This document shows positions 1 through 64,000 of a DNA stretch of 64,000 nucleotides, piece by piece. The stretch is from a virus, in IMG/VR virus record IMGVR_UViG_3300045988_161114, positions 120,640 through 184,639 of that record. The stretch is one strand, 5' to 3'. Numbering within the stretch: position 1 is the stretch's first letter; each line of letters begins with the position of its first letter. The translations under genes were made by a program, and so were the position numbers. The notes below the pieces were generated by a model that saw only the letters and a program-made list of their open reading frames with translations, was not told the origin of the DNA and searched no databases.

Positions 1-111
1 AATTACATTAGGATCGGATTCTAGCTGTTCAAAGAAGGCATATTCATATGCTGAGCGGTATTTCATATAAGATCTGTTCTTTACAGATTTATACATACCG
101 CTTTTGTACAT
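1..111 (-). CDS. 5' end of an ORF that runs out of the window (partial, product unknown)
   Basis: Minus-strand ATG at 111-109 opens a frame (MYKSGMYKSVKNRSYMKYRSAYEYAFFEQLESDPNVI...) that stays open to nt 1. Too short for the ORF track and has no clear RBS. Confidence 0.25.
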   Translation of the reverse strand, partial: MYKSGMYKSVKNRSYMKYRSAYEYAFFEQLESDPNVI

Positions 112-136
112 ATCATTTTTATTGAAATATATTCCG

Positions 137-1525
137 TTATTTTTCTTGCTCTTTTTTCTTGGCATTTAAGAGCTCCTGAATTGCTGGATCTACATATCCA
201 TTGCCGCTTGATGCTCCGACACTTTTTAATATCATTTCAATCTTAGATGACAGTGAAGCCATTTCTGATGTCATACCACTTTGAATAGTGTCAACTGCTA
301 CTTTTGCTGCATCTTTTCTAGTTGCCATCAGCGTTTCTAATATTTTAAGGCGATTCTTTTTAATGCGTTCTTTTATATTAAAATACTTAGATACGTCTTC
401 TTTTATTATTTGTCCACCATTTGCATCAAAACCATAGAAATCTTCTTGAGACATATTTTGATCTTGAAGAGCTAACATAAGTGTTGCTCTCCTTTCATAC
501 AGATCAAGTTCAGACAATTCAGATATCAGATGCATTTCAGTTATTCTACTAGGATCAGCATTGAATTCGTCTAGATATCCTTCTATTGATTGTCTTAGAT
601 ATGTTTGTTCATATATACATTGTGATCCTATTGGGGCTTTATTAATCTTATTAAGTTCACAGTTGTGAACTAAGATACCATTTGCAAAGAAATTAGAATT
701 CAGATTCACAGTTATGTCGTATACATCTTCTATTCCTGAATATTCGATACTCACTATTTCAGATTCTAGAAGATCTCCATATTGATTTACATTTTCAATA
801 TTTGTTTCTAATTCCTCATTGTAAAATAAATCAGTTACTAAAACCTTATGTCCTACTTCTAAACCATCATCAATAGAGATATATGAATATACATCTCCGT
901 TAAAAGCATAGAATAAATGATTTGTTGTAACTTTTAAAGAATGACCGTGTTCAGTAACAACAGTGTAGACTTCTTGTCTACCTGTTGGTATAACTGATCC
1001 TATAACTATATCACTACGGATTTCTTGTGTTTTAGTATCAAAGCTATATATTTTATCTTTGTCTACTATATCGGTTATCTTTTTAGCTATTCCATATCTC
1101 ATAGATACTAGTGTATCACCAGTTACACATGTTTCAGCAAATGGACATTTAGAACCTCTACATATCATTGGTGCTGCTGCTGTTACACCTCCAGAAGTCA
1201 TTTTAGCAATACTTTTATTAAGATTCTTTGCTTCATCTTCTGTTAATGCAATATGTTTATATTGATCTTCATCAATATCAAATGCTCTTAAGTAATTTGT
1301 TTTGGTTAGTTTATCACCACTAACAGCTATTGCTTGTGATGATAACAAAATTGGAATTGTTTTACTAGTATCACTACCAGAGGATATGGATTTCATTTTA
1401 TCTTCTAAAACAGATTCTACAACTGTTTTACTTTTATTAGAATTTGTCAGTTGTTCTGACAAATTGAATACAGTATCTAGTTCCGATTTAGGAATTCCTT
1501 TACCATAATTGAATTCATTATTCAT
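137..1525 (-). CDS. Intein-interrupted protein, host protein not recognised
   Basis: 462-aa ORF. Residues 133-288 form a Hint-type mini-intein. The extein junction is Cys-rich: ...MICRGSKCPFAET / CELNKINKAPIGSQC... Confidence 0.85.
   Translation of the reverse strand: MNNEFNYGKGIPKSELDTVFNLSEQLTNSNKSKTVVESVLEDKMKSISSGSDTSKTIPILLSSQAIAVSGDKLTKTNYLRAFDIDEDQYKHIALTEDEAKNLNKSIAKMTSGGVTAAAPMICRGSKCPFAETCVTGDTLVSMRYGIAKKITDIVDKDKIYSFDTKTQEIRSDIVIGSVIPTGRQEVYTVVTEHGHSLKVTTNHLFYAFNGDVYSYISIDDGLEVGHKVLVTDLFYNEELETNIENVNQYGDLLESEIVSIEYSGIEDVYDITVNLNSNFFANGILVHNCELNKINKAPIGSQCIYEQTYLRQSIEGYLDEFNADPSRITEMHLISELSELDLYERRATLMLALQDQNMSQEDFYGFDANGGQIIKEDVSKYFNIKERIKKNRLKILETLMATRKDAAKVAVDTIQSGMTSEMASLSSKIEMILKSVGASSGNGYVDPAIQELLNAKKKEQEK
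662..1129 (-). mobile_element. Mini-intein (about 156 aa, no homing-endonuclease domain)
   Basis: N-terminal block CVTGDTLVSM (Cys1 codon at 1129-1127). C-terminal block GILVHN followed by the +1 Cys (Asn codon 664-662). The length is too short for an endonuclease insert. Confidence 0.8.
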
Positions 1526-1740
1526 ATTTTTTCCTATTGTTAAATATCTTATAATCTTTTAGAAATGTTATTAAAATAACTAATAATAAATAAAAAGCTG
1601 TAAATGATATAAGTAAGTCTCGTTATTTAATAAGACATTCCATTTAAGCTTATAATCTTTTTAATATAGTATACAATATTTATATTTTTTAAACAATATA
1701 TTTATTTATATTTTTTAATATGATCCCATATTTTCTTGTA

Positions 1741-2500
1741 GTGTATTATAACACTGCGTTCTTGTGGAACGCTGTGTTTAAAAATTTAAAAATGTTTAGA
1801 CATCTGTTGAAGAATTGTTTAAAATAGATGTATACATTTTTAATAGATACAATTAGGCCTAGCAAAGCAAGGCTTTCATCTAAAAAGATATAGCTGTATC
1901 TGCCATGTTATTCCCAGTTCCACTTTCGTAACTTCCTTTGCGATTATCAAGCAGTGATCCAAATGATCATCAGAAGTAAGCTTTTACACTTTGTCGTGTC
2001 TTAACTAACAGGATATTGATTACTCCAAGTGTCGTTATTTCGCAACACTCTGTTAAGTTCTGGTTCATTATATTTATAGTCGAGCAACTTTTATAAGTTG
2101 CTAGGTTATATCTCATTGCACTATCTATATAACCCTAAAGTTGTCTGTCTGACCATACGGCTCGATTTCGAGGATAATCCGTTATTTGCAACAGGTCATT
2201 ATTTTTATACTGCCCAACTTTCATAACTCTTTATGTATTACTTTTTGTAAGGGAGCTTACACAGGGAGAATTACGCTACTTCAACAAACAGTTTTTCGAT
2301 ACCTCCCTAGCTAGGCTTGCCCACATCTTGGGAGATCATTATACTTTCGCTACCGGCCTCTACCGATTATTCTATGAGTTACTTGGTATAAGGTCAACTC
2401 TCTTTTAGTTCCGATGCCGTAGTTTATCCCGACTAGATACTAACCTCAACGAGTTAACAGAGCGAATTATACTCTCATTTTATACAGTTGTGTGTTAAGG
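1741..2500. ncRNA. Candidate large structured non-coding RNA #1 (family and strand unresolved)
   Basis: 1526-2658 has no ORF of 60 aa or more in any frame. The core is clearly less AT-rich than its flanks and is full of local helices (agcaactt/aagttgct, ctccc/gggag, gtaag/cttac, tgacc/ggtca, ctcga/tcgag). Confidence 0.4.
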
Positions 2501-2574
2501 AAGTGTAAAAAATAATGTAAAAATATTTTTACATATACTAAAAATAAGTGGTTGTTTTTAAATATAAAAAAGTT

Positions 2575-2603
2575 TTGACTTTTTATAAAAACATAGGTAT
2601 AAT
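2575..2603 (+). promoter_or_regulatory. Consensus sigma70-type promoter
   Basis: TTGACT (2575-2580), a 17-nt spacer, then TATAAT (2598-2603). It lies about 55 nt upstream of the ATG at 2659. Confidence 0.7.
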
Positions 2604-2658
2604 TCAAATCTTAGTCACCACAAAGAAGATTATTATTTTTTATTTAAGGATTTAAATT

Positions 2659-3486
2659 ATGCGTTTTGGCAATACTTACGAAGACAGAATTTTCTTTCAC
2701 CAACCAGAAAGACTGACATTTTACAACCTACAAAATACTTGTGCACTGTGCCGTACCGGCCGCACTATGGTAACAACCCATAAAAAATATGGTAACATTG
2801 TTGACATCTGGGGCTCAAACGATTACTGTACAGGATACCTGTCAAATGCTTTTGTAAACATGCAAAAGAAAGACTATAACGAAAAAGTATATAAACTAGA
2901 AATATACCCTGTAGTGTACATGGTTTCAGAAGAGGAAAGAAAATCAATGGCAGGTATTGAAGAACTTGAAAACAAATATATTCTTAATTCTGCATTGATG
3001 GTTTATAGATCTGGAAAACATCCTCAATACAATGTATCGGTAGCTAAAACAGATTATAATCATGTTAAGGTAAAAATGAATTACAACGTAATTCTAGAGC
3101 AATCACTAGATGGTGTTGTATTACCGCTACGAGAACTGATAGCAAGGATGACAGTATCAGCGATCAACTACAATAGAGCGATTAAGTTTATTCCTCATCA
3201 AGATATGATTATTGAACTGTGTATACCACAATCTGTTATGGATGAGATCAAAATGGAGCAAGACAGTGAACAAACAGACTTCGATAGTGAAGCGTTACTG
3301 ATAAAACTTCTTGCGAATGTTCTTGGTTCTGATTTTGGAAGCTTCTCAAATAAATTCAATAGAGATAAATTCAAGATCAAAATAATCGATGACTCAACCG
3401 AAGTAAAAGCCGAAAATAATTTACCGGCAGTGTACAGAGAATTGATTGATGTATATCGCGGATCATTCGTTTCAAATCCTCTATAA
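2659..3486 (+). CDS. Hypothetical protein
   Basis: 275-aa ORF downstream of the consensus promoter and followed by a strong hairpin terminator. Confidence 0.8.
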   Translation: MRFGNTYEDRIFFHQPERLTFYNLQNTCALCRTGRTMVTTHKKYGNIVDIWGSNDYCTGYLSNAFVNMQKKDYNEKVYKLEIYPVVYMVSEEERKSMAGIEELENKYILNSALMVYRSGKHPQYNVSVAKTDYNHVKVKMNYNVILEQSLDGVVLPLRELIARMTVSAINYNRAIKFIPHQDMIIELCIPQSVMDEIKMEQDSEQTDFDSEALLIKLLANVLGSDFGSFSNKFNRDKFKIKIIDDSTEVKAENNLPAVYRELIDVYRGSFVSNPL

Positions 3487-3493
3487 AAGTAGA

Positions 3494-3525
3494 AAGCCCT
3501 AGCTTCTGTGCTAGGGCTTTTTTAT
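3494..3525. terminator. Hairpin terminator between convergent genes
   Basis: aagccctagc / gctagggctt 10-bp stem, loop ttctgt, then T-run. It sits between the stops of 2659..3486(+) and 3522..4010(-). Confidence 0.7.
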
Positions 3526-4010
3526 GGCTTAATCCATGTTATTTTCAATGTATTATCACCAGACTCTTCTATATACTTCAAAAGATACCCTAAGGCCTCG
3601 AACCCATCAATAGGTTCATAGAATCCTCTGGAATCAAACTTGGTACTCGCGCCTATAAGGATAAATCTACCATAAATCTTATCTATTCCGTCTGCGGCAA
3701 CTGGTAAAAAACAATGTCCAGTTCTATCTGTAGACTTAACTTTAGCCCTTAAGCATACGCCTAGTGATTCATTAAATATGAATGGATATCTCTTTCCGTT
3801 AACAGGGGATTTTTCAATGGAGATGGTATATGAACCATCTTTTATACATGATAAACCCGTAATACCATTCGGTGAATCATTATTGTAGTCCCAAGGAGAC
3901 TCAAGTGTATAGATGTAGACATCCTTACCAGAAAGATTCAGCTTAATGCGTCCATGTACGCCATACTCTCGCGCGATTGCATGGTTTTGTTTCAATCTTT
4001 CTAATATCAT
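3522..4010 (-). CDS. Hypothetical protein (resembles the DUF5675-type phage proteins; weak)
   Basis: 162-aa ORF, last gene of the minus-strand operon. Its start overlaps the upstream stop. Confidence 0.7.
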   Translation of the reverse strand: MILERLKQNHAIAREYGVHGRIKLNLSGKDVYIYTLESPWDYNNDSPNGITGLSCIKDGSYTISIEKSPVNGKRYPFIFNESLGVCLRAKVKSTDRTGHCFLPVAADGIDKIYGRFILIGASTKFDSRGFYEPIDGFEALGYLLKYIEESGDNTLKITWIKP

Positions 4011-4399
4011 TTTTTGTCATCCATAGTATCTTCGATCTTTTCTACGGACTTCTTCATAGATTCAAGCCTTTTATCAAACTTGTCAAGATTTTTCATCTCT
4101 CTTAATTGTAATTTGATAGAATCTAAATCACTACGAATGGCACTAAATTTACTCTTTATATCTCTTTCGCTATACCTTCTTATAGTTTCTATATCCATCC
4201 TATTGCTAGATGACATAGATATCATATCTTTAATCATGTCTTCTGTTTCTACAATTCTTAACTCCAATTTAGAAATGTTTTCGTTAAGAGCGTTATACTT
4301 TGTATCAACATAATAATTAGCGGATATGTTTGCAATTAAAATTACAAGAGAAGATAGCGTCAAAAATATGTGGTTACACCATATTTTTCTGCAATCCAT
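4007..4399 (-). CDS. Membrane-anchored coiled-coil protein
   Basis: 130 aa. N-terminal hydrophobic helix followed by heptad-like, charged sequence. Confidence 0.7.
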   Translation of the reverse strand: MDCRKIWCNHIFLTLSSLVILIANISANYYVDTKYNALNENISKLELRIVETEDMIKDMISMSSSNRMDIETIRRYSERDIKSKFSAIRSDLDSIKLQLREMKNLDKFDKRLESMKKSVEKIEDTMDDKK

Positions 4400-4427
4400 T
4401 TAAACTCCCTAAGTTCTGAGTTATGAA

Positions 4428-4727
4428 TTAACTCTTATGTGGAAAATATATTGGTTCGTCTTGTGAAGTTTCCCTTTCAATAACAGGAGCATCTTCCTCA
4501 GCTGTTTCTTGTGATGTCTCATCGACAGCAGCTTTATACTTTTCATTCACAAATCTAGTTGCAACATTAGAGCCCAGATATGCCATAGAAATTGTGATAA
4601 CAATATCTTTGTAGACAGTGCTATCAATTCTATTAATCAATAGGATGCTACTGACTAGTGCTATGACACTCAACGAAAAGACGAACTTTCTTGATAGAAA
4701 GTTTAGAGCATATTCTTTGATCGACAT
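4428..4727 (-). CDS. Small membrane protein
   Basis: 99 aa with one clear TM segment and an acidic C-terminus. Confidence 0.65.
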   Translation of the reverse strand: MSIKEYALNFLSRKFVFSLSVIALVSSILLINRIDSTVYKDIVITISMAYLGSNVATRFVNEKYKAAVDETSQETAEEDAPVIERETSQDEPIYFPHKS

Positions 4728-4728
4728 T

Positions 4729-5055
4729 TTATCTTTCCTTCATTAAGTATTTGATATCAGATTCATGTCTGTCAAGAATTTTTCTCATTTCGTCCATTTC
4801 TCTTTTATAGGACTCATTTTGTACAGCAGCTTCGGATCTGGTGTACATATCATTTCGAAGTTTTTGTATATCTTGTGATAACTGTGCAACCTGATTTGCA
4901 GAGTTTTGTATATTGTTGTTGATGGAAGCTAAACTCCATGTACTATATACGACAAAGCACATCATCGACCAAAAGGTAGCAATACCAATTGTTTTAGGAA
5001 TTGTCACTCCAAAAACAACATAGCCGTTGTTGTTGCTTTCTTTTGCTTCAGACAT
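4729..5055 (-). CDS. Membrane-anchored coiled-coil protein
   Basis: 108 aa with a TM segment then a coiled-coil-like tail. Abuts the next gene. Confidence 0.7.
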   Translation of the reverse strand: MSEAKESNNNGYVVFGVTIPKTIGIATFWSMMCFVVYSTWSLASINNNIQNSANQVAQLSQDIQKLRNDMYTRSEAAVQNESYKREMDEMRKILDRHESDIKYLMKER

Positions 5056-5143
5056 TTAAATCCCCTATCTTAGCATTGTGTTCAAAAATCATGCAAGGGA
5101 TTTCATTTTGAAAAAGAGTGCGTTTGGGGTCGCATCAATACAA

Positions 5144-5725
5144 TCACACTTTCATGTTCATATTGGCTCTTTTCCAACCATACCCTCCTACACTCTCAGG
5201 TGCAGTCTTCCGATACATAGAGAATGAATCAAGTGCTGATTGCGAAGCAGCACGTGCCTTTTCGGAATTCTGAATCAAAGATTGTGAGAAGGACATTCTT
5301 GGTAGCTTGGAAACAATATCTTGCCCAGAGCTACGACTCATGATATGTGCACGTTGAAACGAATCCATATCAGAAATGATTCTTCCAGCAGCACCTCTCC
5401 TAAATCCTCTGAATGCACCAAATGCAGCACCAAGTGCAGCACCTGATTTCAAACCATCAAGAGTCTTATCAGTAACATCACCACCAGTAGCCATAGCAAT
5501 AGCAGCATTCATGCCACCAATTGTAGCAGCCCCTGTAGTGATAGACCCTAAGAATCTTGAACGAGATTCTGCTTGTGTGATAAAACCAGAGTTCTTAAAT
5601 AGTTTTTCTGTTTGCGAAGCAGGGGTATTTAGAACCTTGTTCGCAATAACACTCATGGTTTCATCAGCTGTTGGTGCGCCACCTTTTTTAGCAAATGCAC
5701 CAGTAAGTTTATTGAACAGACCCAT
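5144..5725 (-). CDS. Gly/Ala-rich protein
   Basis: The ORF track starts at a TTG (5731). The ATG at 5725 is 2 nt after the upstream stop. Contains Gly-zipper-like GxxxG runs. Confidence 0.65.
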   Translation of the reverse strand: MGLFNKLTGAFAKKGGAPTADETMSVIANKVLNTPASQTEKLFKNSGFITQAESRSRFLGSITTGAATIGGMNAAIAMATGGDVTDKTLDGLKSGAALGAAFGAFRGFRRGAAGRIISDMDSFQRAHIMSRSSGQDIVSKLPRMSFSQSLIQNSEKARAASQSALDSFSMYRKTAPESVGGYGWKRANMNMKV

Positions 5726-5727
5726 AA

Positions 5728-6270
5728 TCAAATGACTCCGTTACGTTTTAAGAAGCTCTCAAATTCCGGACCTCTGTCAAAGTCCTCTTTAGGACTTGGA
5801 CTCCAGCTATTTGCAGCATTTCTTGTTTGGAAATCTTTTCTGAACAAACCTTCAAATGCTTTAGCATCTCCAGGTCCAGCCCCATCAAATGCACTAGCAA
5901 AAGCTTTGTCCATGTGTTTACTTCCTCCATTCATCCCTGAACCAGCATCAAATCCGGCCATAGCCTCTGAAACAGCTTTCTTAGCGCCAGTTGCACTGGC
6001 AGCTAAATCACTAGCAAGGTTACGGAATCCAGTTGATTTGTGAGCAGCGTAAGCAATGCCCGCGCCGGCAATCGCACCAAAGGTGCCACCACCAACTGTA
6101 CCTCCAAATGCTGTAGTGTTGTCGGACAAGATGCCATTTCCTAAGCCATAGGCTGCGCCAGCAGCGGCACCAACACCGACCCCACCTGTCCATTGTGGAG
6201 CAATTTCGGATTTACCAAGGAAGTTTTGTACTCTAGCATACATACTGAAACGTTTATTGGCGATAGCCAT
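5728..6270 (-). CDS. Glycine-zipper-type Gly/Ala-rich protein
   Basis: 180 aa, with GVGVGAAAGAAYGLGNG...GGTVGGGTFGAIAGAGIAYA. First gene of the minus-strand operon. Confidence 0.65.
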   Translation of the reverse strand: MAIANKRFSMYARVQNFLGKSEIAPQWTGGVGVGAAAGAAYGLGNGILSDNTTAFGGTVGGGTFGAIAGAGIAYAAHKSTGFRNLASDLAASATGAKKAVSEAMAGFDAGSGMNGGSKHMDKAFASAFDGAGPGDAKAFEGLFRKDFQTRNAANSWSPSPKEDFDRGPEFESFLKRNGVI

Positions 6271-6305
6271 AAAGTACGCTCCTTGTAAGATTGAATTAAA
6301 AATTT

Positions 6306-6337
6306 TTCTAGATCTAGAAACACTTTTATAGTGTTTC
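6306..6337. promoter_or_regulatory. Palindromic operator-like site in a divergent control region
   Basis: Perfect 14-bp palindrome TTCTAGATCTAGAA (6306-6319), overlapping the hairpin gaaacac/gtgtttc. It lies just upstream of the minus-strand operon start. Confidence 0.35.
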
Positions 6338-6744
6338 CAATATAATACTATACATATTTGTTTTTGGGTAGACCGAAAGTGCCATTGGGGAAATATTTTT
6401 GATATATATAATTTTTGGGAGAATTTAATATTGATTTAAGGGAGAAGTGATTTATTTTGCCCCCGGGGTGATGTGAGGGAGAGAAGAAGACCGAGAGTGA
6501 TAATGGATAAGCACTATAAAAATATAATTATTGAAACCTAATGTAAACACAAAATACATCTGCACTTCGACTGAGCACAATATATAAAATAAGTACATCT
6601 ATTGTTAGTCTGAGCACCTGGTGTGTATTTTATGGTTTCTTGTGGAGTGGGGTATAGTCCGGGATTTGCCCCCTGGACTGTATCCATGTTATTACATCAT
6701 CCACATTCATTAGATTAATTTTATTTTTATAAGGAGTAACCAAA

Positions 6745-6891
6745 ATGGTTAAATTCATCATCGCTTTAGTAGTATTCTTCTCAGTCCTGTTTTGCGGAAT
6801 TGAATCTTTAATGAGCTCATCCAAAGCAGCTGATGCATTAAGTAGTCGTAATGCAGTAATCGAATGCAAGGTTGAAGGCAATTGTAAGTAA
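6745..6891 (+). CDS. Small secreted or membrane peptide (48 aa)
   Basis: AAGGAG RBS 8 nt upstream of the ATG. Sequence: MVKFIIALVVFFSVLFCG.... Preferred over the antisense 83-aa ORF 6630..6881. Confidence 0.55.
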   Translation: MVKFIIALVVFFSVLFCGIESLMSSSKAADALSSRNAVIECKVEGNCK

Positions 6892-6959
6892 TTATCTTAT
6901 TTTTATTAATTTATTTGTTTTTCAATTCTATTTTTTATTTTTTAAGAAAGGTTTATATT

Positions 6960-7130
6960 ATGAAAAGCCCAATCAAATTCCGTTGGATCTTGGTTATCCT
7001 GTTTGCAGTATTTATGTTTAATACTGTTAATAATAGTCTTAAACGTTCAGACTATAACCATTGTCTTGTTACGTCTAAAATGACATCTGAGCAATGTCAA
7101 TCTTTAACTGGTTATCAACTAAATAAGTAA
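6960..7130 (+). CDS. Small membrane protein
   Basis: An internal ATG (MKSPIKFRWILVILFAVFMF...) was chosen over the upstream alternative start of the ORF track. Confidence 0.55.
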   Translation: MKSPIKFRWILVILFAVFMFNTVNNSLKRSDYNHCLVTSKMTSEQCQSLTGYQLNK

Positions 7131-7145
7131 TTTAAGGAGATTAAA

Positions 7146-7481
7146 ATGGTTAAATTTGAAAACAAAAACCAAGTAATTGATACACTGAATTCTGCTGAGC
7201 TTTGGCTTGGCATTTTCAAAGATGTTGAGGATCAATTCTATTTAAAAATGGAATGCTTTGATGATCCAAGTCATCTTGTGATACAATTGGATTATTACTG
7301 TGATCATTGGCTTGAACCATTGCTTTATAATGCCCGATTGCGTGAGTGCATTAAATGGTTTATTGATAATAATAAATCATTAGATGAGCTGAATGACGTT
7401 ATCAATGATGCACTTATAGGTAAGACATCTTATCTAGTGCCTCGTAAACCAATAGAAGAGGATGATGAAATCCCCTTCTAA
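7146..7481 (+). CDS. Hypothetical protein
   Basis: 111 aa with a TAAGGAG RBS. Confidence 0.75.
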   Translation: MVKFENKNQVIDTLNSAELWLGIFKDVEDQFYLKMECFDDPSHLVIQLDYYCDHWLEPLLYNARLRECIKWFIDNNKSLDELNDVINDALIGKTSYLVPRKPIEEDDEIPF

Positions 7482-7612
7482 AAATAATATAGCCTTATAG
7501 AAATATAGGGCTTATTCGAAACACCCCTGTAGCATATGGGGTGTCTAGTGGAATTGACCTACCACTACTGATGAGATTGGTCTTTTATAACTTTCTTCAA
7601 AAGGATATCAAA

Positions 7613-8350
7613 ATGAAATTAAATTTACAAAAACTCGACATCGAAAGAGAATACTTCATTGAAAAAGAGGTAATCGTTTCTATGGATGGGACAGATCCAG
7701 AATCTTACGTAAAATACGTAAGCAATCCCGGATTTATGTGGCTTTCAGACATCATAGAAAATAAAATGCACTTTCTTCAAAAAGAAAGGGGCACTCAAAG
7801 GTATAAAGAGTATGAGTACGAAGACGATTACTACCTCTGGGATTTCTATGACAAAAGAAATACAGAGATGCCTCCAAGCGATGGAACTTATACATCAGTC
7901 CATTATCATGGTCTTGAAGCGTATACGGATCTAGGTTCTTTAGATGATAAAATAACTCCTATTATCACTAAAGATGTAGTAATATGCGGGTCCGACGTTC
8001 CGATAGGTCGTGTTGGTATTGTATTCGATGGCATAATTCACCGCGCCTTTTTTGTTGATGTAATGTCACACAAGAAAGAAAGGGATTCTGTTGACAGAAG
8101 TATGTCTATAAGAGAGGATGTGTTTTATGCAATGTCTAAGGCTATTATTGGCAAACGTCAATATATAGAGACATATTCTTCATGCAGGAATATACTTGGC
8201 ATATGGGTCGAGTATTTTAAAGATGAAGAAGATGAGTTTAGTATCAGAAACATGGCAAATAAACTAAATGTTCCTATTTCTAATATTACAATACCTAATA
8301 GAGTCGGGAGACACAAAGATGGAAATGAATTAAAAAATTATCTTTTTTAA
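7613..8350 (+). CDS. Hypothetical protein
   Basis: The ATG at 7613 has an AAGGA RBS. The ORF-track start at 7541 is a GTG. Confidence 0.75.
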   Translation: MKLNLQKLDIEREYFIEKEVIVSMDGTDPESYVKYVSNPGFMWLSDIIENKMHFLQKERGTQRYKEYEYEDDYYLWDFYDKRNTEMPPSDGTYTSVHYHGLEAYTDLGSLDDKITPIITKDVVICGSDVPIGRVGIVFDGIIHRAFFVDVMSHKKERDSVDRSMSIREDVFYAMSKAIIGKRQYIETYSSCRNILGIWVEYFKDEEDEFSIRNMANKLNVPISNITIPNRVGRHKDGNELKNYLF

Positions 8351-8444
8351 TAATATTAGTCCTGAGTATGACTATAAACTGCTCCTGTATATGGATGTGT
8401 ATCCATACTGTTGAGTACAAAAGTACGAAACAGCTTTCTTCATG

Positions 8445-8480
8445 GGTTTATAGTACAGCCTTACTATAAACCTTTATTTT
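8445..8480 (+). terminator. Strong hairpin upstream of the first RNAP-like gene
   Basis: ggtttatagta / tactataaacc form a perfect 11-bp stem, followed by TTTATTTT. Confidence 0.5.
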
Positions 8481-8506
8481 AACTTGTCTATAGAAAGGAC
8501 ATTATT

Positions 8507-11500
8507 ATGGCTAACACTATCAACACAATCAACTTCTTTGCTTCTCTTCCTGAAGATCGTCAAACTGCTATCAAAGAGGTGGCGAATCAACTGGTATCGG
8601 CAATTGGAACGGTTGCTACAAATGAACATAGAGATGTTAAAATCTCTGTACACGGCGTAGAGATTGCGATGCGCATTAAATCTGTATCGCGTAAAGGCAA
8701 AGCGTTTGTGACCTTTGTTAAGGGTCGCAATAACGGAGCAGCTCTTCAATTAATGGGCGCCCTTAAACTTGTAGAGGGTCGCAACTATGCAGTCAATAGG
8801 GTTCTTTGCAGTGGTTACGAGTCTTTCGTTAACAAATTCTTTATGTTAAATAAAGAAACCACAATTGTTGAGAAGAAAAAAGAAGTTACTTTCCGTAAGG
8901 AAATCATCACTTCTGCGGAGGCATTCTTCGGTTTTGTTGTAAAATTGTCTTCCGATTCTAAAAACAAGATCGAAGATATTCTGGATGCTATGCGTCAACG
9001 TCCAGGTCTCAGATATGCGCCCGTATCACATATCATGCCGCGTGCTCAACTTGCCCAATACCGCATTCCTGGTTGGGAGATTGAAACTGGTGAACTGGAT
9101 AGCATGAATTTATCTCCAGACATCAATAGCAAGTTGGCGTCTATTGGTGCATTTAGCCAAGGCGCAGTTGATTCTATGGCTGCAGTGTTCGACAATGATA
9201 TGACATACAGCATCAATGATAGCACTAAGTCAATCGCCCGTTTTGGATTGAATCCATCTGAACATAAATCAGTATCTATAGGCGTTAAAAAAGTTGCAGT
9301 CATTGTAGGTGTCGATATGCCAGAAGGTTACAATCGTCTCAACGATAGCATCTATACTTCTATTGTTGGCGGTGCTATACATGCCAACAAAAATGAGTAC
9401 CTGAAATATGGTGCTGTCCGCGTCATCTCTGAGAACCATGCAAAAGGCGTGGCTGCCTTTATTGGTGATGAGTTTGAGGCTGCTGCTAAAGAACTTGGCG
9501 TTCAATACATCACAGGCAAATTAAAATCCAAGTCTGTAGGCTTAGGATATAATCTTGTTAGCAATGGTAAAAGCCTGAAGGAGTTTATCATTGACCTGTA
9601 CAACGATGCTGAATTCCGGGCTGAGGTAAACAACACTCTGGCTTCTTTTGTTAAAGAGGTTAAGATTGGCGGGCTTGTTTATAAAGTTATCATTATCAAC
9701 GAAGAGCTGCATGTAACTTCTTTCTATTCCCTGGAGGGATGGGAATATACTGAGAAGTTCCTGAACAAGCAAGAGGATATCAAATCTCATGCCTCTATTG
9801 ATGAGGCTGAGTTTGAATTATTGGGTGTTGAACAAATCGACGAGGATTCTTTATCCGAAGAGGAAATCGAGACTCTGAATGCTAGCAGCGTTATGAAATT
9901 GTTTATTGAAAGCATCAAAACCAACCCTGATTTCAAAGTAGGGGAAGAATTGCTTAATATGAAACGCGAAGGCCTGATCACTAAGAGCAAGAAAGTGGGC
10001 CGTATCTCTCTGTTGACCCTTGATTCTATTAAAGATCAATTTGGCGAAGAAGCCCTGAAGTCCTTCTTGGAGGCAAACATTGATAACTCATACCTGGTTG
10101 AGTCATCTATTATGACCAAAGACCTCTCTCCTCGTATTTATGAAGAGGGTGAAATCAAGTTCATCTTGAAAGAACTGTTTGATGATAGCATTGCTTATGC
10201 GGGTAACGGAACTCTGAAGGCAGGGAACTTTAAGTCTTATGGCAAGGACAAACAAATGATCTCCAACACGATCGATCGTTTGCTTAATGGTGATTCTTCA
10301 ATTGGTTGGGTTGGTCTGACCAATACGGGGTTTACTATTGAGTTTGCTGGATACGATTTTGTGTTCCCAGCATGGGGCAAACTTAAAGGCCAGATCATTC
10401 TTCCTAATGAGGATGATTTGAGTGAGGGCCTTATTGGTGGCAAGCTGGTGGGCACTTTGATGTCTATCTACCAAATGATCAAGTTCCAAAACAATAAAGG
10501 TGCTGTATTGACCTATGCCAAACATATGTTGACCTTAGAGCAACTGTTCTTGGGTAGCCGCATTACCAAGATGCGTATGTCTAATAATGCGAACATGATA
10601 CTGGTTCCACAAACAAAAGATCTGGTAAATGTATACACTACAAACAAGACTGTCCGCAAAGGTATCCAAGAAGATGGTCAGCTTGGCTATATCAAATACC
10701 CAGAATTGATGCTGCAATCATTCAAGTTGGTTAGCGCCAAGTCTGATACACCGTTCTGGACATCTTCTGAAGAATATTCTATTTTTGATATCCTGGAGGA
10801 GTCTGTTCTTCGCATTCCTCCAATGCTTGCTTTGTCCAACCAAGACGATTTCGACGGTGATAGAGCCACCGTTTTCTTTGCTAAAGGTCTTGATGGTTAC
10901 GATACCTGGACAACTGAACATACTCTTGGGAAAGATAATCTGATTGGTGCGTATCAGGCTGCATATGTTGCAGATGAAGAAGAGTCTTTGTTAAAAGGTT
11001 TGGATGTTATCAATGATAGCACTATTAAGTGCTATCCTGTTGAGGAGTTCCAAAGTGGTGTAGAAAAACTGGTTAAAGCTAAGCAGGATACCGGGAAATA
11101 TACCAATGCCTTGGTTCAATCAATTCCACTGTTCGAAGCCATGACTGCTTTGAAAGACGGTTTATCTAAAGAAGAGGCACGTATTGCTATTGCCTCTATG
11201 GGTGTTGCCGTACAGAACGGTGCAATTTCACAAATGAAGCATGAGAATAGGGGTTATTCACTTATCGATATGATGTACCTGTTCTCAGCTTCTGAGCGTA
11301 ATGCACACGACGACTCTATCTCTTTGGCTGATGCTTGGGAAGAGGCAATTGAGTCTACAGTCGGCAACAAGGAAATGGCACGTCGCATCTCCACAATTAT
11401 TGCTGAGAAGGCTCCACGTATCATCGAGCACAGCAACATGGTCAAACTTGGCAAAGTATACAGTGAGGGTGAGTACGATTACTACAACCACTTCGGTACA

Positions 11501-11857
11501 AGAGCTACAGGTCTGGCTTTGTCTCGTATGGGGTTTGGCTCATACATGCAAAACCTTAATGGTGTGATCTATTCCTCTATTGATGGAACCGAAGAGGAAA
11601 TCAAAGATTATGTAGATGCTACAATGTCTATTGGTCGTACATTTGATGACTTCTTCAAAGTGGTTGAGTCTCGTGGTACTAAGCACTCTACTGCTCCCAA
11701 AGCCAGCATCTACGGAGCAATAGGTATGTTCTTTGAAGCTGCCGAGAAAGCTGCCAAATCATTGAAAGCTATCCAAGCAATCAATGTGTTTGCTGAGCGT
11801 GAGGCCTCTTCAACTGTTGAGGAACAAGCTTCAGCCTTGAATGACATGGGCTTCTAA
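8507..11857 (+). CDS. Single-chain two-barrel RNA polymerase-like protein (YonO / RdRP-like class), paralogue 1
   Basis: 1116 aa. VLRIPPMLALSNQDDFDGDRATVFF (DFDGD at nt 10847-10861) matches the beta-prime NADFDGD metal loop and the strand before it. The upstream ENHAKGVAAFIG resembles the beta RHGNKGV motif. Confidence 0.75.
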   Translation: MANTINTINFFASLPEDRQTAIKEVANQLVSAIGTVATNEHRDVKISVHGVEIAMRIKSVSRKGKAFVTFVKGRNNGAALQLMGALKLVEGRNYAVNRVLCSGYESFVNKFFMLNKETTIVEKKKEVTFRKEIITSAEAFFGFVVKLSSDSKNKIEDILDAMRQRPGLRYAPVSHIMPRAQLAQYRIPGWEIETGELDSMNLSPDINSKLASIGAFSQGAVDSMAAVFDNDMTYSINDSTKSIARFGLNPSEHKSVSIGVKKVAVIVGVDMPEGYNRLNDSIYTSIVGGAIHANKNEYLKYGAVRVISENHAKGVAAFIGDEFEAAAKELGVQYITGKLKSKSVGLGYNLVSNGKSLKEFIIDLYNDAEFRAEVNNTLASFVKEVKIGGLVYKVIIINEELHVTSFYSLEGWEYTEKFLNKQEDIKSHASIDEAEFELLGVEQIDEDSLSEEEIETLNASSVMKLFIESIKTNPDFKVGEELLNMKREGLITKSKKVGRISLLTLDSIKDQFGEEALKSFLEANIDNSYLVESSIMTKDLSPRIYEEGEIKFILKELFDDSIAYAGNGTLKAGNFKSYGKDKQMISNTIDRLLNGDSSIGWVGLTNTGFTIEFAGYDFVFPAWGKLKGQIILPNEDDLSEGLIGGKLVGTLMSIYQMIKFQNNKGAVLTYAKHMLTLEQLFLGSRITKMRMSNNANMILVPQTKDLVNVYTTNKTVRKGIQEDGQLGYIKYPELMLQSFKLVSAKSDTPFWTSSEEYSIFDILEESVLRIPPMLALSNQDDFDGDRATVFFAKGLDGYDTWTTEHTLGKDNLIGAYQAAYVADEEESLLKGLDVINDSTIKCYPVEEFQSGVEKLVKAKQDTGKYTNALVQSIPLFEAMTALKDGLSKEEARIAIASMGVAVQNGAISQMKHENRGYSLIDMMYLFSASERNAHDDSISLADAWEEAIESTVGNKEMARRISTIIAEKAPRIIEHSNMVKLGKVYSEGEYDYYNHFGTRATGLALSRMGFGSYMQNLNGVIYSSIDGTEEEIKDYVDATMSIGRTFDDFFKVVESRGTKHSTAPKASIYGAIGMFFEAAEKAAKSLKAIQAINVFAEREASSTVEEQASALNDMGF

Positions 11858-11882
11858 GACTCCGTACCAACAAAAGAACAAA

Positions 11883-11937
11883 GACACTACCGCTCCGTTA
11901 CAAATTACTGTAGCGGAAAAGTAGTGTCGATTCTTTT
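11883..11937 (+). terminator. Conserved stem-loop element, copy 1 (long-stem variant)
   Basis: gacactaccgct...agcgg...gtagtgtc, then GATTCTTTT. Lies right after the RNAP-like gene. Confidence 0.5.
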
Positions 11938-11998
11938 GTGAGAACTTACTAAGGTTTCTAGTGAGATCATTAGTATGTACACTGTTTATTTAAAAGTG

Positions 11999-12030
11999 CC
12001 GGCACTCTTAAGGGTGAGTGTCGACACTTT
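11999..12030 (+). repeat. Conserved stem-loop element, copy 2 (degenerate, no T-tract)
   Basis: cgggcactc / gagtgtcg arms with one bulged G. Confidence 0.35.
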
Positions 12031-12062
12031 AATGATTATTTTGTTAACCCTTGGAGAGTATT

Positions 12063-12401
12063 ATGAACTACAACAAATTATTGAAGAAAGACCTTATCGC
12101 GTTACTGGTGAAGAAAGAGTCTGAGGTACAGGCTCTGACTAACAAGGTTGAGGAACTGACCTTGGCTTTACAACGTAATACCGGTGTTATGGAACAACGA
12201 CCTTTGATTGAATCCAATGCTCGTGAAGAGGTTTTGACGTTCGTTCAGAAACGGGATTTGTTGTTCCGTTTCCAAAGGGCATTTGGTACCAAGTTGTATG
12301 ATACTAGAATCAGTACTAATGGTGCTGAATGGCGTAGGAAAGGGGGTACATATGATACTCCGTGGAATCCTATTACTGAAGATACTTTTACTGGTAGGTA
12401 A
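12063..12401 (+). CDS. Hypothetical protein
   Basis: ATG at 12063 after a TGGAG RBS. The ORF-track start is that TTG. Confidence 0.7.
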   Translation: MNYNKLLKKDLIALLVKKESEVQALTNKVEELTLALQRNTGVMEQRPLIESNAREEVLTFVQKRDLLFRFQRAFGTKLYDTRISTNGAEWRRKGGTYDTPWNPITEDTFTGR

Positions 12402-12411
12402 AGCACTAGAG

Positions 12412-12447
12412 ATCGGCGCATTAATATGTGTGTGTCGATTTCTTTTT
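12412..12447 (+). terminator. Conserved stem-loop element, copy 3
   Basis: atcggcgca / tgtgtcgat arms (two G.T pairs), tail TTCTTTTTGAGG. Confidence 0.55.
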
Positions 12448-12483
12448 GAGGTTTTATACCTTGTGTGAGTGTAAGTAACTTTA

Positions 12484-12526
12484 TCGGCACCTTAAGCTTT
12501 ACGGCTTTCGGTGTCGACTCTTTTTT
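12484..12526 (+). terminator. Conserved stem-loop element, copy 4
   Basis: tcggcac / gtgtcga arms, 20-nt loop, tail CTCTTTTTTGATA. Confidence 0.55.
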
Positions 12527-12554
12527 GATATTAACTTTTTTAATGGAGATTGCT

Positions 12555-12755
12555 ATGTTTGTTCCTCATGTCAACTTTGCCAACACTGAAGTCTTAACAG
12601 CATACTTTGAAGAAAATGATCCCTTTGTAGAGATTAAAGAATACCAAGGGTACGTTAAAGCAGTTGATACCGAAACCGGTGAACGTGCTTTTTGGGTTAA
12701 AGGTCTTAATGGATTCTTAACATTCGATAGCAGTAATGCATCTTATTGCTGCTAA
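12555..12755 (+). CDS. Hypothetical small protein
   Basis: ATG at 12555 after a GGAG RBS. The upstream part of the track ORF overlaps hairpin copy 4. Confidence 0.6.
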   Translation: MFVPHVNFANTEVLTAYFEENDPFVEIKEYQGYVKAVDTETGERAFWVKGLNGFLTFDSSNASYCC

Positions 12756-12761
12756 TATTGG

Positions 12762-12795
12762 AATCGGCATCTATTGTAGGTGTCGATTTCTTTTT
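12762..12795 (+). terminator. Conserved stem-loop element, copy 5
   Basis: aatcggcatct / aggtgtcgatt arms, loop attgt, tail TCTTTTTGATTA. Confidence 0.6.
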
Positions 12796-12834
12796 GATTA
12801 TTTTTTTAACTTTTATGGCTATAGGAGGCCCCAA

Positions 12835-13191
12835 ATGAAATACATCCCTACTAAAAACATGTTCCAAATTTGGAATAACCCTGAAGAACGCAAAAAATTT
12901 GAGGACGCAGCACATGATGAAGCTAAAGAAAACTTCATTGCTGAACTCAAAGAAGAGGGCTATAAATCTGTTGAAGAGTACAAAGACTACCTGCGCGGAT
13001 ATAGCAGTGCAGATCTGTTCCATGATGTACTCGAATACCGTGAAGAACGGGACAGAGAGGATGATTTATCTAACCATCCAGATATCAGCCCGGAACAAAG
13101 TTTCCGCCATATGGTTTCATGTTTTGAGCATATCATTAACATCGATATCCATAATGACATCATCGAACAGTTAGACAGATTAGGTAAATAA
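12835..13191 (+). CDS. Hypothetical acidic protein
   Basis: ATG at 12835 after an AGGAGG RBS. 118 aa. Confidence 0.7.
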   Translation: MKYIPTKNMFQIWNNPEERKKFEDAAHDEAKENFIAELKEEGYKSVEEYKDYLRGYSSADLFHDVLEYREERDREDDLSNHPDISPEQSFRHMVSCFEHIINIDIHNDIIEQLDRLGK

Positions 13192-13204
13192 CAATCTATA
13201 AGAG

Positions 13205-13232
13205 TCGGCACATAAAGTGTCGATTCTTTTTT
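13205..13232 (+). terminator. Conserved stem-loop element, copy 6
   Basis: tcggcac / gtgtcga arms, loop ataaa, tail TTCTTTTTTGAG. Confidence 0.6.
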
Positions 13233-13267
13233 GAGTAAAACCTTTTATACGGAGAAAGGAATCCAAA

Positions 13268-13501
13268 ATGTTTGTTGTAGACAAAAAGGACTTTGATGTC
13301 CAACTTAAAAACAAAATTCAGGAGTGTATTAATAATCCTGAATTACAAGATATTATGCATGCAGATAATGGTAATTCTGTTATCTGCGGCTTTGGATACG
13401 TACAAGTCATCAATACAGATGGCGATGTATTGTATCAAGTTAATCATACGGGGATGGATGTGGTAGCTGATATTCGTAAGATTTGCGGTATCACTTACTA
13501 A
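13268..13501 (+). CDS. Hypothetical protein
   Basis: 77 aa with a GGAGAAAGGA RBS. Confidence 0.7.
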   Translation: MFVVDKKDFDVQLKNKIQECINNPELQDIMHADNGNSVICGFGYVQVINTDGDVLYQVNHTGMDVVADIRKICGITY

Positions 13502-13511
13502 TACAGAAGAG

Positions 13512-13539
13512 TCGGCGCTTTTAGTGTCGATTCTTTTTT
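13512..13539 (+). terminator. Conserved stem-loop element, copy 7
   Basis: tcggcgct / agtgtcga arms, tail TTCTTTTTTGAAG. Confidence 0.6.
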
Positions 13540-13608
13540 GAAGAAAGTTGTTTTTCATAGGATTAGTGTCGACGGGGTCCCTTTTCTCCGCCTGCTCTTC
13601 GTAGTGAA

Positions 13609-13647
13609 AGTCGCCACACCTCCCTAGGGCAGTGTCGACTTCTTTTT
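13609..13647 (+). terminator. Conserved stem-loop element, copy 8
   Basis: agtcgccac / gtgtcgact arms (one C.T mismatch), tail TCTTTTTGATTA. An orphan GTGTCGAC half-site lies at 13566-13573. Confidence 0.5.
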
Positions 13648-13680
13648 GATTATTAACCATGTCTTAGAAAGGACAGCACC

Positions 13681-14058
13681 ATGAAAATCATTTTCTCACC
13701 TAAAGAAGTATCCGCCGCAAAAGAATTCAAATCTAAATTCTTTAGTCTGATTGAAAAGACCGCTGAAAAGGTTTGCATTGTAACCGGTAAAGATCCGAAA
13801 CTGGCTAAGACTAAAGCCAAAGAATTCTTGAATAAGGATATTGTTACAGTATCAAATGAAGAATCTGGTGCATCTATTGTTGAAGTAGATGAAAAATGGG
13901 TTACTGGTTTCATTGATAAATTTGGTGAAACTGTTTATGCTTGGATTGATGTTGGTTTCAATGTCATGGTATCCTGTTTACCATTGGCCAATATCGCATT
14001 CTTTAAGCAAAAAGAGCTTGGTGAACACATGAAACAGTTGAACAAAAAAGATTACTAA
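13681..14058 (+). CDS. Hypothetical protein
   Basis: 125 aa with a TAGAAAGGA RBS motif. Confidence 0.75.
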   Translation: MKIIFSPKEVSAAKEFKSKFFSLIEKTAEKVCIVTGKDPKLAKTKAKEFLNKDIVTVSNEESGASIVEVDEKWVTGFIDKFGETVYAWIDVGFNVMVSCLPLANIAFFKQKELGEHMKQLNKKDY

Positions 14059-14066
14059 TTTGAATC

Positions 14067-14108
14067 ATCGGCACTAGACAAATTAACGTTTAGTGTCGAT
14101 TTTTTATT
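14067..14108 (+). terminator. Conserved stem-loop element, copy 9
   Basis: atcggcacta / tagtgtcgat arms, 14-nt loop, tail TTTTTATTGAAAG. Confidence 0.6.
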
Positions 14109-14136
14109 GAAAGCCATCTAATAGAAAGGAAATGAT

Positions 14137-15072
14137 ATGGCCGACAAAGCAAAAGCTGCGAGAAAGCAGTTGCATAATATTGCAAACGGTATTAAGAATG
14201 CCGCGAAAGGTTATGCTGCTGCTATTGATCAGTCAGTTAAAAAACTCAATGAAGAAAAGGTTATCGCCGGCTTTATTGAGTACAAAACAGTAGCACACGA
14301 ATACATTAAAAATGGTGTACTCGATACGGATCCATACGATGTTATGGATGAAACTAAACCCGAAACCAAACTTGGCAATGTTGCCGATTCAATTTTCACC
14401 AATTACAAGGAAGCCATCATGAAAACCGTAAACGCTAAAAACTTCAAATCTCAACAAGTTCTGGACGCTGAAATGAAAGAAATCAGCAAACTGGACGAAT
14501 CCGGTGTACTGTTGCTGCACTCTGCTGTTGTGAAAGCCAACAAGGAATATATGGCCAACCAAAGCGAAGAAAACAAGGTACGTCTGTATGTTGAAGTTCG
14601 CAAATACATCCGTGCTGTTGCTCACTTTGGTACTAATGATATTACCGGTATCACTATTGCTCAAAGCAATATGGAAGCTGTGAATGAGGTTGCTTCTGAT
14701 ATTTTGTCAGAATTGAAGATGAATGTCAGCACTCATGAAGAAGCTGAAGCTATTGTAGAATCCGTTAAAGATTCTATTAAGCAAACTCCTGAAGCCGTTA
14801 AGAAAGGCTGGACAGGTTCTATTATGGTCGGCCTCACCAAGGTTGGCGGTCTGTTGTGGGACTTTGCCAAAGGTGTTGTATGCTATGTTTATAATGGCGC
14901 TAAGAAAGTAATTGGTTCCATTATCAAAGTATCTGCGCTGGCATTGTCTTGTATCATCGATCTGCTGGACGCCGCTACTACCAAAGACTTTGGTGCTAGT
15001 GGTGCCAAAGGCATCATCCGTAAAGGTATGGTTGCCATGACTAATGTCGAAGAAGAAGCTGTTGCAGCATGA
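14137..15072 (+). CDS. Hypothetical protein with hydrophobic C-terminal region
   Basis: 311 aa with a TAGAAAGGA RBS. Codon usage is less AT-biased than in neighbouring genes. Confidence 0.8.
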   Translation: MADKAKAARKQLHNIANGIKNAAKGYAAAIDQSVKKLNEEKVIAGFIEYKTVAHEYIKNGVLDTDPYDVMDETKPETKLGNVADSIFTNYKEAIMKTVNAKNFKSQQVLDAEMKEISKLDESGVLLLHSAVVKANKEYMANQSEENKVRLYVEVRKYIRAVAHFGTNDITGITIAQSNMEAVNEVASDILSELKMNVSTHEEAEAIVESVKDSIKQTPEAVKKGWTGSIMVGLTKVGGLLWDFAKGVVCYVYNGAKKVIGSIIKVSALALSCIIDLLDAATTKDFGASGAKGIIRKGMVAMTNVEEEAVAA

Positions 15073-15341
15073 TATATGCAGACGCTTCTGAAGTTGGCAA
15101 AGGTGTATTCTTAATTGGATACATCTCTGCTAACAATAGCAAAAGGGCTTATAAGCGCATTAAAGCAAAAGACAATAATGTTGCAGAAAGAGCCGCAATT
15201 GAATTTGCTTTACAGAATAGCGATGGGGAAGTTGTTGCTAGTGACAGTTTAAACAATGTTACTGGTATTAATAACCCACAGGTTGTGTTTGTTCCTCGTA
15301 GCAATAACTTGGCAGACCTGTACATCAAAAGCTGTAAATAG
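15069..15341 (+). CDS. Small RNase H-fold (RVT_3-like) protein
   Basis: 90 aa. YADAS...AERAAIEFAL...ASDSL...VFVPRSNNLADLY follows the D-E-D-D pattern of RNase H-like domains. Confidence 0.55.
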   Translation: MIYADASEVGKGVFLIGYISANNSKRAYKRIKAKDNNVAERAAIEFALQNSDGEVVASDSLNNVTGINNPQVVFVPRSNNLADLYIKSCK

Positions 15342-15349
15342 AAATAAAG

Positions 15350-15386
15350 ATCGACACTCCATCATAGTGAGTGTCGATTTTTTATT
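15350..15386 (+). terminator. Conserved stem-loop element, copy 10
   Basis: atcgacactc / gagtgtcgat form a perfect 10-bp stem, tail TTTTTTATTGAGG. Confidence 0.6.
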
Positions 15387-15454
15387 GAGGATAATGTTGT
15401 CCTCATTAACGGGTATTCGCCCACTTTTATTCTATTTTAAAAAAGGATCTTAAA

Positions 15455-16894
15455 ATGAACCAACAAGCAAACTTTGAAATCAACCCAGCTCGCATCATCT
15501 CTGTTGTACGCAACAACCCTGAAGACTTCCATGAAGTATCCGGTACTGTATACATGCCACGTCCTGAAAATCGTCGTGTGATTTACAGCATCAACCGCCG
15601 CGATACTGATAACGGTCCGGTATTCAGTGTTTACCGTACTCAGAATGTAATGGTGCCTGCGCCTTACAGCAATACCCGTAATGCCCGTGCTACCGGTTGG
15701 GTTATGGCAAATGCCGATGACCATTGGTCTGTAGCACAAAAAGGTGCTGTTGACTTTGTTAACACTCCTGTTGGTGACCATAACCACTGGGCAATGGAAA
15801 CAGCTCTGAAAAGCGATGTTTTCAATGCAATGTCAGTACAAGGTCAATGGACTTATACTTTTGTATGTCCGTCCGATGCAGTAAAACAGTCAGAGTATGA
15901 CGTTATCAACCGTAATGCTTTGGCCATTTTGGGTTTGCAGTCTCAAAAAGAAAACCTGTCTACAATGAACAGCCAATATGTTCACAATACCGGTGAAATC
16001 CGTACTATTGAAAAGGCAATGAATGTTAATGCCATCAATCAGCGTATGGAAGAACTGTACAAAGAATATTTGGTTCAAGTTGCTAAACTGGTCAAAGAAG
16101 AAAAACTGTTTAAAGGTGTAGCGATTTATGCTAACCGCGACACCCTTTTACCGATCGCATTGCCAGAACTTGGTGCTGGTTACGGTCGTGTTGGTAGCAC
16201 AGCAAAAGACTTGTGGGAAAACACTTTGTTCCCTGCAAGCCGCGTAATTGCTGGTTTATTTATGGTAGGTAAAGCAACAGTCAATATGGCTGATGTTGAT
16301 CCTTTGCATTCTGACTTCACCTGCGGTATTCAAGTTACCCAAAACAGCGAGACACAATATACTCGCCGCATTGTTGAAGTAACTAATCCTCAAGGTAATA
16401 AGATTGCAATCCGTACTACTTTGTATGATAACAATCGTGGCAATAGCAATAGCCGTCCTGAAGCCTTTGAACGTGGTATCACTAGCAATCCTGCTATTAT
16501 TTACCAAGCCGGTAACCGTGTAACTATGGAAAGCCGTATTCAAGGTCAAGGACAGCCCTGGGTTACTGTACCGAATATCGTGATTTCCGAATACATCTTC
16601 GACCGCGCTGGTAGTGGTGTTGCCGCTCCTGTCGTATCAGAAGACTTCGATATGTTTGCTGCTCCTGTAGCGACTGTTGAAGAAGTTGAAGAAATCGATA
16701 TCAACAAGATCGAAACAGTAAGCTCTGAAGCTCCGAAAGAGCAAACAGGTGTACAAGCAGCACGTGCACGTCGTTTGGCTCGTGGTACTAAACAGGCTGC
16801 TGAAGAAAAAGAATCAACCCAAACAGTTGATGAATTGCTCTCCGGCGCTGATGGTACTGTAGATCAAGGTGAACAAGAAGAACCTGCTGCTTAA
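15455..16894 (+). CDS. Abundant-looking protein of unknown function with acidic C-terminal tail
   Basis: 479 aa. Flanked by strong hairpins. Codon usage is the least AT-biased in the window. Tail: ...DGTVDQGEQEEPAA. Confidence 0.85.
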   Translation: MNQQANFEINPARIISVVRNNPEDFHEVSGTVYMPRPENRRVIYSINRRDTDNGPVFSVYRTQNVMVPAPYSNTRNARATGWVMANADDHWSVAQKGAVDFVNTPVGDHNHWAMETALKSDVFNAMSVQGQWTYTFVCPSDAVKQSEYDVINRNALAILGLQSQKENLSTMNSQYVHNTGEIRTIEKAMNVNAINQRMEELYKEYLVQVAKLVKEEKLFKGVAIYANRDTLLPIALPELGAGYGRVGSTAKDLWENTLFPASRVIAGLFMVGKATVNMADVDPLHSDFTCGIQVTQNSETQYTRRIVEVTNPQGNKIAIRTTLYDNNRGNSNSRPEAFERGITSNPAIIYQAGNRVTMESRIQGQGQPWVTVPNIVISEYIFDRAGSGVAAPVVSEDFDMFAAPVATVEEVEEIDINKIETVSSEAPKEQTGVQAARARRLARGTKQAAEEKESTQTVDELLSGADGTVDQGEQEEPAA

Positions 16895-16909
16895 TGTAGT
16901 AAAAGAAAA

Positions 16910-16938
16910 GGTCCCACTTTTAGGAGTGGGATCTTTTT
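16910..16938 (+). terminator. Rho-independent terminator
   Basis: ggtcccact / agtgggatc stem followed by TTTTT. Confidence 0.7.
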
Positions 16939-16968
16939 ATGATTAAATTCTTGTTGGAGGTAATAAAA

Positions 16969-17310
16969 ATGGATATTAAAGATATCAATGTTGGCCAAAT
17001 CGTTGTAGATAAATTCGGGAATGAATACGAAGTTATCGACACTGATATATCCCAGTGTATTGCAAAATTGAAATGCACCAAGTTTGTAACAGAAAGTCGT
17101 ACAGATCCTGTTTTTAAATTTGACAGGCTCGGTAAAGTACTTTGGGTTGGTTCAAATGGTGTATATCCAGGATATGATGTTACCTCAGATATTCTTATTC
17201 AAACGTTAAAATTAAAGGTCGGCAATAAAAATTCGGATAACGAACTTGAAGAGCTTAAAAAGCGAGTAGAGCGTTTAGAGAAATTAGTTGGCGTAACTAA
17301 TTTGAGTTAA
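16969..17310 (+). CDS. Hypothetical protein (DKFGN-repeat family, paralogue of 40222..40869)
   Basis: ATG at 16969 after a GGAGG RBS. MDIKDINVGQIVVDKFGNEYEV... aligns with MKLEDIKIGQFLKDKFGNRYKV.... Confidence 0.7.
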   Translation: MDIKDINVGQIVVDKFGNEYEVIDTDISQCIAKLKCTKFVTESRTDPVFKFDRLGKVLWVGSNGVYPGYDVTSDILIQTLKLKVGNKNSDNELEELKKRVERLEKLVGVTNLS

Positions 17311-17446
17311 CAATCATAAAAGAGTATGATTTTATATCATTTCTTATGGCTATTATTGTTATACTATCAACAATAGGAATATTGTATATATTAGAGGCGG
17401 TAATAACTTTATTATTTAAGTTTCTTTTTTGTGTAGAGGTGTTGAT

Positions 17447-17707
17447 ATGTTTGTATTTGGAAGTGTTTGGGATTACTTGCTATATAATTCAATTGTAAAT
17501 AATCCTATCGGATTGTTATACATAATTGGGTTGGTAGTATATACAGCGCTTATAGTAGTTAATCTATCCGCCGCCGTTGATAAGATTAAGTGGTTTAAGA
17601 AACGACAAAATAGTCAAATCTTTATCACAATACTAATACTAATCTCTATTGTATTAGGACATATAGCAACTGTATTAACAGGTAAGCTAATTTCTGTCCT
17701 GATATAG
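17447..17707 (+). CDS. Small membrane protein
   Basis: ATG at 17447 after a GAGGTG RBS. Has two or three hydrophobic segments. Confidence 0.6.
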   Translation: MFVFGSVWDYLLYNSIVNNPIGLLYIIGLVVYTALIVVNLSAAVDKIKWFKKRQNSQIFITILILISIVLGHIATVLTGKLISVLI

Positions 17708-18990
17708 AAAGCAATACAATACGGGGCGAGCGTAAGCGAGCCACTTTACCAATAAAGATTACAACAATACAGTGTCTATTATTTTTTGAGCATAAAAGAT
17801 ACTGGCTGCGATTTTATATATCGTTGTATACATATATATAAGTGAATTAAAAGCAATAGAAGAATAAATAGTATGTTTATATATAAGGTACAATACAGGT
17901 ATATATAACAGTAATACAATAGATAGATAAATAGCACATGTCCGGCGCGGCATGTGTTGTAATAAGTACAGTTATGAATAGTACAGATACGACAAAATTA
18001 CCGAATACTATAGATAAGTATACGGCGGGCGCTCCTATTTAAAGGATTCGTTAAAAAATTAAGTTGTTCACTAAGTGTATATACCAATAAATACAATAAG
18101 AAATAGTATATTACTAGGGATTATATCAAGCATACTGTATATGCTAATACCCACCGTGACCACACGATGTCGCTGGGGACGTAACCTTACAGCTTCACAG
18201 CCCAATTCAGGAACCAAGCATTGCTTATATAGTACACTTATTAGATATAAAACGCCGCTAATAAGTATAATACCTCTGTAGTGTATAAATAAATATACAT
18301 TGACAAAGAACCCTTTAAAAAGAATACAACAAGCACTGATGCGATACAGGAAATATAGAATAAGAAAAGGGATAAATTCTAATATATGTATGCCTTTCCA
18401 TGCACTTAAGGAGTTTATAGTCTCTCCAGTAGGACTACTCTCTAACAATATATATAAGTATAGTATATATAGTATAAGAATGCAATCCCTTAATTTTAAA
18501 ATTGTACTGATATCAGTTGTAGATGTAATTATTTTGACATCTAAAGCCACAGAGTGGCTTGTATTGTATCATCTTTTTGATCGCTGTACCAGGTACATGT
18601 ATCTTAAACTTCTTTAATTGGTATTTAGTATATAAGGAATACACTAAGTGTATTCAGTATTAAAAGTATATTTAGAATTTTAAAATATAGATTACATTTC
18701 ATAGTATTAAATAATTATATAAATTGCTGTAGTGTATTCTTATATATGTATATATGTGTATATGGTATTGTTTTATTGTATTAGGGCTATTTGTTAATAG
18801 CCTTTATTGTATTTTTATTTATTTATTCTTATATAGGTGTTTTTTATTATGATTAGTGTAGATTTAATTGTTGCTTTATTGTTTTATGTTTGTTCTATTT
18901 TTATTGTATATTTTATTTTATGTACAATTGATCAATAGAGAAATAAGTGGCGCGGGTATATGTATATATCACTGTAGTGCTTTATTTAAA
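17708..18990. other. AT-rich ORF-poor region with inverted iteron-like repeats (candidate replication origin or genome landmark)
   Basis: Only low-complexity ORFs on both strands. ATACAATA-type motifs occur on the plus strand at about 17.71, 17.91 and 18.09 kb. The reverse complement TATTGTAT occurs at about 18.78, 18.81 and 18.90 kb. CTGTAGTG(T/C) occurs three times. Small GC-rich islands are present. Confidence 0.4.
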
Positions 18991-19017
18991 TATCGACTTT
19001 AGTGTCGATATTTTATT
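18991..19017 (+). terminator. Conserved stem-loop element, copy 11
   Basis: tatcgac / gtcgata arms, tail TTTTATTGAT. Confidence 0.5.
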
Positions 19018-19045
19018 GATTTATTTTTATTAGTTTGGAGTAATT

Positions 19046-19168
19046 ATGCCACTATTTATTGAGTTAGTTCAAATTCTTTTAATTGTTATTGTTCTTTTTT
19101 GCATATTTTGTATGATTATCTTGACTTGTATTATTATTAAAAGTTTATATGATATTTATTTTAAATAA
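19046..19168 (+). CDS. Very small hydrophobic peptide (40 aa)
   Basis: GGAG RBS. Sequence: MPLFIELVQILLIVIVLFCIFCMIILTCIIIK.... Below the ORF-track cutoff. Confidence 0.45.
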   Translation: MPLFIELVQILLIVIVLFCIFCMIILTCIIIKSLYDIYFK

Positions 19169-19197
19169 CAAGAATATATTTGAATGGCAATATATAA

Positions 19198-19225
19198 GGT
19201 CGGCACAATAGTGTCGACTTTTTAT
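19198..19225 (+). terminator. Conserved stem-loop element, copy 12
   Basis: gtcggcac / gtgtcgac arms, loop aata, tail TTTTTATTGATTA. Confidence 0.6.
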
Positions 19226-19341
19226 TGATTAAATTTTATCCTGCGGGTCTATTATGATTAAGTTCATAGAAAATATGACATTGAATCAATACATGAAATT
19301 CTATGTCTTCCTTATTTTATTAATCTAAGAAAGGGTTAATT

Positions 19342-19455
19342 ATGGGACTTGAAACAGCTATTACAGTATACATGTCTGTACTGTTTGTCATCATGTTTTT
19401 AGGATGGTTAGCATTTACTGTCCTGGAAGGTTTTTTATTACAAAAGAAAGGATAA
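19342..19455 (+). CDS. Very small hydrophobic peptide (37 aa)
   Basis: AAGGG RBS. Sequence: MGLETAITVYMSVLFVIMFLGWLAFTVLEGFLLQKKG. Confidence 0.45.
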   Translation: MGLETAITVYMSVLFVIMFLGWLAFTVLEGFLLQKKG

Positions 19456-19458
19456 GTC

Positions 19459-19821
19459 ATGATTGGGCTTATTGTATTTGGATCACTAGTGACTAGTGTT
19501 GCCATTATTTCTATTTTGGCTAAGGCATCGCCGAAATTATTAAAACGTGTATTGGGATATGAAGCCTATGTTGATTTAGCATTTTCATTGCTGATTGGTA
19601 TGGCTTGCGGTTTTTCTGGTACTATGTCCGGTTTCGTAATTGGTGCAGCTACTGGTCTGATTTTTGGTGTTACTCTTTTTATTCTTGCGCGGGTTTATGG
19701 TTATGCTTGTTATGAAAAGCAGGAAGATGGTACCTATAAATGGGTTGAATATGAACCCAAGTTCAAGATCTCCAATTGGCTGTCTAAATATACCAATAAA
19801 AATATTGGTAAGTTTGCATAA
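19459..19821 (+). CDS. Membrane protein
   Basis: 120 aa with three or four TM segments. Confidence 0.7.
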   Translation: MIGLIVFGSLVTSVAIISILAKASPKLLKRVLGYEAYVDLAFSLLIGMACGFSGTMSGFVIGAATGLIFGVTLFILARVYGYACYEKQEDGTYKWVEYEPKFKISNWLSKYTNKNIGKFA

Positions 19822-19884
19822 GGTTTCATCATGACATTTTATCTTTTGTATTTGTTTTTAATTTCCATCTTTTAAGGTGAAAGT

Positions 19885-20127
19885 ATGAAAAAGTATTTCA
19901 TTGGTGCATCAACTATTGCACTTGCTCGTCTGCTTTATAAGAAAGATGGTAATATCTCTCTTACTAAAGTTTGTGCTATTCTTGGCATTTCTGTTTTTGT
20001 TATTTTGTATGCCCCGGGCGTACTTGAATTTTTTGTAACATTAGCAGTATTAGCTGTTTTTGGCTATGTTGCTTTTGGTATTGTTAAAGCTGTTATGGAC
20101 GGCAGCTTGTCAAAAATTTCTAAATGA
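19885..20127 (+). CDS. Small membrane protein
   Basis: 80 aa with an AAGGTG RBS and two TM segments. Confidence 0.65.
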   Translation: MKKYFIGASTIALARLLYKKDGNISLTKVCAILGISVFVILYAPGVLEFFVTLAVLAVFGYVAFGIVKAVMDGSLSKISK

Positions 20128-20178
20128 TAATTTCTCATTAATGATATATCATTTATATTTTGATCTTAAAGTTTTTGG

Positions 20179-20206
20179 AAATCGACCTTAGTGTCGATTT
20201 CTTTTT
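20179..20206 (+). terminator. Conserved stem-loop element, copy 13
   Basis: aaatcgac / gtcgattt arms, tail CTTTTTGATTA. Confidence 0.55.
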
Positions 20207-20240
20207 GATTATTTTTATTTTAATAGAAAAGGATTTTGTT

Positions 20241-20456
20241 ATGCTTCCATTTGATTATAAAAAAGCTTTGAGTGGCCGTCATTTATGCAAGCTTAAGAAT
20301 GGTATGTATGCAATTTTATATGCCGATATAAGCAATGATCCTCGTATTCCTAATGAACATGAATCCCCTTTATTAGGTATCGTATTTAACCTTGATAAAG
20401 TGTCATATCCTCAGCATTGGACTCTTTCAGGTAGATTTAAAGTCAATAGTGATTAA
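20241..20456 (+). CDS. Hypothetical small protein
   Basis: ATG at 20241 after an AAAGGA RBS. The upstream part of the track ORF overlaps hairpin copy 13. Confidence 0.6.
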   Translation: MLPFDYKKALSGRHLCKLKNGMYAILYADISNDPRIPNEHESPLLGIVFNLDKVSYPQHWTLSGRFKVNSD

Positions 20457-20486
20457 AACATTATTGGAATTCTTGACCCCCATGAA

Positions 20487-20690
20487 TTGGACACTGTTGA
20501 TGCGATCAGAATTTTAAAAGAGGCTTGCAAATCTAAAATGCCGGTACAATGGGATGGCTGTCTAATTGATAAGCCTCTTACTGTTGAAGAAGTGTATCCT
20601 AGTGGAAATTTTAAGCTGTCTTTTGGTAAATGGGTATATAATACCGACGGAAGCGAACTTCCGAATATTCGTATTGTTCATAAGGAGTAA
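20487..20690 (+). CDS. Hypothetical small protein (TTG start, uncertain)
   Basis: 67-aa ORF whose only in-frame upstream start is a TTG. Confidence 0.4.
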   Translation: MDTVDAIRILKEACKSKMPVQWDGCLIDKPLTVEEVYPSGNFKLSFGKWVYNTDGSELPNIRIVHKE

Positions 20691-21162
20691 CTATGGTTGC
20701 ACGTCCCAATTTAAAAATTCCACTACTGACAGTGCTCTCATTGATTCTGAAAAAGTATCTGATGCTGGCGTTAAATCTGATCCTCGTGATGAATCAAATT
20801 TTGATAAACCTAAGGACGGTACATTTATTAAGCCTGAAATGATTGTTGATTTTCATGGCAAATATTTTGTTACAGATCGTGGAATACAGGTTTATGTAGA
20901 TGCCAGATATTGTCATCATAAATGGCGGTATGAAGGCAGCTCTATACAGAAAGGTAAAGAAAAATTTGACATTTGGGATGTTAATGGATATTCTCCTGAT
21001 TCTGGTACTATTGTTGGTTTTAGTGATAGCAGCAAATACAATGCAGCGCATTGGGATGTTCCTAAGCATTGGAAAGAATATACCGATTACCATAAAACTG
21101 ATTGGGAAGAAATTGGGTTTCTTGAACACAAGAAACGCCAAGAGCGTTACTCCATGAATTGA
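20566..21162 (+). CDS. Hypothetical protein, start codon unresolved
   Basis: The frame is open from 20566, but the plausible protein (..DSEKVSDAGVKSDPRDE...HKWRYEGSS...) has no ATG before 20839. A good RBS+ATG at 20694 is in another frame. Confidence 0.5.
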   Translation: MISLLLLKKCILVEILSCLLVNGYIIPTEANFRIFVLFIRSNYGCTSQFKNSTTDSALIDSEKVSDAGVKSDPRDESNFDKPKDGTFIKPEMIVDFHGKYFVTDRGIQVYVDARYCHHKWRYEGSSIQKGKEKFDIWDVNGYSPDSGTIVGFSDSSKYNAAHWDVPKHWKEYTDYHKTDWEEIGFLEHKKRQERYSMN

Positions 21163-21170
21163 TTATAAAA

Positions 21171-21199
21171 GTTGACACAATAGTGTCAACTTTTTTTTT
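21171..21199 (+). terminator. Conserved stem-loop element, copy 14
   Basis: gttgacac / gtgtcaac arms. A compensatory C>T / G>A change keeps the family stem paired. Loop aata, then T9. Confidence 0.65.
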
Positions 21200-21223
21200 G
21201 GTTAAAATATTTTGGAGTCTATC

Positions 21224-21727
21224 ATGGATTTAATTGAAACTATCAAAGAAATGAATAAAGAAATGGCTGAAAAGTTTCCTGAAATAAATTATGGAGGCTG
21301 CGGTAAATCATCTTTTACTTTGTTTAATCTTCTTTCAAAGATAAAAGGTGTATCAAATGTTGGCATATCAGTAACTTGGTATAGAGATAATCATGATTGC
21401 GGTTATAATAAAATTCGTAAAATAAAAATTACAGACGATAATGTTATGCGCTGTATCGATAGCCACGATTGGGATCATATTATGGTTAAATTCAAATATA
21501 ATGGAAAAGTTTATTATGTCGATCCATTAAGAATTGTTCATGTAAAAGATCTCAAATCTAATAATTTAAATGCTCATTATGGCACTGTCAATGCTAATAG
21601 TATTATATATATTATCCGTAAATCAGGCGTTATTTGGAATTGGATATGGACTTCTGTTAAAAAAGATAATGAAGCCCGTCTTGTTATGAAAAAGTATTTG
21701 AGACCACATTTTAAGAAAGGAAAATAA
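21224..21727 (+). CDS. Hypothetical protein
   Basis: ATG after a TGGAG RBS. 167 aa. Confidence 0.7.
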   Translation: MDLIETIKEMNKEMAEKFPEINYGGCGKSSFTLFNLLSKIKGVSNVGISVTWYRDNHDCGYNKIRKIKITDDNVMRCIDSHDWDHIMVKFKYNGKVYYVDPLRIVHVKDLKSNNLNAHYGTVNANSIIYIIRKSGVIWNWIWTSVKKDNEARLVMKKYLRPHFKKGK

Positions 21728-21728
21728 A

Positions 21729-22154
21729 ATGTCACCAGAAAAGTTTAATTTCTTTTATCGGACTAATATCAAGTCCTATGAAAGATTTCTATCGACTATC
21801 AAGTTGAGCAATAAAATATTTGCTCAGCAAGAAAAAGCTTTGAATAAAGTATACTTTAGTCCTGCAAACTTTTTATACCCTAAATTATGGTTTAATTATT
21901 CTTTAAGTAATGATCTTTACTTTTTGAATAATGGTTTGTATTTTGAATCTCTGAAAATGATCGAATATTTTGGAATTAGTGATGATAATCCTATTCCAAA
22001 ATGTGACTTGAAAGCATTTATGCTTAGTGAGAACATTTCAAAGAATGCTAAAGGACGTATGCGTCACTTTTATGATATTCTTTGCCGCATTCATAATGAA
22101 ATTCAAAGATTTAAATCTTTTAAATTTGATTGCTATCCAGAATCCTGGTTCTGA
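21729..22154 (+). CDS. Hypothetical protein
   Basis: 141 aa. Starts 1 nt after the upstream stop. Confidence 0.7.
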   Translation: MSPEKFNFFYRTNIKSYERFLSTIKLSNKIFAQQEKALNKVYFSPANFLYPKLWFNYSLSNDLYFLNNGLYFESLKMIEYFGISDDNPIPKCDLKAFMLSENISKNAKGRMRHFYDILCRIHNEIQRFKSFKFDCYPESWF

Positions 22155-22164
22155 TTTAAAAATG

Positions 22165-22192
22165 TTCGGCACATTAGTGTCGAATATTTTTT
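22165..22192 (+). terminator. Conserved stem-loop element, copy 15
   Basis: ttcggcac / gtgtcgaa arms, loop atta, tail TATTTTTTGATTA. Confidence 0.6.
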
Positions 22193-22221
22193 GATTAAAA
22201 TCATTTTATTTGGAGTATGGT

Positions 22222-22533
22222 ATGTCTAGTTTTAAAAAGTTTGCAGTAGAATCATTGATTCCTGCTGTTATTACTGGTGTTTTTGCCATTGCTATTTTGG
22301 GTTTGCTTTTCTATTGGGCTTTAAATGCTACGCCGCGCCCGAAAGATAAAAAAGACAATCCAGTAAAACTTGAAAAAGTTGAAAAGCCTTTAACTGGAGT
22401 AAAGAACCATTTTTCTATTGATGGTTATAAATTCACTTCAACAAATGTTTGCATTGATGGTAAACAAATTCTTTTTGTACAGCAATTTGCAAAAGATTTT
22501 GTTGTACTTAACCTTAATGAACCCTGTAAATAA
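22222..22533 (+). CDS. Membrane-anchored protein
   Basis: ATG after a TGGAG RBS. N-terminal TM helix. Confidence 0.65.
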   Translation: MSSFKKFAVESLIPAVITGVFAIAILGLLFYWALNATPRPKDKKDNPVKLEKVEKPLTGVKNHFSIDGYKFTSTNVCIDGKQILFVQQFAKDFVVLNLNEPCK

Positions 22534-22545
22534 CGGAGACTTTAA

Positions 22546-22881
22546 ATGAAAAAATTGGCTATCGTAATTGCCGCATCTTTCGTATTAACTGCCTGTAACC
22601 CTTTTAAAGGCGAAACAAATAATCGTATGTATATCAATTCAAATTATTGGATTGAATCATATGTTGATCATGATAAAACTGTCTATCAAGAATGTGTAAA
22701 TGATATGGTTCCCGGCAAAGAGGCAAAAGCTTTGTGCCGCCCAATTGACAAATCTCATTTTGAAGATATGCAATATCAGCATATTAATCACTCTATTGAG
22801 ATGTCTAAAGCTGTAGATCGCAAAAATGATCGTGCAATTACAGCATTGGAACAATTGCCTGATAAAAAGGCTTCTGAATAA
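22546..22881 (+). CDS. Lipoprotein
   Basis: Signal peptide MKKLAIVIAASFVLTAC with an L-T-A-C lipobox. Confidence 0.7.
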   Translation: MKKLAIVIAASFVLTACNPFKGETNNRMYINSNYWIESYVDHDKTVYQECVNDMVPGKEAKALCRPIDKSHFEDMQYQHINHSIEMSKAVDRKNDRAITALEQLPDKKASE

Positions 22882-22892
22882 AAGTTAAAAAT

Positions 22893-22924
22893 AATCGGCG
22901 CGATATTAGTGTCGATTATTTTTT
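22893..22924 (+). terminator. Conserved stem-loop element, copy 16
   Basis: aatcggcgc / agtgtcgatt arms (G.T pairs), tail ATTTTTTGATTA. Confidence 0.55.
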
Positions 22925-22949
22925 GATTAAATTTTTTGGAATTTTTATC

Positions 22950-23276
22950 ATGAAATTTGTTTTTAAATCTACTTCGGAGTATGAAAAGAATGCTCCAGTA
23001 TATGCTGTTCGTGTTTTTACACCAATTCAATCTGGTGTAACAGATGAAGACATTGATTGGCTTTTGTTTGAATCTTCAAAAGATCGTGATACTTATATTA
23101 AGTGTCACAAAGAGTCAATAGATTCCTATTTGAAATCATTGTCTGTAGAAGACCCTGAAACTGAAGTGTTAACAACATGCCAACGGGCACATAAATTTGA
23201 TACTACCATGAGTATTGAAAATTGTAAGAAATATATTGGCTATACGCCGCAATTTATTATTTCTTCTGTTGCTTAA
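22950..23276 (+). CDS. Hypothetical protein
   Basis: The ATG at 22950 was chosen. The upstream part of the track ORF overlaps hairpin copy 16. Confidence 0.65.
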   Translation: MKFVFKSTSEYEKNAPVYAVRVFTPIQSGVTDEDIDWLLFESSKDRDTYIKCHKESIDSYLKSLSVEDPETEVLTTCQRAHKFDTTMSIENCKKYIGYTPQFIISSVA

Positions 23277-23301
23277 TAATGCTATTTAATTGGAGACTAA
23301 A

Positions 23302-23556
23302 ATGGCATTTAAAATATGGTCTTTCCCCAAAAGCTATAATCCTATGCTCGGCAATATAAGCTATAAGGAATTTAATGCTTTTATGGAAAAAATTAAAAAA
23401 CATCAATTAGAATACTTTACTTTAGGTAGTGCATTCTATATTGAATTCAAAATTGATAAGTTGTGCCCAAACGACGTACAGCTTCGAAAAGTTTTGTATT
23501 CTTTAAATGGTGGTCGCGCCATAGACTTTATTAAGTCTAACTTCAATTTAATTTAG
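23302..23556 (+). CDS. Hypothetical protein
   Basis: ATG after a TGGAG RBS. 84 aa. Confidence 0.65.
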   Translation: MAFKIWSFPKSYNPMLGNISYKEFNAFMEKIKKHQLEYFTLGSAFYIEFKIDKLCPNDVQLRKVLYSLNGGRAIDFIKSNFNLI

Positions 23557-23569
23557 AAAGGGCTTTAAA

Positions 23570-24085
23570 ATGAAAGCACAAAAAATTCAATTAAGTGTGG
23601 GCATGAATAAATATATGCCTTTGGAAATTGTTACTCATACTGGGAACAAAGGTTTCATTGGATCTATTCTTTCAGATGGCCAAGTCGCTATGGCAATTGG
23701 CTTTGTTTATTCAAAAACTCATGGTAAGATGCCTGTAGCATGGAATATGTATGGTGAATCTACCGATCGTGTTTCAGCACTCGGCCTTGGCGATATTAAG
23801 CCAACTAAAGATCTCTGTATTAAAGAAATTATTACAAAGATTCCCAAAGAGCCAAAAGAAACTGACGTTTTCAAACAAGCATTTGGTGCAATTAGCAAAG
23901 CTAATGGTGCCGAATCTAAAGCTGAAAAAAATCATTCAATTGACACTTTGCCTCAAGAAATTCAGGCTCATTTGTCTGAATTATTTAGCAAATTAGGCGA
24001 TGGTGTTGAAGTTAAAGCGTACATGGTGGATTCAGAAGGTAATCTTGTTAGCCTTGATAAACCTGAAAACGAAACCGTACACTGA
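23570..24085 (+). CDS. Hypothetical protein
   Basis: 171 aa with an AGAAAGGG RBS. Confidence 0.7.
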   Translation: MKAQKIQLSVGMNKYMPLEIVTHTGNKGFIGSILSDGQVAMAIGFVYSKTHGKMPVAWNMYGESTDRVSALGLGDIKPTKDLCIKEIITKIPKEPKETDVFKQAFGAISKANGAESKAEKNHSIDTLPQEIQAHLSELFSKLGDGVEVKAYMVDSEGNLVSLDKPENETVH

Positions 24086-24176
24086 AACAGATCGTAAGTG
24101 AAAAAACAACAAAATGGACTAACGCCACATCGTTGGTACGATTAGCTTCCATTTGAGATTTCCGATAGATAGGTTT

Positions 24177-24218
24177 GTGCGTTTTCCTTAAAAACGTACA
24201 CCTCCATTTCTTTTTTTT
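24177..24218 (+). terminator. Hairpin + T-tract, sequence variant of the conserved element
   Basis: gtgcgtttt / aaaacgtac stem, then ...TTTCTTTTTTTTGAAAG. Confidence 0.45.
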
Positions 24219-24237
24219 GAAAGTTTATTTATTTAAA

Positions 24238-24579
24238 ATGACTCAAACTAAAAAGGCCAAAGCACACGTTCGACGTGCCTTTGACCACAAATCTAAATCT
24301 AAACCTAAATTTGATGGCATTAAAGTGCCGAAAGTTGGTGATGATTTGATTATTGACATCAAACCTGTTTTGGATCAATTTGGTCCGACTGGTGTATATG
24401 AAAAATGCACTGGTAAAGGCGTTGGTGATGAAATTCTGACACGTAAGATTGTTTCGGTTGTTCAAATCGGAACTAAGCGCTTCGCAGTACGCGATTTTGC
24501 GCGTGAATTCTGGGTTGTGTACCCTAAAGGTGGTGCATGGTACCCGGATAAAAACCAACGTGTTCATTACGAAAATTAA
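24238..24579 (+). CDS. Hypothetical basic protein
   Basis: ATG at 24238 (MTQTKKAKAHVRR...). The upstream part of the track ORF overlaps the hairpin. Confidence 0.65.
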   Translation: MTQTKKAKAHVRRAFDHKSKSKPKFDGIKVPKVGDDLIIDIKPVLDQFGPTGVYEKCTGKGVGDEILTRKIVSVVQIGTKRFAVRDFAREFWVVYPKGGAWYPDKNQRVHYEN

Positions 24580-24836
24580 TGCATTAAATTGCATAAATTG
24601 ACGTAAAAAGCAATCAAAATTTGTATGCATCTATTTATATCGGGTTTACATTCGGTATAAGTGGTGCATACAAAAACAAAACTTTGTAGAATATTGAAAT
24701 ATAAAGAAATATTCTTATGTAAAAGTTTATTAAGAAGTGTATGCAATTTAAATAGCTCAATAAGCATGTAGTCATGCATCGGGTATATCAAACGACTTTT
24801 TTAACTGGGCCAAAGCATATTTTGTGTACATTTCTT

Positions 24837-25340
24837 AATGAGCTTTTGCTCATTTATTGCCGTAAAGGTGATATTTATTAAGATCGTTTGGACGCGGGTT
24901 CGACTCCCGCCAACTCCACCAAAAGACATTTCAAAGATGTTGATACTCTGAAAAGAGTTAGCGATTCCATATAGCCTATTTTTAACCCTATTACATTATT
25001 GCGATTGAGTTAAAATGTCTTATGAGATGTCTTCTGATGGGGTTGTAATGGAATTCGACAGGCGGTGAATAGGGATATTGCTCGGCACGAGTTGCTTCGT
25101 AAAAGCAAAATTAAAATAAATGCAAACGATGATGTTTACATGGTACGCGCCGCTGCCTAATTTAGGTAGTTGAGCATAAATGTACAGGGTTTGGACAGTA
25201 CCTGGTAACAGAAACTGTCCGAGAATTCTAACACTGCGGCTAGTGCACAGTGAGTTTCGTAATCGTCTACGATTGGGTAGAGCTGGAATCGTAACCAGCA
25301 ATTATAAAAGAGTAAATATGTTTGGGCATACCTAGTAACC
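24837..25340 (+). ncRNA. ssrA: Circularly permuted (two-piece) tmRNA gene: acceptor piece, spacer, coding piece
   Basis: 24890-24921 is GGACGCGGGTTCGACTCCCGCCAACTCCACCA (T arm + 3' acceptor strand + CCA). 25039 onward is GGGGTTGTAATGGAATTCGACAGG (tmRNA 5' end). GGGGTTG/CAACTCC pair with a G3.U70 wobble. Tag ORF: GCA at 25122, ANDDVYMVRAAA, TAA at 25158-25160. The outer ends are approximate. Confidence 0.7.
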
Positions 25341-25439
25341 AACTAGTGAAATTTAAACAAGCATATATTTTGTGGAAATAACTTAACCATATATCGGTAT
25401 ATACCGACTTTTTGCATGAGTTTTAAATACCTTAAGAAT

Positions 25440-26195
25440 CGAATTTTGTGGTGACTACTTACAGAATTTAAGGTTTCAGGACATGTTTACTCCTTTATGA
25501 TTCAACCCCCCGCAGCTCTAAGGTGTTTCAACCTTAAATTGATGGTGCATACCATTGTCCTTTCTTGACAGCATAGCAATTTATATTAGTTGCTATTTGG
25601 CTCATCAGCAACGGAAAGACGGCCTGATGAAAACAAATTTATGTAGTACGTCTTACCTGTAGTATACCCTAAGACGTGCTATTAAATCAACTGTACTAGG
25701 CAAGCTAGGATGAGCTGAATGCAGTTGTAAAACCTTGGGTAGTCCTAGAAATCCAGCTATGGGTTGACCAAAAATAGCATTTATGGTAATAATGGGTCCG
25801 TCTCCTGCCCTGAGCCATACGACCAATGATATCATTAAGGCATTCGATATTATGTCGTTAAACTACTATACTTATTGCGTAGTAGAAAGAAATGCCTAGA
25901 TCGCTATAAAATGCGATCGAATCGTTAAACCTTGCCGAGGTACTATATCGGCCCTTCTAGGATGAAGAGCTACATCCTAGTATGTGTTCATTGATGTGAT
26001 AGGCCCTACCAACTTCGCCGACTCACTTATAGCTCAATCTCAGACTTGTCTGACTATTCCGTCTTTGGATTATGGACGGAAAGAGTGAGTTTACGACCGG
26101 CGATTCCGGAGTAATACCACTCTAATAATGATCCACTGAATAGCGTCGGCGCACTTTATGTGACGCCGGCGCATTCTTTATTTAATTAATTTATA
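25440..26195 (+). ncRNA. Candidate large ornate non-coding RNA #2 (family unknown)
   Basis: No credible ORF. At least 12 local helices, e.g. ttaaggtt/aaccttaa, tcatcag/ctgatga, acgtctta/taagacgt (extended by a plus-strand-only G.U pair), ctaggatg/catcctag, gatcgc/gcgatc, ttccgtc/gacggaa, actcact/agtgagt. Ends in a GC-rich hairpin followed by ATTCTTTATTT. Confidence 0.45.
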
Positions 26196-26247
26196 CAAGA
26201 TGCTATTTTATTGGTATTTTATATAAATTCTTTATTGAGGAATAATA

Positions 26248-26439
26248 ATGGTTGTATGTGTTTGTAATAATGTTAGCACCAACACGATCAATAAAGATTA
26301 TATTGATTTAAATAAAAGTGTTGATGATCTTATTATTGACACAGGTGCAACTATGTGTTGTGGAAAATGTGCTGATTATATTAATTGTATGTTTTCTGAA
26401 AAAGTTTTGTTAGTGCCATCTCTCCAACTGGACTCCTAA
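26248..26439 (+). CDS. BFD-like [2Fe-2S]-binding domain protein
   Basis: VCVCNNVS...MCCGKCADYI follows the C-x-C...C-x-x-C pattern and spacing of bacterioferritin-associated ferredoxin. Confidence 0.55.
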   Translation: MVVCVCNNVSTNTINKDYIDLNKSVDDLIIDTGATMCCGKCADYINCMFSEKVLLVPSLQLDS

Positions 26440-26534
26440 GGGTATGATGTTCTGCCCTCATATGGTATTATCATATGTTGCCTATTTTTAATAGGAAGAA
26501 CAAATTCTTTTTTAATCATTATGGAGGATTAAAG

Positions 26535-26951
26535 TTGAAGAAGAAAATACTTGCTATACTATTAGCACTACCATCTGTTAGTTTTGCCAAAGAAATTAAA
26601 TGTTTATCAGAAATGGCTTACTATGAGGCTCGCGGCGAAGGCACTCATGGTATAAAAGTTGTTACAGATGTAATGTTTAATAGAATGAAAAGCAATCAAT
26701 TCCCTGATGGAGTTTGTGCTAATTTTAGAAAAAGTGGTCAATATTCTACGGCTAAAATGGCCGGAGGAAGAAAAGACCAAGAGTTGTATAAAAAGGTTTC
26801 AGAACAAGTTGAATCTGAATATGCCAAATATCGTTTAGGTGATTGGCAAGACTCTACTAGTGGAAGTCTTTATTTTAATTCTAATGGATCACGTCCATCC
26901 AATAAAGTAAAATTTAAAGGGAAACGTGGAAGACATTTTCTTTATGGATAG
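26535..26951 (+). CDS. SleB-type cell-wall hydrolase (candidate endolysin) with signal peptide
   Basis: CLSEMAYYEARGEG..GIKVVTDVMFNRMKSNQFPDGVC is the Hydrolase_2/SleB signature. A likely TTG start at 26535 after a GGAGG RBS gives (M)KKKILAILLALPSVSFA. The track ORF starts at 26475. Confidence 0.7.
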   Translation: MKKKILAILLALPSVSFAKEIKCLSEMAYYEARGEGTHGIKVVTDVMFNRMKSNQFPDGVCANFRKSGQYSTAKMAGGRKDQELYKKVSEQVESEYAKYRLGDWQDSTSGSLYFNSNGSRPSNKVKFKGKRGRHFLYG

Positions 26952-26958
26952 TTTTAGT

Positions 26959-26993
26959 AGCCTAGCACTTATGTGTTAGGCTTTCTTGTTTTT
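26959..26993 (+). terminator. Rho-independent terminator
   Basis: agcctagcac / gtgttaggct stem (one G.T pair), then TTCTTGTTTTT. Confidence 0.65.
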
Positions 26994-27022
26994 ACAACAA
27001 TGTTCTCAGAAAGGACACAAAG

Positions 27023-30000
27023 ATGTACATTCGCTTAAAAGACATTCCAGTAATTGATGCTGATGCTACAGTTGCGGAGGTTTATGAAATTTATTCTAAA
27101 CAGTTGCCACAGGATCCAAGACTTAATTGGAAACTGTTGCAAGATCGTATTGCAATGGAAATTGTAAATGAGATTTCTGAACCGACTACAATTGAGATTC
27201 CTAAATCTTTTTATGATCTCAAATTGAATTGGCCTGAATTTTTGTTTGCAACCAAACATATTGACAGCAGTTCTGACATTGAATTGATGAGTCATCATGA
27301 ACTTATGTTTATGATGTTGTATGAACGCCTTGAATCTTTGTTCAAGTATGATCAACTCTTTACTGAATTGATTCGCAAAGACATCAATTATGTCAAGAAC
27401 CATGTATTGTATGTAACAAGTAATGCATACAATGCTGCTTTGAAAGAATCTTCTGAACTTGTTATTATTTCTCCTTATAATGAGTACAGTAAAGTTTTGA
27501 CATATTTGCATCAAGATAAAGTTATGGGCGACGCATTGCCCATGTTGTTTAATCCATCCGATCGTGCTATTAAGACTTCTGCATTATATTTTAATGTATT
27601 GCCCGGAAGTGAATCAATGCTTGCTGAATCTAATAAAATTATCATTTCTAAAAACGGTAAAGAGTTTCAGGCTCCTGGATTCCAAGTATTTAAAGATGAA
27701 AACGGTGGCTTTGTAGGTTATTCAAGTTTGTTCAAAGTTGGACAGTCTTTGCCTGCCCGTTTCAAGACTCATCTTAATGGTAATGCATTTGGTGTAAGCA
27801 ATCCTTCTAAGTTCATCTTTTTACAGGATGCAATTGAAAAGGATGGTGAATTAATCACTAAGGATAATACCTTAGTTGATGCAGTAATGGTTTATAACGA
27901 TATTGAATTGGAATCGTATCGTTTAGTAGGCGGCGAAATTGAAGTATCGCCTAAAGTAGGCAAAGAAATTGTGTTCACTCCTCGTCATATTGAAACTGAA
28001 TTTGATGAGATTGATGTAAAAGTTGGACAGACTATTTACAGCAAAGGTGGGTACATTAAAATTGGTTCACGTGGCGGTGAAGCAATTTATATCGAAATGG
28101 TAGACCATATTCAGGTTACTTCTATTGAAGAATCGGGATATAATGGGTCCGCCCGCATTGATTATATTGCCTACTATAAAGCTGGTAATGCCCGTATTAC
28201 AAGCCAAACTGGCTTGAAAGGTGTTACTAAAACTATGCGCAGTTGTGGCAAAATCAAGATTCATGAAGATGGCAAAGAAGATAAAATCATCGACGTGGAT
28301 ATTGTAGCTGGTATTAATAGCCTTAAAGGTAAAATGAATACTATTCGTCTTGCTCAAGCAGCTTTTGCATTTAAATATGGCTATTATACCAATGATAAAG
28401 ATTACCTCGACAGTCTTAATGAAGAGGAAATCAATGCCGCTGTTGCGTCATTGCCTACTGCAACTTATGAAAAACGTATTAAACGTGTTGATGGTTATGA
28501 TGATGAAATTATTGTAATTGAAAACGTTAAATACGGCCTGGTTCAGTATTCTTACACTGAATTGGGTAGCCATTTTGCTAAGATTAAGAATCAAGGCATG
28601 TCATTTAATTGTTTGAAATATATTTGTCAAACAACAGATTCATCTCTTGGACAATATATTTTAGATAATTGTATTGATAAATCTGATAAGCAAATTGTTG
28701 AAGAATTGGCAAAAATCTTGTCAGATGAAGGTCATGTATTTGAATACGCTGATAATTATCCGTCATATACATTGATTGAATTGAAGTCAATGTTTAATGA
28801 ACAGGACTTAATCTTGAGTCGTTCTGCTATTATTCCTACTAGCAGTAAATTGTTGGATCCTGAATTCAATAAAGGTTTCTATATCGACTTAAGTAAGGTT
28901 CGTTCTGGTACAAGTATTCGTGTACCATCTGCAGAGATTTTAAATAAATTCTGCGGTAAGCAAAATGATGGTCAATATGTATATCCAACTATGCTTATTG
29001 AATTGTCTAAAATCATTCGTGCAGCAATTGCTGGCCCTAGCCAGTATTTTACTATTGCGCCGCATCGTAATGAACGTAATCATAAGCGTCCTTCCGCATG
29101 GAATGGCTATTTGAATGCAATTAAATCAATGCTGTATCGTACTGAATTAGGTGGTCAAACTTATGTTAAATCACTTATTCAGCCAAGTCTCAAAGGTGTC
29201 AACCTTAAACAGGTTCATGATAAATATGTTCCTGAAGGCAAAGTCGTAATTCTTGATCGTAATATTCTTGAGAGTATTCGTGAGTATATTTATGGCAAGC
29301 CTAATAATAAGACAACTGAAGAGGCAATGCTTGACCAGTTCCGTCCATTAAATGCATTTACTTTGCGTAATCCGTTTTTATGGCGTTCACAGATGATTAT
29401 TTCCCAACTTTGGGGAATTGATGAATTCAATGATTATCTTCAGGAGAATTATGGAATGACTGTCAATGATTATCTGGATGTACAGGGAAATCTGCATTGC
29501 GCTTTGATTTCTACTGAAATTGTAAGACGTAGCCATAGCGACAATGATGGCGACTTATTGCAAATTAGTTCAATACCAGGAATTGAGCAACAAGAAATGA
29601 TGGCTCAATTCAAATTGGAATACTTTACTGAAGATCAAAAACAGTGGGATGAAGACTTCTTGTTGTCTGAGTATTCATCTATTGAAGATGTTGATTGGAG
29701 TAAAAAGTACGAATTGTATTATGTTCCAATTTATCCTAAGCATCCTGGTGATAATGCTTATATGGAATTTCTATGTTCATCAGCTATGGCTAAGAATGCA
29801 GTTGGTCCTGGTACAAATGATGCATGGGTATTTTACATGTTAGTTCAGCTGTATTATGGACTGGCGCGTGATAATGATCCTAAATCGTATGTACCTTGGG
29901 AACGTAAACGTAAAGTACAACTTCGTATTAAAGAAGAAGACTTGTTTACTTATGACCATATTTATACAATGGTTCTTGAAAATCGTGTAATTAATGCGAT

Positions 30001-30409
30001 TAAACATGTGTCAGGTGGAGCTAGCTCTCATGCTGTCTTCTACCTCAAAAACATGACAAAAGACGACAAGAGTGTTAAAAAGGTAATTAAAAGTATCGAG
30101 AATGACTTAGGTTATTCAAGAGAAGTTGCCGTTTCTATTTGTCGTATTGTAAATTGGGCAGTTAATACCAATGCACTTGAAATGTGTAATAAGTTTTTAC
30201 GCATGCACAATAAAGGTGCCCTAGTTGATCTAGGTGATGCGGATATTCAGATGTGGTTTAAACACATTGTTGATTATACGTTCTTTGGCAGTATGCTTGC
30301 ACCGATTTTTACCATTTATGGTCAAAGTCAAGGATTAATTCCTTTAGGCGAAAATGCAGAAAATAATGTGGCCGAAGTTATGGACACTTTTGACGCAATT
30401 GGTTTTTAA
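27023..30409 (+). CDS. Single-chain two-barrel RNA polymerase-like protein, paralogue 2
   Basis: 1128 aa. TSQTGLKGVTK...VDIVAGINSLKGKMNTIRLAQ resembles beta GRHGNKGVISK...VDIVLNPLGVPSRMNIGQ. About 440 aa later, LHCALISTEIVRRSHSDNDGDLLQI (DNDGD at nt 29540-29554) resembles the beta-prime NADFDGD loop. Confidence 0.75.
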   Translation: MYIRLKDIPVIDADATVAEVYEIYSKQLPQDPRLNWKLLQDRIAMEIVNEISEPTTIEIPKSFYDLKLNWPEFLFATKHIDSSSDIELMSHHELMFMMLYERLESLFKYDQLFTELIRKDINYVKNHVLYVTSNAYNAALKESSELVIISPYNEYSKVLTYLHQDKVMGDALPMLFNPSDRAIKTSALYFNVLPGSESMLAESNKIIISKNGKEFQAPGFQVFKDENGGFVGYSSLFKVGQSLPARFKTHLNGNAFGVSNPSKFIFLQDAIEKDGELITKDNTLVDAVMVYNDIELESYRLVGGEIEVSPKVGKEIVFTPRHIETEFDEIDVKVGQTIYSKGGYIKIGSRGGEAIYIEMVDHIQVTSIEESGYNGSARIDYIAYYKAGNARITSQTGLKGVTKTMRSCGKIKIHEDGKEDKIIDVDIVAGINSLKGKMNTIRLAQAAFAFKYGYYTNDKDYLDSLNEEEINAAVASLPTATYEKRIKRVDGYDDEIIVIENVKYGLVQYSYTELGSHFAKIKNQGMSFNCLKYICQTTDSSLGQYILDNCIDKSDKQIVEELAKILSDEGHVFEYADNYPSYTLIELKSMFNEQDLILSRSAIIPTSSKLLDPEFNKGFYIDLSKVRSGTSIRVPSAEILNKFCGKQNDGQYVYPTMLIELSKIIRAAIAGPSQYFTIAPHRNERNHKRPSAWNGYLNAIKSMLYRTELGGQTYVKSLIQPSLKGVNLKQVHDKYVPEGKVVILDRNILESIREYIYGKPNNKTTEEAMLDQFRPLNAFTLRNPFLWRSQMIISQLWGIDEFNDYLQENYGMTVNDYLDVQGNLHCALISTEIVRRSHSDNDGDLLQISSIPGIEQQEMMAQFKLEYFTEDQKQWDEDFLLSEYSSIEDVDWSKKYELYYVPIYPKHPGDNAYMEFLCSSAMAKNAVGPGTNDAWVFYMLVQLYYGLARDNDPKSYVPWERKRKVQLRIKEEDLFTYDHIYTMVLENRVINAIKHVSGGASSHAVFYLKNMTKDDKSVKKVIKSIENDLGYSREVAVSICRIVNWAVNTNALEMCNKFLRMHNKGALVDLGDADIQMWFKHIVDYTFFGSMLAPIFTIYGQSQGLIPLGENAENNVAEVMDTFDAIGF

Positions 30410-30419
30410 AGCATAAGAA

Positions 30420-30458
30420 AGAGAGGCACGAAAGTGTCTCTCTTTTTATTTTTTTATT
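30420..30458 (+). terminator. Rho-independent terminator
   Basis: agagaggcac / gtgtctctct stem, GAAA loop, then T-run. Confidence 0.8.
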
Positions 30459-30474
30459 TTTAAAGGGAGACATT

Positions 30475-30717
30475 ATGTCAATTGTTTTTAATAAGTTGGA
30501 TGTCGTTGCTACTGGTGAAAAACCATTGCAGATTATAACAGATACTGAATTTAATTCAGAAATGGGAACTTGTTGTAGATGTCAAAAGGTTAAACCTTTA
30601 TATGGTTTACCGTTTAATCGTTATGGTAGGAAATTTATTTGCTCCCAATGTTTGATTGAATTTCAGCAATCCCGACTTCCGTTTTTAAAACTTATGCCTG
30701 TTAATTTAGGCGCATAG
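30475..30717 (+). CDS. Zinc-ribbon-like small protein
   Basis: CCRCQK...20 aa...CSQC. Confidence 0.6.
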   Translation: MSIVFNKLDVVATGEKPLQIITDTEFNSEMGTCCRCQKVKPLYGLPFNRYGRKFICSQCLIEFQQSRLPFLKLMPVNLGA

Positions 30718-30739
30718 GTTTTATTTAGAAAGGTTTGGT

Positions 30740-31132
30740 ATGGAACTTAGTCGTAAAAATTTAATTTATCGTTTTGTAAATTTGTATACAGAGCCTAATG
30801 AAAATTTCTGTATATTTGCACGTCAATTTTTTATTGGTATATTTTTAATTCTTGTCCTTATAGCAGGAACTGCTGGAACTTTTGCATTTGCATATTTTAA
30901 TGTAAATGCCATATCAGGATTCTTGTACTTTTTGAAATTCTTTTCAGTAATATCAACATTGATCATACTTGTATTGGTTGTTATGTCTGTTTTATTTTTA
31001 GCTCTATATGTTTTGGCAGAAGGTAAAAATAAAATGGAAGAAACAGAATTTTATAAGGGAATGTTATCAAAGATGACTCCCATTAAAAATAAGTACAGCA
31101 AATTATGTTGCAAAATCAAGTTTAAAGATTAA
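30740..31132 (+). CDS. Membrane protein
   Basis: 130 aa with three TM segments. Confidence 0.65.
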   Translation: MELSRKNLIYRFVNLYTEPNENFCIFARQFFIGIFLILVLIAGTAGTFAFAYFNVNAISGFLYFLKFFSVISTLIILVLVVMSVLFLALYVLAEGKNKMEETEFYKGMLSKMTPIKNKYSKLCCKIKFKD

Positions 31133-31137
31133 TATAA

Positions 31138-31170
31138 AGGACCAGATATTTACTGGTCCTTCTTTTATTT
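31138..31170 (+). terminator. Rho-independent terminator
   Basis: aggaccag / ctggtcct stem, then TCTTTTATTT. Confidence 0.7.
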
Positions 31171-31182
31171 CTAGGCACTAAA

Positions 31183-31713
31183 ATGTATAAAGAGATTATT
31201 GTTTACAAAGATTGTAGTTTTGAATTGAAAATAAATGGCAACATTGTATATTCTATGTTTATAAAAGATAAAAATGCAATGACCAGGACATATAGAGTTC
31301 TTGCTCCGCATGTTGATCGCATATGCAATATTTTGCTTTCATCAAATCTTAATGCACCATTATTTAATATAAAGATTGATATGTTGCAACAAAGTAATAC
31401 TACTGGATTAAAAGAATATTGTATTACCTTTAATTATCAAGATAAGAATTTAATCAATAAAGGGTATGGTAATCATCCGGATATTTTACTTGGTCCTCAA
31501 TATTTCAGAGTAAAATCTGTTACTTGCCCAGAATTAAAAGCAGGTGAAGGAATTTTGTTTACTTTAGGTGATAGGCTTAATCATAATTCTACAAAGTGTG
31601 TTATTCAACATGTTGCTACACAAGAAAAGCTATTCAGAACTGTAAAACGTCTTAATGAGACACCTGCTATTGAAATTATATTTAATCATTTGCAATATTA
31701 TTCATTTGGATGA
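31183..31713 (+). CDS. Paralogue-array protein 1 of 4
   Basis: 176 aa. Shares the N-terminal beta-like motif (I/V)VYK(D)..F.(L/I)..NG..(I/V)YS and the mid-protein V.CPE motif with the next three ORFs. Confidence 0.7.
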   Translation: MYKEIIVYKDCSFELKINGNIVYSMFIKDKNAMTRTYRVLAPHVDRICNILLSSNLNAPLFNIKIDMLQQSNTTGLKEYCITFNYQDKNLINKGYGNHPDILLGPQYFRVKSVTCPELKAGEGILFTLGDRLNHNSTKCVIQHVATQEKLFRTVKRLNETPAIEIIFNHLQYYSFG

Positions 31714-31719
31714 TAAGGT

Positions 31720-32247
31720 ATGTTTGAAATAGTATATGAAGAAAATAAATATTTTGCTATAGAAAATAATTATAAAGTAATATATACATATCCTTCTAAT
31801 ATTAAAAATGAAGATATGGATATATCAAAACAGTATTTATATAGATTGAAATACGGTCTTGATAATACTGAAGAATTGTCTTCTATTTTTTTAAAAATTG
31901 ATTCAAATAAACCATTTTTACAATCTCTTCATTCAATTGATGGCGATCATATTAGTTTTCAAATTTTAAAGCAAAATGATTTTATTAGAGGTAGTTTTCT
32001 TTTGCCTATTTTTATAGGTAAAGAAAGATACGAAAAAATAAGTGTAGAAAGTGTTGCATGCCCTGATGTTAGTTTTAACAATATATATTTGCGTGGAACT
32101 AGCATAGATAGAGATAGAGTTAAGATATATAAAAAGATTAACCCTATTCAGGCAAAAATTGTAATGAAAATACTTGACGATTTAAATACAAAAAGTGTTC
32201 ATCAGGTTTTCTTAGACTCATTAAGCGGAATGTATAAAAAGCTTTAA
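31720..32247 (+). CDS. Paralogue-array protein 2 of 4
   Basis: 175 aa. MFEIVYEENKYFAIENNYKVIYTYPS...VESVACPDV. Confidence 0.7.
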   Translation: MFEIVYEENKYFAIENNYKVIYTYPSNIKNEDMDISKQYLYRLKYGLDNTEELSSIFLKIDSNKPFLQSLHSIDGDHISFQILKQNDFIRGSFLLPIFIGKERYEKISVESVACPDVSFNNIYLRGTSIDRDRVKIYKKINPIQAKIVMKILDDLNTKSVHQVFLDSLSGMYKKL

Positions 32248-32258
32248 GGGAGACTATT

Positions 32259-32825
32259 GTGAGATTAGATATATTTTATAAAAAGGATAAATTCTTTTTT
32301 ATAACACGAGATAAAGATATTATTTATATCTATCCTAGTGATTATATTTTGACTAAACAAGATGTAGATACATCTATTCGGGTTTATAAAAACTATAATA
32401 CGAGTGGCGACTTTTATGAATATGAAAATTTTATTAAAGCGATTTTATTTTGGGATAACAATAAGAAGACTTTAGTTTCTAAACAATCATTTTATAAAAA
32501 TAAAGATGATAAAAGTGATATAATTGAATTTGAATTAATCGAACAAGACTCTCTATTGTACCAATTTTATTTTTCATTTGATACCGATATTGTTGGTGTA
32601 GAACGAATTATTTTTTCTTCTAGACTACATGTGGATATATATCCTTATGCTATATTTTTAAAAGGTACAAATAGTAATAATTGTGATACGAAAGCTAAGC
32701 ATTACTTTTCTGATGAAAGATTAAAATCTGTCGCTAATGAAACGATAAGAGTTCTTGAATTAGCTAATAATCACCCTTTGCCTGAATTTGTATTTTTAAC
32801 TTTATGTAAAGAAGCTTATAAATGA
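32259..32825 (+). CDS. Paralogue-array protein 3 of 4
   Basis: 188 aa with a GTG start. MRLDIFYKKDKFFFITRDKDIIYIYPS. Confidence 0.65.
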   Translation: MRLDIFYKKDKFFFITRDKDIIYIYPSDYILTKQDVDTSIRVYKNYNTSGDFYEYENFIKAILFWDNNKKTLVSKQSFYKNKDDKSDIIEFELIEQDSLLYQFYFSFDTDIVGVERIIFSSRLHVDIYPYAIFLKGTNSNNCDTKAKHYFSDERLKSVANETIRVLELANNHPLPEFVFLTLCKEAYK

Positions 32826-33346
32826 GTTTTTCATTTTATGTAAAAAAGGATAAGGCATTTAAAGTAGCCTATAATGGTAAATTTATTTTTTCTTATTCCA
32901 AAGATGGGGTTGTAAATATTGAAGATTTTGATATGCAAATATTACCATCTTTTGGTTGGAGAGCTGTTACATTAATACAATTAGCTCTTAAAATGGGTAT
33001 AAATGAAAAGTTTATCAATATTGGTTATCAATATGATGATTATGATGAAGGGCTTAGAATAAAAATTAATTATCAAAATGAAGCTGTTCGTGGATTATTG
33101 TTTGCATGTTATTACATTGATGGTCATAAAATTTATTTAAGATCTGCAAATAATCCTGAAATTTCATTTGTTGGATATAATACTGTAGAATTTTTTGTAA
33201 GAGGAAAAGACCGATATGAAGATGATAGAGTAATCTTTTTGCCATGTTCTTGTGATAATGCAAGTAAAATAATTAAACATATTGATTTTCTTAATCATGC
33301 TACTATAGCTGAAATTTTATTAATGGATTTGTCAGCTAGATTTTAA
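32822..33346 (+). CDS. Paralogue-array protein 4 of 4
   Basis: 174 aa. MSFSFYVKKDKAFKVAYNGKFIFSYS. Overlaps the previous stop (ATGA). Confidence 0.7.
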   Translation: MSFSFYVKKDKAFKVAYNGKFIFSYSKDGVVNIEDFDMQILPSFGWRAVTLIQLALKMGINEKFINIGYQYDDYDEGLRIKINYQNEAVRGLLFACYYIDGHKIYLRSANNPEISFVGYNTVEFFVRGKDRYEDDRVIFLPCSCDNASKIIKHIDFLNHATIAEILLMDLSARF

Positions 33347-33359
33347 TAAGGATACTGTT

Positions 33360-33800
33360 ATGTCTTGTACTGTATATTTATACACAGATGGAGCATGCAA
33401 AGGCAATCCTGGTCCTGGAGGATGGGGATACCTTTTGAAATGTGGTGAAAAATCTATACATGATTCTGGTTCTGAAAAGGACACTACGAATAATCGTATG
33501 GAATTAATGGCGGTTATTAATGGCTTATCTAAGCTTAACCAATTTTGTAATGTAATCATTTCTACTGATTCCCAATATGTTAAAAACGGAATGGAAGAAT
33601 GGATACATAATTGGAAAAAGAATGGCTGGAAAGGTTCCAATAAAAAACCTGTTAAGAATGTTGATTTATGGCAAAGGCTTGATACTTTAGTTCAAAAATT
33701 TAATGTTTCTTGGGAATGGGTTAAAGGTCATTCCGGCCATACTGAAAATGAATTTGTTGATACTCTAGCTAGCAATGCAGCAGAATCAATTAAGGATTAA
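33360..33800 (+). CDS. rnhA: Ribonuclease HI
   Basis: YTDGACKGNPGPGGWGY...NNRMELMAVINGL...TDSQYV...WVKGHSGHTENEFVD is the full RNase HI signature. Confidence 0.9.
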   Translation: MSCTVYLYTDGACKGNPGPGGWGYLLKCGEKSIHDSGSEKDTTNNRMELMAVINGLSKLNQFCNVIISTDSQYVKNGMEEWIHNWKKNGWKGSNKKPVKNVDLWQRLDTLVQKFNVSWEWVKGHSGHTENEFVDTLASNAAESIKD

Positions 33801-33989
33801 TTATGTTTCGTAAATTTAAATTGTATATACTTATTAATCCTATTAATTGTATTGTTGAGTATATTAAATATTTGAAAGGTAAGTATGCGCCGAAGAATAA
33901 ATAAACATCAGTGCCAGCGTAGAAGAAATAATTGGTATATGTTGGAAAGAAAAAATAAATTGTTTTGGAAAACAAAACAATGTAGTATT

Positions 33990-34021
33990 AGCACTAAGGT
34001 TTAATACCTTAGTGCTTTTTA
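33990..34021 (+). terminator. Rho-independent terminator
   Basis: agcactaagg / ccttagtgct 10-bp stem, then TTTTT. Confidence 0.75.
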
Positions 34022-34059
34022 TGTTTGTGAATAATATTTTTTATAAGAATAATAATAAG

Positions 34060-35331
34060 ATGGCAATAAACACTGAAGAATTAAGACCGTATGCATATAC
34101 GGATAGACAAAGATTTATATTGGACGCTATTGATCAATATGGCGGACAATTGCCTGCTGCTAAAGCATTGAATATTTCAAATGGAACTGTATCATCCCAT
34201 TTAGCTGCTATTAGAAGAGCTAAAGAAGAGGCAAATATAGACGAAGCAATTCGTTCTAGAATTAATGTTAATAAAATAGCTAAGACTGCTAAAGTCCTTA
34301 CTAGTGATACATATTCTTTATCTGACAAAGTAAAAGAAATTGAAGGCAAACTTTTTAAAAAAGATATGTCTAAAGCAGAATTTTTAAATTCTAAATCTTC
34401 ATCTACTTTGTATGATGCAAATGGCAATGTAAAATTACAATGGATTAAAACAGATTCTAAAGAATCTGCTATTGCAGAAACGATTAAATCTGCAATGGAA
34501 GAGTTTTACAATTTTGCTAAACCGGTATCAATACCAGTAGTACCGCGCCCTATTGTTGAAAATAAATTGTTAGCACAATATACCATTACTGATTATCATC
34601 TTGGTATGTTTGCTGATATGTTTGAAACTCATGAAGGTAAACCTTGGAATACTGATATTGCTACTGCTAAATTAGCTGAAGTATTTGACAGAATGGTTAA
34701 TGCCGCTCCTTATACTGAAAGAGCTGTTATTAATATTCTAGGTGATTTCTTACACTATGATAGTGAGAAACCCGTAACACCAGCACATGGTCATATATTA
34801 AGTGCAGATGCACGTCCTGGCAAATTAATTAGATTAGCTATTAAATTGGTTAATCATGCTGTAATGAAAGTATTAGAGAAAGCTGAAAATGTTACTCTTA
34901 TAATTTCCCAAGGTAATCATGACCCAATAAGTTCCTTATGGTTACAAAATTGTTTTGCATTTATGTATTCTGAAGAAGAAAACGTAGAAGTTGTTGTAAA
35001 CTCTACACCTTGGATTGCATATGAATGGGGCAACACATTACTTGCTTATCATCATGGTCATAGAATTAAAAAGTTGAGTGATATTGCAGTTAAGATTCCT
35101 AATCTATTTGCAGTTGAATGGGGCAATACAATATATCGTTATTGCCATGTTGGTCATCACCATCATCAACACATTGAAGAAGTTGGCGGCATAATTATTG
35201 AACGTCATCAAACACTAGCACCAAATGATGATTATGCTAGTGGAATGGGATTAACATCTCAGAGAGGTGCAAATCTTATTATTTATTCCCAAGATCATGG
35301 TGAAATTTCTAGGATGACATTCCGACCATGA
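34060..35331 (+). CDS. Metallophosphoesterase with N-terminal HTH-like region
   Basis: Calcineurin-like motifs DYHLG, GDFLHYD, GNHD and HHGH. The ATG at 34060 was chosen because the track start lies inside the terminator. Confidence 0.65.
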   Translation: MAINTEELRPYAYTDRQRFILDAIDQYGGQLPAAKALNISNGTVSSHLAAIRRAKEEANIDEAIRSRINVNKIAKTAKVLTSDTYSLSDKVKEIEGKLFKKDMSKAEFLNSKSSSTLYDANGNVKLQWIKTDSKESAIAETIKSAMEEFYNFAKPVSIPVVPRPIVENKLLAQYTITDYHLGMFADMFETHEGKPWNTDIATAKLAEVFDRMVNAAPYTERAVINILGDFLHYDSEKPVTPAHGHILSADARPGKLIRLAIKLVNHAVMKVLEKAENVTLIISQGNHDPISSLWLQNCFAFMYSEEENVEVVVNSTPWIAYEWGNTLLAYHHGHRIKKLSDIAVKIPNLFAVEWGNTIYRYCHVGHHHHQHIEEVGGIIIERHQTLAPNDDYASGMGLTSQRGANLIIYSQDHGEISRMTFRP

Positions 35332-35534
35332 AATATCAAACAACAAGTGAAGTATTGTGTTATGATCCAAAAGAATATCCGCCGCCATTAAATACAAAAA
35401 TATATTGTGTTTCAAAATATGGTGTAGGAAGACTTGGACATTGGGTTGAAGATTTTGATATAGCATGGTATCCATTACCTAAACTACCTCAATCCGTTAA
35501 AGATTTAATTAACGAAAGATTGCTTAAAGCATAA
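35328..35534 (+). CDS. Hypothetical small protein
   Basis: 68 aa. ATGA overlap with the upstream gene. Confidence 0.6.
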   Translation: MKYQTTSEVLCYDPKEYPPPLNTKIYCVSKYGVGRLGHWVEDFDIAWYPLPKLPQSVKDLINERLLKA

Positions 35535-35555
35535 TCTTTTGTTCTTATTTTCAGT

Positions 35556-35587
35556 AAGCTGGTATTTAAAATGCCAGCTTTTATTTT
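35556..35587 (+). terminator. Rho-independent terminator
   Basis: aagctggta / tgccagctt stem, then TTATTTT. Confidence 0.65.
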
Positions 35588-35601
35588 ACTGTAATTTAAA
35601 T

Positions 35602-35868
35602 ATGATAGAATATTTATTAGGATTTTTCGTTACATTCTGTATTTTATTTGGGGCATTTATTGCAGCTTATAAAAACGGAAAAATTAAATATTATGCAAAA
35701 TATAATGAAAAAGATAAGATTATAGAAATCTCATTTCTTATAGTTTGTTTTATCGTATTATCTTTCATATGGCCATTATCAGCTTTTATTTTATTAGCTC
35801 TTTTGCTATTGTTTTTATTTTATAAAGTTATTGTCTTTATTGCAATTTCAATAGTTAAAAGGTTTTAA
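35602..35868 (+). CDS. Small membrane protein
   Basis: ATG at 35602 (MIEYLLGFFVTF...). Three TM segments. Confidence 0.55.
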   Translation: MIEYLLGFFVTFCILFGAFIAAYKNGKIKYYAKYNEKDKIIEISFLIVCFIVLSFIWPLSAFILLALLLLFLFYKVIVFIAISIVKRF

Positions 35869-35938
35869 TGTTTTATTTTAGTATAGTATTTTTATATACT
35901 ATTTATTTTTCATTTCATTTTTTATAAAGGGATTAAAC

Positions 35939-37414
35939 ATGAAAAAGACTTTTATTGCATTTGCTTTAGCCGCATTTATTACTCCTGCATTTGCTGTAAA
36001 TACTACTTATGGTAGTGATCAAAATGTAGACGGTAATTATAATGTAACTACTGGTCAGAAATTGATTGTTGCTGGTCAAGGCAATACAGTAACCGGAGTA
36101 GATATTATTACTGCCGGTGATTCTAATGTAGTATCCGGTATTCATAATATTGTTGATGGTAAAATCAATGTCGTATCTGGTCATAATGCTGCTGCAAAAG
36201 GCAACATGTCTGTAGCAATCGGTCAACGCGCTGAAGCTTACAATAGCATGGTTACTGCCGTAGGTTCTGACACTAAAGGTCTTGGTGAATCATCTGTAGC
36301 TCTTGGTAAGGGTGCTACAACTGGTGAAGAAGCTAAAGCTTCTACTGCAGTAGGTCCACATGCTACTGCTATGTCTCCTTCTGCATTTGCTGGTGCTTTA
36401 CATGCTTATGCTGGTGGTGCACAATCTGTAGCATTGGGTCAAAGCAGCCAATCTATGGGTGAAAAATCTACTGCCATTGGTTCTGGTGCACAAGCTTTGG
36501 AACGCTTCTCTACTGCTGTAGGTGGCAATGCTGTTGCTACCAATCAACATGATGTCGCTTTGGGTTTCGGTTCCAAAACAACTGGTGCTGTTGGCACTGC
36601 TACATCAGAAATTAATGGTGTTAAATATGGCACTTATGCCGGTCATCGCCCTACAAGCGAATTAAGTGTTGGTAGTGAAGGCTGGGAACGCAATGTAACC
36701 AATGTTGCAGCCGGTCGTATTACTAAAACCTCTACCGATGCCGTTAATGGCAGTCAGCTTTTCGCCGTTGCTAATCAAGTTGGTGAAAATACCAAAGGTG
36801 TTGAAGCCAATAAGAAAGCAATTGCCGAATTGGGTGATGTTGTAGCTATTAATGCCGGCAATATTGAAGCCAATACTCAACAAATCACTACTTTGAACCA
36901 TACTGTTCAACAGCAAAACACTTGGAACGAAGCTCAAGATGGTCAAATCAATGAGCTGCATGGCAATGTTGGTGTCAATTCTGAACGTCTGGATAATCTG
37001 ACTGCTCTGGTTAAAGGTATGGGTGCTAACGAAGCAATCCTGCGTAAAGAAATGCACGATCTTCGCCGTGAATCTCGTGCCGGCATTGCTGGTGCTAATG
37101 CTATTGCTGGCATTCCGCAACCACACGCTCCTGGACAAACTGCATTTGGCGTTGGTGCTGGTTATTTCAAACACGAAGGTGCAGTAGCTTTGGGCGTTTC
37201 CCACATTTCCAACTCTGGTAAGTGGGTCACCAAGGCTGGTGTCAATTTTGACACCCGTAAAAATGTTGGTGCGACAATTGGTTTGAGTTATGTATTGGGA
37301 GGCGTTCCTGTTGTAGCTCCTGCTCCTGTTGTAATTCATAAAACTGAAGTTGTTGAAAAAGTAATCGTACGTGAAGTAGCGCCGGTTCCTGCACAAGTAA
37401 AAGTGCGTCAATAA
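35939..37414 (+). CDS. Trimeric autotransporter adhesin (YadA family)
   Basis: Signal peptide MKKTFIAFALAAFITPAFA. Repetitive head/stalk (GxNxxAxG repeats). Neck NVAAGRITKTSTDAVNGSQLFA. Coiled-coil stalk. C-terminal anchor AGIAGANAIAGIPQP...GVGAGYF..GAVALGVS. Confidence 0.8.
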   Translation: MKKTFIAFALAAFITPAFAVNTTYGSDQNVDGNYNVTTGQKLIVAGQGNTVTGVDIITAGDSNVVSGIHNIVDGKINVVSGHNAAAKGNMSVAIGQRAEAYNSMVTAVGSDTKGLGESSVALGKGATTGEEAKASTAVGPHATAMSPSAFAGALHAYAGGAQSVALGQSSQSMGEKSTAIGSGAQALERFSTAVGGNAVATNQHDVALGFGSKTTGAVGTATSEINGVKYGTYAGHRPTSELSVGSEGWERNVTNVAAGRITKTSTDAVNGSQLFAVANQVGENTKGVEANKKAIAELGDVVAINAGNIEANTQQITTLNHTVQQQNTWNEAQDGQINELHGNVGVNSERLDNLTALVKGMGANEAILRKEMHDLRRESRAGIAGANAIAGIPQPHAPGQTAFGVGAGYFKHEGAVALGVSHISNSGKWVTKAGVNFDTRKNVGATIGLSYVLGGVPVVAPAPVVIHKTEVVEKVIVREVAPVPAQVKVRQ

Positions 37415-37424
37415 TAAAAATGAA

Positions 37425-37457
37425 AGCCCTAGCTCGACGCTAGGGTTTTTGTTTTTG
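37425..37457 (+). terminator. Rho-independent terminator
   Basis: agccctagc / gctagggtt stem, then TTTTGTTTTT. Confidence 0.75.
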
Positions 37458-37564
37458 TAGCTTATTAATATTAAAGGTTTTTGAAAGTCAAAAGCTCTTG
37501 ATATTAGTTATATTGATTAGAATAATAAACATAGTGTTGAAAGATTATTTTTGAAAGGTATTAG

Positions 37565-37792
37565 ATGAGTAAATTAGATGGACTACATCCATTCCTAATT
37601 GCAATATCTGTATGGATTTTTGGAATGCTTACCGGATCATGTATCCTCATGGCAATTAATAAGTACAAAATGGGGATATCAAGAACTTACATCGCAATGG
37701 ACAATCAATACCGTGCTGGCACTTGTATTGTCGTAGACTCTAATGAGTTAAGATGTAATTTTGATAAGGAAAGTATATATAAGTCTAATTGA
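37565..37792 (+). CDS. Small TM protein, C-x-FD family (paralogue of 40023..40208)
   Basis: N-terminal TM helix. C-terminal ...ELRCNFD matches ...KKVVCNFD. Confidence 0.55.
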   Translation: MSKLDGLHPFLIAISVWIFGMLTGSCILMAINKYKMGISRTYIAMDNQYRAGTCIVVDSNELRCNFDKESIYKSN

Positions 37793-38114
37793 GAATTCTC
37801 CATTTGATTTGATTGATTCTAATGTATATAGTATGCATCCACCCCAATTAAAAATGGAAGTCGGTAATCTTATAGTGGATATATTCCGAGGATTACAAGG
37901 AATTGTTTTGACAGATTCTTTATTTATGATTCGGGAATTGTATCTTTTTACTAATGGAACTGATATTCCTGTCAAGTATATTAACATTTACTTTGATAAA
38001 GATAAATGGAATATTGAACAATCAGATTCTATTGAAAATATGAAGCATGTATCTTTGCTTAATGAAAGTGAAGTTCAAGATGATAGATATATGAAATGTT
38101 ATACTTCAATATAA
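37761..38114 (+). CDS. Degenerate ABC/AAA_15-type ATPase C-terminal fragment, short copy
   Basis: MHPPQLK...IVLTDSLFMIRELYLF...YINIYFDKDKWNIEQSD...HVSLLNES aligns with 40881..41381. Start uncertain (TTG 37761 or ATG 37833). Confidence 0.5.
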   Translation: MIRKVYISLIENSPFDLIDSNVYSMHPPQLKMEVGNLIVDIFRGLQGIVLTDSLFMIRELYLFTNGTDIPVKYINIYFDKDKWNIEQSDSIENMKHVSLLNESEVQDDRYMKCYTSI

Positions 38115-38123
38115 GGTGTTAAA

Positions 38124-38393
38124 ATGGTTAGTAAGCTATGGGATGAAGAAGCACGTGAAGCATATGAAAAAAAGTTGGAAAAGAAAACAGCTATTATTTT
38201 GACACTTTTTATACTTTTTATTATCTTTTCTTTTATAGCATCTTTTATCTGGATTGGTTATTCCAAGAAAGAAATGTCAACTCCTATTGTATATACTGCT
38301 AAGAATTCTGATGGAACTATTCGTGAATGTGTTTATTTAAGAATTTCTGGAACAATAGAATGCGACGGTAAAGTAATTAAGGAATCTAAATGA
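38124..38393 (+). CDS. Small TM protein
   Basis: 89 aa with a central TM helix. Confidence 0.6.
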   Translation: MVSKLWDEEAREAYEKKLEKKTAIILTLFILFIIFSFIASFIWIGYSKKEMSTPIVYTAKNSDGTIRECVYLRISGTIECDGKVIKESK

Positions 38394-39094
38394 AATTGCC
38401 TGAGTATATAAATAAAGATTATCCAACTGAGAGTAACGCTTTATATTGTTTAAAAGAGATAAAATCCTGCTTGGAAAATAAAAATTCTACTACAAATATT
38501 CAAGATTATTTTGATGTAGTGGAAAATTATATCAATCATATTTCTAAGCAAAGACAAGAAAAGCGGGATTTAGAACTTAAAGAAATTTATTCTGAGGTAG
38601 TTAAAGAATATTTTACTGAGCGTACAAAATTAATTAAAAGATTAAAATCTTTTATTAGTAAAAATTCTTTATCGTCTAAAACCCTTCTTATTGGTAATAA
38701 TTGGATAAGTATGACATATCCAACTTATTATGAAAATAATAATCTTGGTTATTATGAAAATAATTGGGTTAAAAAAGAATTTGTAATACATATTCCTATA
38801 TATAAGGGCTATATAAATTTTATTATTCCTATGGAAGGTAATCCCTTAGAGCTTAGCAATCCCTATAGTGTTCCAATTTTAAAAGTTGAAGCCTTTAGAG
38901 ACGACTTTAAAATACCTTTATTCTCTAAAGAATATAAATGGGCTTTTGCCAGTATGGAATCTCCTTGGCTTGTATGCAATTCAATTTTGGAAAAAGTTTA
39001 TGATGCTAAATCGCATCATAAACCATCAGCAGAATTTGAGGCATTAATGTCACAAATTCTTAAAAGTTATCCTGATACAAGATATCATAAATAG
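38390..39094 (+). CDS. Hypothetical protein
   Basis: 234 aa with an ATGA overlap. Confidence 0.7.
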   Translation: MKLPEYINKDYPTESNALYCLKEIKSCLENKNSTTNIQDYFDVVENYINHISKQRQEKRDLELKEIYSEVVKEYFTERTKLIKRLKSFISKNSLSSKTLLIGNNWISMTYPTYYENNNLGYYENNWVKKEFVIHIPIYKGYINFIIPMEGNPLELSNPYSVPILKVEAFRDDFKIPLFSKEYKWAFASMESPWLVCNSILEKVYDAKSHHKPSAEFEALMSQILKSYPDTRYHK

Positions 39095-39220
39095 AATTAT
39101 TTATCAATTATGAATGATTTTAAAAATGAAGAAATTCCGAGATATGTTGTAATTTTAATATTAATATGGATAGGAATTATTTTAAATTCTTGTATAATTA
39201 AATTATAATAGAGGTATGAA

Positions 39221-39391
39221 ATGAAGAAATGTTATTTCGTAAATGATAAAGAATATAGCTGGATAGAGCTTATAAATCTTGCATCTGATTTAGATGATGA
39301 TTTTAATAATTCATATATTAAAACTACATCTAAAGCTGCTGAAGTTTTAAGAGAATCTGGTTTAAAAGTGACAACTTATAAAGAGGATTAA
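39221..39391 (+). CDS. Hypothetical small protein (56 aa)
   Basis: GAGG RBS followed by ATG. Below the ORF-track cutoff. Confidence 0.45.
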   Translation: MKKCYFVNDKEYSWIELINLASDLDDDFNNSYIKTTSKAAEVLRESGLKVTTYKED

Positions 39392-39453
39392 AAATGGATA
39401 ATAATAAATTAATTGAATAAATTGTAAAAGCTGCACAAGAAGATAGTACTTTT

Positions 39454-39837
39454 ATGGATAAGGTAAATAAAGCTATCTTGGATTCTAAAATTATTTCAAG
39501 AAGAGAGGCTGAAAGAATAGCAAAGTATATTCTTCATATTATTAATGTGAATCTTGGAGAACTTAAAGGGGATATTGTACTTAATACATTGAATTACCTT
39601 AAAGATCGTATTTGCATTCGTATTGGTCAATATTATATGTTTAGACCACTAGAAGAATTTAATTCTAATATTCTGTCTGAATTATCTTATATTTGCGGCA
39701 GAATTATTAAAAATGATTTTAATAACTTTAAAAAATATGTTGAATATAATTATCGTGGCCTAACTATGATTGATATATTTGAAGAAAAAGAAAAAGTTTT
39801 GCAAAGAGTAAAAGATGGACAAAAATATTCTTCTTAA
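39454..39837 (+). CDS. Hypothetical protein
   Basis: 127 aa. Confidence 0.65.
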   Translation: MDKVNKAILDSKIISRREAERIAKYILHIINVNLGELKGDIVLNTLNYLKDRICIRIGQYYMFRPLEEFNSNILSELSYICGRIIKNDFNNFKKYVEYNYRGLTMIDIFEEKEKVLQRVKDGQKYSS

Positions 39838-39966
39838 GGCAATTAAAAACTATGTATTTAAAAATTATCCAGATCTTAAACATTGTGATCTTGAAGAACT
39901 GATTTATGATTTAAGATAATCATAAAGGCTTTAAACAACATTAAACAAAAATATTTAATTAATAGT

Positions 39967-40008
39967 AACCACTGATTTTAATATCAGTGGTTTTATTTTA
40001 TTTTTTTT
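39967..40008 (+). terminator. Rho-independent terminator
   Basis: aaccactgat / atcagtggtt stem, then a long T-run. Confidence 0.8.
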
Positions 40009-40022
40009 AAAGGAATAATATC

Positions 40023-40208
40023 ATGGATAGTCATGCTGGTGTATTTCTTGCTATTTTTATAGCTTCACTTGTTATTATATCTGGCTTATTTGATGATAAG
40101 CCAAAGCCTGAAAATTATATTAGAGAATTTAAAGCTATTAATAATCATGGAAATATTGGTGTTTGTTTTCAAATTGATGATAAAAAAGTTGTTTGTAACT
40201 TTGATTAA
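40023..40208 (+). CDS. Small TM protein, C-x-FD family
   Basis: 61 aa. See 37565..37792. Confidence 0.55.
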   Translation: MDSHAGVFLAIFIASLVIISGLFDDKPKPENYIREFKAINNHGNIGVCFQIDDKKVVCNFD

Positions 40209-40221
40209 AGGAAATTAAAAA

Positions 40222-40869
40222 ATGAAATTAGAAGACATCAAAATTGGTCAGTTTTTGAAAGATAAATTCGGGAATAGATATAAGGTGGTAGAAGTCAATG
40301 AAGATGATGACTTTGCACCAGTAGAATTGAAATGTGTTAAATTTGTAAATAGTGTCTATTTTGGTAGTACATGTTTTGGTCATAGCAATAATCATATAAC
40401 CGAAATTGGTTCACGTGTTTGGGTTTTAAAAGACTATTCACGTCTTATATCATCCAATGGTTTTGTTGGTGAATTTTTAAAACGCAATTTTTGCTCTGAT
40501 ATCAATGTAGATAAATTGCGACGAATCGAACTTTCATTTAATGGAATTAAACGTGATTTTATCTTTGGTAGTCCAGAGGATATTGCAAAAATTGAGGTTA
40601 CATTAAAAGATTTATGTATTGATGATAATACAAATTATCCAACAAAATATAATGTAAGACTTGATGATATCATTGTTGATAAATCTGGTACAGAGTATAT
40701 TGTCATTGCTAGAAATAATGCCGGTATTGAAGTGAAATATAAAAGGGAATTTATTGGTTATAATGGCAAAGTTTTTGATATAAATTCAAAAATTTATATT
40801 CCATTCCCAAATAGTATATATCCTGATGATACTTTTATCACAAAAGAATTTGTGTTTAAAAATAAATAA
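40222..40869 (+). CDS. DKFGN-repeat protein
   Basis: 215 aa. The N-terminal domain is shared with 16969..17310. A second, degenerate copy (VRLDDIIVDKSGTEYIVI) lies in the C-terminal half. Confidence 0.7.
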   Translation: MKLEDIKIGQFLKDKFGNRYKVVEVNEDDDFAPVELKCVKFVNSVYFGSTCFGHSNNHITEIGSRVWVLKDYSRLISSNGFVGEFLKRNFCSDINVDKLRRIELSFNGIKRDFIFGSPEDIAKIEVTLKDLCIDDNTNYPTKYNVRLDDIIVDKSGTEYIVIARNNAGIEVKYKREFIGYNGKVFDINSKIYIPFPNSIYPDDTFITKEFVFKNK

Positions 40870-40880
40870 AGGAATTTGGT

Positions 40881-41381
40881 ATGCATTATCTTGGTTGCGA
40901 ATATGCCAATGTTACAGATAATCGAACTAGAGAAATAAAATTCCCTCGTGATGATAAGTTTCGAAAGCTTTCTCCGGCTATTAATATAGTAACTAGTGAT
41001 CATATGTATGATCTTAATAACGTTGCTGATAGCCTTATGATGCTTGATGAGTCTCATATTACTTATATATGGACTGATTCTAAAAATAGAATGCATCCTG
41101 CTAATTTAAAAGATGAAGCAGAACGTATAATAGCGTTTGCAGAGAAGCAATACCAGTGGCTTATTTTTACTGATTCATTATTCTTTGTTAAAGAGCTTGA
41201 AATGCTGACTAGACAAAAGAAATTAGATATAAAATATTTTAATCTTTATTTTGAGGATAATGTATTAGAAATTGAAGAATCAGATGATATGTATTCTTTA
41301 AATCACTTTAGTTTATTGAATGAATCAATCTCACAATTTGAGAGAGAAACTGATTTATACGATTTATCATTTGCAGAGTAA
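40881..41381 (+). CDS. Degenerate ABC/AAA_15-type ATPase C-terminal fragment, long copy
   Basis: LMMLDESHITYIW..NRMHPANLKD...WLIFTDSLFFVKEL mimics Walker B (hhhhDE), the LHP motif and the TTHSP H-loop of OLD/AAA_15-type ATPases. It has no Walker A, and His is replaced by Asp. Confidence 0.55.
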   Translation: MHYLGCEYANVTDNRTREIKFPRDDKFRKLSPAINIVTSDHMYDLNNVADSLMMLDESHITYIWTDSKNRMHPANLKDEAERIIAFAEKQYQWLIFTDSLFFVKELEMLTRQKKLDIKYFNLYFEDNVLEIEESDDMYSLNHFSLLNESISQFERETDLYDLSFAE

Positions 41382-41460
41382 TATTATGACTGAGGTACTT
41401 GTTTTTCTTATGATTGCCGGACTAATTGACTTTCTGGTATCAAATATATTTGATTAAAAA

Positions 41461-41778
41461 ATGAAATACTTCTTATTTATTGATGACATAAGAAATCCAA
41501 ATTTTGAATCAGATATTGAAATTAAAATTGCGCGCAATTCTGACGAAGCAATTTCTATTTTGAAAGAATTTGGAATTCCGAATCAAATTTCTTTTGATCA
41601 TGATCTTGGTGGTGATGATACATCTATTATTTATATTAATGCACTTACAGATTATATTATTGATAACAATATTAAGTTCTCAAAAGAATTTAAATATTAT
41701 GTTCATTCTCAAAATCCAGTAGGTGCTCAAAATATAATTAGTAAGATGGACTCATTATTAAAATATTTTTGTGAGTAA
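41461..41778 (+). CDS. Receiver-like domain protein (cyclic-phosphate-processing receiver, CPR, type; tentative)
   Basis: 105 aa. MKYFLFIDDIRNP...ISFDHDLGGDD matches my memory of the LDD.R...DHDLG pattern of CPR domains. Confidence 0.45.
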   Translation: MKYFLFIDDIRNPNFESDIEIKIARNSDEAISILKEFGIPNQISFDHDLGGDDTSIIYINALTDYIIDNNIKFSKEFKYYVHSQNPVGAQNIISKMDSLLKYFCE

Positions 41779-41781
41779 ATT

Positions 41782-42432
41782 ATGATTATTAATCCTGACT
41801 TCTTTATTGTCGGTGGCTTTGCTATATCCGGCCTTTTAACAAGTTTTGTTTTTTATTATTTAGAATTTAAAGTACCCCTTTGGAAGAATATTCTATATTC
41901 TTTAGCCTTCTTTATTGTTTGTATCTGTATTTCTATTCATTTACATGATCGAATGGAAAACCGATTGAAGTCTCTTAGACAAACTGTTTATATTAAATAT
42001 AAACACGATAAAGTTATTAAAACTGGTAAGCATAGTTATGGTAAAAGGAACTATTTTACTGTAATTTTTGATAATAAATGTGTAGGCGACATAGTAGTTG
42101 ATGAAGAATCCTACAAGAAATTTAAAGAAGGAGATTACATAAATGTAACTCCAACTTATTTTGTTTATTATCAATATTTGAGAAAAAGTTGTGAATCTAA
42201 TGATATATATGTTGATGACAATTATGACGCTAAAGTAATGTATAAGCGTGTACAGCTTAATGATAATGGTAAGTTCATTTATAAAATGGGATTTAAATAT
42301 CCAAATGGTTGTGTATATGAAAAGAATGTTTCAATACATGATTATCAAAATATTGTAGAGGGCGCTATTATTCGTAGCAATTCAAATATAAAATATGATT
42401 ACAACTCTATTAAGAGTAAACAATGTAATTAA
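41782..42432 (+). CDS. Membrane-anchored protein
   Basis: 216 aa with two N-terminal TM helices. Confidence 0.65.
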   Translation: MIINPDFFIVGGFAISGLLTSFVFYYLEFKVPLWKNILYSLAFFIVCICISIHLHDRMENRLKSLRQTVYIKYKHDKVIKTGKHSYGKRNYFTVIFDNKCVGDIVVDEESYKKFKEGDYINVTPTYFVYYQYLRKSCESNDIYVDDNYDAKVMYKRVQLNDNGKFIYKMGFKYPNGCVYEKNVSIHDYQNIVEGAIIRSNSNIKYDYNSIKSKQCN

Positions 42433-42531
42433 TGTATAAAAATTAAAATAGGGACACAAATGGAATATCTTATTATCGGCAATGTTTTATTAACGTATTG
42501 TTTATTTTTTGTATTTAAAAAGGAATATTAA

Positions 42532-43014
42532 ATGGTTGTTGATGAAAAAACTTATAAAGATTTAATTTATAAGATTGCATCTGAAGATTCTGGATTTAAA
42601 AAGGTTCTTGATGAGCGCATTGACTTATATAAAAAGAATACTTTTGAAATAGAGCAATTAAAAAATCGTGCTTATAAGTTTTGCAATATTGCTCACGATG
42701 TTTTTAAATTTAATGTCAATACAGTTGAACCTTTATCTCAAGATGAATTTATTCAAATTGTAATGGATAAATTTGATAAGATGGTTTCTCAAACTGTTGG
42801 TAATGCAGTGATGAGGAATAGCCCTCTATATAAAGATAAAGCTGTATTTGATACTTTAAAAAGCTTTATATCTAGGTTTTATGATGCCGGATTAGAAGAA
42901 CTTTATCATGATACTTTGAAATATTGTAGATTAGTTTTTCATGAAGTTCTACCTGATATTTATAGTAAATGTAAAGATTATGAAGAATTTATTAATATGA
43001 AGGCAAGACCATGA
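42532..43014 (+). CDS. Hypothetical protein
   Basis: 160 aa. Confidence 0.7.
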   Translation: MVVDEKTYKDLIYKIASEDSGFKKVLDERIDLYKKNTFEIEQLKNRAYKFCNIAHDVFKFNVNTVEPLSQDEFIQIVMDKFDKMVSQTVGNAVMRNSPLYKDKAVFDTLKSFISRFYDAGLEELYHDTLKYCRLVFHEVLPDIYSKCKDYEEFINMKARP

Positions 43015-43340
43015 GTAATGAATGGATTAAATATGAAGAAAAGATTGTACTTGGTGATAACAATACAGTCTTATGTATTCTTCATTTAGATGGCGCCTTA
43101 GTATTTGGTCGCGCGGTTATTGATGAATTAGATGTTAAATATTCTAGTTTAGATTATAAAGATAAAATTAAGAAATGCTATGATATAGCACTTTCTCGTG
43201 CAAATAAAAACTTTTTAAAACCCGGTAGAAATCCTGATAAAGAGTTTTTTCATGAACAAATTACATGTCATGGATTGTATACAAACTATTTATTAAATGG
43301 ATTTACTAATTATACGAAAAGCATTATTAAAATGCTTTAA
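43011..43340 (+). CDS. Hypothetical protein
   Basis: 109 aa with an ATGA overlap. Confidence 0.65.
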   Translation: MSNEWIKYEEKIVLGDNNTVLCILHLDGALVFGRAVIDELDVKYSSLDYKDKIKKCYDIALSRANKNFLKPGRNPDKEFFHEQITCHGLYTNYLLNGFTNYTKSIIKML

Positions 43341-43359
43341 TAGAAAATAGGACAAAGGT

Positions 43360-43593
43360 ATGACAAATATTGAACATTTATCTCTCCCATCAGTTTTTAT
43401 TGAGCCAAGCAAATACAAGGACCAAGTTCTTGTATATAAAAAGAATTCTAATGTAAGTAATGGGGCTCCAGTGTTAATATACTGTAGTGAAAGTATTTTA
43501 TCTGCAATACGAATTTTAAATAAGTCTAATCCGCAAAATAAAGCTGATATTGAGCTTGTAGAGTGGTATATGAATAGATTTTTAAAGGATTAA
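43360..43593 (+). CDS. Hypothetical protein
   Basis: 77 aa. Confidence 0.6.
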   Translation: MTNIEHLSLPSVFIEPSKYKDQVLVYKKNSNVSNGAPVLIYCSESILSAIRILNKSNPQNKADIELVEWYMNRFLKD

Positions 43594-43595
43594 TT

Positions 43596-44630
43596 ATGAA
43601 ATGTATATATTTAAAATCTGATAAAGAATTTGATTTATCTAAACAGAATTTTGATATTAAGTTCTTTAAATATTGTGACCACACTGAGCTTTTAAAAAGT
43701 CTAGTATTTTTGCGTAATAAGATTTTAAAGGATTTCGAATATCAAATTGAAAGAAAGAATTATCAATATGAATTCTCTATTTCTGATGGTTCATTATTTT
43801 TAGATGTTTGGAAAGAAGAAAAGAAAGACTTTTTAGGATTTCATTTGCCATTTCTTGGATATAAAAAGAATTTTATTTATTCAAATGTTTTGGCTTCTCC
43901 AGTCTTATATTATGTCCATAAAGAAGTTGGGATGGAAATGTCAAAGACATTACTTATTTCCAGCTTCATGACTGATAAATATCTTCATTGTTATTCTACT
44001 GAAATTGCTATTAGAGAATTTGAATTAAAATATTTTATTTTATGCAATACTCTTAATAAAAATATGAACTTATTTAATAGCGTTAGTCCTGGCGAAATTT
44101 GTTCACATTTGTTTTTCCCGAATATTAATGTTTCTGAATTTTCATCTATATATAATTTCATTGTTAATGTAGTTGAAGTTAGTAATAATGAAATTGTACT
44201 ATCTGTTGAAAACAGGAAAACTCCAAATGAATTTATACTATTAAAGTATGATGAAACAAATAAATATGAAAAATTTGTACTAGATGCAATAATTAAACTT
44301 GAATCTAGTAAAAGTATATTCGCATTTACGGATAATAGGTATTTAATCTGGAATGGACAATATACCGGCGGCCTTTGTTTGGATGATAAATATTTAAAAA
44401 TGACTACATTTAATGGGTCTATTTATATTTATGTATTATCTAATTCTAAATGGGTAACTTATATTTTAGATCAAGAATCTTTTGATATCAAAATTAAGGA
44501 TAATAATCCTTATAACTATTCTTTTGAATTGTTTGATTCAAATAATTCTTGTATTATCAATTGTGGCATTGAAACTCTTAGAACTGCTTTAAAGGAAATA
44601 AATTATGGAAAAAATTTACCAAATTGCTAA
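43596..44630 (+). CDS. Hypothetical protein
   Basis: 344 aa. Overlaps the AAA+ gene by 26 nt, so the two are likely a functional pair. Confidence 0.7.
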   Translation: MKCIYLKSDKEFDLSKQNFDIKFFKYCDHTELLKSLVFLRNKILKDFEYQIERKNYQYEFSISDGSLFLDVWKEEKKDFLGFHLPFLGYKKNFIYSNVLASPVLYYVHKEVGMEMSKTLLISSFMTDKYLHCYSTEIAIREFELKYFILCNTLNKNMNLFNSVSPGEICSHLFFPNINVSEFSSIYNFIVNVVEVSNNEIVLSVENRKTPNEFILLKYDETNKYEKFVLDAIIKLESSKSIFAFTDNRYLIWNGQYTGGLCLDDKYLKMTTFNGSIYIYVLSNSKWVTYILDQESFDIKIKDNNPYNYSFELFDSNNSCIINCGIETLRTALKEINYGKNLPNC

Positions 44631-45885
44631 TAAGCGTGTGATGTTTAGCCAAGAAATGGATCCCAATATTTTTAAAAAGGATCTCCCTCCTGGATTTTAT
44701 ACTACGGGATACAACGATCGTGAAGGTGTATTCTTAAAAGAAACTGATTCTTTAACTATCCCTTCTAAAATTTATGGTGATTCAAATTCTCGTTTGGGTC
44801 GCATTTTGAATTCTTTTGAGTATGCTACCAAAAATCTTGGTGTTTTGCTTTACGGCAATTCTGGTTCTGGTAAATCTTTGCTTGCCAAACAGGTTTGTGT
44901 AGAACTTGCTAAAACTCATCCGGTTATTATTGTTAATTCAAATCATATCTACTTTCTCAATAATTATATTGAAAATATTAAAGAGCGTTGCGTCTTCTTT
45001 ATTGATGAATTTGAAAAGATGTTCGAAAAGAAAGAAGATCAATCATATATGTTGACTGTTATTGATGGTGCTACTACAAAAAGTAATTTGTTTTTGTTTA
45101 CTGCCAATAACAAGTCTATGGTTAATGACTTCTTCTTTAATCGTCCTAGCCGTATTCGTTATGCCTATGAATACAGTTATCTTTCTGAAGACGTAATTAA
45201 AGAAGTTCTTTTTGATCGCCTGGATAACAAAGATCGTGTAGATGCGATTTTTAATGCTATTGTTCGTTTTGATGATCCATCATTTGATGTCATTTGTGAA
45301 TTAGCTTCTGAAGCCAATTTGTATCCTGACTATACTATTAAACAGCTTATGGAAGGATATAATTCTCGGATGATTTCAAATCGTCTTAGCGACCTTGATT
45401 GTCAATTCCTTATTGATGGAGAAGACATTGGTAAATTTGTTCAATCTATTTGCGAAAAATATGGCGTAACCCTTTCAACTTCATATTGTACTGATTTCAC
45501 AGACTATGATATTGATGATTTACAAGAAATGATTTACTCTTCTTCTAGTCGTAAAACTAACTTCTGTCTTGGCGAGTATAACCTTATTATTAATAATGAA
45601 AATACCGTTATCAGAAATGATCGTTATTTGTATTTTGATATTTCAAATATGAAATTCAATTATGTAAATAAAGATTTGTATATTAATGGCATTAAGCTTT
45701 CTATTGAAGGAATGAAAGACTTTATGTATTTAATCTCTTCAAGTATTGCTAAAGCAGTAAAAGCTGATGATGCTAATTCTTTTGTTAAAGAAATTGATAA
45801 AGTAATTTTACCACAATTGATTAACAAAGAATTTGGTATCGTTGCTAAGCCTATTAAAAAGTATAAAAGCAGCTATGCTTTTTAA
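44605..45885 (+). CDS. AAA+ ATPase
   Basis: Walker A LLYGNSGSGKSLLA and Walker B VFFIDEFEKM. Confidence 0.8.
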   Translation: MEKIYQIANKRVMFSQEMDPNIFKKDLPPGFYTTGYNDREGVFLKETDSLTIPSKIYGDSNSRLGRILNSFEYATKNLGVLLYGNSGSGKSLLAKQVCVELAKTHPVIIVNSNHIYFLNNYIENIKERCVFFIDEFEKMFEKKEDQSYMLTVIDGATTKSNLFLFTANNKSMVNDFFFNRPSRIRYAYEYSYLSEDVIKEVLFDRLDNKDRVDAIFNAIVRFDDPSFDVICELASEANLYPDYTIKQLMEGYNSRMISNRLSDLDCQFLIDGEDIGKFVQSICEKYGVTLSTSYCTDFTDYDIDDLQEMIYSSSSRKTNFCLGEYNLIINNENTVIRNDRYLYFDISNMKFNYVNKDLYINGIKLSIEGMKDFMYLISSSIAKAVKADDANSFVKEIDKVILPQLINKEFGIVAKPIKKYKSSYAF

Positions 45886-45992
45886 GGAATTGTATGCATA
45901 ATAGCTATATTACAATTAAATATTTGATTGGTAAACTTTCTTCTATTATGGAGAAAATTAAACAAAAAGCTTATCAAACAAAATAATGTAGA

Positions 45993-46029
45993 GAAAGCAC
46001 ACTTAAATAGTGTGCTTTCTTTTTTTTTT
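45993..46029 (+). terminator. Rho-independent terminator
   Basis: gaaagcacac / gtgtgctttc stem, then T10. Confidence 0.8.
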
Positions 46030-46040
46030 GGAATTTTAAA

Positions 46041-46883
46041 ATGATTAAGATAAATTCTTTTAATACTGCAATTACAGAATTTCCTAATGGTGAACGTGGA
46101 TACGAATTCACTGTAAGTGATGTAAAGCATGTTCGCCTATTTTTTAAATATGAAGACGATAAAGATATTTTTTCTTTAATTTGTGCTGCTGAGACTATTT
46201 ATCGTTGGAATAAACAGGCTAAAATTGAATTAATTATGCCATATATTCCATACTCACGTATGGATCGTGTTAAAAAATCATTTTCTGCTTTTACATTAAA
46301 ATCTTTTGCTAATGTAGTAAATAGCATTGTTAAACCTCAATATATAAAATGTTTAGATGCACATTCTGATGTATCTTTAGCTTTGTTTGATTGTTATGTA
46401 TATAATTATAAACCTCAAATTAAATTTATTAATGAAAAATATGGTAAAGATACTACACTGATTGTATATCCTGATAGTAACGCAGCTAAGAAATATAAAG
46501 AATATCTTTCGAAATTTAAATCTATTTCACTACTGAAAGATCGTGATTTTGAAAGTGGTCAAATTGCAGCATCTGTTATTGCTGATTCAGCTGATTTGGT
46601 AAAAGTTGATACAACCAAATTTAAGAATGTTGTTATCGTTGATGACTTATGTTCTAAAGGCGGAACCTTTTTAAGAGCTGCAGAAAATATTCGTAAGCTT
46701 TTAAAATCAGAAGATATAAATATTGATTTGGTTGTAGCACATTGTGAATACAATATTTTTAATGGACAACTTCTTTCTGAAGGAAGTCCATTTAATGGTA
46801 AGGTTTATACAAGCAATAGTATTCTTAATGATGATTGTAAAGAACCTCGCATTGTTATTCACGAAGATTTTAGACTTATTTAA
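46041..46883 (+). CDS. Ribose-phosphate pyrophosphokinase-like enzyme (Prs or Adps-type)
   Basis: IMPYIPYSRMDR (Prs PY..Y.RQDR motif) and VVIVDDLCSKGGTF (PRPP-binding loop). At 280 aa it is shorter than typical Prs. Confidence 0.75.
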   Translation: MIKINSFNTAITEFPNGERGYEFTVSDVKHVRLFFKYEDDKDIFSLICAAETIYRWNKQAKIELIMPYIPYSRMDRVKKSFSAFTLKSFANVVNSIVKPQYIKCLDAHSDVSLALFDCYVYNYKPQIKFINEKYGKDTTLIVYPDSNAAKKYKEYLSKFKSISLLKDRDFESGQIAASVIADSADLVKVDTTKFKNVVIVDDLCSKGGTFLRAAENIRKLLKSEDINIDLVVAHCEYNIFNGQLLSEGSPFNGKVYTSNSILNDDCKEPRIVIHEDFRLI

Positions 46884-46894
46884 AAGGAAACAAA

Positions 46895-49360
46895 ATGGAA
46901 TCTCTTATTCCTTCTCTTATTTGTGATTTTTATAAAACATCACATCATAATCAATACCCGAAAGATACAGAGTTTCTGTATTCTACATTAGTGCCGCGCA
47001 GTAATAAATACCTCCCTACAGTTGATCGTGTTGTATCTGTAAATATTACTGGCTTTCTTAAAAAGTATTTTGTTGATTATTTCAATAAATTCTTTTTTGA
47101 GCGTCCAGAAGAAGAAGTAGTACAAGAGTATTGTGAATTTATTAAACGTACTCTTAGGATAAATGATAATGGTAAACATATTCGTAAATTGCATAAATTG
47201 GCTTATTTGCCAATTCGTGTAAAAGCTATTCCTGAGGGTCGTTCTGTTCCTATTGGTGTTCCTAATTTAACTATCGAGAATACCCATAAAGAATTTGCAT
47301 GGTTAACAAATTATCTTGAAACTCTTTTGTCTTGCTCTTTGTGGAGTCCAATTACATCTGCTTCTATTGCACGTCAATACCGAATTATTGGCGAAAAATA
47401 TGCAGCTAAGACATGTGACAATAATGGGCATGTATCATTTCAGTTCCATGACTTTTCTATGCGTGGTATGAGCTCTTTGGAAAGTGCACAAATTTCTGGT
47501 CTTGGACATCTTATTTATTTTGATGGTACAGATAATATTCCAGCTATTACATATACTGATAAATATTATTCTGGTAAAACTGCTAAAGATTGGAATCCAA
47601 CTTCAATACCAGCATGTTATGACAGTGAAACGGAAGTATTGACAGACACTGGATGGAAAAAGTTTCAAAATTTGCAAGAAACTGATAAGGTAGCGCAATA
47701 TCATAAAAGTGGCGAAATTGATTTTGTTAAACCGACCGAATATTATAATATTCCATATAAAGGAAAGATGATTAAATATGGATGGAATTCGGATTTAAAT
47801 TATATCGATATTTTTGTTACACCTAACCATAAAATGGTTAAGAAAAATAAAGAGGGAATTATAGAGCTATTTGAAGCTTCAAAAAATATGTATTCTGTTG
47901 AGGGTTCTAAAGCTATAATAAGTGGAACAAAAATAAAAGGAGATATAACATCCTTATCTCCGCTTGATAAATTTTTAATTGCATTTCAAGCTGATGGATC
48001 ATTCTTTAACAAAAAAGAATATGAAAGTCAATATACCGGAGGAAGATCTGGAACATTTCCTGTTAGATTTACCCTTAAAAAGATTAGAAAGATAGAAAGA
48101 CTTACTAATATATTAAATGATTTGGGATGGGCATTTAATAAAAGTTTTTCAAAGTCTAGAAAAGGTTATGTTTATTTTTATATTAAAGTTCCTTTTTTAA
48201 TAAAGCATAAAATATCTAAATATTTTAAAGATTGGGTAAATTTAAGTGAAATTACAAGTTCTTGGGGATGTGATTTTATAAATGAACTGCAATATTGGGA
48301 TGGTAAAGCTACTGGCAAAGATGGCATAGGTTATTTTACAATTGTAGAAGAAAATGCAGATTTTGTTCAAGCTATTTCACATATATCAGGTTTAAAATCT
48401 AAAATTACTAAAGATAATCCAGATAAAATTAGAGGCAATAGAAAAATAGGATATGATTCTAATATAATTTTTAGAACTGATATTGGAGGGAAAGGAATTA
48501 CTTTTGAAGAAATTGACTATGACGGAACTGTTCATTGTGTATCTGTACCAACAAAAATTCTTGTAGTAAGAAGAAACAAAGCTGTAGCAATATGTGGAAA
48601 TACTGAACACTCTGTAATGTGTGCTAATATTGCTAAACAGCAAGCTGAAGGAAAAGGCCGTGATGAAACTGAAACCTATCGGAAACTGATTACTGAAACA
48701 TATCCATCAGGATATGTTTCTATTGTTTCAGATACTTATGACTTTTGGCATAATGTTAGTGTTGTAATTCCTTCTCTTAAAGATGAAATCATGGCTCGTG
48801 ATGGACGTGTAGTTATTCGTCCTGATAGTGGCAATCCTGTCGAGATTATTTGTGGAACTGTTAAATCTGATGGTGTTACTCCTGAAGAAAAAGGCCTTAT
48901 TGAGGTACTTTGGGAGACGTTTGGAGGCACTGTAAACGAGAAAGGATACAAAATCCTTGATCCGCATATTGGTGCAATCTATGGCGATTCTATCACTCTT
49001 GAACGTGCTGAATTGATTCTTGCCGGATTGGAAGCAAAAGGTTTTGCGTCTTCAAATATTGTTTTTGGAATAGGATCATTTTCGTATGCCGGACCGACAC
49101 GTGATTCACTCGGATTTGCTGTTAAAGCTACTTCTGTAACACAAAGTGGTATCGAATATCCGATTCAAAAGGATCCTAAAACTGATCCAAGTAAGAAATC
49201 CTTCTGTGGTCGTATCAAAATTGTAAACGATAAGTGCATCGACAATATGTCTTCTATTGGGGACTATAGTGATGATGAATTAGAAGTCGTATTTGAAAAT
49301 GGAATTGTATCTCATGTAGATATTGGCACTATTCGTAAACGTGCTTTATCTGAAATTTAA
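46895..49360 (+). CDS. Nicotinamide phosphoribosyltransferase-like enzyme (NAMPT/NadV or Namat-type), intein-interrupted
   Basis: NAMPT-like exteins (...FHDFSMRGMSS...GTDNIPA | TEHSVM...SDTYDFW...IRPDSG...GIGSF...). Residues 241-569 are an intein. Confidence 0.85.
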   Translation: MESLIPSLICDFYKTSHHNQYPKDTEFLYSTLVPRSNKYLPTVDRVVSVNITGFLKKYFVDYFNKFFFERPEEEVVQEYCEFIKRTLRINDNGKHIRKLHKLAYLPIRVKAIPEGRSVPIGVPNLTIENTHKEFAWLTNYLETLLSCSLWSPITSASIARQYRIIGEKYAAKTCDNNGHVSFQFHDFSMRGMSSLESAQISGLGHLIYFDGTDNIPAITYTDKYYSGKTAKDWNPTSIPACYDSETEVLTDTGWKKFQNLQETDKVAQYHKSGEIDFVKPTEYYNIPYKGKMIKYGWNSDLNYIDIFVTPNHKMVKKNKEGIIELFEASKNMYSVEGSKAIISGTKIKGDITSLSPLDKFLIAFQADGSFFNKKEYESQYTGGRSGTFPVRFTLKKIRKIERLTNILNDLGWAFNKSFSKSRKGYVYFYIKVPFLIKHKISKYFKDWVNLSEITSSWGCDFINELQYWDGKATGKDGIGYFTIVEENADFVQAISHISGLKSKITKDNPDKIRGNRKIGYDSNIIFRTDIGGKGITFEEIDYDGTVHCVSVPTKILVVRRNKAVAICGNTEHSVMCANIAKQQAEGKGRDETETYRKLITETYPSGYVSIVSDTYDFWHNVSVVIPSLKDEIMARDGRVVIRPDSGNPVEIICGTVKSDGVTPEEKGLIEVLWETFGGTVNEKGYKILDPHIGAIYGDSITLERAELILAGLEAKGFASSNIVFGIGSFSYAGPTRDSLGFAVKATSVTQSGIEYPIQKDPKTDPSKKSFCGRIKIVNDKCIDNMSSIGDYSDDELEVVFENGIVSHVDIGTIRKRALSEI
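47615..48601 (+). mobile_element. Intein with LAGLIDADG homing-endonuclease domain (329 aa)
   Basis: Starts CYDSETEVLTDTG (Cys codon 47615-47617). Ends AICGN followed by +1 Thr (Asn codon 48599-48601). Internal LIAFQADGSF and FINELQYWDGKA resemble the two LAGLIDADG motifs. Inserted in the conserved ..PA|(S/T)EHS.. active-site segment. Confidence 0.8.
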
Positions 49361-49401
49361 TTCAGGGCCCTTTGGCCCTACTTTTACCTTAGGAAAATAA
49401 A

Positions 49402-49863
49402 ATGACTGTTAAAAAACTTTCTGTTCGTGATCAAAATGACCTTATTCGTCGATTAGAAGAAAAACGTAGTAAAATTCTTCGTACTTATGAAAATCCTAAA
49501 TACAAAACTCTTATTGAATCTAAAGAATACAAAAGAGCTTTAAGCGCTATTGACATTAAAATCAATAAAGAATTTAATCGTCTGATTAATGATCCTACTA
49601 ATGGTATTGTTATTGCCGATATTCTTAATCGTAATCTTATTTATAGTCATGGTTATCAAAATAAAGAGTTTGAACATCTTTCAAATCTTTTAGTTGAGCG
49701 TAATAAATTGGCTGGTGCTATGTTTAATGAAATCATTAAGCCTGATTTAGAAAATATTGACGACATTATTAATAAGGTTAAGAATTATAATCTTATGATT
49801 TCTCTTGGTGAACTTGATTCTAATGATTTTATTGAATCTTTGAAACGCATTATTTTGGAATAA
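49402..49863 (+). CDS. Hypothetical protein
   Basis: 153 aa. Confidence 0.7.
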   Translation: MTVKKLSVRDQNDLIRRLEEKRSKILRTYENPKYKTLIESKEYKRALSAIDIKINKEFNRLINDPTNGIVIADILNRNLIYSHGYQNKEFEHLSNLLVERNKLAGAMFNEIIKPDLENIDDIINKVKNYNLMISLGELDSNDFIESLKRIILE

Positions 49864-49865
49864 AC

Positions 49866-50480
49866 ATGCGACTTATTAAAGGCCTTATTCCAGATAACAA
49901 TACAGAATTTGGATTAGCCTTTAGTGGCGGCGTGGATAGTGTAGTATTTGCACATTATCTGAAATCACAAAATAAGAAGTTTAAGTTATATTTCTTTAAT
50001 CACGGAAATGATGAAGATAAGAAAGCCTTGGCGTTTGCCGAGGCTTTTTCTTTGGAATATAATATTGAGCTTATTACAAATTCTGATGTTGTATATGTAA
50101 AAGAAGCTGAACATGAATGGCGTAGTGCTAGATATAAATGGTTAGAATCTTTTAGTGTGCCTATTGTTACTGGACACAATTTAGATGATGTAGTTTCAGG
50201 ATATTTGTTATTCTGGATTAAAGGGCAGGAGAAATTTATTCCTGTTAAAAGGAACAATATTATTCGCCCATTTTTACTTGTTAAAAAGAAACATATATAC
50301 AAGTATGCAAACAAATTTAATCTTGATTGGAATGAAGAAGAATGTAATTCTAATCTTGATATTCCTAGGAATAGGGTTAATTTAAATATTCTTCCAGAGA
50401 TTTTAAAAATTAATCCAGGTTTTGATAAAAAAATTGAAAAGCTTTTTGAAGAAAAGCTTAAAAGAGAAATGTATTTGTAA
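49866..50480 (+). CDS. PP-loop ATPase, TilS-like (tRNA-Ile lysidine synthetase catalytic domain only)
   Basis: LAFSGGVDSVV (SGGxDS PP-loop) plus VTGHNLDDVVSGYLL (TilS-type HxxDD). At 204 aa it lacks the TilS C-terminal domains. Confidence 0.55.
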   Translation: MRLIKGLIPDNNTEFGLAFSGGVDSVVFAHYLKSQNKKFKLYFFNHGNDEDKKALAFAEAFSLEYNIELITNSDVVYVKEAEHEWRSARYKWLESFSVPIVTGHNLDDVVSGYLLFWIKGQEKFIPVKRNNIIRPFLLVKKKHIYKYANKFNLDWNEEECNSNLDIPRNRVNLNILPEILKINPGFDKKIEKLFEEKLKREMYL

Positions 50481-50491
50481 TAGGATCTGCT

Positions 50492-51193
50492 ATGAAATAT
50501 GTTAAGACCTACAATAGAAATTTAGCTGGCCGTGATTTCGTTGTTGGCGATATTCATGGCTGTTATGATCAATTGATGAATCTCTTAAAAGAGATAAAAT
50601 TTAATTTTGCAAAAGACAGAATGTTTGCTGTTGGAGACCTTGTTGACAGAGGCCCAAAGTCAAAAGAGGTTTTAGATTTACTTTATGAACCCTGGTTTCA
50701 TTCTGTTATTGGTAATCATGATTATAGATTTATCTGTTATTGTGATGCTGTATCTGAAGATTACAAAAAGGCAATAGTAGACTTTGAAGACTATTTAGCC
50801 AGCGATGGTTCTTTTATTAAAAATTTAAAAGAATCTGAAATAATGAAGTATTATAAATTAATAGATAATCTTCCTAGTGTAATAGAAATAGAAACACTAG
50901 ACAAGAAATTTGGTATTGTTCACGCAGAATCATTAAAAGATTGGGATATGTTCAAAATAGGTATTAATAGCAATCACTCTATTAGAACTAATTCAATGTG
51001 GACAAGAAAAAGATTTTATAAAAAAGATAAATCCATTATTAATGGTATAGACTATGTAATAGTAGGACATACTGTTGTTGATGAACCTATTCAATTAGGT
51101 AATACAATATATATTGATACAGGTTATGTATTCGGGGATAATAGAAAACTTACCTGTATATGTTTAAATTATATGGAAATGTATTCTGTTTAA
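50492..51193 (+). CDS. Ser/Thr protein phosphatase-family metallophosphatase (lambda PP / PrpA-like)
   Basis: GDIHGCYDQL, GDLVDRGP and GNHD motifs. Confidence 0.85.
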   Translation: MKYVKTYNRNLAGRDFVVGDIHGCYDQLMNLLKEIKFNFAKDRMFAVGDLVDRGPKSKEVLDLLYEPWFHSVIGNHDYRFICYCDAVSEDYKKAIVDFEDYLASDGSFIKNLKESEIMKYYKLIDNLPSVIEIETLDKKFGIVHAESLKDWDMFKIGINSNHSIRTNSMWTRKRFYKKDKSIINGIDYVIVGHTVVDEPIQLGNTIYIDTGYVFGDNRKLTCICLNYMEMYSV

Positions 51194-51202
51194 GGAGTTA
51201 TT

Positions 51203-52315
51203 ATGGAATTGATTAAGTTTATTCAAAAATATGGCGAAGATAAACTCCATGAATTAGGAGTGCATTTTTATAAATATGGAGATTTGACTGTATATCAATA
51301 CAGTCAAATTGAAAGTTTTCCATTTAAAAGAAATCCAGTTGTTATAGAATCTCGTGGTGTTATCTTAGATAATAATTTAAAAGTTATTGCAAGGCCATTT
51401 GACAGATTCTTTAATTATAATGAAGATGATGTATGTCCAGATATAAACTGGTCTGAATGCCATATTTATGAAAAGGTTGATGGAAGTCTTATTAAGGTTT
51501 TTCATTATAATGGTAATTGGCATGCTGGAACAAAAAAGACTGCATATGGCAATACGGATGTAAATGGTTTTGATGTAATGTTTAAAGACCTTGTTTATAA
51601 GGGCTTTAATGTTCAAACTCAAGAAGAATTTAATTCTATATTTGAAGGATTTGAGGGATTAACTTTAATATTTGAACTTACATCTCGTGAGAATAAAGTA
51701 GTAACATCGTATCCTAGTACACAAATGTGGTTATTGGCAATTCGTGATAATGATACCGGCATGTATATTGATAAAGATGAAATAGTTCTAAATCTTAAGA
51801 ATAGTGGAAGATTGAATAAATATTCAATTAGACTTCCTAAGAAATTTACATTCAATAGCTATTCTGCTTGTGCTAAGGCTGCAGATGAACTTCCAGATCT
51901 AAATGAGGGATACGTTGTTTACAATACAGATGGTGCCCCTATTTTAAAAATTAAGAGTCCTGCATATGTTGCAGCTCATCAGTTACGCGGTAATGGTTTA
52001 AGTGGTAATAAAGCACTTGAACTTGTTATTAATTTTGAAGAATCTGAATATTTATCTTTGTTTCCTGAAGATAAGGAAATTCTTGATAAGTATATTGATG
52101 CAAGAAATGAATTATTTGATTCATTGGATTTTATTTGGGAGAAGTATAAAACTGCTCCTACTATAAAAGATTTTGCATTAACAATAGGTAATTATTCTGA
52201 GTCTGCTATCCTGATTAAGAAATATAAGGATAGAGATAAAACATTTTTAGAGATATTCAATGATTTTCTATTTTCTCGTAGAAAAAATTTTATATCTAAA
52301 TTTTTAAGCAATTAA
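51203..52315 (+). CDS. RNA ligase (Rnl1-like covalent nucleotidyltransferase)
   Basis: Motif I YEKVDGSLI, motif III LIFELTS, motif IV NEGYVVY, motif V ILKIKSP. Confidence 0.8.
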   Translation: MELIKFIQKYGEDKLHELGVHFYKYGDLTVYQYSQIESFPFKRNPVVIESRGVILDNNLKVIARPFDRFFNYNEDDVCPDINWSECHIYEKVDGSLIKVFHYNGNWHAGTKKTAYGNTDVNGFDVMFKDLVYKGFNVQTQEEFNSIFEGFEGLTLIFELTSRENKVVTSYPSTQMWLLAIRDNDTGMYIDKDEIVLNLKNSGRLNKYSIRLPKKFTFNSYSACAKAADELPDLNEGYVVYNTDGAPILKIKSPAYVAAHQLRGNGLSGNKALELVINFEESEYLSLFPEDKEILDKYIDARNELFDSLDFIWEKYKTAPTIKDFALTIGNYSESAILIKKYKDRDKTFLEIFNDFLFSRRKNFISKFLSN

Positions 52316-52327
52316 AAGGAAATTAAA

Positions 52328-53443
52328 ATGGGCGGCAAGTTATCTTCTCGTAGAATGGTAAATGAATATAGCTTTCTTTGCAATGCTATTCTTTCTGCTA
52401 TTAACATCAAGAATATTTATATCCCTCGGCACATTGAAAATAAATCCTCTTTTGGGGATATTGATGTTTACATCAAAGATGGTGATATTAAATTTGAAGA
52501 GGTAGCAGAACTTCTTCGCAAATCAAAATCATTTAATGTCAAAGATGTATTTGTCGGAACCAATCAGGTAGTTATTCATTCTGAAGAATTTAATATTGAC
52601 GTTCAGGTTGATATTAACTTTATAAATAATTGGAGCTTTAGACATTGGCATGATTTTGGAACAATGTCTGCTCTAATAGGACAAATTATTCCTTATGAAA
52701 TGAAGTTTGCAAGTAATGGATTATTCCTTCGTAAAACTGAAAATATGATTGAATATCCTATTAAACTTGATTTTGAAGAAGCTTTGTCATTCTTAGGTTT
52801 TAACGAAGTAAAATTTAGAAACGGATTTAAAACAGAAGAGGCACTTTTTGATTGGCTTGTTACATCTAAGTATTTTAATAAAGCTGATTTACTTATTAAT
52901 CCGCACAATTCTGGTAAACGTAAACGTGACGAAAATCGTGGCATTGATAAAATAGTTGAGCAAATGCTTAACTGTAAAAATAAAGGCAGATTCGATTTGA
53001 ATCGTTTAGAGCCATATAAACGTATGGCTTATAATATGTTTAAATCGGTCCAAAGATGGGAATATGAAATTAAGCGCATTAAAAAATGGTGCAAAATTTT
53101 ATATGTACCTCCATTTAAAATTGAAGAATTAGCTTCAAAGAATACTTTATTACTTAATGCTTCTAAGATTGATAATAAAAAGTTTTCTGATCTGATTGTT
53201 CGACATGCTTATAGTGATCCTGATACTAAGGCTATTGATGCCTCAATTAAGATTGTTAAAAAGCAGGTAAATCCTGCTCTTGTAAAAGAGTATTCAGATT
53301 TATACAGCGGTAGAGAACTGCTTATTAAATTGTCTTACCTTATTTTAAGAAGTAAAGGCATTAAAGAGGCTAAGAATTATATTCCGTCTCGTGTTTTGCG
53401 CGATGTTTTGAAATTGGAAAAGGAATTAAATGGGAACAAGTAA
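52328..53443 (+). CDS. Putative nucleotidyltransferase-fold protein
   Basis: SSFGDIDVYI and later FNIDVQVDI fit the G(S)...DxD...D pattern of Pol-beta-type NTases. Sits between the RNA ligase and Pnkp genes. The product call is weak. Confidence 0.6.
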   Translation: MGGKLSSRRMVNEYSFLCNAILSAINIKNIYIPRHIENKSSFGDIDVYIKDGDIKFEEVAELLRKSKSFNVKDVFVGTNQVVIHSEEFNIDVQVDINFINNWSFRHWHDFGTMSALIGQIIPYEMKFASNGLFLRKTENMIEYPIKLDFEEALSFLGFNEVKFRNGFKTEEALFDWLVTSKYFNKADLLINPHNSGKRKRDENRGIDKIVEQMLNCKNKGRFDLNRLEPYKRMAYNMFKSVQRWEYEIKRIKKWCKILYVPPFKIEELASKNTLLLNASKIDNKKFSDLIVRHAYSDPDTKAIDASIKIVKKQVNPALVKEYSDLYSGRELLIKLSYLILRSKGIKEAKNYIPSRVLRDVLKLEKELNGNK

Positions 53444-54326
53444 ACTTAAAGTATATTTGACTGTTGGTATTTCTGCTTCTGGTAAAACTTCATGGGCAAA
53501 GACCAATCCTATTCCTAATGCTGTTTATATCACTAGGGATGATATTAGATTCAATCTTATTAAGCCCGGGCAAACCTGGGCTGATTATAAGTTCAATAAA
53601 GAAAATGAACAGATTGTTTCTAATATTCAAAGATCAATTGCTGATCAAGCAGTAAAAGATAAAAAGAATATTGTTATTGTAGATACTAATCTTTCTTTTC
53701 ATGTTAGACAATATTGGAAAGATTTTTCCAAAAAAGTCGGTTACGGTTTTGAAATTATTGATTTTGAATGCTCTTTTGAAGAAGCAGTTAAACGTGATAA
53801 TCTCAGAGCAAATGGTGTTGGTCAATCAGTTATCAGAAAGCAATACAAGAATTATTTAGAATATTCTGGATTTAAATTTTATATTCCAGATGAAGCTAAG
53901 CCAGATTGCATTGTTGTCGATATTGATGGGACTGTTGCTCAAATGCATAATCGTTCTGCATTTGAATGGGATAAAGTAGGTAATGATAAGCCTCGTCAAT
54001 TTGTAATCGATCTTATTCTTGCATATGCAGAAAAGCATAAATGCAGAGTTGTATTTTTATCTGGGCGTGATTCTATTTGTCGTGATGCTACTATTGATTG
54101 GATTAAGAAGAACGTTTCAAAAACTATTGATTTTGAATTGTATATGAGAAAATCAAAAGATAATCGCAAAGATTATTTTGTTAAAAAAGATTTATTTTTT
54201 GACTATGTTGAACCATCATATAATGTTAAGGCAGTTTTTGATGATCGCCCTCAGGTAGTTAGATTATGGCATGATCTTAAAATAGAGAATGTCATTTGTG
54301 TTGGTGAGCCATTTATTGAATTTTAA
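53430..54326 (+). CDS. Polynucleotide kinase / 3'-phosphatase (T4 Pnkp-like)
   Basis: N-terminal P-loop GISASGKTSWA. C-terminal HAD phosphatase motif IVVDIDGTVA and FDDRPQVV. Confidence 0.8.
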   Translation: MGTSKLKVYLTVGISASGKTSWAKTNPIPNAVYITRDDIRFNLIKPGQTWADYKFNKENEQIVSNIQRSIADQAVKDKKNIVIVDTNLSFHVRQYWKDFSKKVGYGFEIIDFECSFEEAVKRDNLRANGVGQSVIRKQYKNYLEYSGFKFYIPDEAKPDCIVVDIDGTVAQMHNRSAFEWDKVGNDKPRQFVIDLILAYAEKHKCRVVFLSGRDSICRDATIDWIKKNVSKTIDFELYMRKSKDNRKDYFVKKDLFFDYVEPSYNVKAVFDDRPQVVRLWHDLKIENVICVGEPFIEF

Positions 54327-54337
54327 AGGAATTTATT

Positions 54338-54922
54338 ATGGGTAAAATTTTTACTATTTTTAAAACTATTTTTAGCTCTATCTTTAAAAAGCCCTTTATG
54401 ACAAATCCTGATTTGGCTAAAGCCGAAATTGAAAAACAGATCGAAAAAGGTCGTCAATATCTTCAAAGTCTTTATATCGAATCAGCAAAAACCGATAAAA
54501 ATATTCTTAAATACAAAGAAGCTGTTGCAACTGAAGAGCGTAAATTGAAAGACGCAGAAATTATTGCTGCAGCTGACGATTCTAATGAAGAAAAGATCAT
54601 TAACGCTTTTAATATTAAAAAGTGTTTAGATAATTCAAAAGCTATGCATAAGAATTATGAATCATTTAAGAATCAAATTACTAAACGTATTTCAGAAGTA
54701 ACAATTAAGATTTCATCTCTTGAATTGCAAAAGTCTCAAATTGTAACATCTATGTCGGCAAACAATTTTAATTTGTCTAAATTTAATATGGATAAATTTA
54801 TTGAAGAACTTGATTCCAATACCGAGGGTATTGCAAAATTCCAGAAAGAAACTGGAATTAATGATAGTCAATTCGAGCATGAATATCAAGAATATAAGAA
54901 ATCTTTTAAAAAAGAATCTTAA
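54338..54922 (+). CDS. Coiled-coil protein, possibly PspA/IM30-like
   Basis: MGKIFTIFKTIFSSIF... amphipathic N-terminus followed by a long coiled coil, similar in layout to PspA (MGIFSRF...). Confidence 0.5.
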   Translation: MGKIFTIFKTIFSSIFKKPFMTNPDLAKAEIEKQIEKGRQYLQSLYIESAKTDKNILKYKEAVATEERKLKDAEIIAAADDSNEEKIINAFNIKKCLDNSKAMHKNYESFKNQITKRISEVTIKISSLELQKSQIVTSMSANNFNLSKFNMDKFIEELDSNTEGIAKFQKETGINDSQFEHEYQEYKKSFKKES

Positions 54923-54936
54923 TGTATCATTGGTAA

Positions 54937-54969
54937 AGCCATCCTGTTAATCAGGGTGGCTATTTTATT
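54937..54969 (+). terminator. Rho-independent terminator
   Basis: agccatcctg / cagggtggct stem, then ATTTTATT. Confidence 0.65.
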
Positions 54970-54981
54970 AAAGGGAATGAA

Positions 54982-55590
54982 ATGGATATTGTTGTATATC
55001 AGGAAGACAATGGTAATGTCTCTATACTTGAAAGAGAGAATAGATGGAATTCTTTTAGGAAGTATATAAAAGGAAAATTTCCTCATAATTTATATATATT
55101 TCTATCTGCTTTTATTTTTATTTATTCTTTTTCCTTTGTAGAACCTGTATGGCCTGTTGTTTTTTTATTTTTATTTGGTTTTATATATTTCATTATTGTT
55201 GAGATATTTGGAATTAGAAGATTTATTATTTCTGATAAACCTGAATATATGTCAATATCGCATTCTGATATTATATTATCTTATGGTGAAGTATATCCAA
55301 ACTTAAAATGCTTTATTATTATAAAAGATAAATGTAATATATTGGTTTTTACTTCTGCTTTTGATATAGAAAAAGGATTATATATTTCTGATAAGACTCA
55401 ATCATTTGATGACGGAATAAGTAAAAATTTATACACTACAGAATATTTTGGCGATACATTTGTAAATGATGTTAAGTCGATTATTGGGAATATAAAAAAT
55501 AATAATGATTTTTTCGAATATGGAAAAATAAAAAATTATTATTTGGAAGATTTTATATACATATATAATAAGTATGTAAAAAATATATAA
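54982..55590 (+). CDS. Membrane protein
   Basis: 202 aa with two TM helices. Confidence 0.6.
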   Translation: MDIVVYQEDNGNVSILERENRWNSFRKYIKGKFPHNLYIFLSAFIFIYSFSFVEPVWPVVFLFLFGFIYFIIVEIFGIRRFIISDKPEYMSISHSDIILSYGEVYPNLKCFIIIKDKCNILVFTSAFDIEKGLYISDKTQSFDDGISKNLYTTEYFGDTFVNDVKSIIGNIKNNNDFFEYGKIKNYYLEDFIYIYNKYVKNI

Positions 55591-55631
55591 TATGTAGGGC
55601 GTTATTGCCCTACTATAATAAAAAGGTTAAT

Positions 55632-56597
55632 ATGAGAGAAATTATAAAATTTGGTAGTATAGGGCAGTTTAGAAATTTTATTAAGAATATGCAATATTTA
55701 GGATGGCGCAAACTTAATTTAATTGGAACTGTAAAAATACATGGAACTAATTCATCTGTAGGATTAGATCTTAAAGATAATTCTTTGTTTTATCAAAGTC
55801 GGAATAGAATGTTATCATTAGAAGATGATAATTATGATTTTGCAAAATATATTGAAGATAATAAAGCTGAATTTTTAAAAATATTTGATGAAATAAAAAA
55901 CAAAATCAATATAGAAAAATATGATTCAATCATTATTTATGGTGAATTGGCTGGCAAAGGTATACAAAGTAAAGTTGCTGTTTCTCAGTTAGATAGATTC
56001 TTTGCCCCGTTCTCTATTGTTGGTGTGAATAAAGATACAGTTGACGAATTAGATGTGAAATTGAATATTAATGAATCTATAAGATTTTATCCTGTAGAAA
56101 CTTTTGGTGTTTATAATGTTGAACTTGATTTAGATAATGTTCATTTAGCCCAACAAAAAATAAAAGATTTAACAATAAATGTTGAAAATGAATGTCCAGT
56201 TGGTAAATATTTTGGAGTATCTGGCACCGGCGAAGGTTTAGTATTTACTGATGAAACTAAGCAATATAATTTCAAATCTAAAGGTGAGAAACATTCTGTT
56301 TCTAAAGTAAAAGTAATAGCAGATGTCGATATAGAAAAGATTAACAAGATCAAAGATTTTGTTGACTATTCTGTTACTGAGAATAGACTTAATCAGGGTA
56401 TTGAATATCTAAAAGAAATGAATAAAGAATTAGATATTTCAAATATGGGCGATTTCTTAAGATGGCTTGCTAATGACGTATTAAAAGAAGAGCAAGATGT
56501 TATAACTGAAAACGGTCTTGATAATGATTTAAAAAATATAATGAAATCTGTATCAAGTAAAGGTCGTAAATGGTTTATGGATAAAATAAATGAATGA
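55632..56597 (+). CDS. RNA ligase (Rnl2-like)
   Basis: Motif I GTVKIHGTN (T4 Rnl2-type KxHGTN), motif III IIYGELAG, motif IV GEGLVFT, motif V NFKSKGEKH. The ATG at 55632 was chosen because the track start lies in a hairpin. Confidence 0.8.
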   Translation: MREIIKFGSIGQFRNFIKNMQYLGWRKLNLIGTVKIHGTNSSVGLDLKDNSLFYQSRNRMLSLEDDNYDFAKYIEDNKAEFLKIFDEIKNKINIEKYDSIIIYGELAGKGIQSKVAVSQLDRFFAPFSIVGVNKDTVDELDVKLNINESIRFYPVETFGVYNVELDLDNVHLAQQKIKDLTINVENECPVGKYFGVSGTGEGLVFTDETKQYNFKSKGEKHSVSKVKVIADVDIEKINKIKDFVDYSVTENRLNQGIEYLKEMNKELDISNMGDFLRWLANDVLKEEQDVITENGLDNDLKNIMKSVSSKGRKWFMDKINE

Positions 56598-56832
56598 TTA
56601 CTTTGGTGCTATAATTACATTTGCTCTTTTCTGCTTTATAATTAAAAGATATATAACAAAAGACCAAATTAAAGAGTTGTTATCTGAAGGTGCTACAGTA
56701 TGGGCCATTATAATAACTGTTATTTTGTTTATTTGTACATTTTGGAAAGCCTCTATATTTGTCTTAATAATATGGGTAATTGGTTCGCATATTTTAGGAT
56801 TTTTTGATGACATAAATAAACCTAGGACTTGA
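56590..56832 (+). CDS. Small membrane protein
   Basis: 80 aa with two or three TM helices. Confidence 0.55.
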   Translation: MNDYFGAIITFALFCFIIKRYITKDQIKELLSEGATVWAIIITVILFICTFWKASIFVLIIWVIGSHILGFFDDINKPRT

Positions 56833-56835
56833 GAA

Positions 56836-57162
56836 ATGAATACCAAAAGATTCTATATATTGAAAGAAAATGCAATTTCTTCTATATTTAATGATAAAGA
56901 ATATAATCCCAATATTTTTTCTATTAATGATTTAAAAGAAATTGGTTCTTTAAATAATTACTCTGTTGTTTATACTAAATCAACTTCAGAGTTTTTACAC
57001 AGAAATCTTATATTGTTTTCTGAATATGTAATCGATATTGTTATTTTTGGGAATGATTTAAAGTCTTTTAATGTTCTCAAAAGTAGAGCTGCATTTACTA
57101 TGGAAAATGCAGTAGAATTGTTAGATTTGATTGAGGTAAATAAATATGCAGCAATATATTAA
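56836..57162 (+). CDS. Hypothetical protein
   Basis: 108 aa. Confidence 0.6.
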   Translation: MNTKRFYILKENAISSIFNDKEYNPNIFSINDLKEIGSLNNYSVVYTKSTSEFLHRNLILFSEYVIDIVIFGNDLKSFNVLKSRAAFTMENAVELLDLIEVNKYAAIY

Positions 57163-58015
57163 TTTGGTTAAGGATGTTTTAGAGAATGGAACTCCAAAAC
57201 CAAACCGTACAGAAATCCCTACGCCATATACGGTATTCGGGCGCCAGATTCGATTTGATTTGTCGGAAGGTTTACCTATTCTGACAACCAAGAAGATGGC
57301 TGTAAAAGCCTGTATCGCTGAACTATTGTGGTTTATCGAAGGGAGTTCTCATGAACGTCGTTTAGCCGAGATTCAATACCAAAAGCCTCGCAAAGAATTA
57401 AGAAATAAACGGACAATTTGGTCTGATAATTATGAAGCATGGACTGGTAAAAAGATTAGTAATGTTCGCTATGGAGATCTTGGCTGTGTGTATGGAGTTC
57501 AATGGCGAAATTTTACTATTTATGGTAATCACGCACTTGCAGATGATTTTGACCAATTATTTTGGTTGGTCAATGAATTGAAAACAAATCCCAATAGCCG
57601 GAAGTTAATTATGCTGTCATACAATCCGGCACAAATTGAGAACGCCGCATTAACAGCTTGTCATACACAAGTCCAATTCCAAGTACAAAATGGGAAATTG
57701 AATTGTATGTGGACACAAGCAAGTGTTGACTTATTTCTTGGACTTCCATTCAATATTCTTTCTTATGCTATTTTAACTCATATGTTGGCAAAAGAAGTAG
57801 GGCTCGAAGTTGGAGAACTGATTGGTTCTCTTGGAGACGTACACATTTATGAAAACGCCGTTGAAAATTTAAAGACACAAATTGAACGTGAGCCATTGCC
57901 TCTTCCTAAATTATGGCTAAATCCTGATAAGGATATTTTCCATTATAAAATGGATGATATTCGTATTGATGGATATGAAAGCCATGAAGTATTAAAAGCT
58001 AAAATGGCGGTTTGA
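57146..58015 (+). CDS. thyA: Thymidylate synthase (ThyA) family enzyme
   Basis: NRT...TTKK...ELLWFIEG...ACHTQVQFQV (catalytic Cys)...DLFLGLPFNILSYAIL...GDVHIY is collinear with E. coli ThyA. The QRS phosphate-binding Arg position reads QAS. Confidence 0.85.
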   Translation: MQQYINLVKDVLENGTPKPNRTEIPTPYTVFGRQIRFDLSEGLPILTTKKMAVKACIAELLWFIEGSSHERRLAEIQYQKPRKELRNKRTIWSDNYEAWTGKKISNVRYGDLGCVYGVQWRNFTIYGNHALADDFDQLFWLVNELKTNPNSRKLIMLSYNPAQIENAALTACHTQVQFQVQNGKLNCMWTQASVDLFLGLPFNILSYAILTHMLAKEVGLEVGELIGSLGDVHIYENAVENLKTQIEREPLPLPKLWLNPDKDIFHYKMDDIRIDGYESHEVLKAKMAV

Positions 58016-58121
58016 GTTTATAAGATAGAGAGATGCAAGTATCGTATTGAGCAATTTATATATCCATTAATGCAATTATTGATACCTTTGCTATCTCTAT
58101 TCTTTCTATTGAAAGATTAAA

Positions 58122-58763
58122 ATGGAAATTCTTAGTTCTATTTTTTATAAAATTATCAATTATATAAATTTATATTTATTTAGTGGGAGTTCTTTTAAGA
58201 TCAGAAAGCTTGCTAAAAAGAATAATGGAGACTCAATTTATTCTTCTGCCAGTTTAATGAGTCCATCTTATGTAAAAGTTATATTCCATGATATAGTTGA
58301 TTATAAGAATTTTATAAGAGATGTTATTTTAAATTCTAGTGATATAAAAAATTGGGATTTTTATTTTGCTACTGTTTTAGAAAACAATAATATTATAGCA
58401 ACCTTCCATTATTCTAATGATGAAAATCTTCCTGATATTTTAAGTAAAAAATATATTGATATTGCTTTGCATTCATTGGATATATTTTCTAATATTATTG
58501 AAAGTAATAGTATTTTAGAAATGAAAGTTGAAAGCAATACGGTAATTATTCCGGATGGTTATAATTATTATATTAGTGGTCCTAATAAGTCTACAACCAT
58601 TACTAAAGATGATAAGAAATTGGTTATAAAAAATGAAAGTTATTGCTTGTTAAGCAATTCTTGCTTTGAAGTTTTAAAAAATATGATTGAAAAAATTTCT
58701 TATCAAAACAAAATTTTGTACAATATTGATTTGGATTTAGATAATTTAAAGTTATTCAAATAA
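58122..58763 (+). CDS. Hypothetical protein
   Basis: 213 aa. Confidence 0.65.
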   Translation: MEILSSIFYKIINYINLYLFSGSSFKIRKLAKKNNGDSIYSSASLMSPSYVKVIFHDIVDYKNFIRDVILNSSDIKNWDFYFATVLENNNIIATFHYSNDENLPDILSKKYIDIALHSLDIFSNIIESNSILEMKVESNTVIIPDGYNYYISGPNKSTTITKDDKKLVIKNESYCLLSNSCFEVLKNMIEKISYQNKILYNIDLDLDNLKLFK

Positions 58764-58786
58764 AACAAATCAATGTCAAATTACAT

Positions 58787-59099
58787 CCTTGGGAAGCTTA
58801 AACCCGGTATAAGCAATCGACTCATGAATAATCGTGCGTTTGGAAACGAAAGTTCCAAAATGAATTGGATGAATTCAGGGAAACCTAAGTCTTTTAGATA
58901 TGGCAATCCTGAGCCAAGCTAAGAGCCAACTCTTAGAAGGTGCAACGACTACTGGAGAGGTAAAGGTCCTCTTAATGACCAGATTAGCGTCCAACGCCTA
59001 AGTGATTTATCATATGGCGGTGATATAGTCTAGGGAGTATAGAAATATACACAAACCTGAATCGATAGACAGTGGGTTCGAATCCCACCCCAAGGACCA
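58787..59099 (+). tRNA. tRNA(CAU) (Ile2 or Met) interrupted by a group I intron
   Basis: Acceptor ccttggg/cccaagg. D arm gctt..aagc. Anticodon stem atcga/tcgat. Loop ctCAT|intron|aa. T arm gtggg-ttcgaat-cccac. Encoded CCA. Not initiator-like, because the anticodon stem has no GGG/CCC. Confidence 0.8.
58826..59059 (+). ncRNA. Group I intron, IC3-like (Azoarcus tRNA-Ile intron type), 234 nt, no ORF
   Basis: Inserted after U36 of the anticodon and ends in G. GTG at 58835-58837 can pair with the exon CAU (G.U). The core GGGAAACCTAAG...TATGGCAATCCTGAGCCAAGC matches the remembered Azoarcus core GAAACCUAAG...UAUGGCAA..GAGCCAAGC. Confidence 0.75.
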
Positions 59100-59178
59100 A
59101 GTTTATAAGGTGTTTGGCGTTATTTAAAGCGCCAAATGCCGTGTAAATTTATTTAGAATTTTTGTCTAAGGAACTATT

Positions 59179-60756
59179 ATGACATCTCCACTTTTTAAAA
59201 CTCAACGTCCTAAATTGGCAGTTGGTAAAACTACAAGTATTCCTGCCACTCGTGTTAACACTATAAACGAAGCTGGTGGCGCTGCTTATTCAATGAGTCA
59301 TGAACATGCATTAGCTCAATATGTAGTTACAGGTATGTTTGATAACACTTGTTATCTTGATGGACATACTCAACTTAAGCATATTAAAGAGCTTGCTAAT
59401 AAATGTAGTAATAATTTTGTTATGCGTTTGGCTGTTTATGCTCATGAATATGGTTATATGAAAGATACTTCTGCATATCTGCTTGGTTATTTAATGAAAC
59501 AGAATGACAAGAGTTATTTTAAACGTGCATTTCCGCTCGTTATTACAAATGGCCGTATGCTTCGTACATTTGTTCAAATTATTCGTTCTGGTGCATTTGG
59601 TTCTCGTAGTTTTGGTACAGTGGCCAAAAAAGCTATTCAAGACTATTTGAATAACTGTACTGATAAACAAATTATTAATGCTTCTATTGGTAATAATCCA
59701 TCTCTTAAAGATGTGATCATGATGGTTCATCCTAAAGCAAACAATAGTTCACGTAATCAACTTTATCGTTGGGTATGTGGCTTTGATTTTGATGAAAAAC
59801 AGTTACCGGTAGAATTGCAAAAATATTTAAAATTGCAAAAAGATCCATCTGGATTTGAAGAGCTTCCAAAAGTTCCATTCCAAATGTGTACAAGTATGCC
59901 ATTGACTGATGCTGGATGGAAAGCAATTTTTGATATTTCAACTTGGCAACAAATTCGTATGAATTTGGCTACTTTTGATCGACATAATGTCTTCAATGAT
60001 TTTTCTTATGTAAATAAAGCATATGAACGTTTAGTTTCTCGTGACGATATTCTTCGTTCTAAAGTTATGCCTTATTCTGTATTTAGTGCATATCTAAATG
60101 CAGGTTCTATTCCTGCTCGTATTAAAGATGCATTGAATACTGCTTTACAAATTAGTCTTGAGAATATCCCAAAGACTGATGGCAAAACAGTTCTTGCAAT
60201 TGATTATTCTGGTTCTATGACCTGGAAAATTAATTTGAAAAGTTCTGTTCGTCATATTGATATTGCTGCAGTATTTGCTGCTGCATTGAAATTCCGTAAT
60301 CCGGAAGCAGAGATTGTTTTATTTAACAGTCGCGCAAGAGACTATATTGTCAATCCGGAAACCACTGTGTTACAATTAGCTAATAATATTTCTCGTTTAG
60401 CCAATGGTGGCACTGATTGTGGTGCAGCCCTTCAGCATATTTATGATAAAGGTCGTTATAGTGGAATGCCTGACAATATCATTATGATTAGTGATAATCA
60501 ATCATGGCTTGGATTCAATAGAGGCCATAAAACCACTGCGCAAAGAATTTTCGATGATATTCGAAAAATTAATCCTCGCGCCAAAATGGTTAATATTGAT
60601 ATTGCACCAATGTCAAGTTCTCAGACTTCACCTAGTGAACATGTACTTAATATCGGCGGATTTAATGATACAGTATTTAAAATTGTATCAGATTTCTTTG
60701 AGTCTAAAGGCGATAAGTCATTCTGGGTAAACAAAATTAAGGCTATTGAAATTTAA
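59179..60756 (+). CDS. Ro60-like TROVE-domain + vWA protein (Rsr orthologue)
   Basis: 525 aa. N-terminal ..NEAGGAAY...ALAQYVVTGMFDNTCY.. is TROVE-like. The C-terminal vWA domain has the MIDAS motif LAIDYSGSM. Confidence 0.8.
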   Translation: MTSPLFKTQRPKLAVGKTTSIPATRVNTINEAGGAAYSMSHEHALAQYVVTGMFDNTCYLDGHTQLKHIKELANKCSNNFVMRLAVYAHEYGYMKDTSAYLLGYLMKQNDKSYFKRAFPLVITNGRMLRTFVQIIRSGAFGSRSFGTVAKKAIQDYLNNCTDKQIINASIGNNPSLKDVIMMVHPKANNSSRNQLYRWVCGFDFDEKQLPVELQKYLKLQKDPSGFEELPKVPFQMCTSMPLTDAGWKAIFDISTWQQIRMNLATFDRHNVFNDFSYVNKAYERLVSRDDILRSKVMPYSVFSAYLNAGSIPARIKDALNTALQISLENIPKTDGKTVLAIDYSGSMTWKINLKSSVRHIDIAAVFAAALKFRNPEAEIVLFNSRARDYIVNPETTVLQLANNISRLANGGTDCGAALQHIYDKGRYSGMPDNIIMISDNQSWLGFNRGHKTTAQRIFDDIRKINPRAKMVNIDIAPMSSSQTSPSEHVLNIGGFNDTVFKIVSDFFESKGDKSFWVNKIKAIEI

Positions 60757-60990
60757 TAGCTTAAATAACGTTCCTATAGTTGGGTATTGGTTTCGTTTCC
60801 TTTAACGATATCTGGTTATATGATTGCTATCTGTATTTTGATACAGATAGTGGACTGCACAAAAACAATCAAATGTACGAAAATGCAGATAATCGTACCT
60901 TATAATCAACTGAACCATTTCTTTTGATAGTTGATTTCTACTTTGTAGAGTAATGAGTATTCTAGTAGTATTCATTGCTATGTAAAATAT

Positions 60991-61068
60991 CTAGGCGTAG
61001 CGCAGTCCGGTTAGCGTGCCTGCTTTGGAAGCAGGGGGTCGTAGGTTCAAATCCTACCGTCTAGACCA
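60991..61068 (+). tRNA. tRNA-Pro(UGG)
   Basis: ctaggcg ta gcgc-agtccggtta-gcgt g cctgc-ttTGGaa-gcagg gggtc gtagg-ttcaaat-cctac cgtctag a cca. Confidence 0.85.
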
Positions 61069-61077
61069 AAGATTTAT

Positions 61078-61214
61078 GGGCTGTTGGCGAAATTGGTAGA
61101 CGCAAGGGTTAGTTTAACCTATTAAATTTGTCCAACAGGAATGCTTATAGGTTTACATTTTAAATTGGAAACTTAATACACCCTCTTTTGTGAGTTCGAT
61201 TCTTACACAGCCCA
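61078..61214 (+). tRNA. tRNA-shaped gene A carrying the conserved inserted module (isotype unresolved)
   Basis: Perfect acceptor gggctgt/acagccc. Leu-like D arm gcga-aattggtag-acgc. T arm gtgag-ttcgatt-cttac. No encoded CCA. Module at 61116-61157. agggt(61105)/accct(61183) could be the anticodon stem, but no canonical 7-nt loop was found. Confidence 0.5.
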
Positions 61215-61226
61215 TCCCATTTAAAT

Positions 61227-61351
61227 GCGGAGATAGTTCAAGGGTAGAATGCTTAAAAATTACTTTATAACTTTGTCTGTAAAGAATGCTGTAAAGTTTA
61301 CAATTCCATTCCAAGGAAGTGATGCAGGTTCGAGTCCTGTTCTCCGCTCCA
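61227..61351 (+). tRNA. tRNA-Gly(UCC) carrying the conserved inserted module
   Basis: gcggaga ta gttc-aagggta-gaat g c[tt.. module 61262-61302 ..]ttcc-atTCCaa-ggaag tgat gcagg-ttcgagt-cctgt tctccgc t cca. Without the ~51-nt insert it is collinear with E. coli tRNA-Gly(UCC). Confidence 0.65.
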
Positions 61352-61383
61352 AATTAAAATAGACACATATCCGAGGAATTTAA

Positions 61384-61908
61384 ATGCGAACAATAGTAAT
61401 AAATCTTATAGGAGCCCCTGGTACTGGTAAAAATACAATTGCGTCAGAATTGTTTGCAAAAATGAAATGGGCGGGATATGATGTTGAATTAGTTTCTGAA
61501 TATGCTAAAGAGCTTGTTTGGGAACAAAGAGATGAGACGTTTAAAAACGAATTGTACCTATTTGCTAAACAGCAACATAGAATGTTTAGACTTAATGGCA
61601 AGGTAAAATATATTATTACTGACCGACCATTAATTTTATCTGTATTTTATAATAAGAAATACGGAGATAATAGTAAAGTTTTTAAAGATCTCGTATTACA
61701 AGAGATTGATAAGTTTGAAAATATAAATATATTCCTTAATAGAACTAAACCATATGTTCAAAAAGGAAGAAATCAAACTGAAGAAGAATCTATAGAATTC
61801 GCATTTGAAATGCGTGATATAGTTAAAGAGTATTGTGGCAATTTAATAGTTCTTGATGCTATTGAAAATTCTGCCTCTAATTATATACTTAGCTTATTGA
61901 AAGAATAA
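61384..61908 (+). CDS. P-loop NTPase (small kinase-like)
   Basis: Walker A LIGAPGTGKNT. 174 aa. Confidence 0.7.
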   Translation: MRTIVINLIGAPGTGKNTIASELFAKMKWAGYDVELVSEYAKELVWEQRDETFKNELYLFAKQQHRMFRLNGKVKYIITDRPLILSVFYNKKYGDNSKVFKDLVLQEIDKFENINIFLNRTKPYVQKGRNQTEEESIEFAFEMRDIVKEYCGNLIVLDAIENSASNYILSLLKE

Positions 61909-61923
61909 ACAACTGGTGTTATT

Positions 61924-62070
61924 ATGATAGTATATGAAGTCTATCAATTTGATGGTAGTAATTGCCATCGACTAAAATTGTTTATGTCGTTTGAAGAAGC
62001 AAGAGATTACTTGTTTAATCAGAAGGATTCAATATCGTTTTCGCATGGCATGCGGCAAATAGCAATATAA
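61924..62070 (+). CDS. Hypothetical small protein (48 aa)
   Basis: Its stop overlaps the next ATG (TAATG). Below the ORF-track cutoff. Confidence 0.45.
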   Translation: MIVYEVYQFDGSNCHRLKLFMSFEEARDYLFNQKDSISFSHGMRQIAI

Positions 62071-62294
62071 TGAAAATCTGGAAAATTAAAAAGGCAGAAG
62101 TTAAAGAAATTCTTGAAATAAAAGGATATTTCTTTTGCCACAAATACAAATATTCGCATGATAAAGCTAGAACAATTATGCGCCAATTGTGCAAAGAGGG
62201 TCTAGCAAAAAGATGCCCTAGTCCACCTGGACATATGGATACTGTTTGTATCGAATTAATTAAAAATAGTATTACAGAAGTTCAGCCTGTTTAA
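62070..62294 (+). CDS. Hypothetical small protein
   Basis: 74 aa. Confidence 0.6.
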   Translation: MKIWKIKKAEVKEILEIKGYFFCHKYKYSHDKARTIMRQLCKEGLAKRCPSPPGHMDTVCIELIKNSITEVQPV

Positions 62295-62338
62295 AGTTTT
62301 TGTCTTTCATTTTTTCGGGTTCCTTCTGTACCCAATTT

Positions 62339-62465
62339 GAGGGGTTAGTTTAATCGGGAAAACATTATTGGGAATTTTACAATTTTGTCCCTTATTGGAA
62401 TGCAGTAAGATTTACATTTCACGGCTAATGAAAAGATGTAGGTTCGAGTCCTACACCCCTTACCA
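62339..62465 (+). tRNA. tRNA-shaped gene C carrying the conserved inserted module (anticodon loop atypical)
   Basis: gaggggt ta gttt-aatcggga-aaac a [module 62373-62416] tttca-cgGCTaa-tgaaa agat gtagg-ttcgagt-cctac acccctt a cca. Position 33 is G rather than U. The nominal anticodon is GCU but there is no long variable arm. Confidence 0.5.
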
Positions 62466-62485
62466 AAACAAAAATAGAGACTTCT

Positions 62486-62647
62486 ATGAGAAAATTTAAT
62501 AAGCAAACTATATACAATAGTAATGGATCATTTGTTATGAGTGATACTCAAAAACATAATGTTAAAGTTGGTGGCTATGTATGGAATGCATGTTTCCTAA
62601 TTTTATTTGCCGCTAAAGTTTTCGGCTTTGCAACATATTCTTGGTAG
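62486..62647 (+). CDS. Small membrane protein (53 aa), frame continues past an in-frame TAG to 62755
   Basis: ATG 62486...TAG 62645-62647. The same frame stays open for 35 more, hydrophobic codons and ends in a TGA that overlaps the next ATG. Confidence 0.5.
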   Translation: MRKFNKQTIYNSNGSFVMSDTQKHNVKVGGYVWNACFLILFAAKVFGFATYSW

Positions 62648-62751
62648 GTTGTATTTTCTCCATACCTAATTTTATTGGGTTTAGTTTTACTTATTTTGTT
62701 TGTCTGGTTTATAGCAGCAGTAGCTATTATTGCTGGATCAGGTAGCAGACA

Positions 62752-62967
62752 ATGAAAAAATATTCTTTCTCATATAGATTCGATAATAAAGACTGGACAA
62801 TTAGTATTTATGCTGATAGTGAAAAAGAAGCCAAAAGAAAATTTTGGGCTTTAAAAGAAAATGGCAAATACGATGGTGAGATCGTTTGTAAAATCAATGC
62901 TACAAAGCAATATAATTTTATCAAATCTATTTATCAAAAGATTAAAAATGTATGGAACTCAAACTAA
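62752..62967 (+). CDS. Hypothetical small protein
   Basis: 71 aa. Confidence 0.6.
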   Translation: MKKYSFSYRFDNKDWTISIYADSEKEAKRKFWALKENGKYDGEIVCKINATKQYNFIKSIYQKIKNVWNSN

Positions 62968-63036
62968 TATTAAAAATCAGATATTAGTCCCTGAGTCTAT
63001 ATACATGGGTGTTTACCATCCATGCTCTATTTAAAT

Positions 63037-63128
63037 GCGCTCATAGTTTAATTGGATAAAACAACTGGTTTCTACCCAGTATCCCGTCGAAGGGCTAGTT
63101 CCGGGTTCGAGTCCTGGTGGGCGTGCCA
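63037..63128 (+). tRNA. tRNA with UCU anticodon (nominally Arg) and a class-II-like long variable arm
   Basis: gcgctca ta gttt-aattggat-aaac a actgg-ttTCTac-ccagt atCCCgtcgaaGGGctagtt ccggg-ttcgagt-cctgg tgggcgt g cca. Confidence 0.7.
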
Positions 63129-63149
63129 AATTTATTTCCGAGATACACA

Positions 63150-63353
63150 ATGAAATATTTCAATTGTTTTGTAAAATATGCTATTAGAGAAGAACATACT
63201 ATGTTTATTCAGATGTCAGAGGGATGTATGAATAGCCCTTGTATTGGTGATATTAATAATGCAATTAGAAAAAAGATTGCAGATAGGCATTATGGCGATG
63301 GCGAATCTGCAAAAATACTTGAAGTAAATATTCTTGGTCAATTTGAGATTTAA
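63150..63353 (+). CDS. Hypothetical small protein
   Basis: The ATG at 63150 was chosen because the track GTG start overlaps the tRNA 3' end. Confidence 0.55.
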   Translation: MKYFNCFVKYAIREEHTMFIQMSEGCMNSPCIGDINNAIRKKIADRHYGDGESAKILEVNILGQFEI

Positions 63354-63520
63354 GTTAACAACTCCTCTACCTTTACCCATCTATGTGTTGGGAGTAATAA
63401 GGGTAGAGGCTATCGGATAAGCCCTACCAATTTTCATATTATATATATACTTAATTAATATATTAGAAGTTTCACTTCAAATTTTGATTTGGTAGGCAAC
63501 ATTACAGTCTTTCTTTCTGA

Positions 63521-63592
63521 AGAACAATAGCCTATGTTGGATAGGGCAGCGGAGGTGTCCGCGTATCGTTGGTTCGATTCCAATTTGTTCAA
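63521..63592 (+). ncRNA. Anticodon-less tRNA-like RNA
   Basis: agaacaa ta gcct-atgttggata-gggc a gcgga-GGTG-tccgc gtatc gttgg-ttcgatt-ccaat ttgttca a. The anticodon arm is a 5-bp stem capped by a tetraloop. There is no CCA. Leader and trailer pair (63510-63520 with 63596-63606). Confidence 0.5.
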
Positions 63593-64000
63593 ATATCAGC
63601 AAGAAAACTTATTGTAGGAATCCTGACTATTAAAGTGGTTTGGGTGCTTATTAATATTGTTATTCAAGTTATGGATTCCTACAATTTAAGAATCCCTATG
63701 TCCATTAGGTTAAATGGCTGACTTAGATTGGTTCAAAGCAATCAATCCTGTTGCAGCGGTATCTGTACGTTGGGAACTTTCGATAATAGCTCTGGTCTTT
63801 TTGCGTGTGGAATTCCTTAATAAAACGCGCCGAACCGACAATGAGATATAATATTCGGATAGGCTTAGCTTTTGACTATGAAGAGTGATGTCTTCGGAAC
63901 GTAAAAGCATCTGCGCTGTAAAAGTATGCAGAGTGGTAAGTGCTTGAGAACTTACTGCTGTGTATATTTTAAGAATCCCGCGAGTCTTCGGTTAATGACT

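Follow-up and report, generated by a model that had tools for sequence, protein, structure and literature searches.

A pair of remotely homologous, candidate single-chain two-barrel RNA polymerases in a large human-gut phage genome

A phage genome of about 180-185 kb from a human gut metagenome encodes two proteins, ORF1 and ORF2, which are probably anciently diverged paralogues of an unannotated type of single-chain two-barrel nucleotide polymerase, most likely DNA-dependent RNA polymerases (RNAPs). We put the probability of this interpretation at roughly three in four. All cells transcribe with two-barrel RNAPs; to our knowledge, only a few minimal single-chain representatives from phages have been characterized, namely YonO, gp66, gp64 and gp96. 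Such enzymes are the best windows on the minimal protein needed for the mechanism and on the evolution of the enzyme.

Two remote paralogues of an unannotated family

Our analysis covers a stretch of 64,000 nucleotides of this genome (the window). ORF1 (8507..11857) and ORF2 (27023..30409) are intact open reading frames with an ATG start and code for 1116 and 1128 aa, respectively; all features of the two genes given below lie on the plus strand. The original prediction had described ORF1 as a two-barrel polymerase and the second protein as nearly equal in size and identical in layout. The coordinates of ORF1 and the motif strings quoted for it are found exactly as given (IKYPELMLQSFKLV at aa 729-742, VLRIPPMLALSNQDDFDGDRATVFF at aa 766-790), and ORF2 shows the same motif order: GNARITSQTGLKGV (aa 388-401), LRNPFLW (aa 781-787) and HSDNDGDL (aa 838-845). 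The HAKGV element of ORF1 (aa 311-315), said to lie about 470 aa upstream of the metal loop, lies 468 residues before D781, and the C-terminal tails, for which a common ending D.(I/M)GF had been proposed, read ALNDMGF in ORF1 (11834..11854) and FDAIGF in ORF2 (30389..30406). In third-position GC content (GC3 0.42, versus 0.11-0.39 for most window genes) ORF1 resembles a late gene; in its position, as the fourth gene after a divergent switch point, it resembles an early one.

BLASTP detects no significant similarity between ORF1 and ORF2; hence, their homology is apparent only at the profile level. Alignments of the ORF1 family and the ORF2 family are matched by hhalign with a probability of 95% and an E-value of 3.5e-8 over 346 columns. 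A hidden Markov model of 33 distant representatives, which includes neither ORF1 nor ORF2, matches ORF1 at 9e-101 and ORF2 homologs of the type found in the Acinetobacter phage vB_AbaM_ME3 at 6e-16 to 2e-11. In addition, the structural model of ORF1 finds the ME3 homolog of ORF2 in BFVD (A0A172Q021, E 2.7e-5). Judged by these comparisons, the two proteins are remote homologs. A third paralogue was found neither in the window nor in 47 related loci.

Conservation was assessed at two depths. In the ORF1-family alignment (16 sequences, identity down to 25%), the residues R305, H311, K313, G314, V315, K340, P732, N778, D780, D781, D783, G784, D785, R786, K859, K911 and H912 are invariant. Merging this set with representatives from an exhaustive HMMER search resulted in a superfamily alignment of 53 sequences, in which D781 occurs without exception and G302, R305, K313, K340, D783, G784, D785, K859, G863 and K911 are conserved in at least 90%. 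Repeating the word-index homolog search a third time, from the ORF1-family alignment, yielded no further sequences.

Members of the family are labelled 'hypothetical' in every source. Pfam, PHROGs and NCBIfam contain nothing for ORF1 or ORF2, and Pfam and PHROGs assign no RNAP family to the 33 distant relatives. In the PDB, no RNAP turned up in sequence searches (phmmer/hmmsearch), whether these used single sequences or one of three profiles, built from the ORF1 family, from the ORF2 family and from the distant representatives. None of the family's profiles retrieved YonO with HMMER, and 50,697 GenBank phage records contained no tblastn match to ORF1 or to two distant relatives. The family is therefore unannotated in the standard databases; it may already be among the 23 known two-barrel RNAP families aligned in PMC10770324 (Supplementary Data 3).

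Predicted barrels and their match to known polymerases

An AlphaFold model of ORF1 based on the 53-sequence alignment reaches a pLDDT of 73.2 and a pTM of 0.73; in the two barrel regions the pLDDT is 80-96. The model from the 16-sequence alignment (pLDDT 37) is useless. The beta-prime-like barrel (DPBB-A, aa ~690-790, 10574..10876) is composed of predicted strands and helices – E694-701, E709-711, H714-723, E725-729, E739-746, H754-763, E767-770, loop, E786-790. The metal loop precedes the final one of these strands and has predicted strands on either side, in a region of six strands (pLDDT 80-93). This loop, NQDDFDGDR (aa 778-786, 10838..10864), contains the predicted Mg2+-binding triad D781/D783/D785, which is suggested by its invariance and by alignment with the loops of YonO (DNDGD), gp64 (DYDGD) and beta-prime (DFDGD). 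Upstream of it, IKYPELM with the invariant P732 (aa 729-735, 10691..10711) aligns as the counterpart of RAPTLH in beta-prime and LRSPHLY in YonO. In ORF2, the RAPTLH-like motif is LRNPFLW (29363..29383; R782, P784, L786 and W787 invariant), and conservation and alignment point to HSDNDGDL (29534..29557) as the metal-binding loop, with a DNDGD identical to that of YonO. Conservation of DFDGD in ORF1 (aa 781-785) and DNDGD in ORF2 (aa 840-844) is complete or reaches at least 90%.

The segment directly following DPBB-A in ORF1 includes a helix of 35 residues with AKQDTGKYTNAL (aa 845-879, 11039..11143). The model, the conserved residues K859, G863 and N867, and the alignment of AK..G..TN with the YonO segment ..NIG..SNNITKI make it a bridge-helix candidate; the distance from the metal loop is 74 residues, compared with ~320 in beta-prime of E. 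coli. The corresponding candidate in ORF2 is the conserved AKNAVGPGTND (aa 923-933, 29789..29821). Further downstream, K911-H912 of ORF1, both invariant, belong to a modelled helix-loop-helix segment whose loop has low confidence. The motif concerned, QMKH (aa 909-912, 11231..11242), stands at the helix end before the loop and is a trigger-loop candidate; it may be equivalent to MRTFH in the trigger loop of beta-prime, from which its internal spacing differs.

What is more tentative is the N-terminal, beta-like barrel, a candidate that we propose for both proteins from motifs and predicted secondary structure. In ORF1, the putative DPBB-B region (aa ~255-415, 9269..9751, with approximate, inferred boundaries) is rich in modelled strands, mostly at pLDDT 83-96. 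Motif conservation suggests GAVRVISENHAKGV (aa 302-315, 9410..9451) as the counterpart of GDKMAGRHGNKGV in E. coli beta: R305 and K313 match the positions of K1065 and K1073, with a spacing of 8 residues in both proteins. Neither residue varies within the ORF1 family, and the motif G..R-x7-KGV is kept without variation in both families. The invariant K340 in LKSKSVG (aa 339-345, 9521..9541) is a candidate for the third basic residue of this barrel, if it is positionally equivalent to R1106 in PSRMN of beta. The motif in ORF2, GNARITSQTGLKGV (28184..28225), supplies the putative basic pair R391/K399, and NSLKGKMNT (aa 432-440, 28316..28342), which follows IDVDIV, resembles VDIVLNPLGVPSRMN of beta at the motif level. 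For the beta-like barrel, hhalign yields no profile match to YonO or RpoB, and the beta/Rpb2 barrel is absent among the Foldseek PDB matches listed for the ORF1 model.

A Foldseek comparison of AlphaFold models with known polymerases had been suggested as a check. For the ORF1 model against the PDB, its outcome is two-sided: RNAPs occupy the top 42 ranks, but the best E-value is only 0.018, with no match at E <= 0.001. Rank 1 is 8f72_B, 'Phage P32 gp64 - RNA polymerase' (E 0.018, probability 0.94, 422 columns, Foldseek TM 0.12/0.21). Ranks 2-42 consist solely of largest RNAP subunits from vaccinia, bacteria, archaea and Pol II, and many of these matches (beta-prime and Rpb1 chains) span ~140 columns, at 4-6 A. 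They are followed, at ranks 43-44, by the N-domain of p97, another double-psi barrel. PolD, QDE-1 (2J7N) and 6VR4 are not among the best 50 matches.

The profile comparison with YonO is similarly divided. Against a YonO-family profile of 63 sequences, hhalign aligns the superfamily over 147 collinear columns and pairs SKxPVLF with LRSPHLY, qnDxDGD with LQFDNDGD, and AK..VG..TN with ..NIG..SN. This alignment covers the beta-prime-like barrel, but its P-value is 0.0035 (probability 9%) and the N-terminal half is left without alignment. When YonO is compared as a single sequence, the alignment shrinks to 14 columns; the single sequences of gp64, gp96, RpoB and RpoC yield the metal loop or nothing (P 0.02-0.7), with 71 columns around the metal loop for gp64 (P 0.023). 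IMG/VR contains only P23-45 itself for a gp64 profile, and gp64 was compared as a single sequence. The link to characterized RNAPs is thus weak, at best E 0.018 for structure and P 0.0035 for profiles. Nevertheless, the proposal of two single-chain, two-barrel RNAP-like paralogues is supported by motifs, Foldseek neighbors, collinearity with the YonO profile and remote homology taken together, each comparison with an RNAP being statistically weak.

Could the resemblance be a chance motif match in an unrelated fold? In its favor is that no characterized RNAP is matched significantly in sequence or structure; however, both families conserve three or four motifs in collinear order, 42 top PDB neighbors in a row are RNAPs, and 147 columns align collinearly with the YonO profile. 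Moreover, when all six frames of the 64-kb window are considered, with a minimum ORF length of 60 aa (247 ORFs, 31,703 residues), D.DGD occurs twice, once each in ORF1 and ORF2, and G..[RK].{7}KGV likewise twice, in these two ORFs alone; in both, G-x-x-R-x7-K-G-V precedes D.DGD by 440-470 residues. We regard a chance match as very unlikely.

According to the polymerase model, the N-terminal beta-like barrel of each chain would supply basic residues (R305, K313 and K340 in ORF1) and the C-terminal beta-prime-like barrel the Mg2+-binding triad (D781, D783 and D785). Immediately downstream would come a long helix resembling the bridge helix, then a helix-loop-helix that bears the conserved K-H pair.

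A conserved gene pair in large phage genomes

Genes of both types occur together in 18 metagenomic IMG/VR contigs of 104-188 kb, which form three divergent clades. As in phages with two RNAPs, each of these genomes thus carries two paralogous RNAP-like genes, always in the same order and ~15 kb apart (18/18), despite a between-clade identity of only ~29% for ORF1 and ~46% for ORF2. Both barrels are encoded in one unbroken frame in ORF1 and ORF2 of the window and in all ORF1-type loci.

The only cultured phage with a relative of either protein is ME3. Its gp152 and gp154, annotated as two hypothetical proteins, together represent an ORF2 homolog (28.5% identity over 92%, E 1e-64) that is split by a group I intron with an endonuclease gene. 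An ORF1-type partner was found neither by tblastn of the whole ME3 record (E <= 1e-5) nor within 10 kb. Homing elements have interrupted ORF2 homologs repeatedly. The bridge-helix-like motif is the insertion site in ME3 and clade 3; clade 2 additionally has interruptions upstream of it. Such elements usually target critical, invariant sites. Because the bridge-helix-like motif would be a target of this kind, we count the insertions there in favor of the polymerase interpretation. The ME3 homolog offers an immediate experimental handle. According to a paper from 2025 (PMC12390700), no RNAP gene was found in the Aeromonas giant phage 332-Igor, discussed there alongside ME3.

If ORF1 and ORF2 are RNAPs, they would transcribe different classes of phage genes – one might start the programme and the other continue it – and phage transcription would depend on the host RNAP only in part or not at all. 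Around the genes, sigma-70-like promoters are at background (85 observed versus 79 +/- 9 expected) and intrinsic-terminator-like hairpins are enriched (29 observed versus 11 +/- 3 expected). No clear promoter was found for the polymerase genes; an extended Shine-Dalgarno sequence, TAGAAAGGAC, lies upstream of both and is marginally enriched (8 observed versus 3.7 expected). Furthermore, a clade-conserved hairpin element, YCGGCAC-loop-GTGTCGR-TnnTTTTWYGA, recurs in the gene block between ORF1 and ORF2. Its GTGTCGA form was considered as a simple repeat or mobile element, which we rejected: clades with 29-46% protein identity have a GTGTCGG variant at the same intergenic positions, with a compensatory change in the stem.

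A more speculative extension, which we consider possible but doubtful, is a self-contained transcription system of two free-standing minimal RNAPs. Both enzymes would use their acidic-hydrophobic C-terminal tails, taken as lineage-specific and co-varying, to dock to a common partner, and the hairpin would serve this machinery as a start and/or stop signal of its own. Such a system would constitute a third design beside the phiKZ-type split and the N4/T7-type enzymes.

Two further explanations accept the polymerase ancestry and differ in function. One or both proteins might act in replication or RNA metabolism, as a primase-like enzyme that makes RNA primers, an RNA-dependent RNA polymerase (RdRP) of the QDE-1 type or a PolD-like DNA polymerase; after all, the two-barrel superfamily also contains RdRPs and the archaeal DNA polymerase PolD (PMC10770324, PMC7824862). 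RNase H is encoded in the window (33360..33800), which near ORF2 also has a rich set of RNA-repair genes, and one distant member carries a fused RNase H domain. Yet this fusion is found in only 1 of 33 members, the closest structures are DNA-dependent RNAPs, with PolD and QDE-1 outside the best 50, and the conserved pair of paralogues fits the two-RNAP logic of P23-45 and the phiKZ-type phages. We therefore consider a role of this kind unlikely.

Still less probable, in our view, is a polymerase descent followed by a change to a structural or ejection role in the virion, as internal or tail-associated proteins, with the motif kept for other reasons or the function recently lost. A BFVD neighbor of 1423 aa is annotated as 'Minor tail protein' (A0A8S5SD80, E 1.4e-3), the RNAP in the N-terminal part of gp96 of P23-45 is fused to the tape measure (PMC10770324), and the GC3 of ORF1 is markedly above that of most window genes. 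Against this, the presumed catalytic residues of both barrels are invariant or nearly so at 25-30% identity in both paralogues, which would argue for retained catalysis. Association with the virion is also compatible with polymerase activity: gp96, gp66 and the phiKZ virion RNAP combine both.

The family is widespread in large metagenome-assembled phage genomes, yet invisible to Pfam, PHROGs, NCBIfam and HMMER searches of the PDB. If recognized, its genes would alter how the transcription strategy of such phages is annotated.

Comparison with known systems

ORF1 and ORF2 are most likely of the same broad kind as YonO, gp64 and gp96 of P23-45, the crAss-like gp66 and QDE-1. Two RNAPs in one phage had been called unusual, which is fair, but there are precedents. 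Jumbo phages of the phiKZ/AR9 type possess two multisubunit RNAP sets, one in the virion and one outside it (PMC7598289, PMC4666361). They likewise have two two-barrel sets per genome and a presumed independence from the host RNAP; however, each enzyme consists of 4-5 polypeptides and is closer to cellular beta/beta-prime, in contrast to the single chains of ORF1 and ORF2.

Gp66 from phi14:2, a crAss-like phage (PDB 6VR4), and Neurospora QDE-1 (2J7N) are single-chain two-barrel polymerases too. Gp66 is far longer (~2,180 aa) and packaged in the virion. The pair is defined by a connector of ~140 residues together with an extended DPBB-B helix; with both structures outside the best 50 PDB matches, this clade is not the closest to ORF1. 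YonO of the Bacillus prophage SPbeta is a single peptide with a beta-like followed by a beta-prime-like barrel (PMC5467207). It shares the DNDGD loop with ORF2, and the profile alignment with it is collinear from the beta-prime-like barrel into the beginning of the bridge helix. Unlike ORF1 and ORF2, it has 839 aa and is present in a single copy in a temperate phage; the similarity is marginal and, at P 0.0035, confined to the C-terminal barrel rather than extending over the full length.

In the Thermus phage P23-45, roles are divided between two single-chain two-barrel RNAPs that are paralogues of each other, the non-virion gp64 and the virion gp96 (PMC10770324). As in our phage, these are two anciently duplicated paralogues in one genome, and gp64 – the best structural neighbor of the ORF1 model in the PDB – has its bridge helix soon after the metal-loop barrel, like the candidate helix of ORF1. 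The differences are considerable: sequence similarity is limited to the DxDGD loop (hhalign P 0.02-0.06), gp64 has 616 aa compared with ~1,100 aa, gp96 is fused to the tape measure whereas ORF1 and ORF2 are free-standing and equal in size, and P23-45 is a Thermus siphovirus with 84 kb, not a human-gut phage with ~185 kb. Given this precedent for two single-chain paralogues, the family of ORF1 and ORF2 is new and unannotated but its kind is known, and recognizing it would provide a second example, independent of the first, of a single-chain RNAP anciently duplicated within a phage lineage.

Motifs and predicted fold of the two proteins

The two open reading frames of the original prediction, ORF1 (8507..11857, +, 1116 aa) and ORF2 (27023..30409, +, 1128 aa), are both intact, and every sequence string quoted from them was found in its place. 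A six-frame translation of the window yields 247 ORFs of 60 aa or more, and in this set the patterns D.DGD and G..[RK].{7}KGV each occur twice, in ORF1 and ORF2 only. The basic motif lies upstream of the aspartate loop by 468 residues in ORF1 and 441 in ORF2. Since both motifs are confined to these two proteins, their coincidence is specific to them and does not characterise the sequence as a whole. Judged by sequence, the correspondences to E. coli beta and beta-prime (references taken from NC_000913) are motif-level matches. The beta-type basic pair reads GDK1065MAGRHGNK1073GV in E. coli, GAVR305VISENHAK313GV in ORF1 and GNAR391ITSQTGLK399GV in ORF2; in the same order, the beta-prime barrel motif reads RAPTLH, KYPELM and RNPFLW, and the metal loop NADFDGD, QDDFDGD and HSDNDGD. 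The ORF1 family conserves R305, H311-V315, K340, P732, N778-R786, K859 and K911-H912. In the merged superfamily alignment of 53 sequences, D781 is invariant, and G302, R305, K313, K340, D783-D785, K859, G863 and K911 are conserved in at least 90%.

The interpretation as two-barrel RNA polymerases (RNAPs) is supported, as far as bioinformatics goes, by these motifs, by alignment to a YonO profile and by structural ranking. With hhalign, comparisons to single RpoB and RpoC sequences were not significant (P 0.07-0.7). The superfamily alignment matched a profile of the YonO family (63 sequences, assembled from IMG/VR) with P 0.0035 over 147 collinear columns, which run from the beta-prime-like barrel through the metal loop into the first part of the candidate bridge helix; against gp64 and gp96 of phage P23-45, the loop region alone aligns (P 0.02-0.06). 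From metal loop to bridge-like helix there are 74 residues; YonO has about 60 and beta-prime about 320, so that by this spacing the protein belongs with the minimal single-chain enzymes.

A structural model of ORF1 from 16 sequences was unusable (pLDDT 37); the model from 53 sequences was usable (pLDDT 73.2, pTM 0.73, two predicted barrel regions at 80-96). Foldseek, which had been proposed as a check of the fold, gave no PDB match at E <= 0.001 for this model, but its ranking is consistent, with RNAPs in ranks 1-42. Rank 1 goes to 8f72_B, 'Phage P32 gp64 - RNA polymerase', aligned over 422 columns with E 0.018 and probability 0.94; RNAP largest subunits, without exception, take ranks 2-42, and ranks 43-44 are the p97 N-domain, also a double-psi barrel. 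The putative beta-type barrel of the model had no independent fold match among the matches listed.

Paralogy and reach of the family

BLASTP did not detect paralogy between ORF1 and ORF2; by the evidence of profile methods, the two are paralogues. Alignments of the two families are paired by hhalign with a probability of 95% (E 3.5e-8, 346 columns), ORF1 580-966 with ORF2 634-1044, a span that includes the metal loop, the AK..G..TN helix and the (M/I)KH motif. An HMM built from 33 distant representatives, with neither ORF1 nor ORF2 among them, matched ORF1 at 9e-101 and ORF2 homologues of the type found in Acinetobacter phage vB_AbaM_ME3 at 6e-16 to 2e-11. The structural model of ORF1 also matched the BFVD model of ME3 A0A172Q021 (802 aa) with E 2.7e-5; this protein is presumably ME3 gp152, encoded by the 5' exon of the ORF2 homologue. 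The N-terminal halves align weakly (P 0.021), yet at the expected motif, R305-K313 with R391-K399. No third paralogue was found in the window or the related loci. Another BFVD neighbour, A0A8S5SD80 (1423 aa), is annotated as 'minor tail protein'.

Neither protein has a family in Pfam, PHROG or NCBIfam, and PDB sequence searches with the single sequences and three family profiles gave no match. Against 50,697 GenBank phage records, ORF1 had no tblastn match; the sole matches of ORF2 in GenBank phages are ME3 (28.5% identity over 92% of the length, the counterpart being annotated as hypothetical proteins) and one fragment in phage PBAB25. The ORF1 family consists of about 50 near-identical clusters (85-89% identity) and two divergent groups (27-30%). 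Its members are all metagenome-derived and without names; apart from a single outlier of 360 kb, their contigs do not exceed 186 kb. One human gut metagenome (ERR589438) includes a contig of 184,711 bp that carries an exact copy of ORF1. Diversity is greater in the ORF2 family, where identity falls to 23%. When the ORF1-family profile was run exhaustively with HMMER against 1.84 billion representatives, just 43 clusters passed E <= 0.001, most of them proteins 850-1,580 aa long. None of 33 full-length distant relatives (P0078-P0117) carries an RNAP domain of Pfam or PHROG, and one of them is fused to an RNase H domain (Pfam 5.4e-9, phrog_531 2.3e-11). A full-text literature search found no paper on the family, though it may already be among the 23 RNAP-family alignments of Chaban et al. 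2024.

The conserved pair and its surroundings

Scans of IMG/VR with the two family alignments gave 24 and 23 loci, respectively. Both types occur together on 18 contigs (104-188 kb), in the same order and 14-17 kb apart. These contigs form three clades, between which ORF1 is about 29% and ORF2 about 46% identical. Syntenic intervening genes include homologues of 14137..15072, 15069..15341, 15455..16894 and 19459..19821, as well as the SleB-like hydrolase directly upstream of ORF2 (26475..26951). In a fourth clade, which is ME3-like (183-243 kb), the ORF2 type occurs alone within the 10 kb scanned on either side. The 120-aa phrog_19152 protein (19459-19821, +), which shows 60% identity between the gut-phage clades, also precedes the ORF2 homologue by 1-2 kb in two ME3-like loci (L047, 9068-9343; L049, 7777-8085) and may be an accessory factor for the ORF2-type polymerase.

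The shared D.(I/M)GF ending reported for the two proteins extends to their relatives, and the two tails are alike inside each clade. In the window clade, the ORF1 type ends in ...NDMGF (11834-11854) and the ORF2 type in ...DAIGF (30389-30406); the second clade has ...VVVAETL and ...IEVSDVL, and the third ...AIDML and either ...IDIDFL or ...DISIL. This within-clade likeness hints at a common binding partner, on thin statistics, because the C-termini compared (L003-L046) represent about two tail types. The C-terminal tails of T7 gp2.5 and gp4 share one binding site on T7 DNA polymerase, and by analogy it is a reasonable hypothesis that the ORF1 and ORF2 tails dock to a common partner. P23-45 gp64 likewise has an acidic-hydrophobic tail (...LFADLFSI).

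The gene block separating the two polymerase genes contains an intergenic hairpin followed by a T-run, YCGGCAC-loop-GTGTCGR-TnnTTTTWYGA, in 14 coding-strand copies between 11.9 and 22.9 kb (11922-22916, +), with GTGTCGA cores starting at 11924, 12432, 12511, 12780, 13217, 13524, 13632, 14093, 15371, 19002, 19211, 20191, 22177 and 22909 (+). The 10-mer TAGTGTCGAT, with at most one mismatch, has 17 matches, nearly all on the coding strand, against 2.5 +/- 1.6 expected. In most copies, a Shine-Dalgarno sequence follows at a distance of 16-40 nt. The element recurs in related loci (L015, 13141-21830; L031, 9787 and 9951; L006, 12941-22402), and a variant occupies equivalent intergenic positions in other clades, whose proteins are only 29-46% identical; the closing pair of the stem shows a compensatory change, T...A in the window clade versus C...G in the third. 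The element looks like an intrinsic terminator. Such conservation across divergent phages is unusual in a terminator and suggests a conserved factor that recognises the element, which may serve the phage enzymes as terminator, promoter or both.

ORF2 homologues are repeatedly interrupted (ME3, L001, 5881-10616; L034-L043); in the ORF1-type genes of the loci seen, no interruption was found. In ME3 and clade 3 (L034, L035, L044), the break coincides with the bridge-helix-like AK.AVG motif or follows it directly. What lies between ME3 gp152 and gp154 is a group I intron (Rfam RF00028, 51 bits) with an endonuclease gene, so these two 'hypothetical proteins' are exons of a single gene. The clade 2 homologue is divided into two or three parts, and one of the breaks precedes AK.AVG by about 130-150 residues.

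The phage genome is rich in selfish elements. A group I intron (58814-59052, +; RF00028, 83.6 bits) lies between genes 58122..58763 and 59179..60756; a 462-aa protein (137-1525, -) contains an intein (Pfam Intein_splicing, 5e-15); and the two halves of an 821-aa nicotinamide phosphoribosyltransferase (46895-49360, +) are parted by about 330 inserted residues with a match to intein-bearing PHROG families. Two tRNA matches (61227-61348 and 62339-62462, +) are 122-124 nt long, a length that makes introns possible; further tRNAs are tRNA-Pro (60991) and tRNA-Arg (63037). A permuted two-piece, alpha-type tmRNA gene (24796-25222, +; RF04321, 115.8 bits; RF01849, 104.8 bits) lies inside a 1.7-kb ORF-free stretch, with the tag peptide ANDDVYMVRAAA according to ARAGORN. 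A dense NAD-salvage and RNA-repair cluster (41461-56597, +) encodes a cREC receiver domain, PRPP synthase, NAMPT, a metallophosphoesterase, two to three RNA ligases and polynucleotide kinase; it is followed by genes for thymidylate synthase (57146..58015) and a Ro-like RNA-binding protein (59179..60756).

Probable role in transcription and relation to known systems

That ORF1 and ORF2 are active two-barrel RNAPs serving phage transcription has, in our estimate, a probability of about three in four; the two conserved paralogues are probably catalytically competent. Around the two genes, sigma-70-like promoters are not enriched (85 versus 79 +/- 9 expected), and terminator-like hairpins are (29 versus 11 +/- 3 expected). 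In ORF1 and its downstream neighbours (14137..15072, 15455..16894; region 8001-16900), GC3 is 0.34-0.42 and GC 0.42-0.44; GC3 elsewhere in the window is mostly 0.11-0.31, with the majority of other genes at 0.11-0.25, and it is 0.27 in ORF2. Such a composition points to another expression class or another history. As to which enzyme, if either, would be packaged into the virion, the hints conflict: by its raised GC3, ORF1 resembles a highly expressed late gene, but as the fourth gene past the switch in transcription direction near 6.9 kb, it looks early.

By analogy with P23-45 and with phages of the phiKZ/AR9 type, ORF1 and ORF2 would be DNA-dependent RNAPs that divide the transcription programme of the phage between them. 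P23-45 gp96 transcribes pre-early genes and gp64 early and middle genes (PMC10770324); phages of the phiKZ/AR9 type provide a precedent for transcription divided between phage RNAPs (PMC7598289). Single-chain two-barrel phage RNAPs are of a kind already known, and the two-paralogue arrangement, which the original prediction had called unusual, is already known in P23-45. What appears to be new is the family of ORF1 and ORF2 itself, which has no library model and no name in any source, its presence in large phage genomes recovered from metagenomes, human-gut ones among them, its reach to ME3-type Acinetobacter phages, and the free-standing, equal-sized RNAP-like pair.

Follow-up and report, generated by a model that had tools for sequence, protein, structure and literature searches.

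A conserved element occurred 17 times between the small genes, of unknown function, of one block in the window, i.e., the whole 64,000-nucleotide stretch of phage DNA that was analyzed. With a probability slightly above one half, the element is a hairpin/U-tract terminator combined with a promoter box for a phage polymerase, and is also a junction for recombination of gene cassettes. The terminator part of this composite reading would follow from the anatomy of the element, and an unusual RNA polymerase of the phage itself probably uses the 18-nt box as its promoter. We infer termination, initiation at TG(A/G) (TGR) and the identity of the polymerase that reads the box. The array is carried by an uncharacterised, human-associated phage of ~185 kb.

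Element family and position between genes

In a pattern search for GTGTCGA-N8(T-rich)-TGA, each of the 15 exact matches lay on the + strand and inside 11924-22926. Dinucleotide-preserving shuffles contained 0.04 matches on average and 1 at most. Two variants brought the total to 17: the copy at 21183 (GTGTCAA-N9-TGG), in which the 5' arm TTGACAC compensates, and the copy at 17772 (GTGTCTA-N8-TGA), which had no 5' arm. The preliminary description had reported sixteen copies of one conserved element; the family was confirmed and the count was corrected. A covariance model additionally detected a degenerate hairpin at 16907-16948 (18 bits), in which the box was lost. The features were as follows.

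8507..11857, + strand: RNAP-A, 1116-aa DxDGD protein; candidate single-subunit two-barrel RNA polymerase
11875..11941, + strand: E1, long hairpin with inner hairpin, stem start 17 nt past the RNAP-A stop codon; box 11924-11941, GTGTCGA TTCTTTTG TGA; -26 kcal/mol, z -7.5
11996..12035, + strand: E2, hairpin and box GTGTCGA CACTTTAA TGA, poor T-tract; 27.4 bits; TGA end 27 nt before ATG at 12063; kept in all close relatives
12408..12449, + strand: E3, hairpin and box 12432-12449; extra-cassette junction in L051
12484..12528, + strand: E4, hairpin with 18-nt structured loop, box 12511-12528; deletion junction in L049, L050 and L051
12760..12797, + strand: E5, hairpin and box 12780-12797; deletion junction in L049 and L051
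13200..13234, + strand: E6, hairpin and box 13217-13234; deletion junction in L050
13507..13541, + strand: E7, hairpin and box 13524-13541
13608..13649, + strand: E8, weak bulged hairpin and box 13632-13649; 33 bits; -11.9 kcal/mol, z -2.3; TGA end 31 nt before ATG at 13681; deletion junction in L049
14067..14110, + strand: E9, hairpin and box 14093-14110; deletion junction in L049
15346..15388, + strand: E10, hairpin and box 15371-15388; upstream of the 479-aa ORF
16907..16948, + strand: box-less hairpin, putative terminator, after the 479-aa ORF; GGTCCCACT...AGTGGGATC, then TTTTTATGATTA; 18.2 bits; replacement junction in L049
17772..17789, + strand: E11, box only, GTGTCTA TTATTTTT TGA, without 5' arm; opens a 1.3-kb AT-rich non-coding stretch; same variant retained in L050/L042
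18988..19019, + strand: E12, hairpin and box 19002-19019; replacement junction in L051 and L034
19196..19228, + strand: E13, hairpin and box 19211-19228; replacement junction
20177..20208, + strand: E14, hairpin and box 20191-20208; deletion/displacement junction in L051, L034 and L041
21167..21201, + strand: E15, compensated stem TTGACAC/GTGTCAA, 9-nt T-run, TGG; deletion junction in L051 and L034
22161..22194, + strand: E16, hairpin and box 22177-22194
22890..22926, + strand: E17, last copy, hairpin and box 22909-22926; junction of a ~480-nt extra cassette in L034 and L002
27023..30409, + strand: second DxDGD protein, 1128 aa, DNDGD at residue 840; distant RNAP-A paralogue

The covariance model was built from 12 copies, and both strands of the window were scanned with it. 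Nothing convincing was found outside the block, where the best match was 30418-30454 (19.7 bits, E 0.09), consistent with the confinement described previously. As also described, terminator-like hairpins elsewhere in the window had unrelated stems; those at 26965, 30426 and 45997 had only a short GCAC...GTGT top in common with the family. No Rfam family matched the element. The sequences support the copies as one family, not generic terminators.

The block has 17 intergenic gaps that are 60 nt or longer; 13 of them contained an element, and three of these 13 contained two. The previous statement that nearly every gap holds an element was thus somewhat overstated, since four gaps, and therefore some genes of the block, had none. 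In most copies the hairpin started 4-8 nt past a stop codon, and TGR preceded the next start codon by 22-37 nt with no other conserved sequence between. The hairpins pointed in the gene direction, with a U-rich tract directly after the GC-containing stem. In the three tandem pairs, the first copy lay 5-17 nt past the stop codon and had good terminator features, and the second lay 26-31 nt ahead of the start codon. In two second copies, E2 and E8, the U-tract or stem was degraded and the box was intact.

The element was asymmetric. Its 3' half was a linear 18-nt box with invariant sequence and spacing, and its 5' arm, 3-58 nt upstream, varied in sequence. The distance from the 3' arm to TGA was constant at 8 nt, a spacing absent from the preliminary description. 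Of the TGA(T/G)TA tail given there, TGA was near-invariant and the following T/G-TA was found only in the majority. Information content spanned -1 to about +20 and was absent beyond. Judged from sequence, it is the linear 3' half at constant register, not the hairpin, that is conserved as a unit.

Strand-specific pairing and conservation of the box

Folding gave RNA hairpins of -11 to -26 kcal/mol in 16 copies (z -2.3 to -7.8), with z of -4.5 or lower in 14 of the 16. In nearly all G.U pairs the G belonged to the 5' arm, and most copies folded better on the + strand than on the - strand, in agreement with the wobble asymmetry noticed earlier; these wobbles are possible in plus-sense RNA only. 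Several genomes together provided 51 distinct copies; their central pair was G.U in 30 and A.U in 16, and the 3' U was never altered. In the stem alignment 96% of cells were paired and five pairs showed double changes; none of 500 shuffles matched the observed pairing values. The compensatory double change claimed for one copy was found at 21183. In a distant relative (L052), the 5' arm paired by U.G instead, with CTGATAC or TCGATAC against GTGTCGG. The loops, 3-58 nt long, were entirely variable in length and sequence. Stems commonly ran into the T-tract and left just 3-5 unpaired U's, so termination may be weak. The earlier interpretation was supported in part, for the family and for the plus-sense RNA hairpin with U-tract.

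RNA-specific pairing, a conserved sequence in one arm and the inter-cistron position would also fit sites at which a phage or host factor cuts or binds a long early transcript to give stable monocistronic mRNAs, as at the RNase III sites of T7 or in the boxB-type antitermination of lambda. This is very unlikely. RNase III sites were a poor fit, the stems of 9-14 bp being too short, and a loop-reading protein is unlikely because the loops are completely variable. Conservation also runs beyond the hairpin, via the T-tract to TGR at constant register, boxes without hairpins exist, and Rfam gave no match. Nothing in the data favored processing-site or antiterminator readings.

The box was retained in distant relatives. 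In L052 and L053, RNAP-A was 25-30% identical and the loci were syntenic; GTGTCGG-N8-TG[A/G] occurred 8 times in L052 and 10 times in L053, with 5' arms that were different or absent. The more distant L055 had three GTGTCGG boxes at most 150 nt after its RNAP-A homolog. In the window and all these relatives, the array started just downstream of the RNAP-like gene. Boxes without hairpins were found at 17772 in the window, at 20790 in L052 and three times in L055, and terminators without boxes at 16907 in the window, at 18575 in L053 and as a separate hairpin past the L055 RNAP gene. The hairpin-less boxes could be decayed remnants rather than promoter-only sites. The linear box, its conservation in distant relatives and the cassette junctions had all been missed by the preliminary description.

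The elements could, with fairly low probability, be terminators only, in which the hairpin, U-tract and GTGTCGR...TGR jointly stop a phage polymerase or host RNAP, and downstream expression depends on read-through from one upstream promoter or on antitermination. The conserved T-tract and the gene-directed hairpins directly past stop codons are consistent with this. The box itself could be a termination signal, because the pre-early region of Thermus phage P23-45 has a conserved, sequence-specific 26-nt terminator motif common to seven termination sites of its virion RNAP (PMC10770324). However, the box survives in copies whose hairpin or T-tract is absent or degraded (E2, E8, E11, L052 20790 and L055), and the block also uses generic terminators that have no box. 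Hairpin termination requires neither an invariant 3' arm with a free 5' arm nor a fixed, purine-containing TGR 8 nt past the stem, and 17 terminators in series would leave the distal genes almost silent.

Cassette junctions, proposed promoter role and candidate polymerase

Comparison of five close relatives gave 19 distinct synteny breakpoints, of which about 14 fell inside elements; the elements covered about 8% of the block. Hybrid elements were seen at junctions between close relatives, and their crossover points varied: some lay in the core and others past the spacer, the pattern that homologous exchange would give. By genome comparison, the elements are the points at which close relatives have gained, lost or displaced genes. 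Since all units share their last ~20-40 nt, recombination between copies would delete, insert, replace or move gene cassettes.

Such junctions would also fit a structured single-stranded DNA signal, in which the plus-strand DNA hairpin itself is recognized. It would serve either as a promoter for a two-barrel RNAP that is injected, by N4-like logic applied to the non-template strand, or as an attC-like site for cassette recombination. G.T wobbles are tolerated in DNA hairpins, here on the + strand only; a crAss-like phage RNAP uses only denatured DNA in vitro; and in L056 a CCGGCAT...GTGTCGG hairpin is retained without a T-tract. Nevertheless, this reading is highly improbable. Loops of up to 58 nt disfavor extrusion, some boxes have no hairpin, the arms do not match attC cores, no integrase or recombinase was found in the 64 kb, and the differing crossovers fit homologous exchange.

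A promoter role of the linear box is likely, because the 3' half is conserved, the box is kept at 25-30% protein identity and the elements act as junctions. Re-initiation would be needed because 13 gaps each carry a hairpin/U-tract element. In the composite reading, the 5' arm, a variable TCGRCRC with a few additional A/G-rich bases, would pair with GTGTCGA, which is invariant, and with the beginning of the T-tract. The resulting 9-14 bp hairpin, followed by U's, would end the upstream transcript 4-8 nt past its stop codon. The linear box, GTGTCG(A/G), 8 T-rich nt and TG(A/G), would be the promoter of the next gene. GTGTCGR would be the recognition element at about -16 to -10 and the T-rich stretch the melting region, and a start at the G/A of TGR would give leaders of ~22-37 nt. 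The heterogeneous 5' arm would be explained because the promoter brings a GC-rich half-stem beside a T-run, so that any complementary 7-mer upstream makes a terminator.

The box would most likely be read by the phage two-barrel RNA polymerase encoded in the adjoining upstream ORF, RNAP-A. Residues D781, D783, G784 and D785 and upstream K/R residues of RNAP-A were invariant among 33 homologs (14-27% identity). Its sequence had no match in Pfam, PHROG or PDB. Its AF2 model (pLDDT 72.8) had no PDB match at E < 1e-3; the best were P74-26 gp62 / P23-45-type gp64 RNAP (top), poxvirus Rpo147 and bacterial beta', all at E > 0.05. In BFVD it matched uncharacterised phage proteins (E 1e-7 to 6e-5) and, more weakly, crAss-like and P23-45 proteins. 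The fold is predicted to resemble phage and cellular two-barrel RNAPs, and RNAP-A is a candidate polymerase on the basis of its motif and weak structural matches. RNAP-A and the protein of 27023..30409 were related by hhalign (probability 84%, E 7e-6, 163 columns around the motif). Hairpins flanked ORF 27023..30409 and had only GCAC...GTGT in common with the family. Given the DxDGD paralogues and the predicted RNAP-like fold of the first, the previously suggested link of the elements to phage RNAP-like proteins is plausible. The box is linked to RNAP-A by association; alternative readers could be the second DxDGD protein or host RNAP assisted by a phage factor.

Reading by host RNAP has a low probability. 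The hairpin would then be the terminator of a cassette like the promoter-early stem-loops (PeSLs) of T4-type phages, and the box an activator or alternative-sigma site at about -30 followed by a weak (extended) -10 right after TGA, as in T4 MotA-dependent middle promoters. TAnnnT occurred at +19 in 21 of 52 close-clade copies, with 12 nt from box to hexamer; TGnTAGAAT occurred in several L052 copies; and middle-promoter versions of PeSLs exist in T4-type phages. However, there is no -35 hexamer, TAnnnT is missing in L053 and in most copies of the block's first half, and information content is gone after about +20. Transcription would start only ~8-20 nt before, or at, the start codon, and no sigma or MotA-like protein was detected in the window. 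Sigma-70 promoters were a poor fit, as the elements contain no -35/-10 pair.

Comparison with known systems

Like intrinsic (Rho-independent) terminators, the element has a GC-containing RNA hairpin with an immediate U-rich tract, lies past stop codons and is gene-directed; unlike them, it has a sequence-invariant arm, a fixed register to the downstream TGR and confinement to a single block.

N4 virion-RNAP promoters have a 5-7 bp stem and a 3-nt loop and are extruded on the template strand. The present phage likewise has a small conserved hairpin ahead of early genes, and candidate polymerases of its own. However, the loops are 3-58 nt instead of 3 nt, the hairpin is favored on the non-template/RNA strand, its G.U/U.G wobbles become A.C mismatches on the template strand, and boxes also occur without hairpins. 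The N4-type hairpin promoters considered in the preliminary description were therefore not supported.

T7 class II/III promoters are ~18-20 bp long and not fused to hairpins; their recognition part lies upstream, followed by an AT-rich part that melts and a start at a purine. The first T7 promoters stand in tandem directly past the polymerase gene (gene 1). The short box here would have corresponding recognition, AT-rich and purine parts, and E1 and E2 stand in tandem directly past ORF 8507-11857. The polymerase family differs, and the elements here are fused to hairpins.

P23-45 has two divergent single-subunit two-barrel RNAPs, each with a separate promoter motif (PMC10770324). The comparison was made on descriptions of the motifs: both phages encode two very divergent DxDxD polymerases (candidates here). 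In each, many small early genes are preceded by a short conserved motif that is specific to their class, and a terminator motif of conserved sequence (a putative one here) is restricted to one early block. The top PDB match of the RNAP-A model also belongs to this group. In contrast, promoter and terminator motifs are separate in P23-45 and one element seems to hold both here; there is no detectable protein sequence similarity, and the candidate polymerase here is not fused to a tape measure.

In T4-type phages, PeSLs are composite stem-loop/promoter cassettes that mediate gene shuffling (Arbiol et al. 2010, PMC2839356; Comeau et al. 2014, PMC4122927). The present phage genome had no matches in INPHARED and is not T4-like. 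The element differs from PeSLs in having no sigma-70 -35/-10 pair and in that its box overlaps the hairpin 3' arm and U-tract, whereas the PeSL promoter follows the stem-loop. The box is almost unchanged at ~25% RNAP-like identity, whereas PeSL stems vary between phage pairs. In both systems, a plastic region of small ORFan genes contains repeated composite motifs between the genes (terminator/promoter in PeSLs, probably so here). A stem-loop directly precedes the promoter (here the putative one), and stem sequences are similar within a genome. Junctions of indels, replacements and ORF displacements between close relatives sit in the motifs of both.

Element family and its conservation

Exact matches to GTGTCGA-N8-TGA were found 15 times in the window, all on the + strand and all within 11924-22926, and dinucleotide-preserving shuffles of the window gave a mean of 0.04 matches. 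With the two variant copies listed here, the small-gene block at about 11.9-22.9 kb holds 17 elements, numbered E1 to E17.

17772, + strand: E11, GTGTCTA-N8-TGA; T-run present, no 5' arm and no stem
21183, + strand: E15, GTGTCAA, a 9-nt T-run and TGG; 5' arm with the matching change TTGACAC

The preliminary description had reported a family of sixteen stem-loops. The finding is real and more structured than that. The arm-loop-arm pattern was present on direct reading of 11.5-23.3 kb, and the compensatory change noticed in one copy was seen at 21183 (GTGTCAA against TTGACAC), but the family is better described as a rigid linear motif with 15 exact copies and two variants. Information content started at position -1 (A), spanned GTGTCGA, the T-rich octamer and TGA, weakened over the three bases after TGA (tta) and was gone by about +21. 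The linear 3' half of 18 nt, GTGTCG(A/G)-N8(T-rich)-TG(A/G), is called the box below.

The confinement of the element to the block was judged from the 64-kb window, the flanks of relatives and a narrower motif pattern. A covariance model built from 12 copies was scanned over both strands of the 64 kb. The model recovered the remaining copies of the family in the block and gave no convincing match outside it on either strand of the window, in line with the preliminary description, which had placed the element in a single gene block. The narrower pattern matched only in the block of the 181.6-kb and 140.7-kb contigs. No Rfam match reached the gathering score within 11.9-22.9 kb, and inspection by eye of the window's other intergenic regions revealed no second shared motif. 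The terminator-like hairpins in the rest of the window all differed in stem, as had been noted before. Hairpin terminators at 26959-26982 and 30416-30447 (+), lying before and after a second large ORF with a DxDGD motif (27023-30409), have an inner GCAC-loop-GTGT top and a G.U wobble in common with the family; their outer stems differ, and they have no TGA register. A third hairpin with a GCAC...GTGT top was found at 45997.

Neither the block DNA (megablast) nor RNAP-A, the 1116-aa DxDGD protein encoded just upstream of E1 (tblastn), had a match among the 50,697 phage records of INPHARED. About 49 clusters of RNAP-A homologs had 85-89% identity, their contigs reaching 186 kb, and a second tier at 25-30% identity was found on contigs of 90-185 kb from human metagenomes. 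The window's own contig (184,711 bp) is also from a human metagenome; the project of origin is PRJEB6997, and HMP samples contain relatives. ERZ914781 k127_25176 is one example of a complete genome of about 185 kb. The phage belongs to a large uncultured group.

In six close relatives (L049, L050, L051, L002, L041 and L034) the elements of the window recurred at orthologous positions. L052 and L053, which are distant relatives, were syntenic with the window and shared an intein-containing gene, a lysozyme gene, a large DxDGD gene, small genes and a non-coding gap. The intein-containing gene of the window is ORF 137-1525 (-), with an intein/Hint splicing domain; gene and intein are both kept in L052 and L053. 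These two genomes carried 8 and 10 copies, respectively, of GTGTCGG-N8(T-rich)-TG[A/G], in which the last base of GTGTCGA is changed from A to G. The change is compensated, since the 5' arms start with C instead of T (CCGGCRC). The 5' arms of L052 were CTGATAC or TCGATAC and paired via U.G wobbles, and its copy at 20790 had no hairpin. Among more distant relatives, L055 had a box-less hairpin after the polymerase-like gene, followed within at most 150 nt by three GTGTCGG boxes without 5' arms; L056 had a CCGGCAT...GTGTCGG hairpin without a T-tract; and no box was found in L057. The copies in relatives indicate that the box is old, is conserved as a linear sequence and always begins just downstream of the RNAP-A gene. 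Judged from these sequences, the hairpin and U-tract appear to be frequent but dispensable companions of the box.

Several other features were recognised in the window:

24796-25251, + strand: permuted (two-piece type) tmRNA gene, Rfam RF04321 (115.8 bits) and RF01849 (104.8 bits), also found by ARAGORN; tag peptide ANDDVYMVRAAA*; between the small-gene block and the second DxDGD ORF
35939-37414, + strand: YadA-like trimeric autotransporter adhesin with head, stalk and membrane-anchor domains
58814-59052, + strand: group I intron, RF00028 (83.6 bits), between ORF 58122-58763 and the Ro60-vWA ORF
59179-60756: ORF with a Ro60 vWA domain, followed by tRNA-Pro and tRNA-Arg (region 59179-63128)
61227-61348 and 62339-62462: two unusually long tRNA-like matches of 122-124 nt

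The long tRNA-like matches might represent tRNAs with introns, or Y-RNA-like molecules that partner the Ro60-like protein. The YadA-like adhesin in a phage genome hints at a Gram-negative host. The region of 30-58 kb was rich in nucleotide and RNA-repair functions, including thymidylate synthase, a PNKP phosphatase domain, two RNA ligase families, a cyclic-phosphate processing receiver domain, a NAMPT-like protein, PRPP-synthetase-like domains and a full RNase H.

Hairpins, T-tracts and gene boundaries

Sixteen copies were predicted to form RNA hairpins on the sense strand, with energies of -11 to -26 kcal/mol and z of -2.3 to -7.8. Across 51 distinct copies from the window and relatives, 96% of cells were paired, with covariation. 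Double-sided changes occurred at five pairs, and none of 500 shuffles reached the observed values. Stems were 7-14 bp long and loops 3-58 nt, the 5' arm lying 3-58 nt upstream of the 3' arm. The sequence of the 5' arm was variable (TCGGCAC, TCGGCGC, TCGGCAT and TCGACAC). The central pair was G.U in 30 of the 51 copies and A.U in 16, with U constant, and in the G.U wobbles generally G was nearly always in the 5' arm. Because of this placement most copies fold better as the + strand than as the - strand; on the latter the wobble pairs become A.C mismatches. Wobble asymmetry and covariation indicate that the pairing acts in plus-sense RNA or plus-strand single-stranded DNA. The 3' arm is under an extra sequence constraint not common to the 5' arm.

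The strand preference bears on the earlier suggestion of hairpin promoters of the N4 type, in which the template strand would form the recognised hairpin. The N4 enzyme needs a stem of 5-7 bp with a 3-nt loop, in contrast to the longer stems and variable loops of the element, and the - strand folds worse in most copies, its wobbles being mismatched. Promoters of the N4 type were rejected on these grounds of loop length and strand. A related reading is that the hairpin with its conserved central G.U/G.T wobble is itself recognised by a polymerase or another phage protein, either as a plus-strand structured signal for initiation by a two-barrel single-subunit RNAP or in attC-like single-strand cassette recombination. 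The first form would be analogous to N4, but with an unrelated enzyme family and the other strand. This reading is regarded as very improbable.

The anatomy of the element supports a terminator role for the hairpin and U-tract. The traits of an intrinsic terminator were present: a sense-strand hairpin, a U-rich tract 3' of the stem and a position after the stop codon. At least six T were found among the 8 nt after GTGTCGA (9 nt in 21183) in 15 of the 17 copies; the exceptions in the U-rich tract 3' of the stem were E2 (3 T) and E11, which has a T-run and no stem. An A/G-rich 5' flank commonly paired with the T-tract and lengthened the stem by 2-5 bp; the first 3-5 bases of the tract were often taken up in this way, and these outer pairs also covaried. 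RNase III sites were rejected, the stems being too short.

All elements lay on the + strand, in the same direction as the genes. The block has 17 intergenic gaps that are 60 nt or longer; 13 of these hold an element, and three of the 13 hold two. The stem started 4-8 nt past the stop codon in nine copies and 17-49 nt past it in three others. In most copies the TGR ended 22-37 nt upstream of the next start codon, and only a Shine-Dalgarno sequence was recognisable between the two. In the tandem pairs E1/E2, E3/E4 and E7/E8, the first copy adjoins the stop codon and the second the start codon. The second copy had weak terminator features but a perfect box in two of the three pairs: the tract of E2 is CACTTTAA, and the stem of E8 had z of only -2.3.

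The genes between the elements encode ORFans. Twelve block proteins had no Pfam or PHROG match apart from one sub-threshold RNase H-like match of ORF 15069-15341 (Pfam/PHROGs). Transcript-like short contigs of the 479-aa gene were sought, and only contigs of at least 10 kb were found. Within 10000-23600, GC content was 37-46% between the first DxDGD ORF and about 17 kb, and 21-34% over 18.4-23.6 kb. Owing to this drop, the two halves of the element array differ in composition. An AT-rich stretch of 1.3 kb at 17708-19045 (GC down to 21%) had many short repeats of the TATATA type and no convincing + strand ORF, with the hairpin-less E11 at its start and E12 at its end; a comparable gene-free gap was found at the same place in L052 and L053. 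The stretch may encode an early transcript without coding function, or it may serve as an origin or terminus. The segment 20457-21162, which lies between E14 and E15, had broken frames, ORFs 20487-20690, 20693-20842 and 20566/20839-21162 overlapping in different frames, and the whole segment is missing from L051 and L034. A gene that is frameshifted or in decay could explain this, and so could a programmed shift.

The box as a candidate promoter and the candidate polymerases

The main rival explanation is that the elements are a class of sequence-specific terminators. It has a precedent in the 26-nt termination motif of the virion RNAP of Thermus phage P23-45 (PMC10770324). A terminator alone leaves three features unexplained, namely the invariant 3' arm, the fixed TGR distance and the persistence of boxes that lack a hairpin. 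With 17 terminators in a chain, re-initiation would also be needed. Nothing else is conserved before the start codons and no sigma-70-type promoter fits. The most economical reading is that the box is a candidate promoter for a phage polymerase.

For a sigma-70 promoter with TTGA as the -35 element, no -10 element was found 16-18 nt away, and transcription would begin no earlier than the start codon. Only 21 of 52 copies had TAnnnT at a fixed offset, the distant clades lacked it, and nothing was conserved past +20. Sigma-70-like sites in the region were at chance level (79 found, 75 expected). Chi-like or iteron-like sites were also rejected. The motif lies only in the intergenic gaps of a single block, its register to TGA is fixed, and phages of 33-47% GC have it in common.

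As a compact promoter, the box would consist of a heptamer for recognition, a T-rich stretch for melting and a purine at the start, and would be used by the phage's own polymerase, probably that encoded immediately upstream by ORF 8507-11857. Terminators may then have arisen repeatedly, as an upstream arm evolved to be complementary to the GC-rich heptamer of the promoter. On this reading the asymmetry of the element, the diversity of its arms and loops, the tandem pairs and the cases in which box and hairpin occur apart would all be explained.

Two ORFs contained DxDGD:

8507-11857, + strand: RNAP-A, 1116 aa
27023-30409, + strand: second DxDGD ORF, 1128 aa

Neither had a Pfam, PHROG or PDB sequence match (PDB searched with single sequences and two profiles). 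A library-wide profile search found 41 distant homologs of RNAP-A. In an alignment of 33 homologs, D781, D783, G784 and D785 and a set of upstream K/R residues were invariant; DxDGD with upstream basic residues is the signature expected of RNA polymerases with two double-psi beta-barrels (PMC7824862). The second ORF aligned to the RNAP-A profile around the motif (hhalign probability 84%, E 7e-6).

The structure of RNAP-A was predicted by AlphaFold. A shallow alignment (A1) gave a pLDDT of 34, and only the 33-sequence alignment (A4) was usable, with pLDDT 72.8 and pTM 0.75. The best PDB structure matches of this model were the P74-26 gp62 / P23-45-type gp64 phage RNAP, poxvirus Rpo147 and bacterial beta', all with E > 0.05. 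Among predicted viral structures (BFVD), four matches to unnamed phage proteins had E of 1e-7 to 6e-5, and weaker matches included crAss-like phage proteins, P23-45 and RNAP subunits of large viruses. Both ORFs are treated as candidates for single-subunit two-barrel RNA polymerases, an assignment that has support but falls short of proof.

Gene exchange at the elements and comparison with known systems

BLAST of the block against five relatives showed deletions, insertions and replacements, with one ORF in a different slot in two relatives. About 14 of the 19 distinct breakpoints fell inside elements, which make up about 8% of the block. Several elements of relatives were hybrids of two window elements:

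L050, 10910: E4 hairpin with E6 downstream sequence; two genes missing
L049, 14852: E8 hairpin with E9 downstream sequence; one gene missing
L034, 197: E12 hairpin with the downstream sequence of an E13-type copy

The crossover point varied among hybrids, lying in the core or after the spacer; therefore homologous exchange over the common 20-40 nt (approximately) is a better fit than site-specific cutting at one fixed point. The window's ORFs showed no recombinase domain. Integron attC cassettes were rejected on the same two grounds, and their core sites (RYYYAAC / GTTRRRY) differ from the arms of the element (TCGRCRC / GTGTCGA).

Contigs of L049 (181.6 kb), L050 (16.1 kb) and L059 (14.8 kb) all end at equivalents of about 18.57-18.65 kb, and L034 begins to align, 3 nt from its locus start, at about 18.80 kb. 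These contigs ending near 18570-18800 are independent, from relatives or the same phage. The shared ends suggest a physical genome end, a terminal repeat boundary or a hard-to-assemble region inside the small-gene block.

The promoters of YonO-like and other single-subunit two-barrel phage RNAPs are almost unknown. The YonO promoter was left open in the YonO paper, and no motif was found for the early transcripts of crAss-like gp66. Here, a sharply defined 18-nt candidate promoter comes from uncultured, human-associated phages of about 180-185 kb. It can be tested in vitro with synthetic templates, because many natural variants are available and it adjoins a candidate polymerase gene. For the transcription machinery, the closest parallel is P23-45, which has two divergent two-barrel RNAPs with a motif for each (PMC10770324).

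For the element itself, the functionally closest parallel is the promoter-early stem-loop (PeSL) known from T4-type phages, in which a stem-loop immediately precedes an early promoter; the unit is repeated between ORFans and mediates modular shuffling (PMC2839356, PMC4122927). For PeSLs, PCR across tandem elements has been used to test for mini-circle products. Both are stem-loops repeated between ORFans of a plastic region, with indel, replacement and displacement junctions between close relatives in the elements; the promoter half is putative here. Unlike the PeSL, the element has no sigma-70-like -35/N17/-10, and its box, which overlaps with the hairpin, is kept even in very distant relatives. 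PeSL phages are T4-type myoviruses, whereas the genome of the window is without a match in INPHARED. The element is a composite terminator/promoter cassette, of a known type and with a candidate promoter half, in an uncharacterised phage group. It suggests that a promoter can become a terminator by evolving a complementary upstream arm, and would extend the PeSL idea of regulatory cassettes as gene-shuffling engines beyond T4-type phages and host-type promoters.

Follow-up and report, generated by a model that had tools for sequence, protein, structure and literature searches.

A circularly permuted tmRNA gene, probably functional, in a structured RNA island of an uncultivated phage

A short stretch of this viral DNA resembles an ssrA gene in reversed order, with the tmRNA 3' end upstream of the 5' end. 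Is it an intact tmRNA gene, how far does it extend, what could it do for the phage, and does its form reveal the host? An earlier inspection of the letters (the sequence-only reading) had proposed a phage-borne permuted ssrA with its own tag frame. We analysed the locus within the whole stretch of DNA available, 64 kb long (the window). The parts of the gene and of the non-coding island around it lie on the + strand.

The tmRNA gene is intact and real and, judged by its sequence, probably functional. We consider it very likely that the locus is a functional, phage-encoded, circularly permuted ssrA that would yield a two-piece tmRNA.

The permuted gene and its two pieces

Detection. Run on the whole 64-kb window, ARAGORN calls a circularly permuted tmRNA at 24829–25251 with the tag ANDDVYMVRAAA and no standard-order tmRNA. 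In Rfam 15 the locus reaches 115.8 bits with RF04321 (tmRNA_permuted; threshold 47, E = 6.8e-22, full model 1–213) and 104.8 bits with RF01849 (alpha_tmRNA; threshold 50, E = 1.5e-27), also with the full model covered. RF01849 is the match retained in clan competition among the clade-specific tmRNA models. In both alignments a 117-nt spacer stands out as a long insert compared with the consensus. With permissive settings, Rfam finds no further RNA families in 24000–27000.

The two pieces lie on one strand, an acceptor piece with CCA (24858–24921) followed by a coding piece that starts with GGGG at 25039. Together they can form a complete tRNA-like domain, in which three P2 helices and a T arm accompany an encoded CCA and an acceptor stem of 7 bp that includes G3.U70. 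A standard one-piece tmRNA (RF00023) was considered and rejected, as neither a T arm nor a CCA follows the tag within the island and both detectors give the permuted form only.

Acceptor piece. The core of this piece (24858–24921) is defined by ARAGORN, the Rfam alignment, and covariation in the P2 helices and in acceptor pairs 5:68 and 6:67. It contains the 5' strands of P2 (24858–24862, 24873–24875 and 24883–24890), the T arm (24894–24910, T loop TTCGACT), the acceptor 3' strand (24911–24917, with U70 at 24915), a discriminator A (24918) and the encoded CCA (24919–24921).

Spacer. The 117-nt intervening sequence (24922–25038) would be excised under the two-piece model; it is delineated by covariation, its MFE fold and conservation. 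Its ends form an 11-bp stem, 24923–24933 with 25023–25033, and it also contains an internal hairpin (ACTCT-GAAA-AGAGT) and a 5-nt leader, CTGAT, before G1. The stem leaves the CCA and the CTGAT leader adjoining the acceptor stem, a predicted arrangement that shapes the precursor like a pre-tRNA whose leader is paired to its trailer.

Coding piece. The 5' part of this piece (25039–25121), supported by the detectors and by covariation, begins with the acceptor 5' strand GGGGTTG (25039–25045, G3 at 25041) and a D-loop analogue. The 3' strands of P2 follow (25059–25066, 25074–25076 and 25083–25087), then a PK1-like pseudoknot at about 25087–25108, assigned by eye from the sequence, and the resume context ATAAAT before the tag frame. 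In one variant (L003) the pseudoknot pairing is kept as a wobble pair.

Tag frame. The tag reading frame called by ARAGORN (25122–25160) opens with the resume codon GCA (25122–25124) and closes with TAA (25158–25160), a 12-codon frame that encodes (A)NDDVYMVRAAA and ends in RAAA. Contigs of the same lineage encode ANDDVYMVRAAA, ANDNVYMVRAAA or ANDNVYMVCAAA. These tags differ by four substitutions in 39 nt, two synonymous (GAT/GAC and CGC/CGT) and two that change an amino acid, which is thin evidence on the tag; no lineage tag frame has a frameshift or an early stop, and the stop is kept in all eight variants. Tags usually end in LAA or VAA, and this one ends in AAA. By analogy with work in E. 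coli, the AAA ending may give a weaker protease signal or weaker ClpX recognition. The tag of phage QDWS595 (ANDNVYAAAA) likewise ends in AAA.

Most of the sequence-only reading is borne out at this level. It had placed GGACGCGGGTTCGACTCCCGCCAACTCCACCA, comprising T arm, acceptor 3' strand and CCA, at 24890–24921, GGGGTTG at 25039 and a 117-nt spacer between them, and all of these positions agree with ours. GGGGTTG does pair with CAACTCC and includes G3.U70 (25041 with 24915). The proposed pairing of AGACAT with ATGTCT at the spacer ends corresponds to the covariation-backed stem 24923–24933/25023–25033, through the second copy of ATGTCT (25027–32). The tag frame was correctly read from GCA at 25122 to TAA at 25158–25160. 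Two of the checks it had proposed come out in its favour: ARAGORN recovers the permuted gene and the identical tag, and the covariance models match each of the pieces. Its statement that a normal gene order is unavailable also holds, with no standard-order tmRNA in the window and no second T arm or CCA within the island.

Conservation and covariation

Eight related, near-identical phage contigs (140–185 kb) carry the permuted gene at the same position. At third codon positions, the flanking genes have 76–81% identity to the relatives L001 and L002. Identity to the same two relatives is 92–94% in the acceptor piece, 90% in the spacer, 93–94% in the 5' part of the coding piece with the tag, and 96% in the post-tag region (25161–25412), where conservation across the island peaks. 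Every part of the island exceeds the third-codon-position identity of the flanking genes. Among the lineage sequences, U-A gives way to C-G at acceptor pair 5:68, and the changes in P2 all preserve pairing.

For a deeper comparison, we aligned 12 distinct sequences of permuted tmRNAs sharing the tRNA-domain pattern, with the spacer interior replaced by GAAA. Compensatory changes occur in 31 of the 45 predicted pairs, and the covarying pairs cover the acceptor stem, the helices joining the two pieces and the spacer-end stem. P2 helices 1–3 have such changes in 14 of 16 pairs. The spacer stem (helix 6) has them in 15 of 16 across the 12 sequences, and relatives keep this stem with an entirely different sequence. 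Acceptor pair 5:68 appears as U-A, C-G and G-C, and 6:67 as U-A, C-G and A-U. Paired cells make up 94.6% of the total, compared with 75.3% in shuffles and 40–50% when partners are slid, and none of 500 shuffles reaches the observed value on any measure. The T arm and G1–G4 (including G3 of the invariant G.U) are invariant in part because the search pattern required them; the pattern did not dictate the covariation seen in P2 and the spacer stem.

The calls of both detectors, the eight contigs with the gene at the same position, the covariation, and conservation of the island above third codon positions together support the original proposal of a phage-borne permuted ssrA with its own tag frame.

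Extent of the gene and the RNA island

The gene spans roughly 24719–25413 and is larger than either detector's call, because a leader helix lies upstream of the acceptor piece and the tag is followed by a 17-bp helix and a 3' tail that runs to a terminator-like hairpin at 25394–25413.

Leader. The leader helix is about 27 bp long and pairs 24719–24746 with 24822–24849; the fold of 24700–24860 has z = -4.81. Its 3' arm overlaps a small hairpin (24836–24853) that the alpha_tmRNA model sets at the 5' end of the acceptor piece, so that the two structures compete. The helix is intact in all eight lineage sequences, where one compensatory change (G-C to A-U) and six changes on one side only leave the pairing undisturbed. 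Several of its pairs are G.U, which speaks for + strand RNA. We infer that the helix may serve as a double-stranded processing site for an enzyme of the RNase III type. As this conserved helix lies upstream, transcription would start upstream of 24719; a promoter scan finds no sigma-70 promoter upstream on the + strand. Farther upstream, the 10-bp perfect inverted repeat noted by the sequence-only reading is present (TTTGTATGCA at 24620–24629 and TGCATACAAA at 24665–24674) and is invariant in a four-sequence alignment. It starts 40 nt past the stop of the upstream gene and has no T-run after it.

Post-tag domain and 3' tail. In the eight-sequence consensus fold, a 17-bp helix (25162–25178 with 25317–25335) closes a structured domain at 25162–25335 (MFE z = -3.49). 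Inside are a pseudoknot with the motif AACAGAA (25185–25220), which is common to other permuted tmRNAs, and three further hairpins. The end first proposed for the gene, 25340, agrees with the end of this closing helix. The span 24837–25340 given at that stage roughly coincides with the structured core of the gene. In the other permuted tmRNAs that we retrieved, a U-run directly after the AACAGAA pseudoknot marks the end of the RNA. The present gene has no U-run there, and its first terminator-like hairpin (TCGGT-ATAT-ACCGA at 25394–25407, then CTTTTT to 25413) is invariant in relatives. The 3' tail of the coding piece (25336–25413) is unique in the window in sequence.

Downstream RNA. Directly 3' of the tmRNA lies an ORF-free folded region of about 790 nt (25414–26183), recognised from fold z-scores, conservation and compensatory pairs. 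It may extend the tmRNA at its 3' end, form a gene of its own or be regulatory. It has 87–93% identity, compared with 76–81% at third codon positions. The + strand folds at -235 kcal/mol (z = -9.06) and the - strand, at -213 kcal/mol (z = -2.39), only marginally better than shuffled sequence. Compensatory changes occur in many of its local hairpins; at 26083–26122 the sequence is swapped in relatives and the pairing kept. Only local hairpins are trustworthy here, because long-range pairs differ between two consensus folds. The region ends in a GC-rich terminator-like hairpin (26143–26172) followed by a T-run. In one variant (L021) part of the region is replaced by a tRNA-like element.

Rfam matches no known family in 25414–26183 up to E = 10, relaxed ARAGORN finds no tRNA in it, and nhmmer and exact-word scans recover its sequence from the same lineage only. 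An RNase P-like reading of GGAAAGACGG was dropped for want of a model match. A motif, ATTTTGTG-N3-A-N3-CTTA, is present in three copies, all in the island; its statistic is circular, because the pattern was derived from those same copies.

The non-coding RNA island around the tmRNA is unusually elaborate and was gained in this lineage, and the downstream RNA is its most novel element. It is possible, if rather unlikely, that the tmRNA is the recognisable part of a 1.67-kb RNA island in which the coding piece is fused to, or co-transcribed with, an undescribed multi-hairpin RNA of about 790 nt (25414–26183). This reading arises because the region is the most strongly folded stretch examined, lies on the same strand, has no match in Rfam and, like the tmRNA, is missing from the more distant relatives. 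If true, the region would found a new class of large structured phage RNAs or serve a two-piece tmRNA as a 3' domain of a new kind, regulatory or scaffolding. Because the coding piece has a free 3' end, such additions would be permitted, by analogy with the riboswitch of phage Melnitz described below.

Phage context, possible role and relatives

Context. The window has low G+C (about 0.26–0.42) and nearly all of its genes are on the + strand. Phage-type genes include a DNA-repair exonuclease, PRPP synthase, thymidylate synthase, an AAA ATPase and a NAMPT gene that carries an inserted element. RNA-related genes are two RNA ligases, a polynucleotide kinase, a phosphatase and a Ro60-like RNA-binding protein, with tRNAs also near. 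PHROG matches cover the RNA ligases, Pnkp, NAMPT, the Ro-like protein and the exonuclease. A downstream gene (27023–30409) encodes an 1128-aa protein with one cultured homologue, in the Acinetobacter jumbo phage vB_AbaM_ME3 (28% identity), and close homologues (94–96%) on three IMG/VR viral contigs of 18, 141 and 182 kb. A pattern scan of metagenomes adds five further contigs, up to 184 kb, with the same tmRNA. We accept an uncultivated phage of about 180 kb as the source, with the reservation that the 64-kb window itself contains neither a capsid nor a terminase gene.

Proposed role. Rescue of stalled ribosomes during infection, suggested in the sequence-only reading, is plausible. One + strand precursor would begin upstream of 24719 and end at the hairpin at 25394–25413, or read through to 26143–26172. 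Host RNase P would cut 5' of G25039, the spacer hairpin would be removed, and the 3' end would be trimmed to the encoded CCA; cleavage of the double-stranded 27-bp leader helix would probably set where the acceptor piece begins. The two pieces would then be held together by P2 and the acceptor stem. Assuming that host factors are compatible, host AlaRS would charge the RNA and host SmpB would deliver it to stalled ribosomes, where translation would resume on GCA and append (A)NDDVYMVRAAA. The likely benefit would be that ribosomes are kept free while messages are cut during infection, which fits the neighbouring genes for two RNA ligases, a polynucleotide kinase, a Ro60-like protein, tRNAs and NAD salvage. 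The combination of RNA repair and NAD salvage with a tmRNA may point to keeping translation running while RNA is cut.

The same molecule might instead act as a decoy or inhibitor, titrating host SmpB or AlaRS or blocking host trans-translation. Mycobacteriophage DS6A offers the model: its relic, consisting of the tRNA-like domain only, is, like the present gene, a phage-borne tmRNA derivative that could compete for SmpB, and a similar molecule is reported to inhibit tmRNA (PMC11915505, PMC4131195). The atypical AAA ending of the tag would suit such a role, as would the failure of a rough tblastn with an approximate E. coli SmpB query to find smpB in the window, which holds 64 kb of a genome of about 180 kb. 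We nevertheless consider a decoy quite improbable. DS6A lacks a tag frame (PMC4131195), but the present gene retains the complete mRNA-like domain, with PK1, resume context and an open 12-codon frame, and a decoy would not need a stop kept in eight of eight variants or a post-tag domain that is 96% identical.

Equally improbable in our view is a recent capture, in which the gene would be a passenger of little or no use to the phage, taken from a cell or another phage together with flanking non-coding DNA. The distribution of the island is compatible with such a capture. Three metagenomic groups of distant relatives, in which the neighbouring protein is 45–47% identical, keep the flanking genes and local order (a homologue of the upstream 113-aa protein, a BFD-like gene, a cell-wall hydrolase and the large protein), and ARAGORN and Rfam find no tmRNA up to 8 kb from the homologue, either in these relatives or in ME3. 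In L012, one of the relatives that keep the local order, 290 nt separate the flanking genes, compared with 1668 nt here. The 1.67-kb non-coding island is a lineage-specific gain, because the distant relatives keep the flanking genes without a tmRNA there. Its G+C of 0.37, compared with 0.29–0.35 in several neighbouring 2-kb windows, also suits a foreign origin. Recent capture without function is nevertheless at odds with conservation of the island above third codon positions and with substitutions that preserve pairing, and we found no cellular or phage donor with more than about 60% identity. The nearest sequence outside the lineage, at 60%, is an unannotated permuted tmRNA of Acinetobacter phage BUCT628.

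Could the window instead be a cellular chromosome or island, and the gene the host's own permuted ssrA? The lack of capsid and terminase genes in the 64 kb and the fact that most ORFs in the window match no known family leave this a very slight chance. Set against it are three IMG/VR viral and five metagenome contigs (140–185 kb) collinear with the window, the T4-type RNA-repair genes and the homologue in jumbo phage ME3. We also scanned 185,579 species-representative genomes for the tRNA-domain pattern: with a spacer of 100–130 nt, as in the present gene, there are no matches, and with a spacer of 15–45 nt there are 21 cellular genes, all at most 58% identical.

The weakest alternative is an integration-site remnant or attP, with only the 3' end of a host ssrA kept as a recombinase target; many islands and prophages do integrate into ssrA (PMC11915505), and blastn of the locus matched only the ~40-nt T arm/acceptor end, the sole BLAST-level similarity to a GenBank phage, but we give this next to no credence, since the 5' half, P2, pseudoknot and tag frame are all present, permuted and covarying, and the matched GenBank phage sequences are themselves complete permuted tmRNA genes, not att fragments. 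An ssrA-derived att fragment as sole explanation is refuted by the presence and covariation of both halves and the tag; the worry raised earlier that only a 3' fragment might exist does not apply, as the 3' fragment is not alone.

Cellular relatives. With a functional phage-encoded permuted ssrA as the preferred reading, the gene can be compared with known two-piece tmRNAs. It shares its gene order with the bacterial forms of Caulobacter and other Alphaproteobacteria, a betaproteobacterial group and a cyanobacterial group (RF04321, RF01849, RF01850, RF01851), as well as the tRNA-like domain formed between the pieces, P2 pairing, the pre-tag pseudoknot, the AN(D)-type tag and the post-tag AACAGAA pseudoknot. 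It differs in having an extra 5' leader and extra 3' domains, and in its 117-nt spacer, compared with 20–45 nt in the 21 cellular genes and about 24–36 nt in Rfam consensus sequences. Those of the 21 genes that were checked with ARAGORN and Rfam are from Alcaligenaceae (155–166 bits with the beta model) or are extra Stenotrophomonas copies with unusual tags. The Rfam alpha label of the present gene rests mainly on the tag region and pseudoknot, and its T loop, TTCGACT, is canonical, unlike the alpha consensus. Given this T loop and the beta-scoring cellular genes that share its pattern, the gene fits none of the three cellular clades cleanly.

Phage relatives. The permuted form is common in phages. 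Catalogues of phage tmRNAs go back to at least 2014 (PMC4131195), 79 such RNAs are documented (PMC11915505), and two-piece forms account for 53 of 133 unique phage tmRNA structures (PMC9004378). Permuted precursors are processed by tRNA-processing enzymes (PMC11915505). The OM43 phage Melnitz has an alpha-type two-piece tmRNA unlike that of its host, and the 3' domain of the phage gene contains a riboswitch (PMC9004378). Like the present phage, Melnitz, Pelagibacter phage Mosig and the pelagimyophages are large phages of lytic type with a permuted ssrA that has an additional structured domain on its 3' side (PMC9004378). The 3' domain of Melnitz is a glutamine riboswitch, whereas the 3' additions here belong to no known family, and Rfam detects no glutamine riboswitch at the present locus. 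The OM43 and Pelagibacter phage tmRNAs have no detectable sequence similarity to the present one beyond the T arm (blastn).

We found complete, unannotated permuted tmRNA genes in Acinetobacter phage BUCT628, Alcaligenes phage vB_Af_QDWS595 and Xanthomonas phages Rb1 and JGB6. They have the same tRNA-domain pattern, paired spacer ends and similar tags (ANDNVFGAKTLAA, ANDNVYAAAA), with about 54–60% identity over the tRNA domain and tag and spacers of 26–107 nt. These genes mostly stand beside tRNA genes, whereas the present one stands in a 1.67-kb island without tRNA genes. Most phage-type genes that we retrieved have spacers of 74–126 nt, and a long structured spacer could mark a phage-specific style of permuted ssrA. 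Gene callers miss an RNA gene of this kind, and the same type goes unannotated in at least four GenBank phage records. The present gene would add a large uncultivated phage lineage to the phages with their own ribosome-rescue RNA.

Host. The sequence-only reading had listed Alphaproteobacteria, a cyanobacterial lineage and some Betaproteobacteria as the known carriers of permuted ssrA and had taken the gene as a hint of host lineage. The cellular groups are correct, but the list names only cells, and phage two-piece tmRNAs were already published (PMC9004378, PMC11915505). The hint is not reliable: cultured Acinetobacter and Xanthomonas phages carry permuted tmRNA genes, and the type in Melnitz is unlike its host's (PMC9004378). 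Because phages of Acinetobacter, Xanthomonas and Alcaligenes carry permuted genes, the permuted form does not reveal the host and is unusable for host assignment. The chromosomal tmRNA of Acinetobacter and Xanthomonas hosts is of the standard one-piece form.

Other searches give little direction. Megablast of 20 kb finds no similar GenBank phage at the DNA level, and two other large proteins of the window have no phage match. A YadA-like protein, searched against phages and plasmids, has broad proteobacterial matches. ME3 and BUCT628, both Acinetobacter phages, are weak pointers to the host.

RNA structure around the tmRNA gene

Directly 3' of the permuted tmRNA gene, on the + strand, lies a conserved, ORF-free structured RNA of about 790 nt (25414-26183). 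Its folding is very strong on the + strand (z = -9.1) compared with the opposite strand (z = -2.4). Some substitutions in it are compensatory, and one hairpin, at 26083-26122, is swapped. No Rfam family matches this RNA, which is restricted to this phage lineage.

Upstream of the acceptor piece, a 27-bp leader helix pairs 24719-24746 with 24822-24849 and is conserved across eight relatives. It is possibly an RNase III-type processing stem; a small hairpin at 24836-24853 forms a competing fold. The motif ATTTTGTG-N3-A-N3-CTTA occurs in three copies (24819-24837, 25367-25385 and 25443-25461), all on the + strand and confined to the non-coding island, the pattern having been built from these same copies.

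Permuted tmRNA genes in other phages and genomes

Complete permuted tmRNA genes are present, without RNA annotation, in four GenBank phages (L047-L050): Xanthomonas phages Rb1 (PQ569993) and JGB6 (OQ436456), Alcaligenes phage QDWS595 (NC_070849) and Acinetobacter phage BUCT628 (MZ593728). Their tags are, in the same order, ANDDNFRPALRLAA, VTANDSYFEVALAA, ANDNVYAAAA and ANDNVFGAKTLAA. Genomes of Stenotrophomonas, for which a standard tmRNA would be expected, and related genomes (L029, L030, L034, L036 and L040) carry permuted tmRNA genes with unusual tags, such as ANNDDYHQVLKAA and ANESVYDQPQERELLVA, and these genes are probably prophage- or island-borne.

The spacer of a further metagenomic permuted tmRNA (L013 / L025) contains a T-arm-like hairpin, which is perfect in L025 (GCTGG-TTCGATT-CCAGC) and has one mismatch in L013. 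Some phage spacers may therefore have a tRNA-like processing signal of their own.

RNA-related genes, putative inteins and large proteins of the window

An RNA-repair cluster (50492-56597) encodes a NinI-like phosphatase, a T4 Rnl1-like RNA ligase, a polynucleotide kinase and an Rnl2-like RNA ligase. Nearby are the NAD salvage genes for PRPP synthase (46041-46883) and NAMPT (46895-49360). The NAMPT gene has an insertion of ~330 aa at residues ~240-570, whose match to regions of the ribonucleotide reductase, PhoH and ThyX PHROG families suggests an intein. An ORF with an intein splicing domain lies at 137-1525 on the - strand.

A Ro60-like (vWA) RNA-binding protein gene (59179-60756) is followed by a stretch (60991-63128) with genes for tRNA-Pro and tRNA-Arg. 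The same stretch holds several tRNA-like elements, which carry insertions of 31-63 nt. Rfam places such elements at 61227-61348 and 62339-62462, and intron-allowing ARAGORN adds another at about 61077-61217. The tRNA-like elements may be YrlA-like Y RNAs that partner the Ro protein. Between the ORF at 58122-58763 and the Ro60-like gene is a group I intron (58814-59052; Rfam 83.6 bits).

The gene at 27023-30409 encodes an 1128-aa protein that contains SDNDGD and matches no Pfam family. Acinetobacter jumbo phage ME3 (L005 7881-12616) has the sole cultured homologue; there the matching region comprises several CDSs, one annotated as an endonuclease, and includes a group I intron that scores 51 bits with Rfam. 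The gene at 35939-37414, for a YadA-like trimeric autotransporter adhesin with head, stalk and membrane anchor domains, lies where the G+C content of the phage is locally higher; distant relatives (L008) also have a similar gene.
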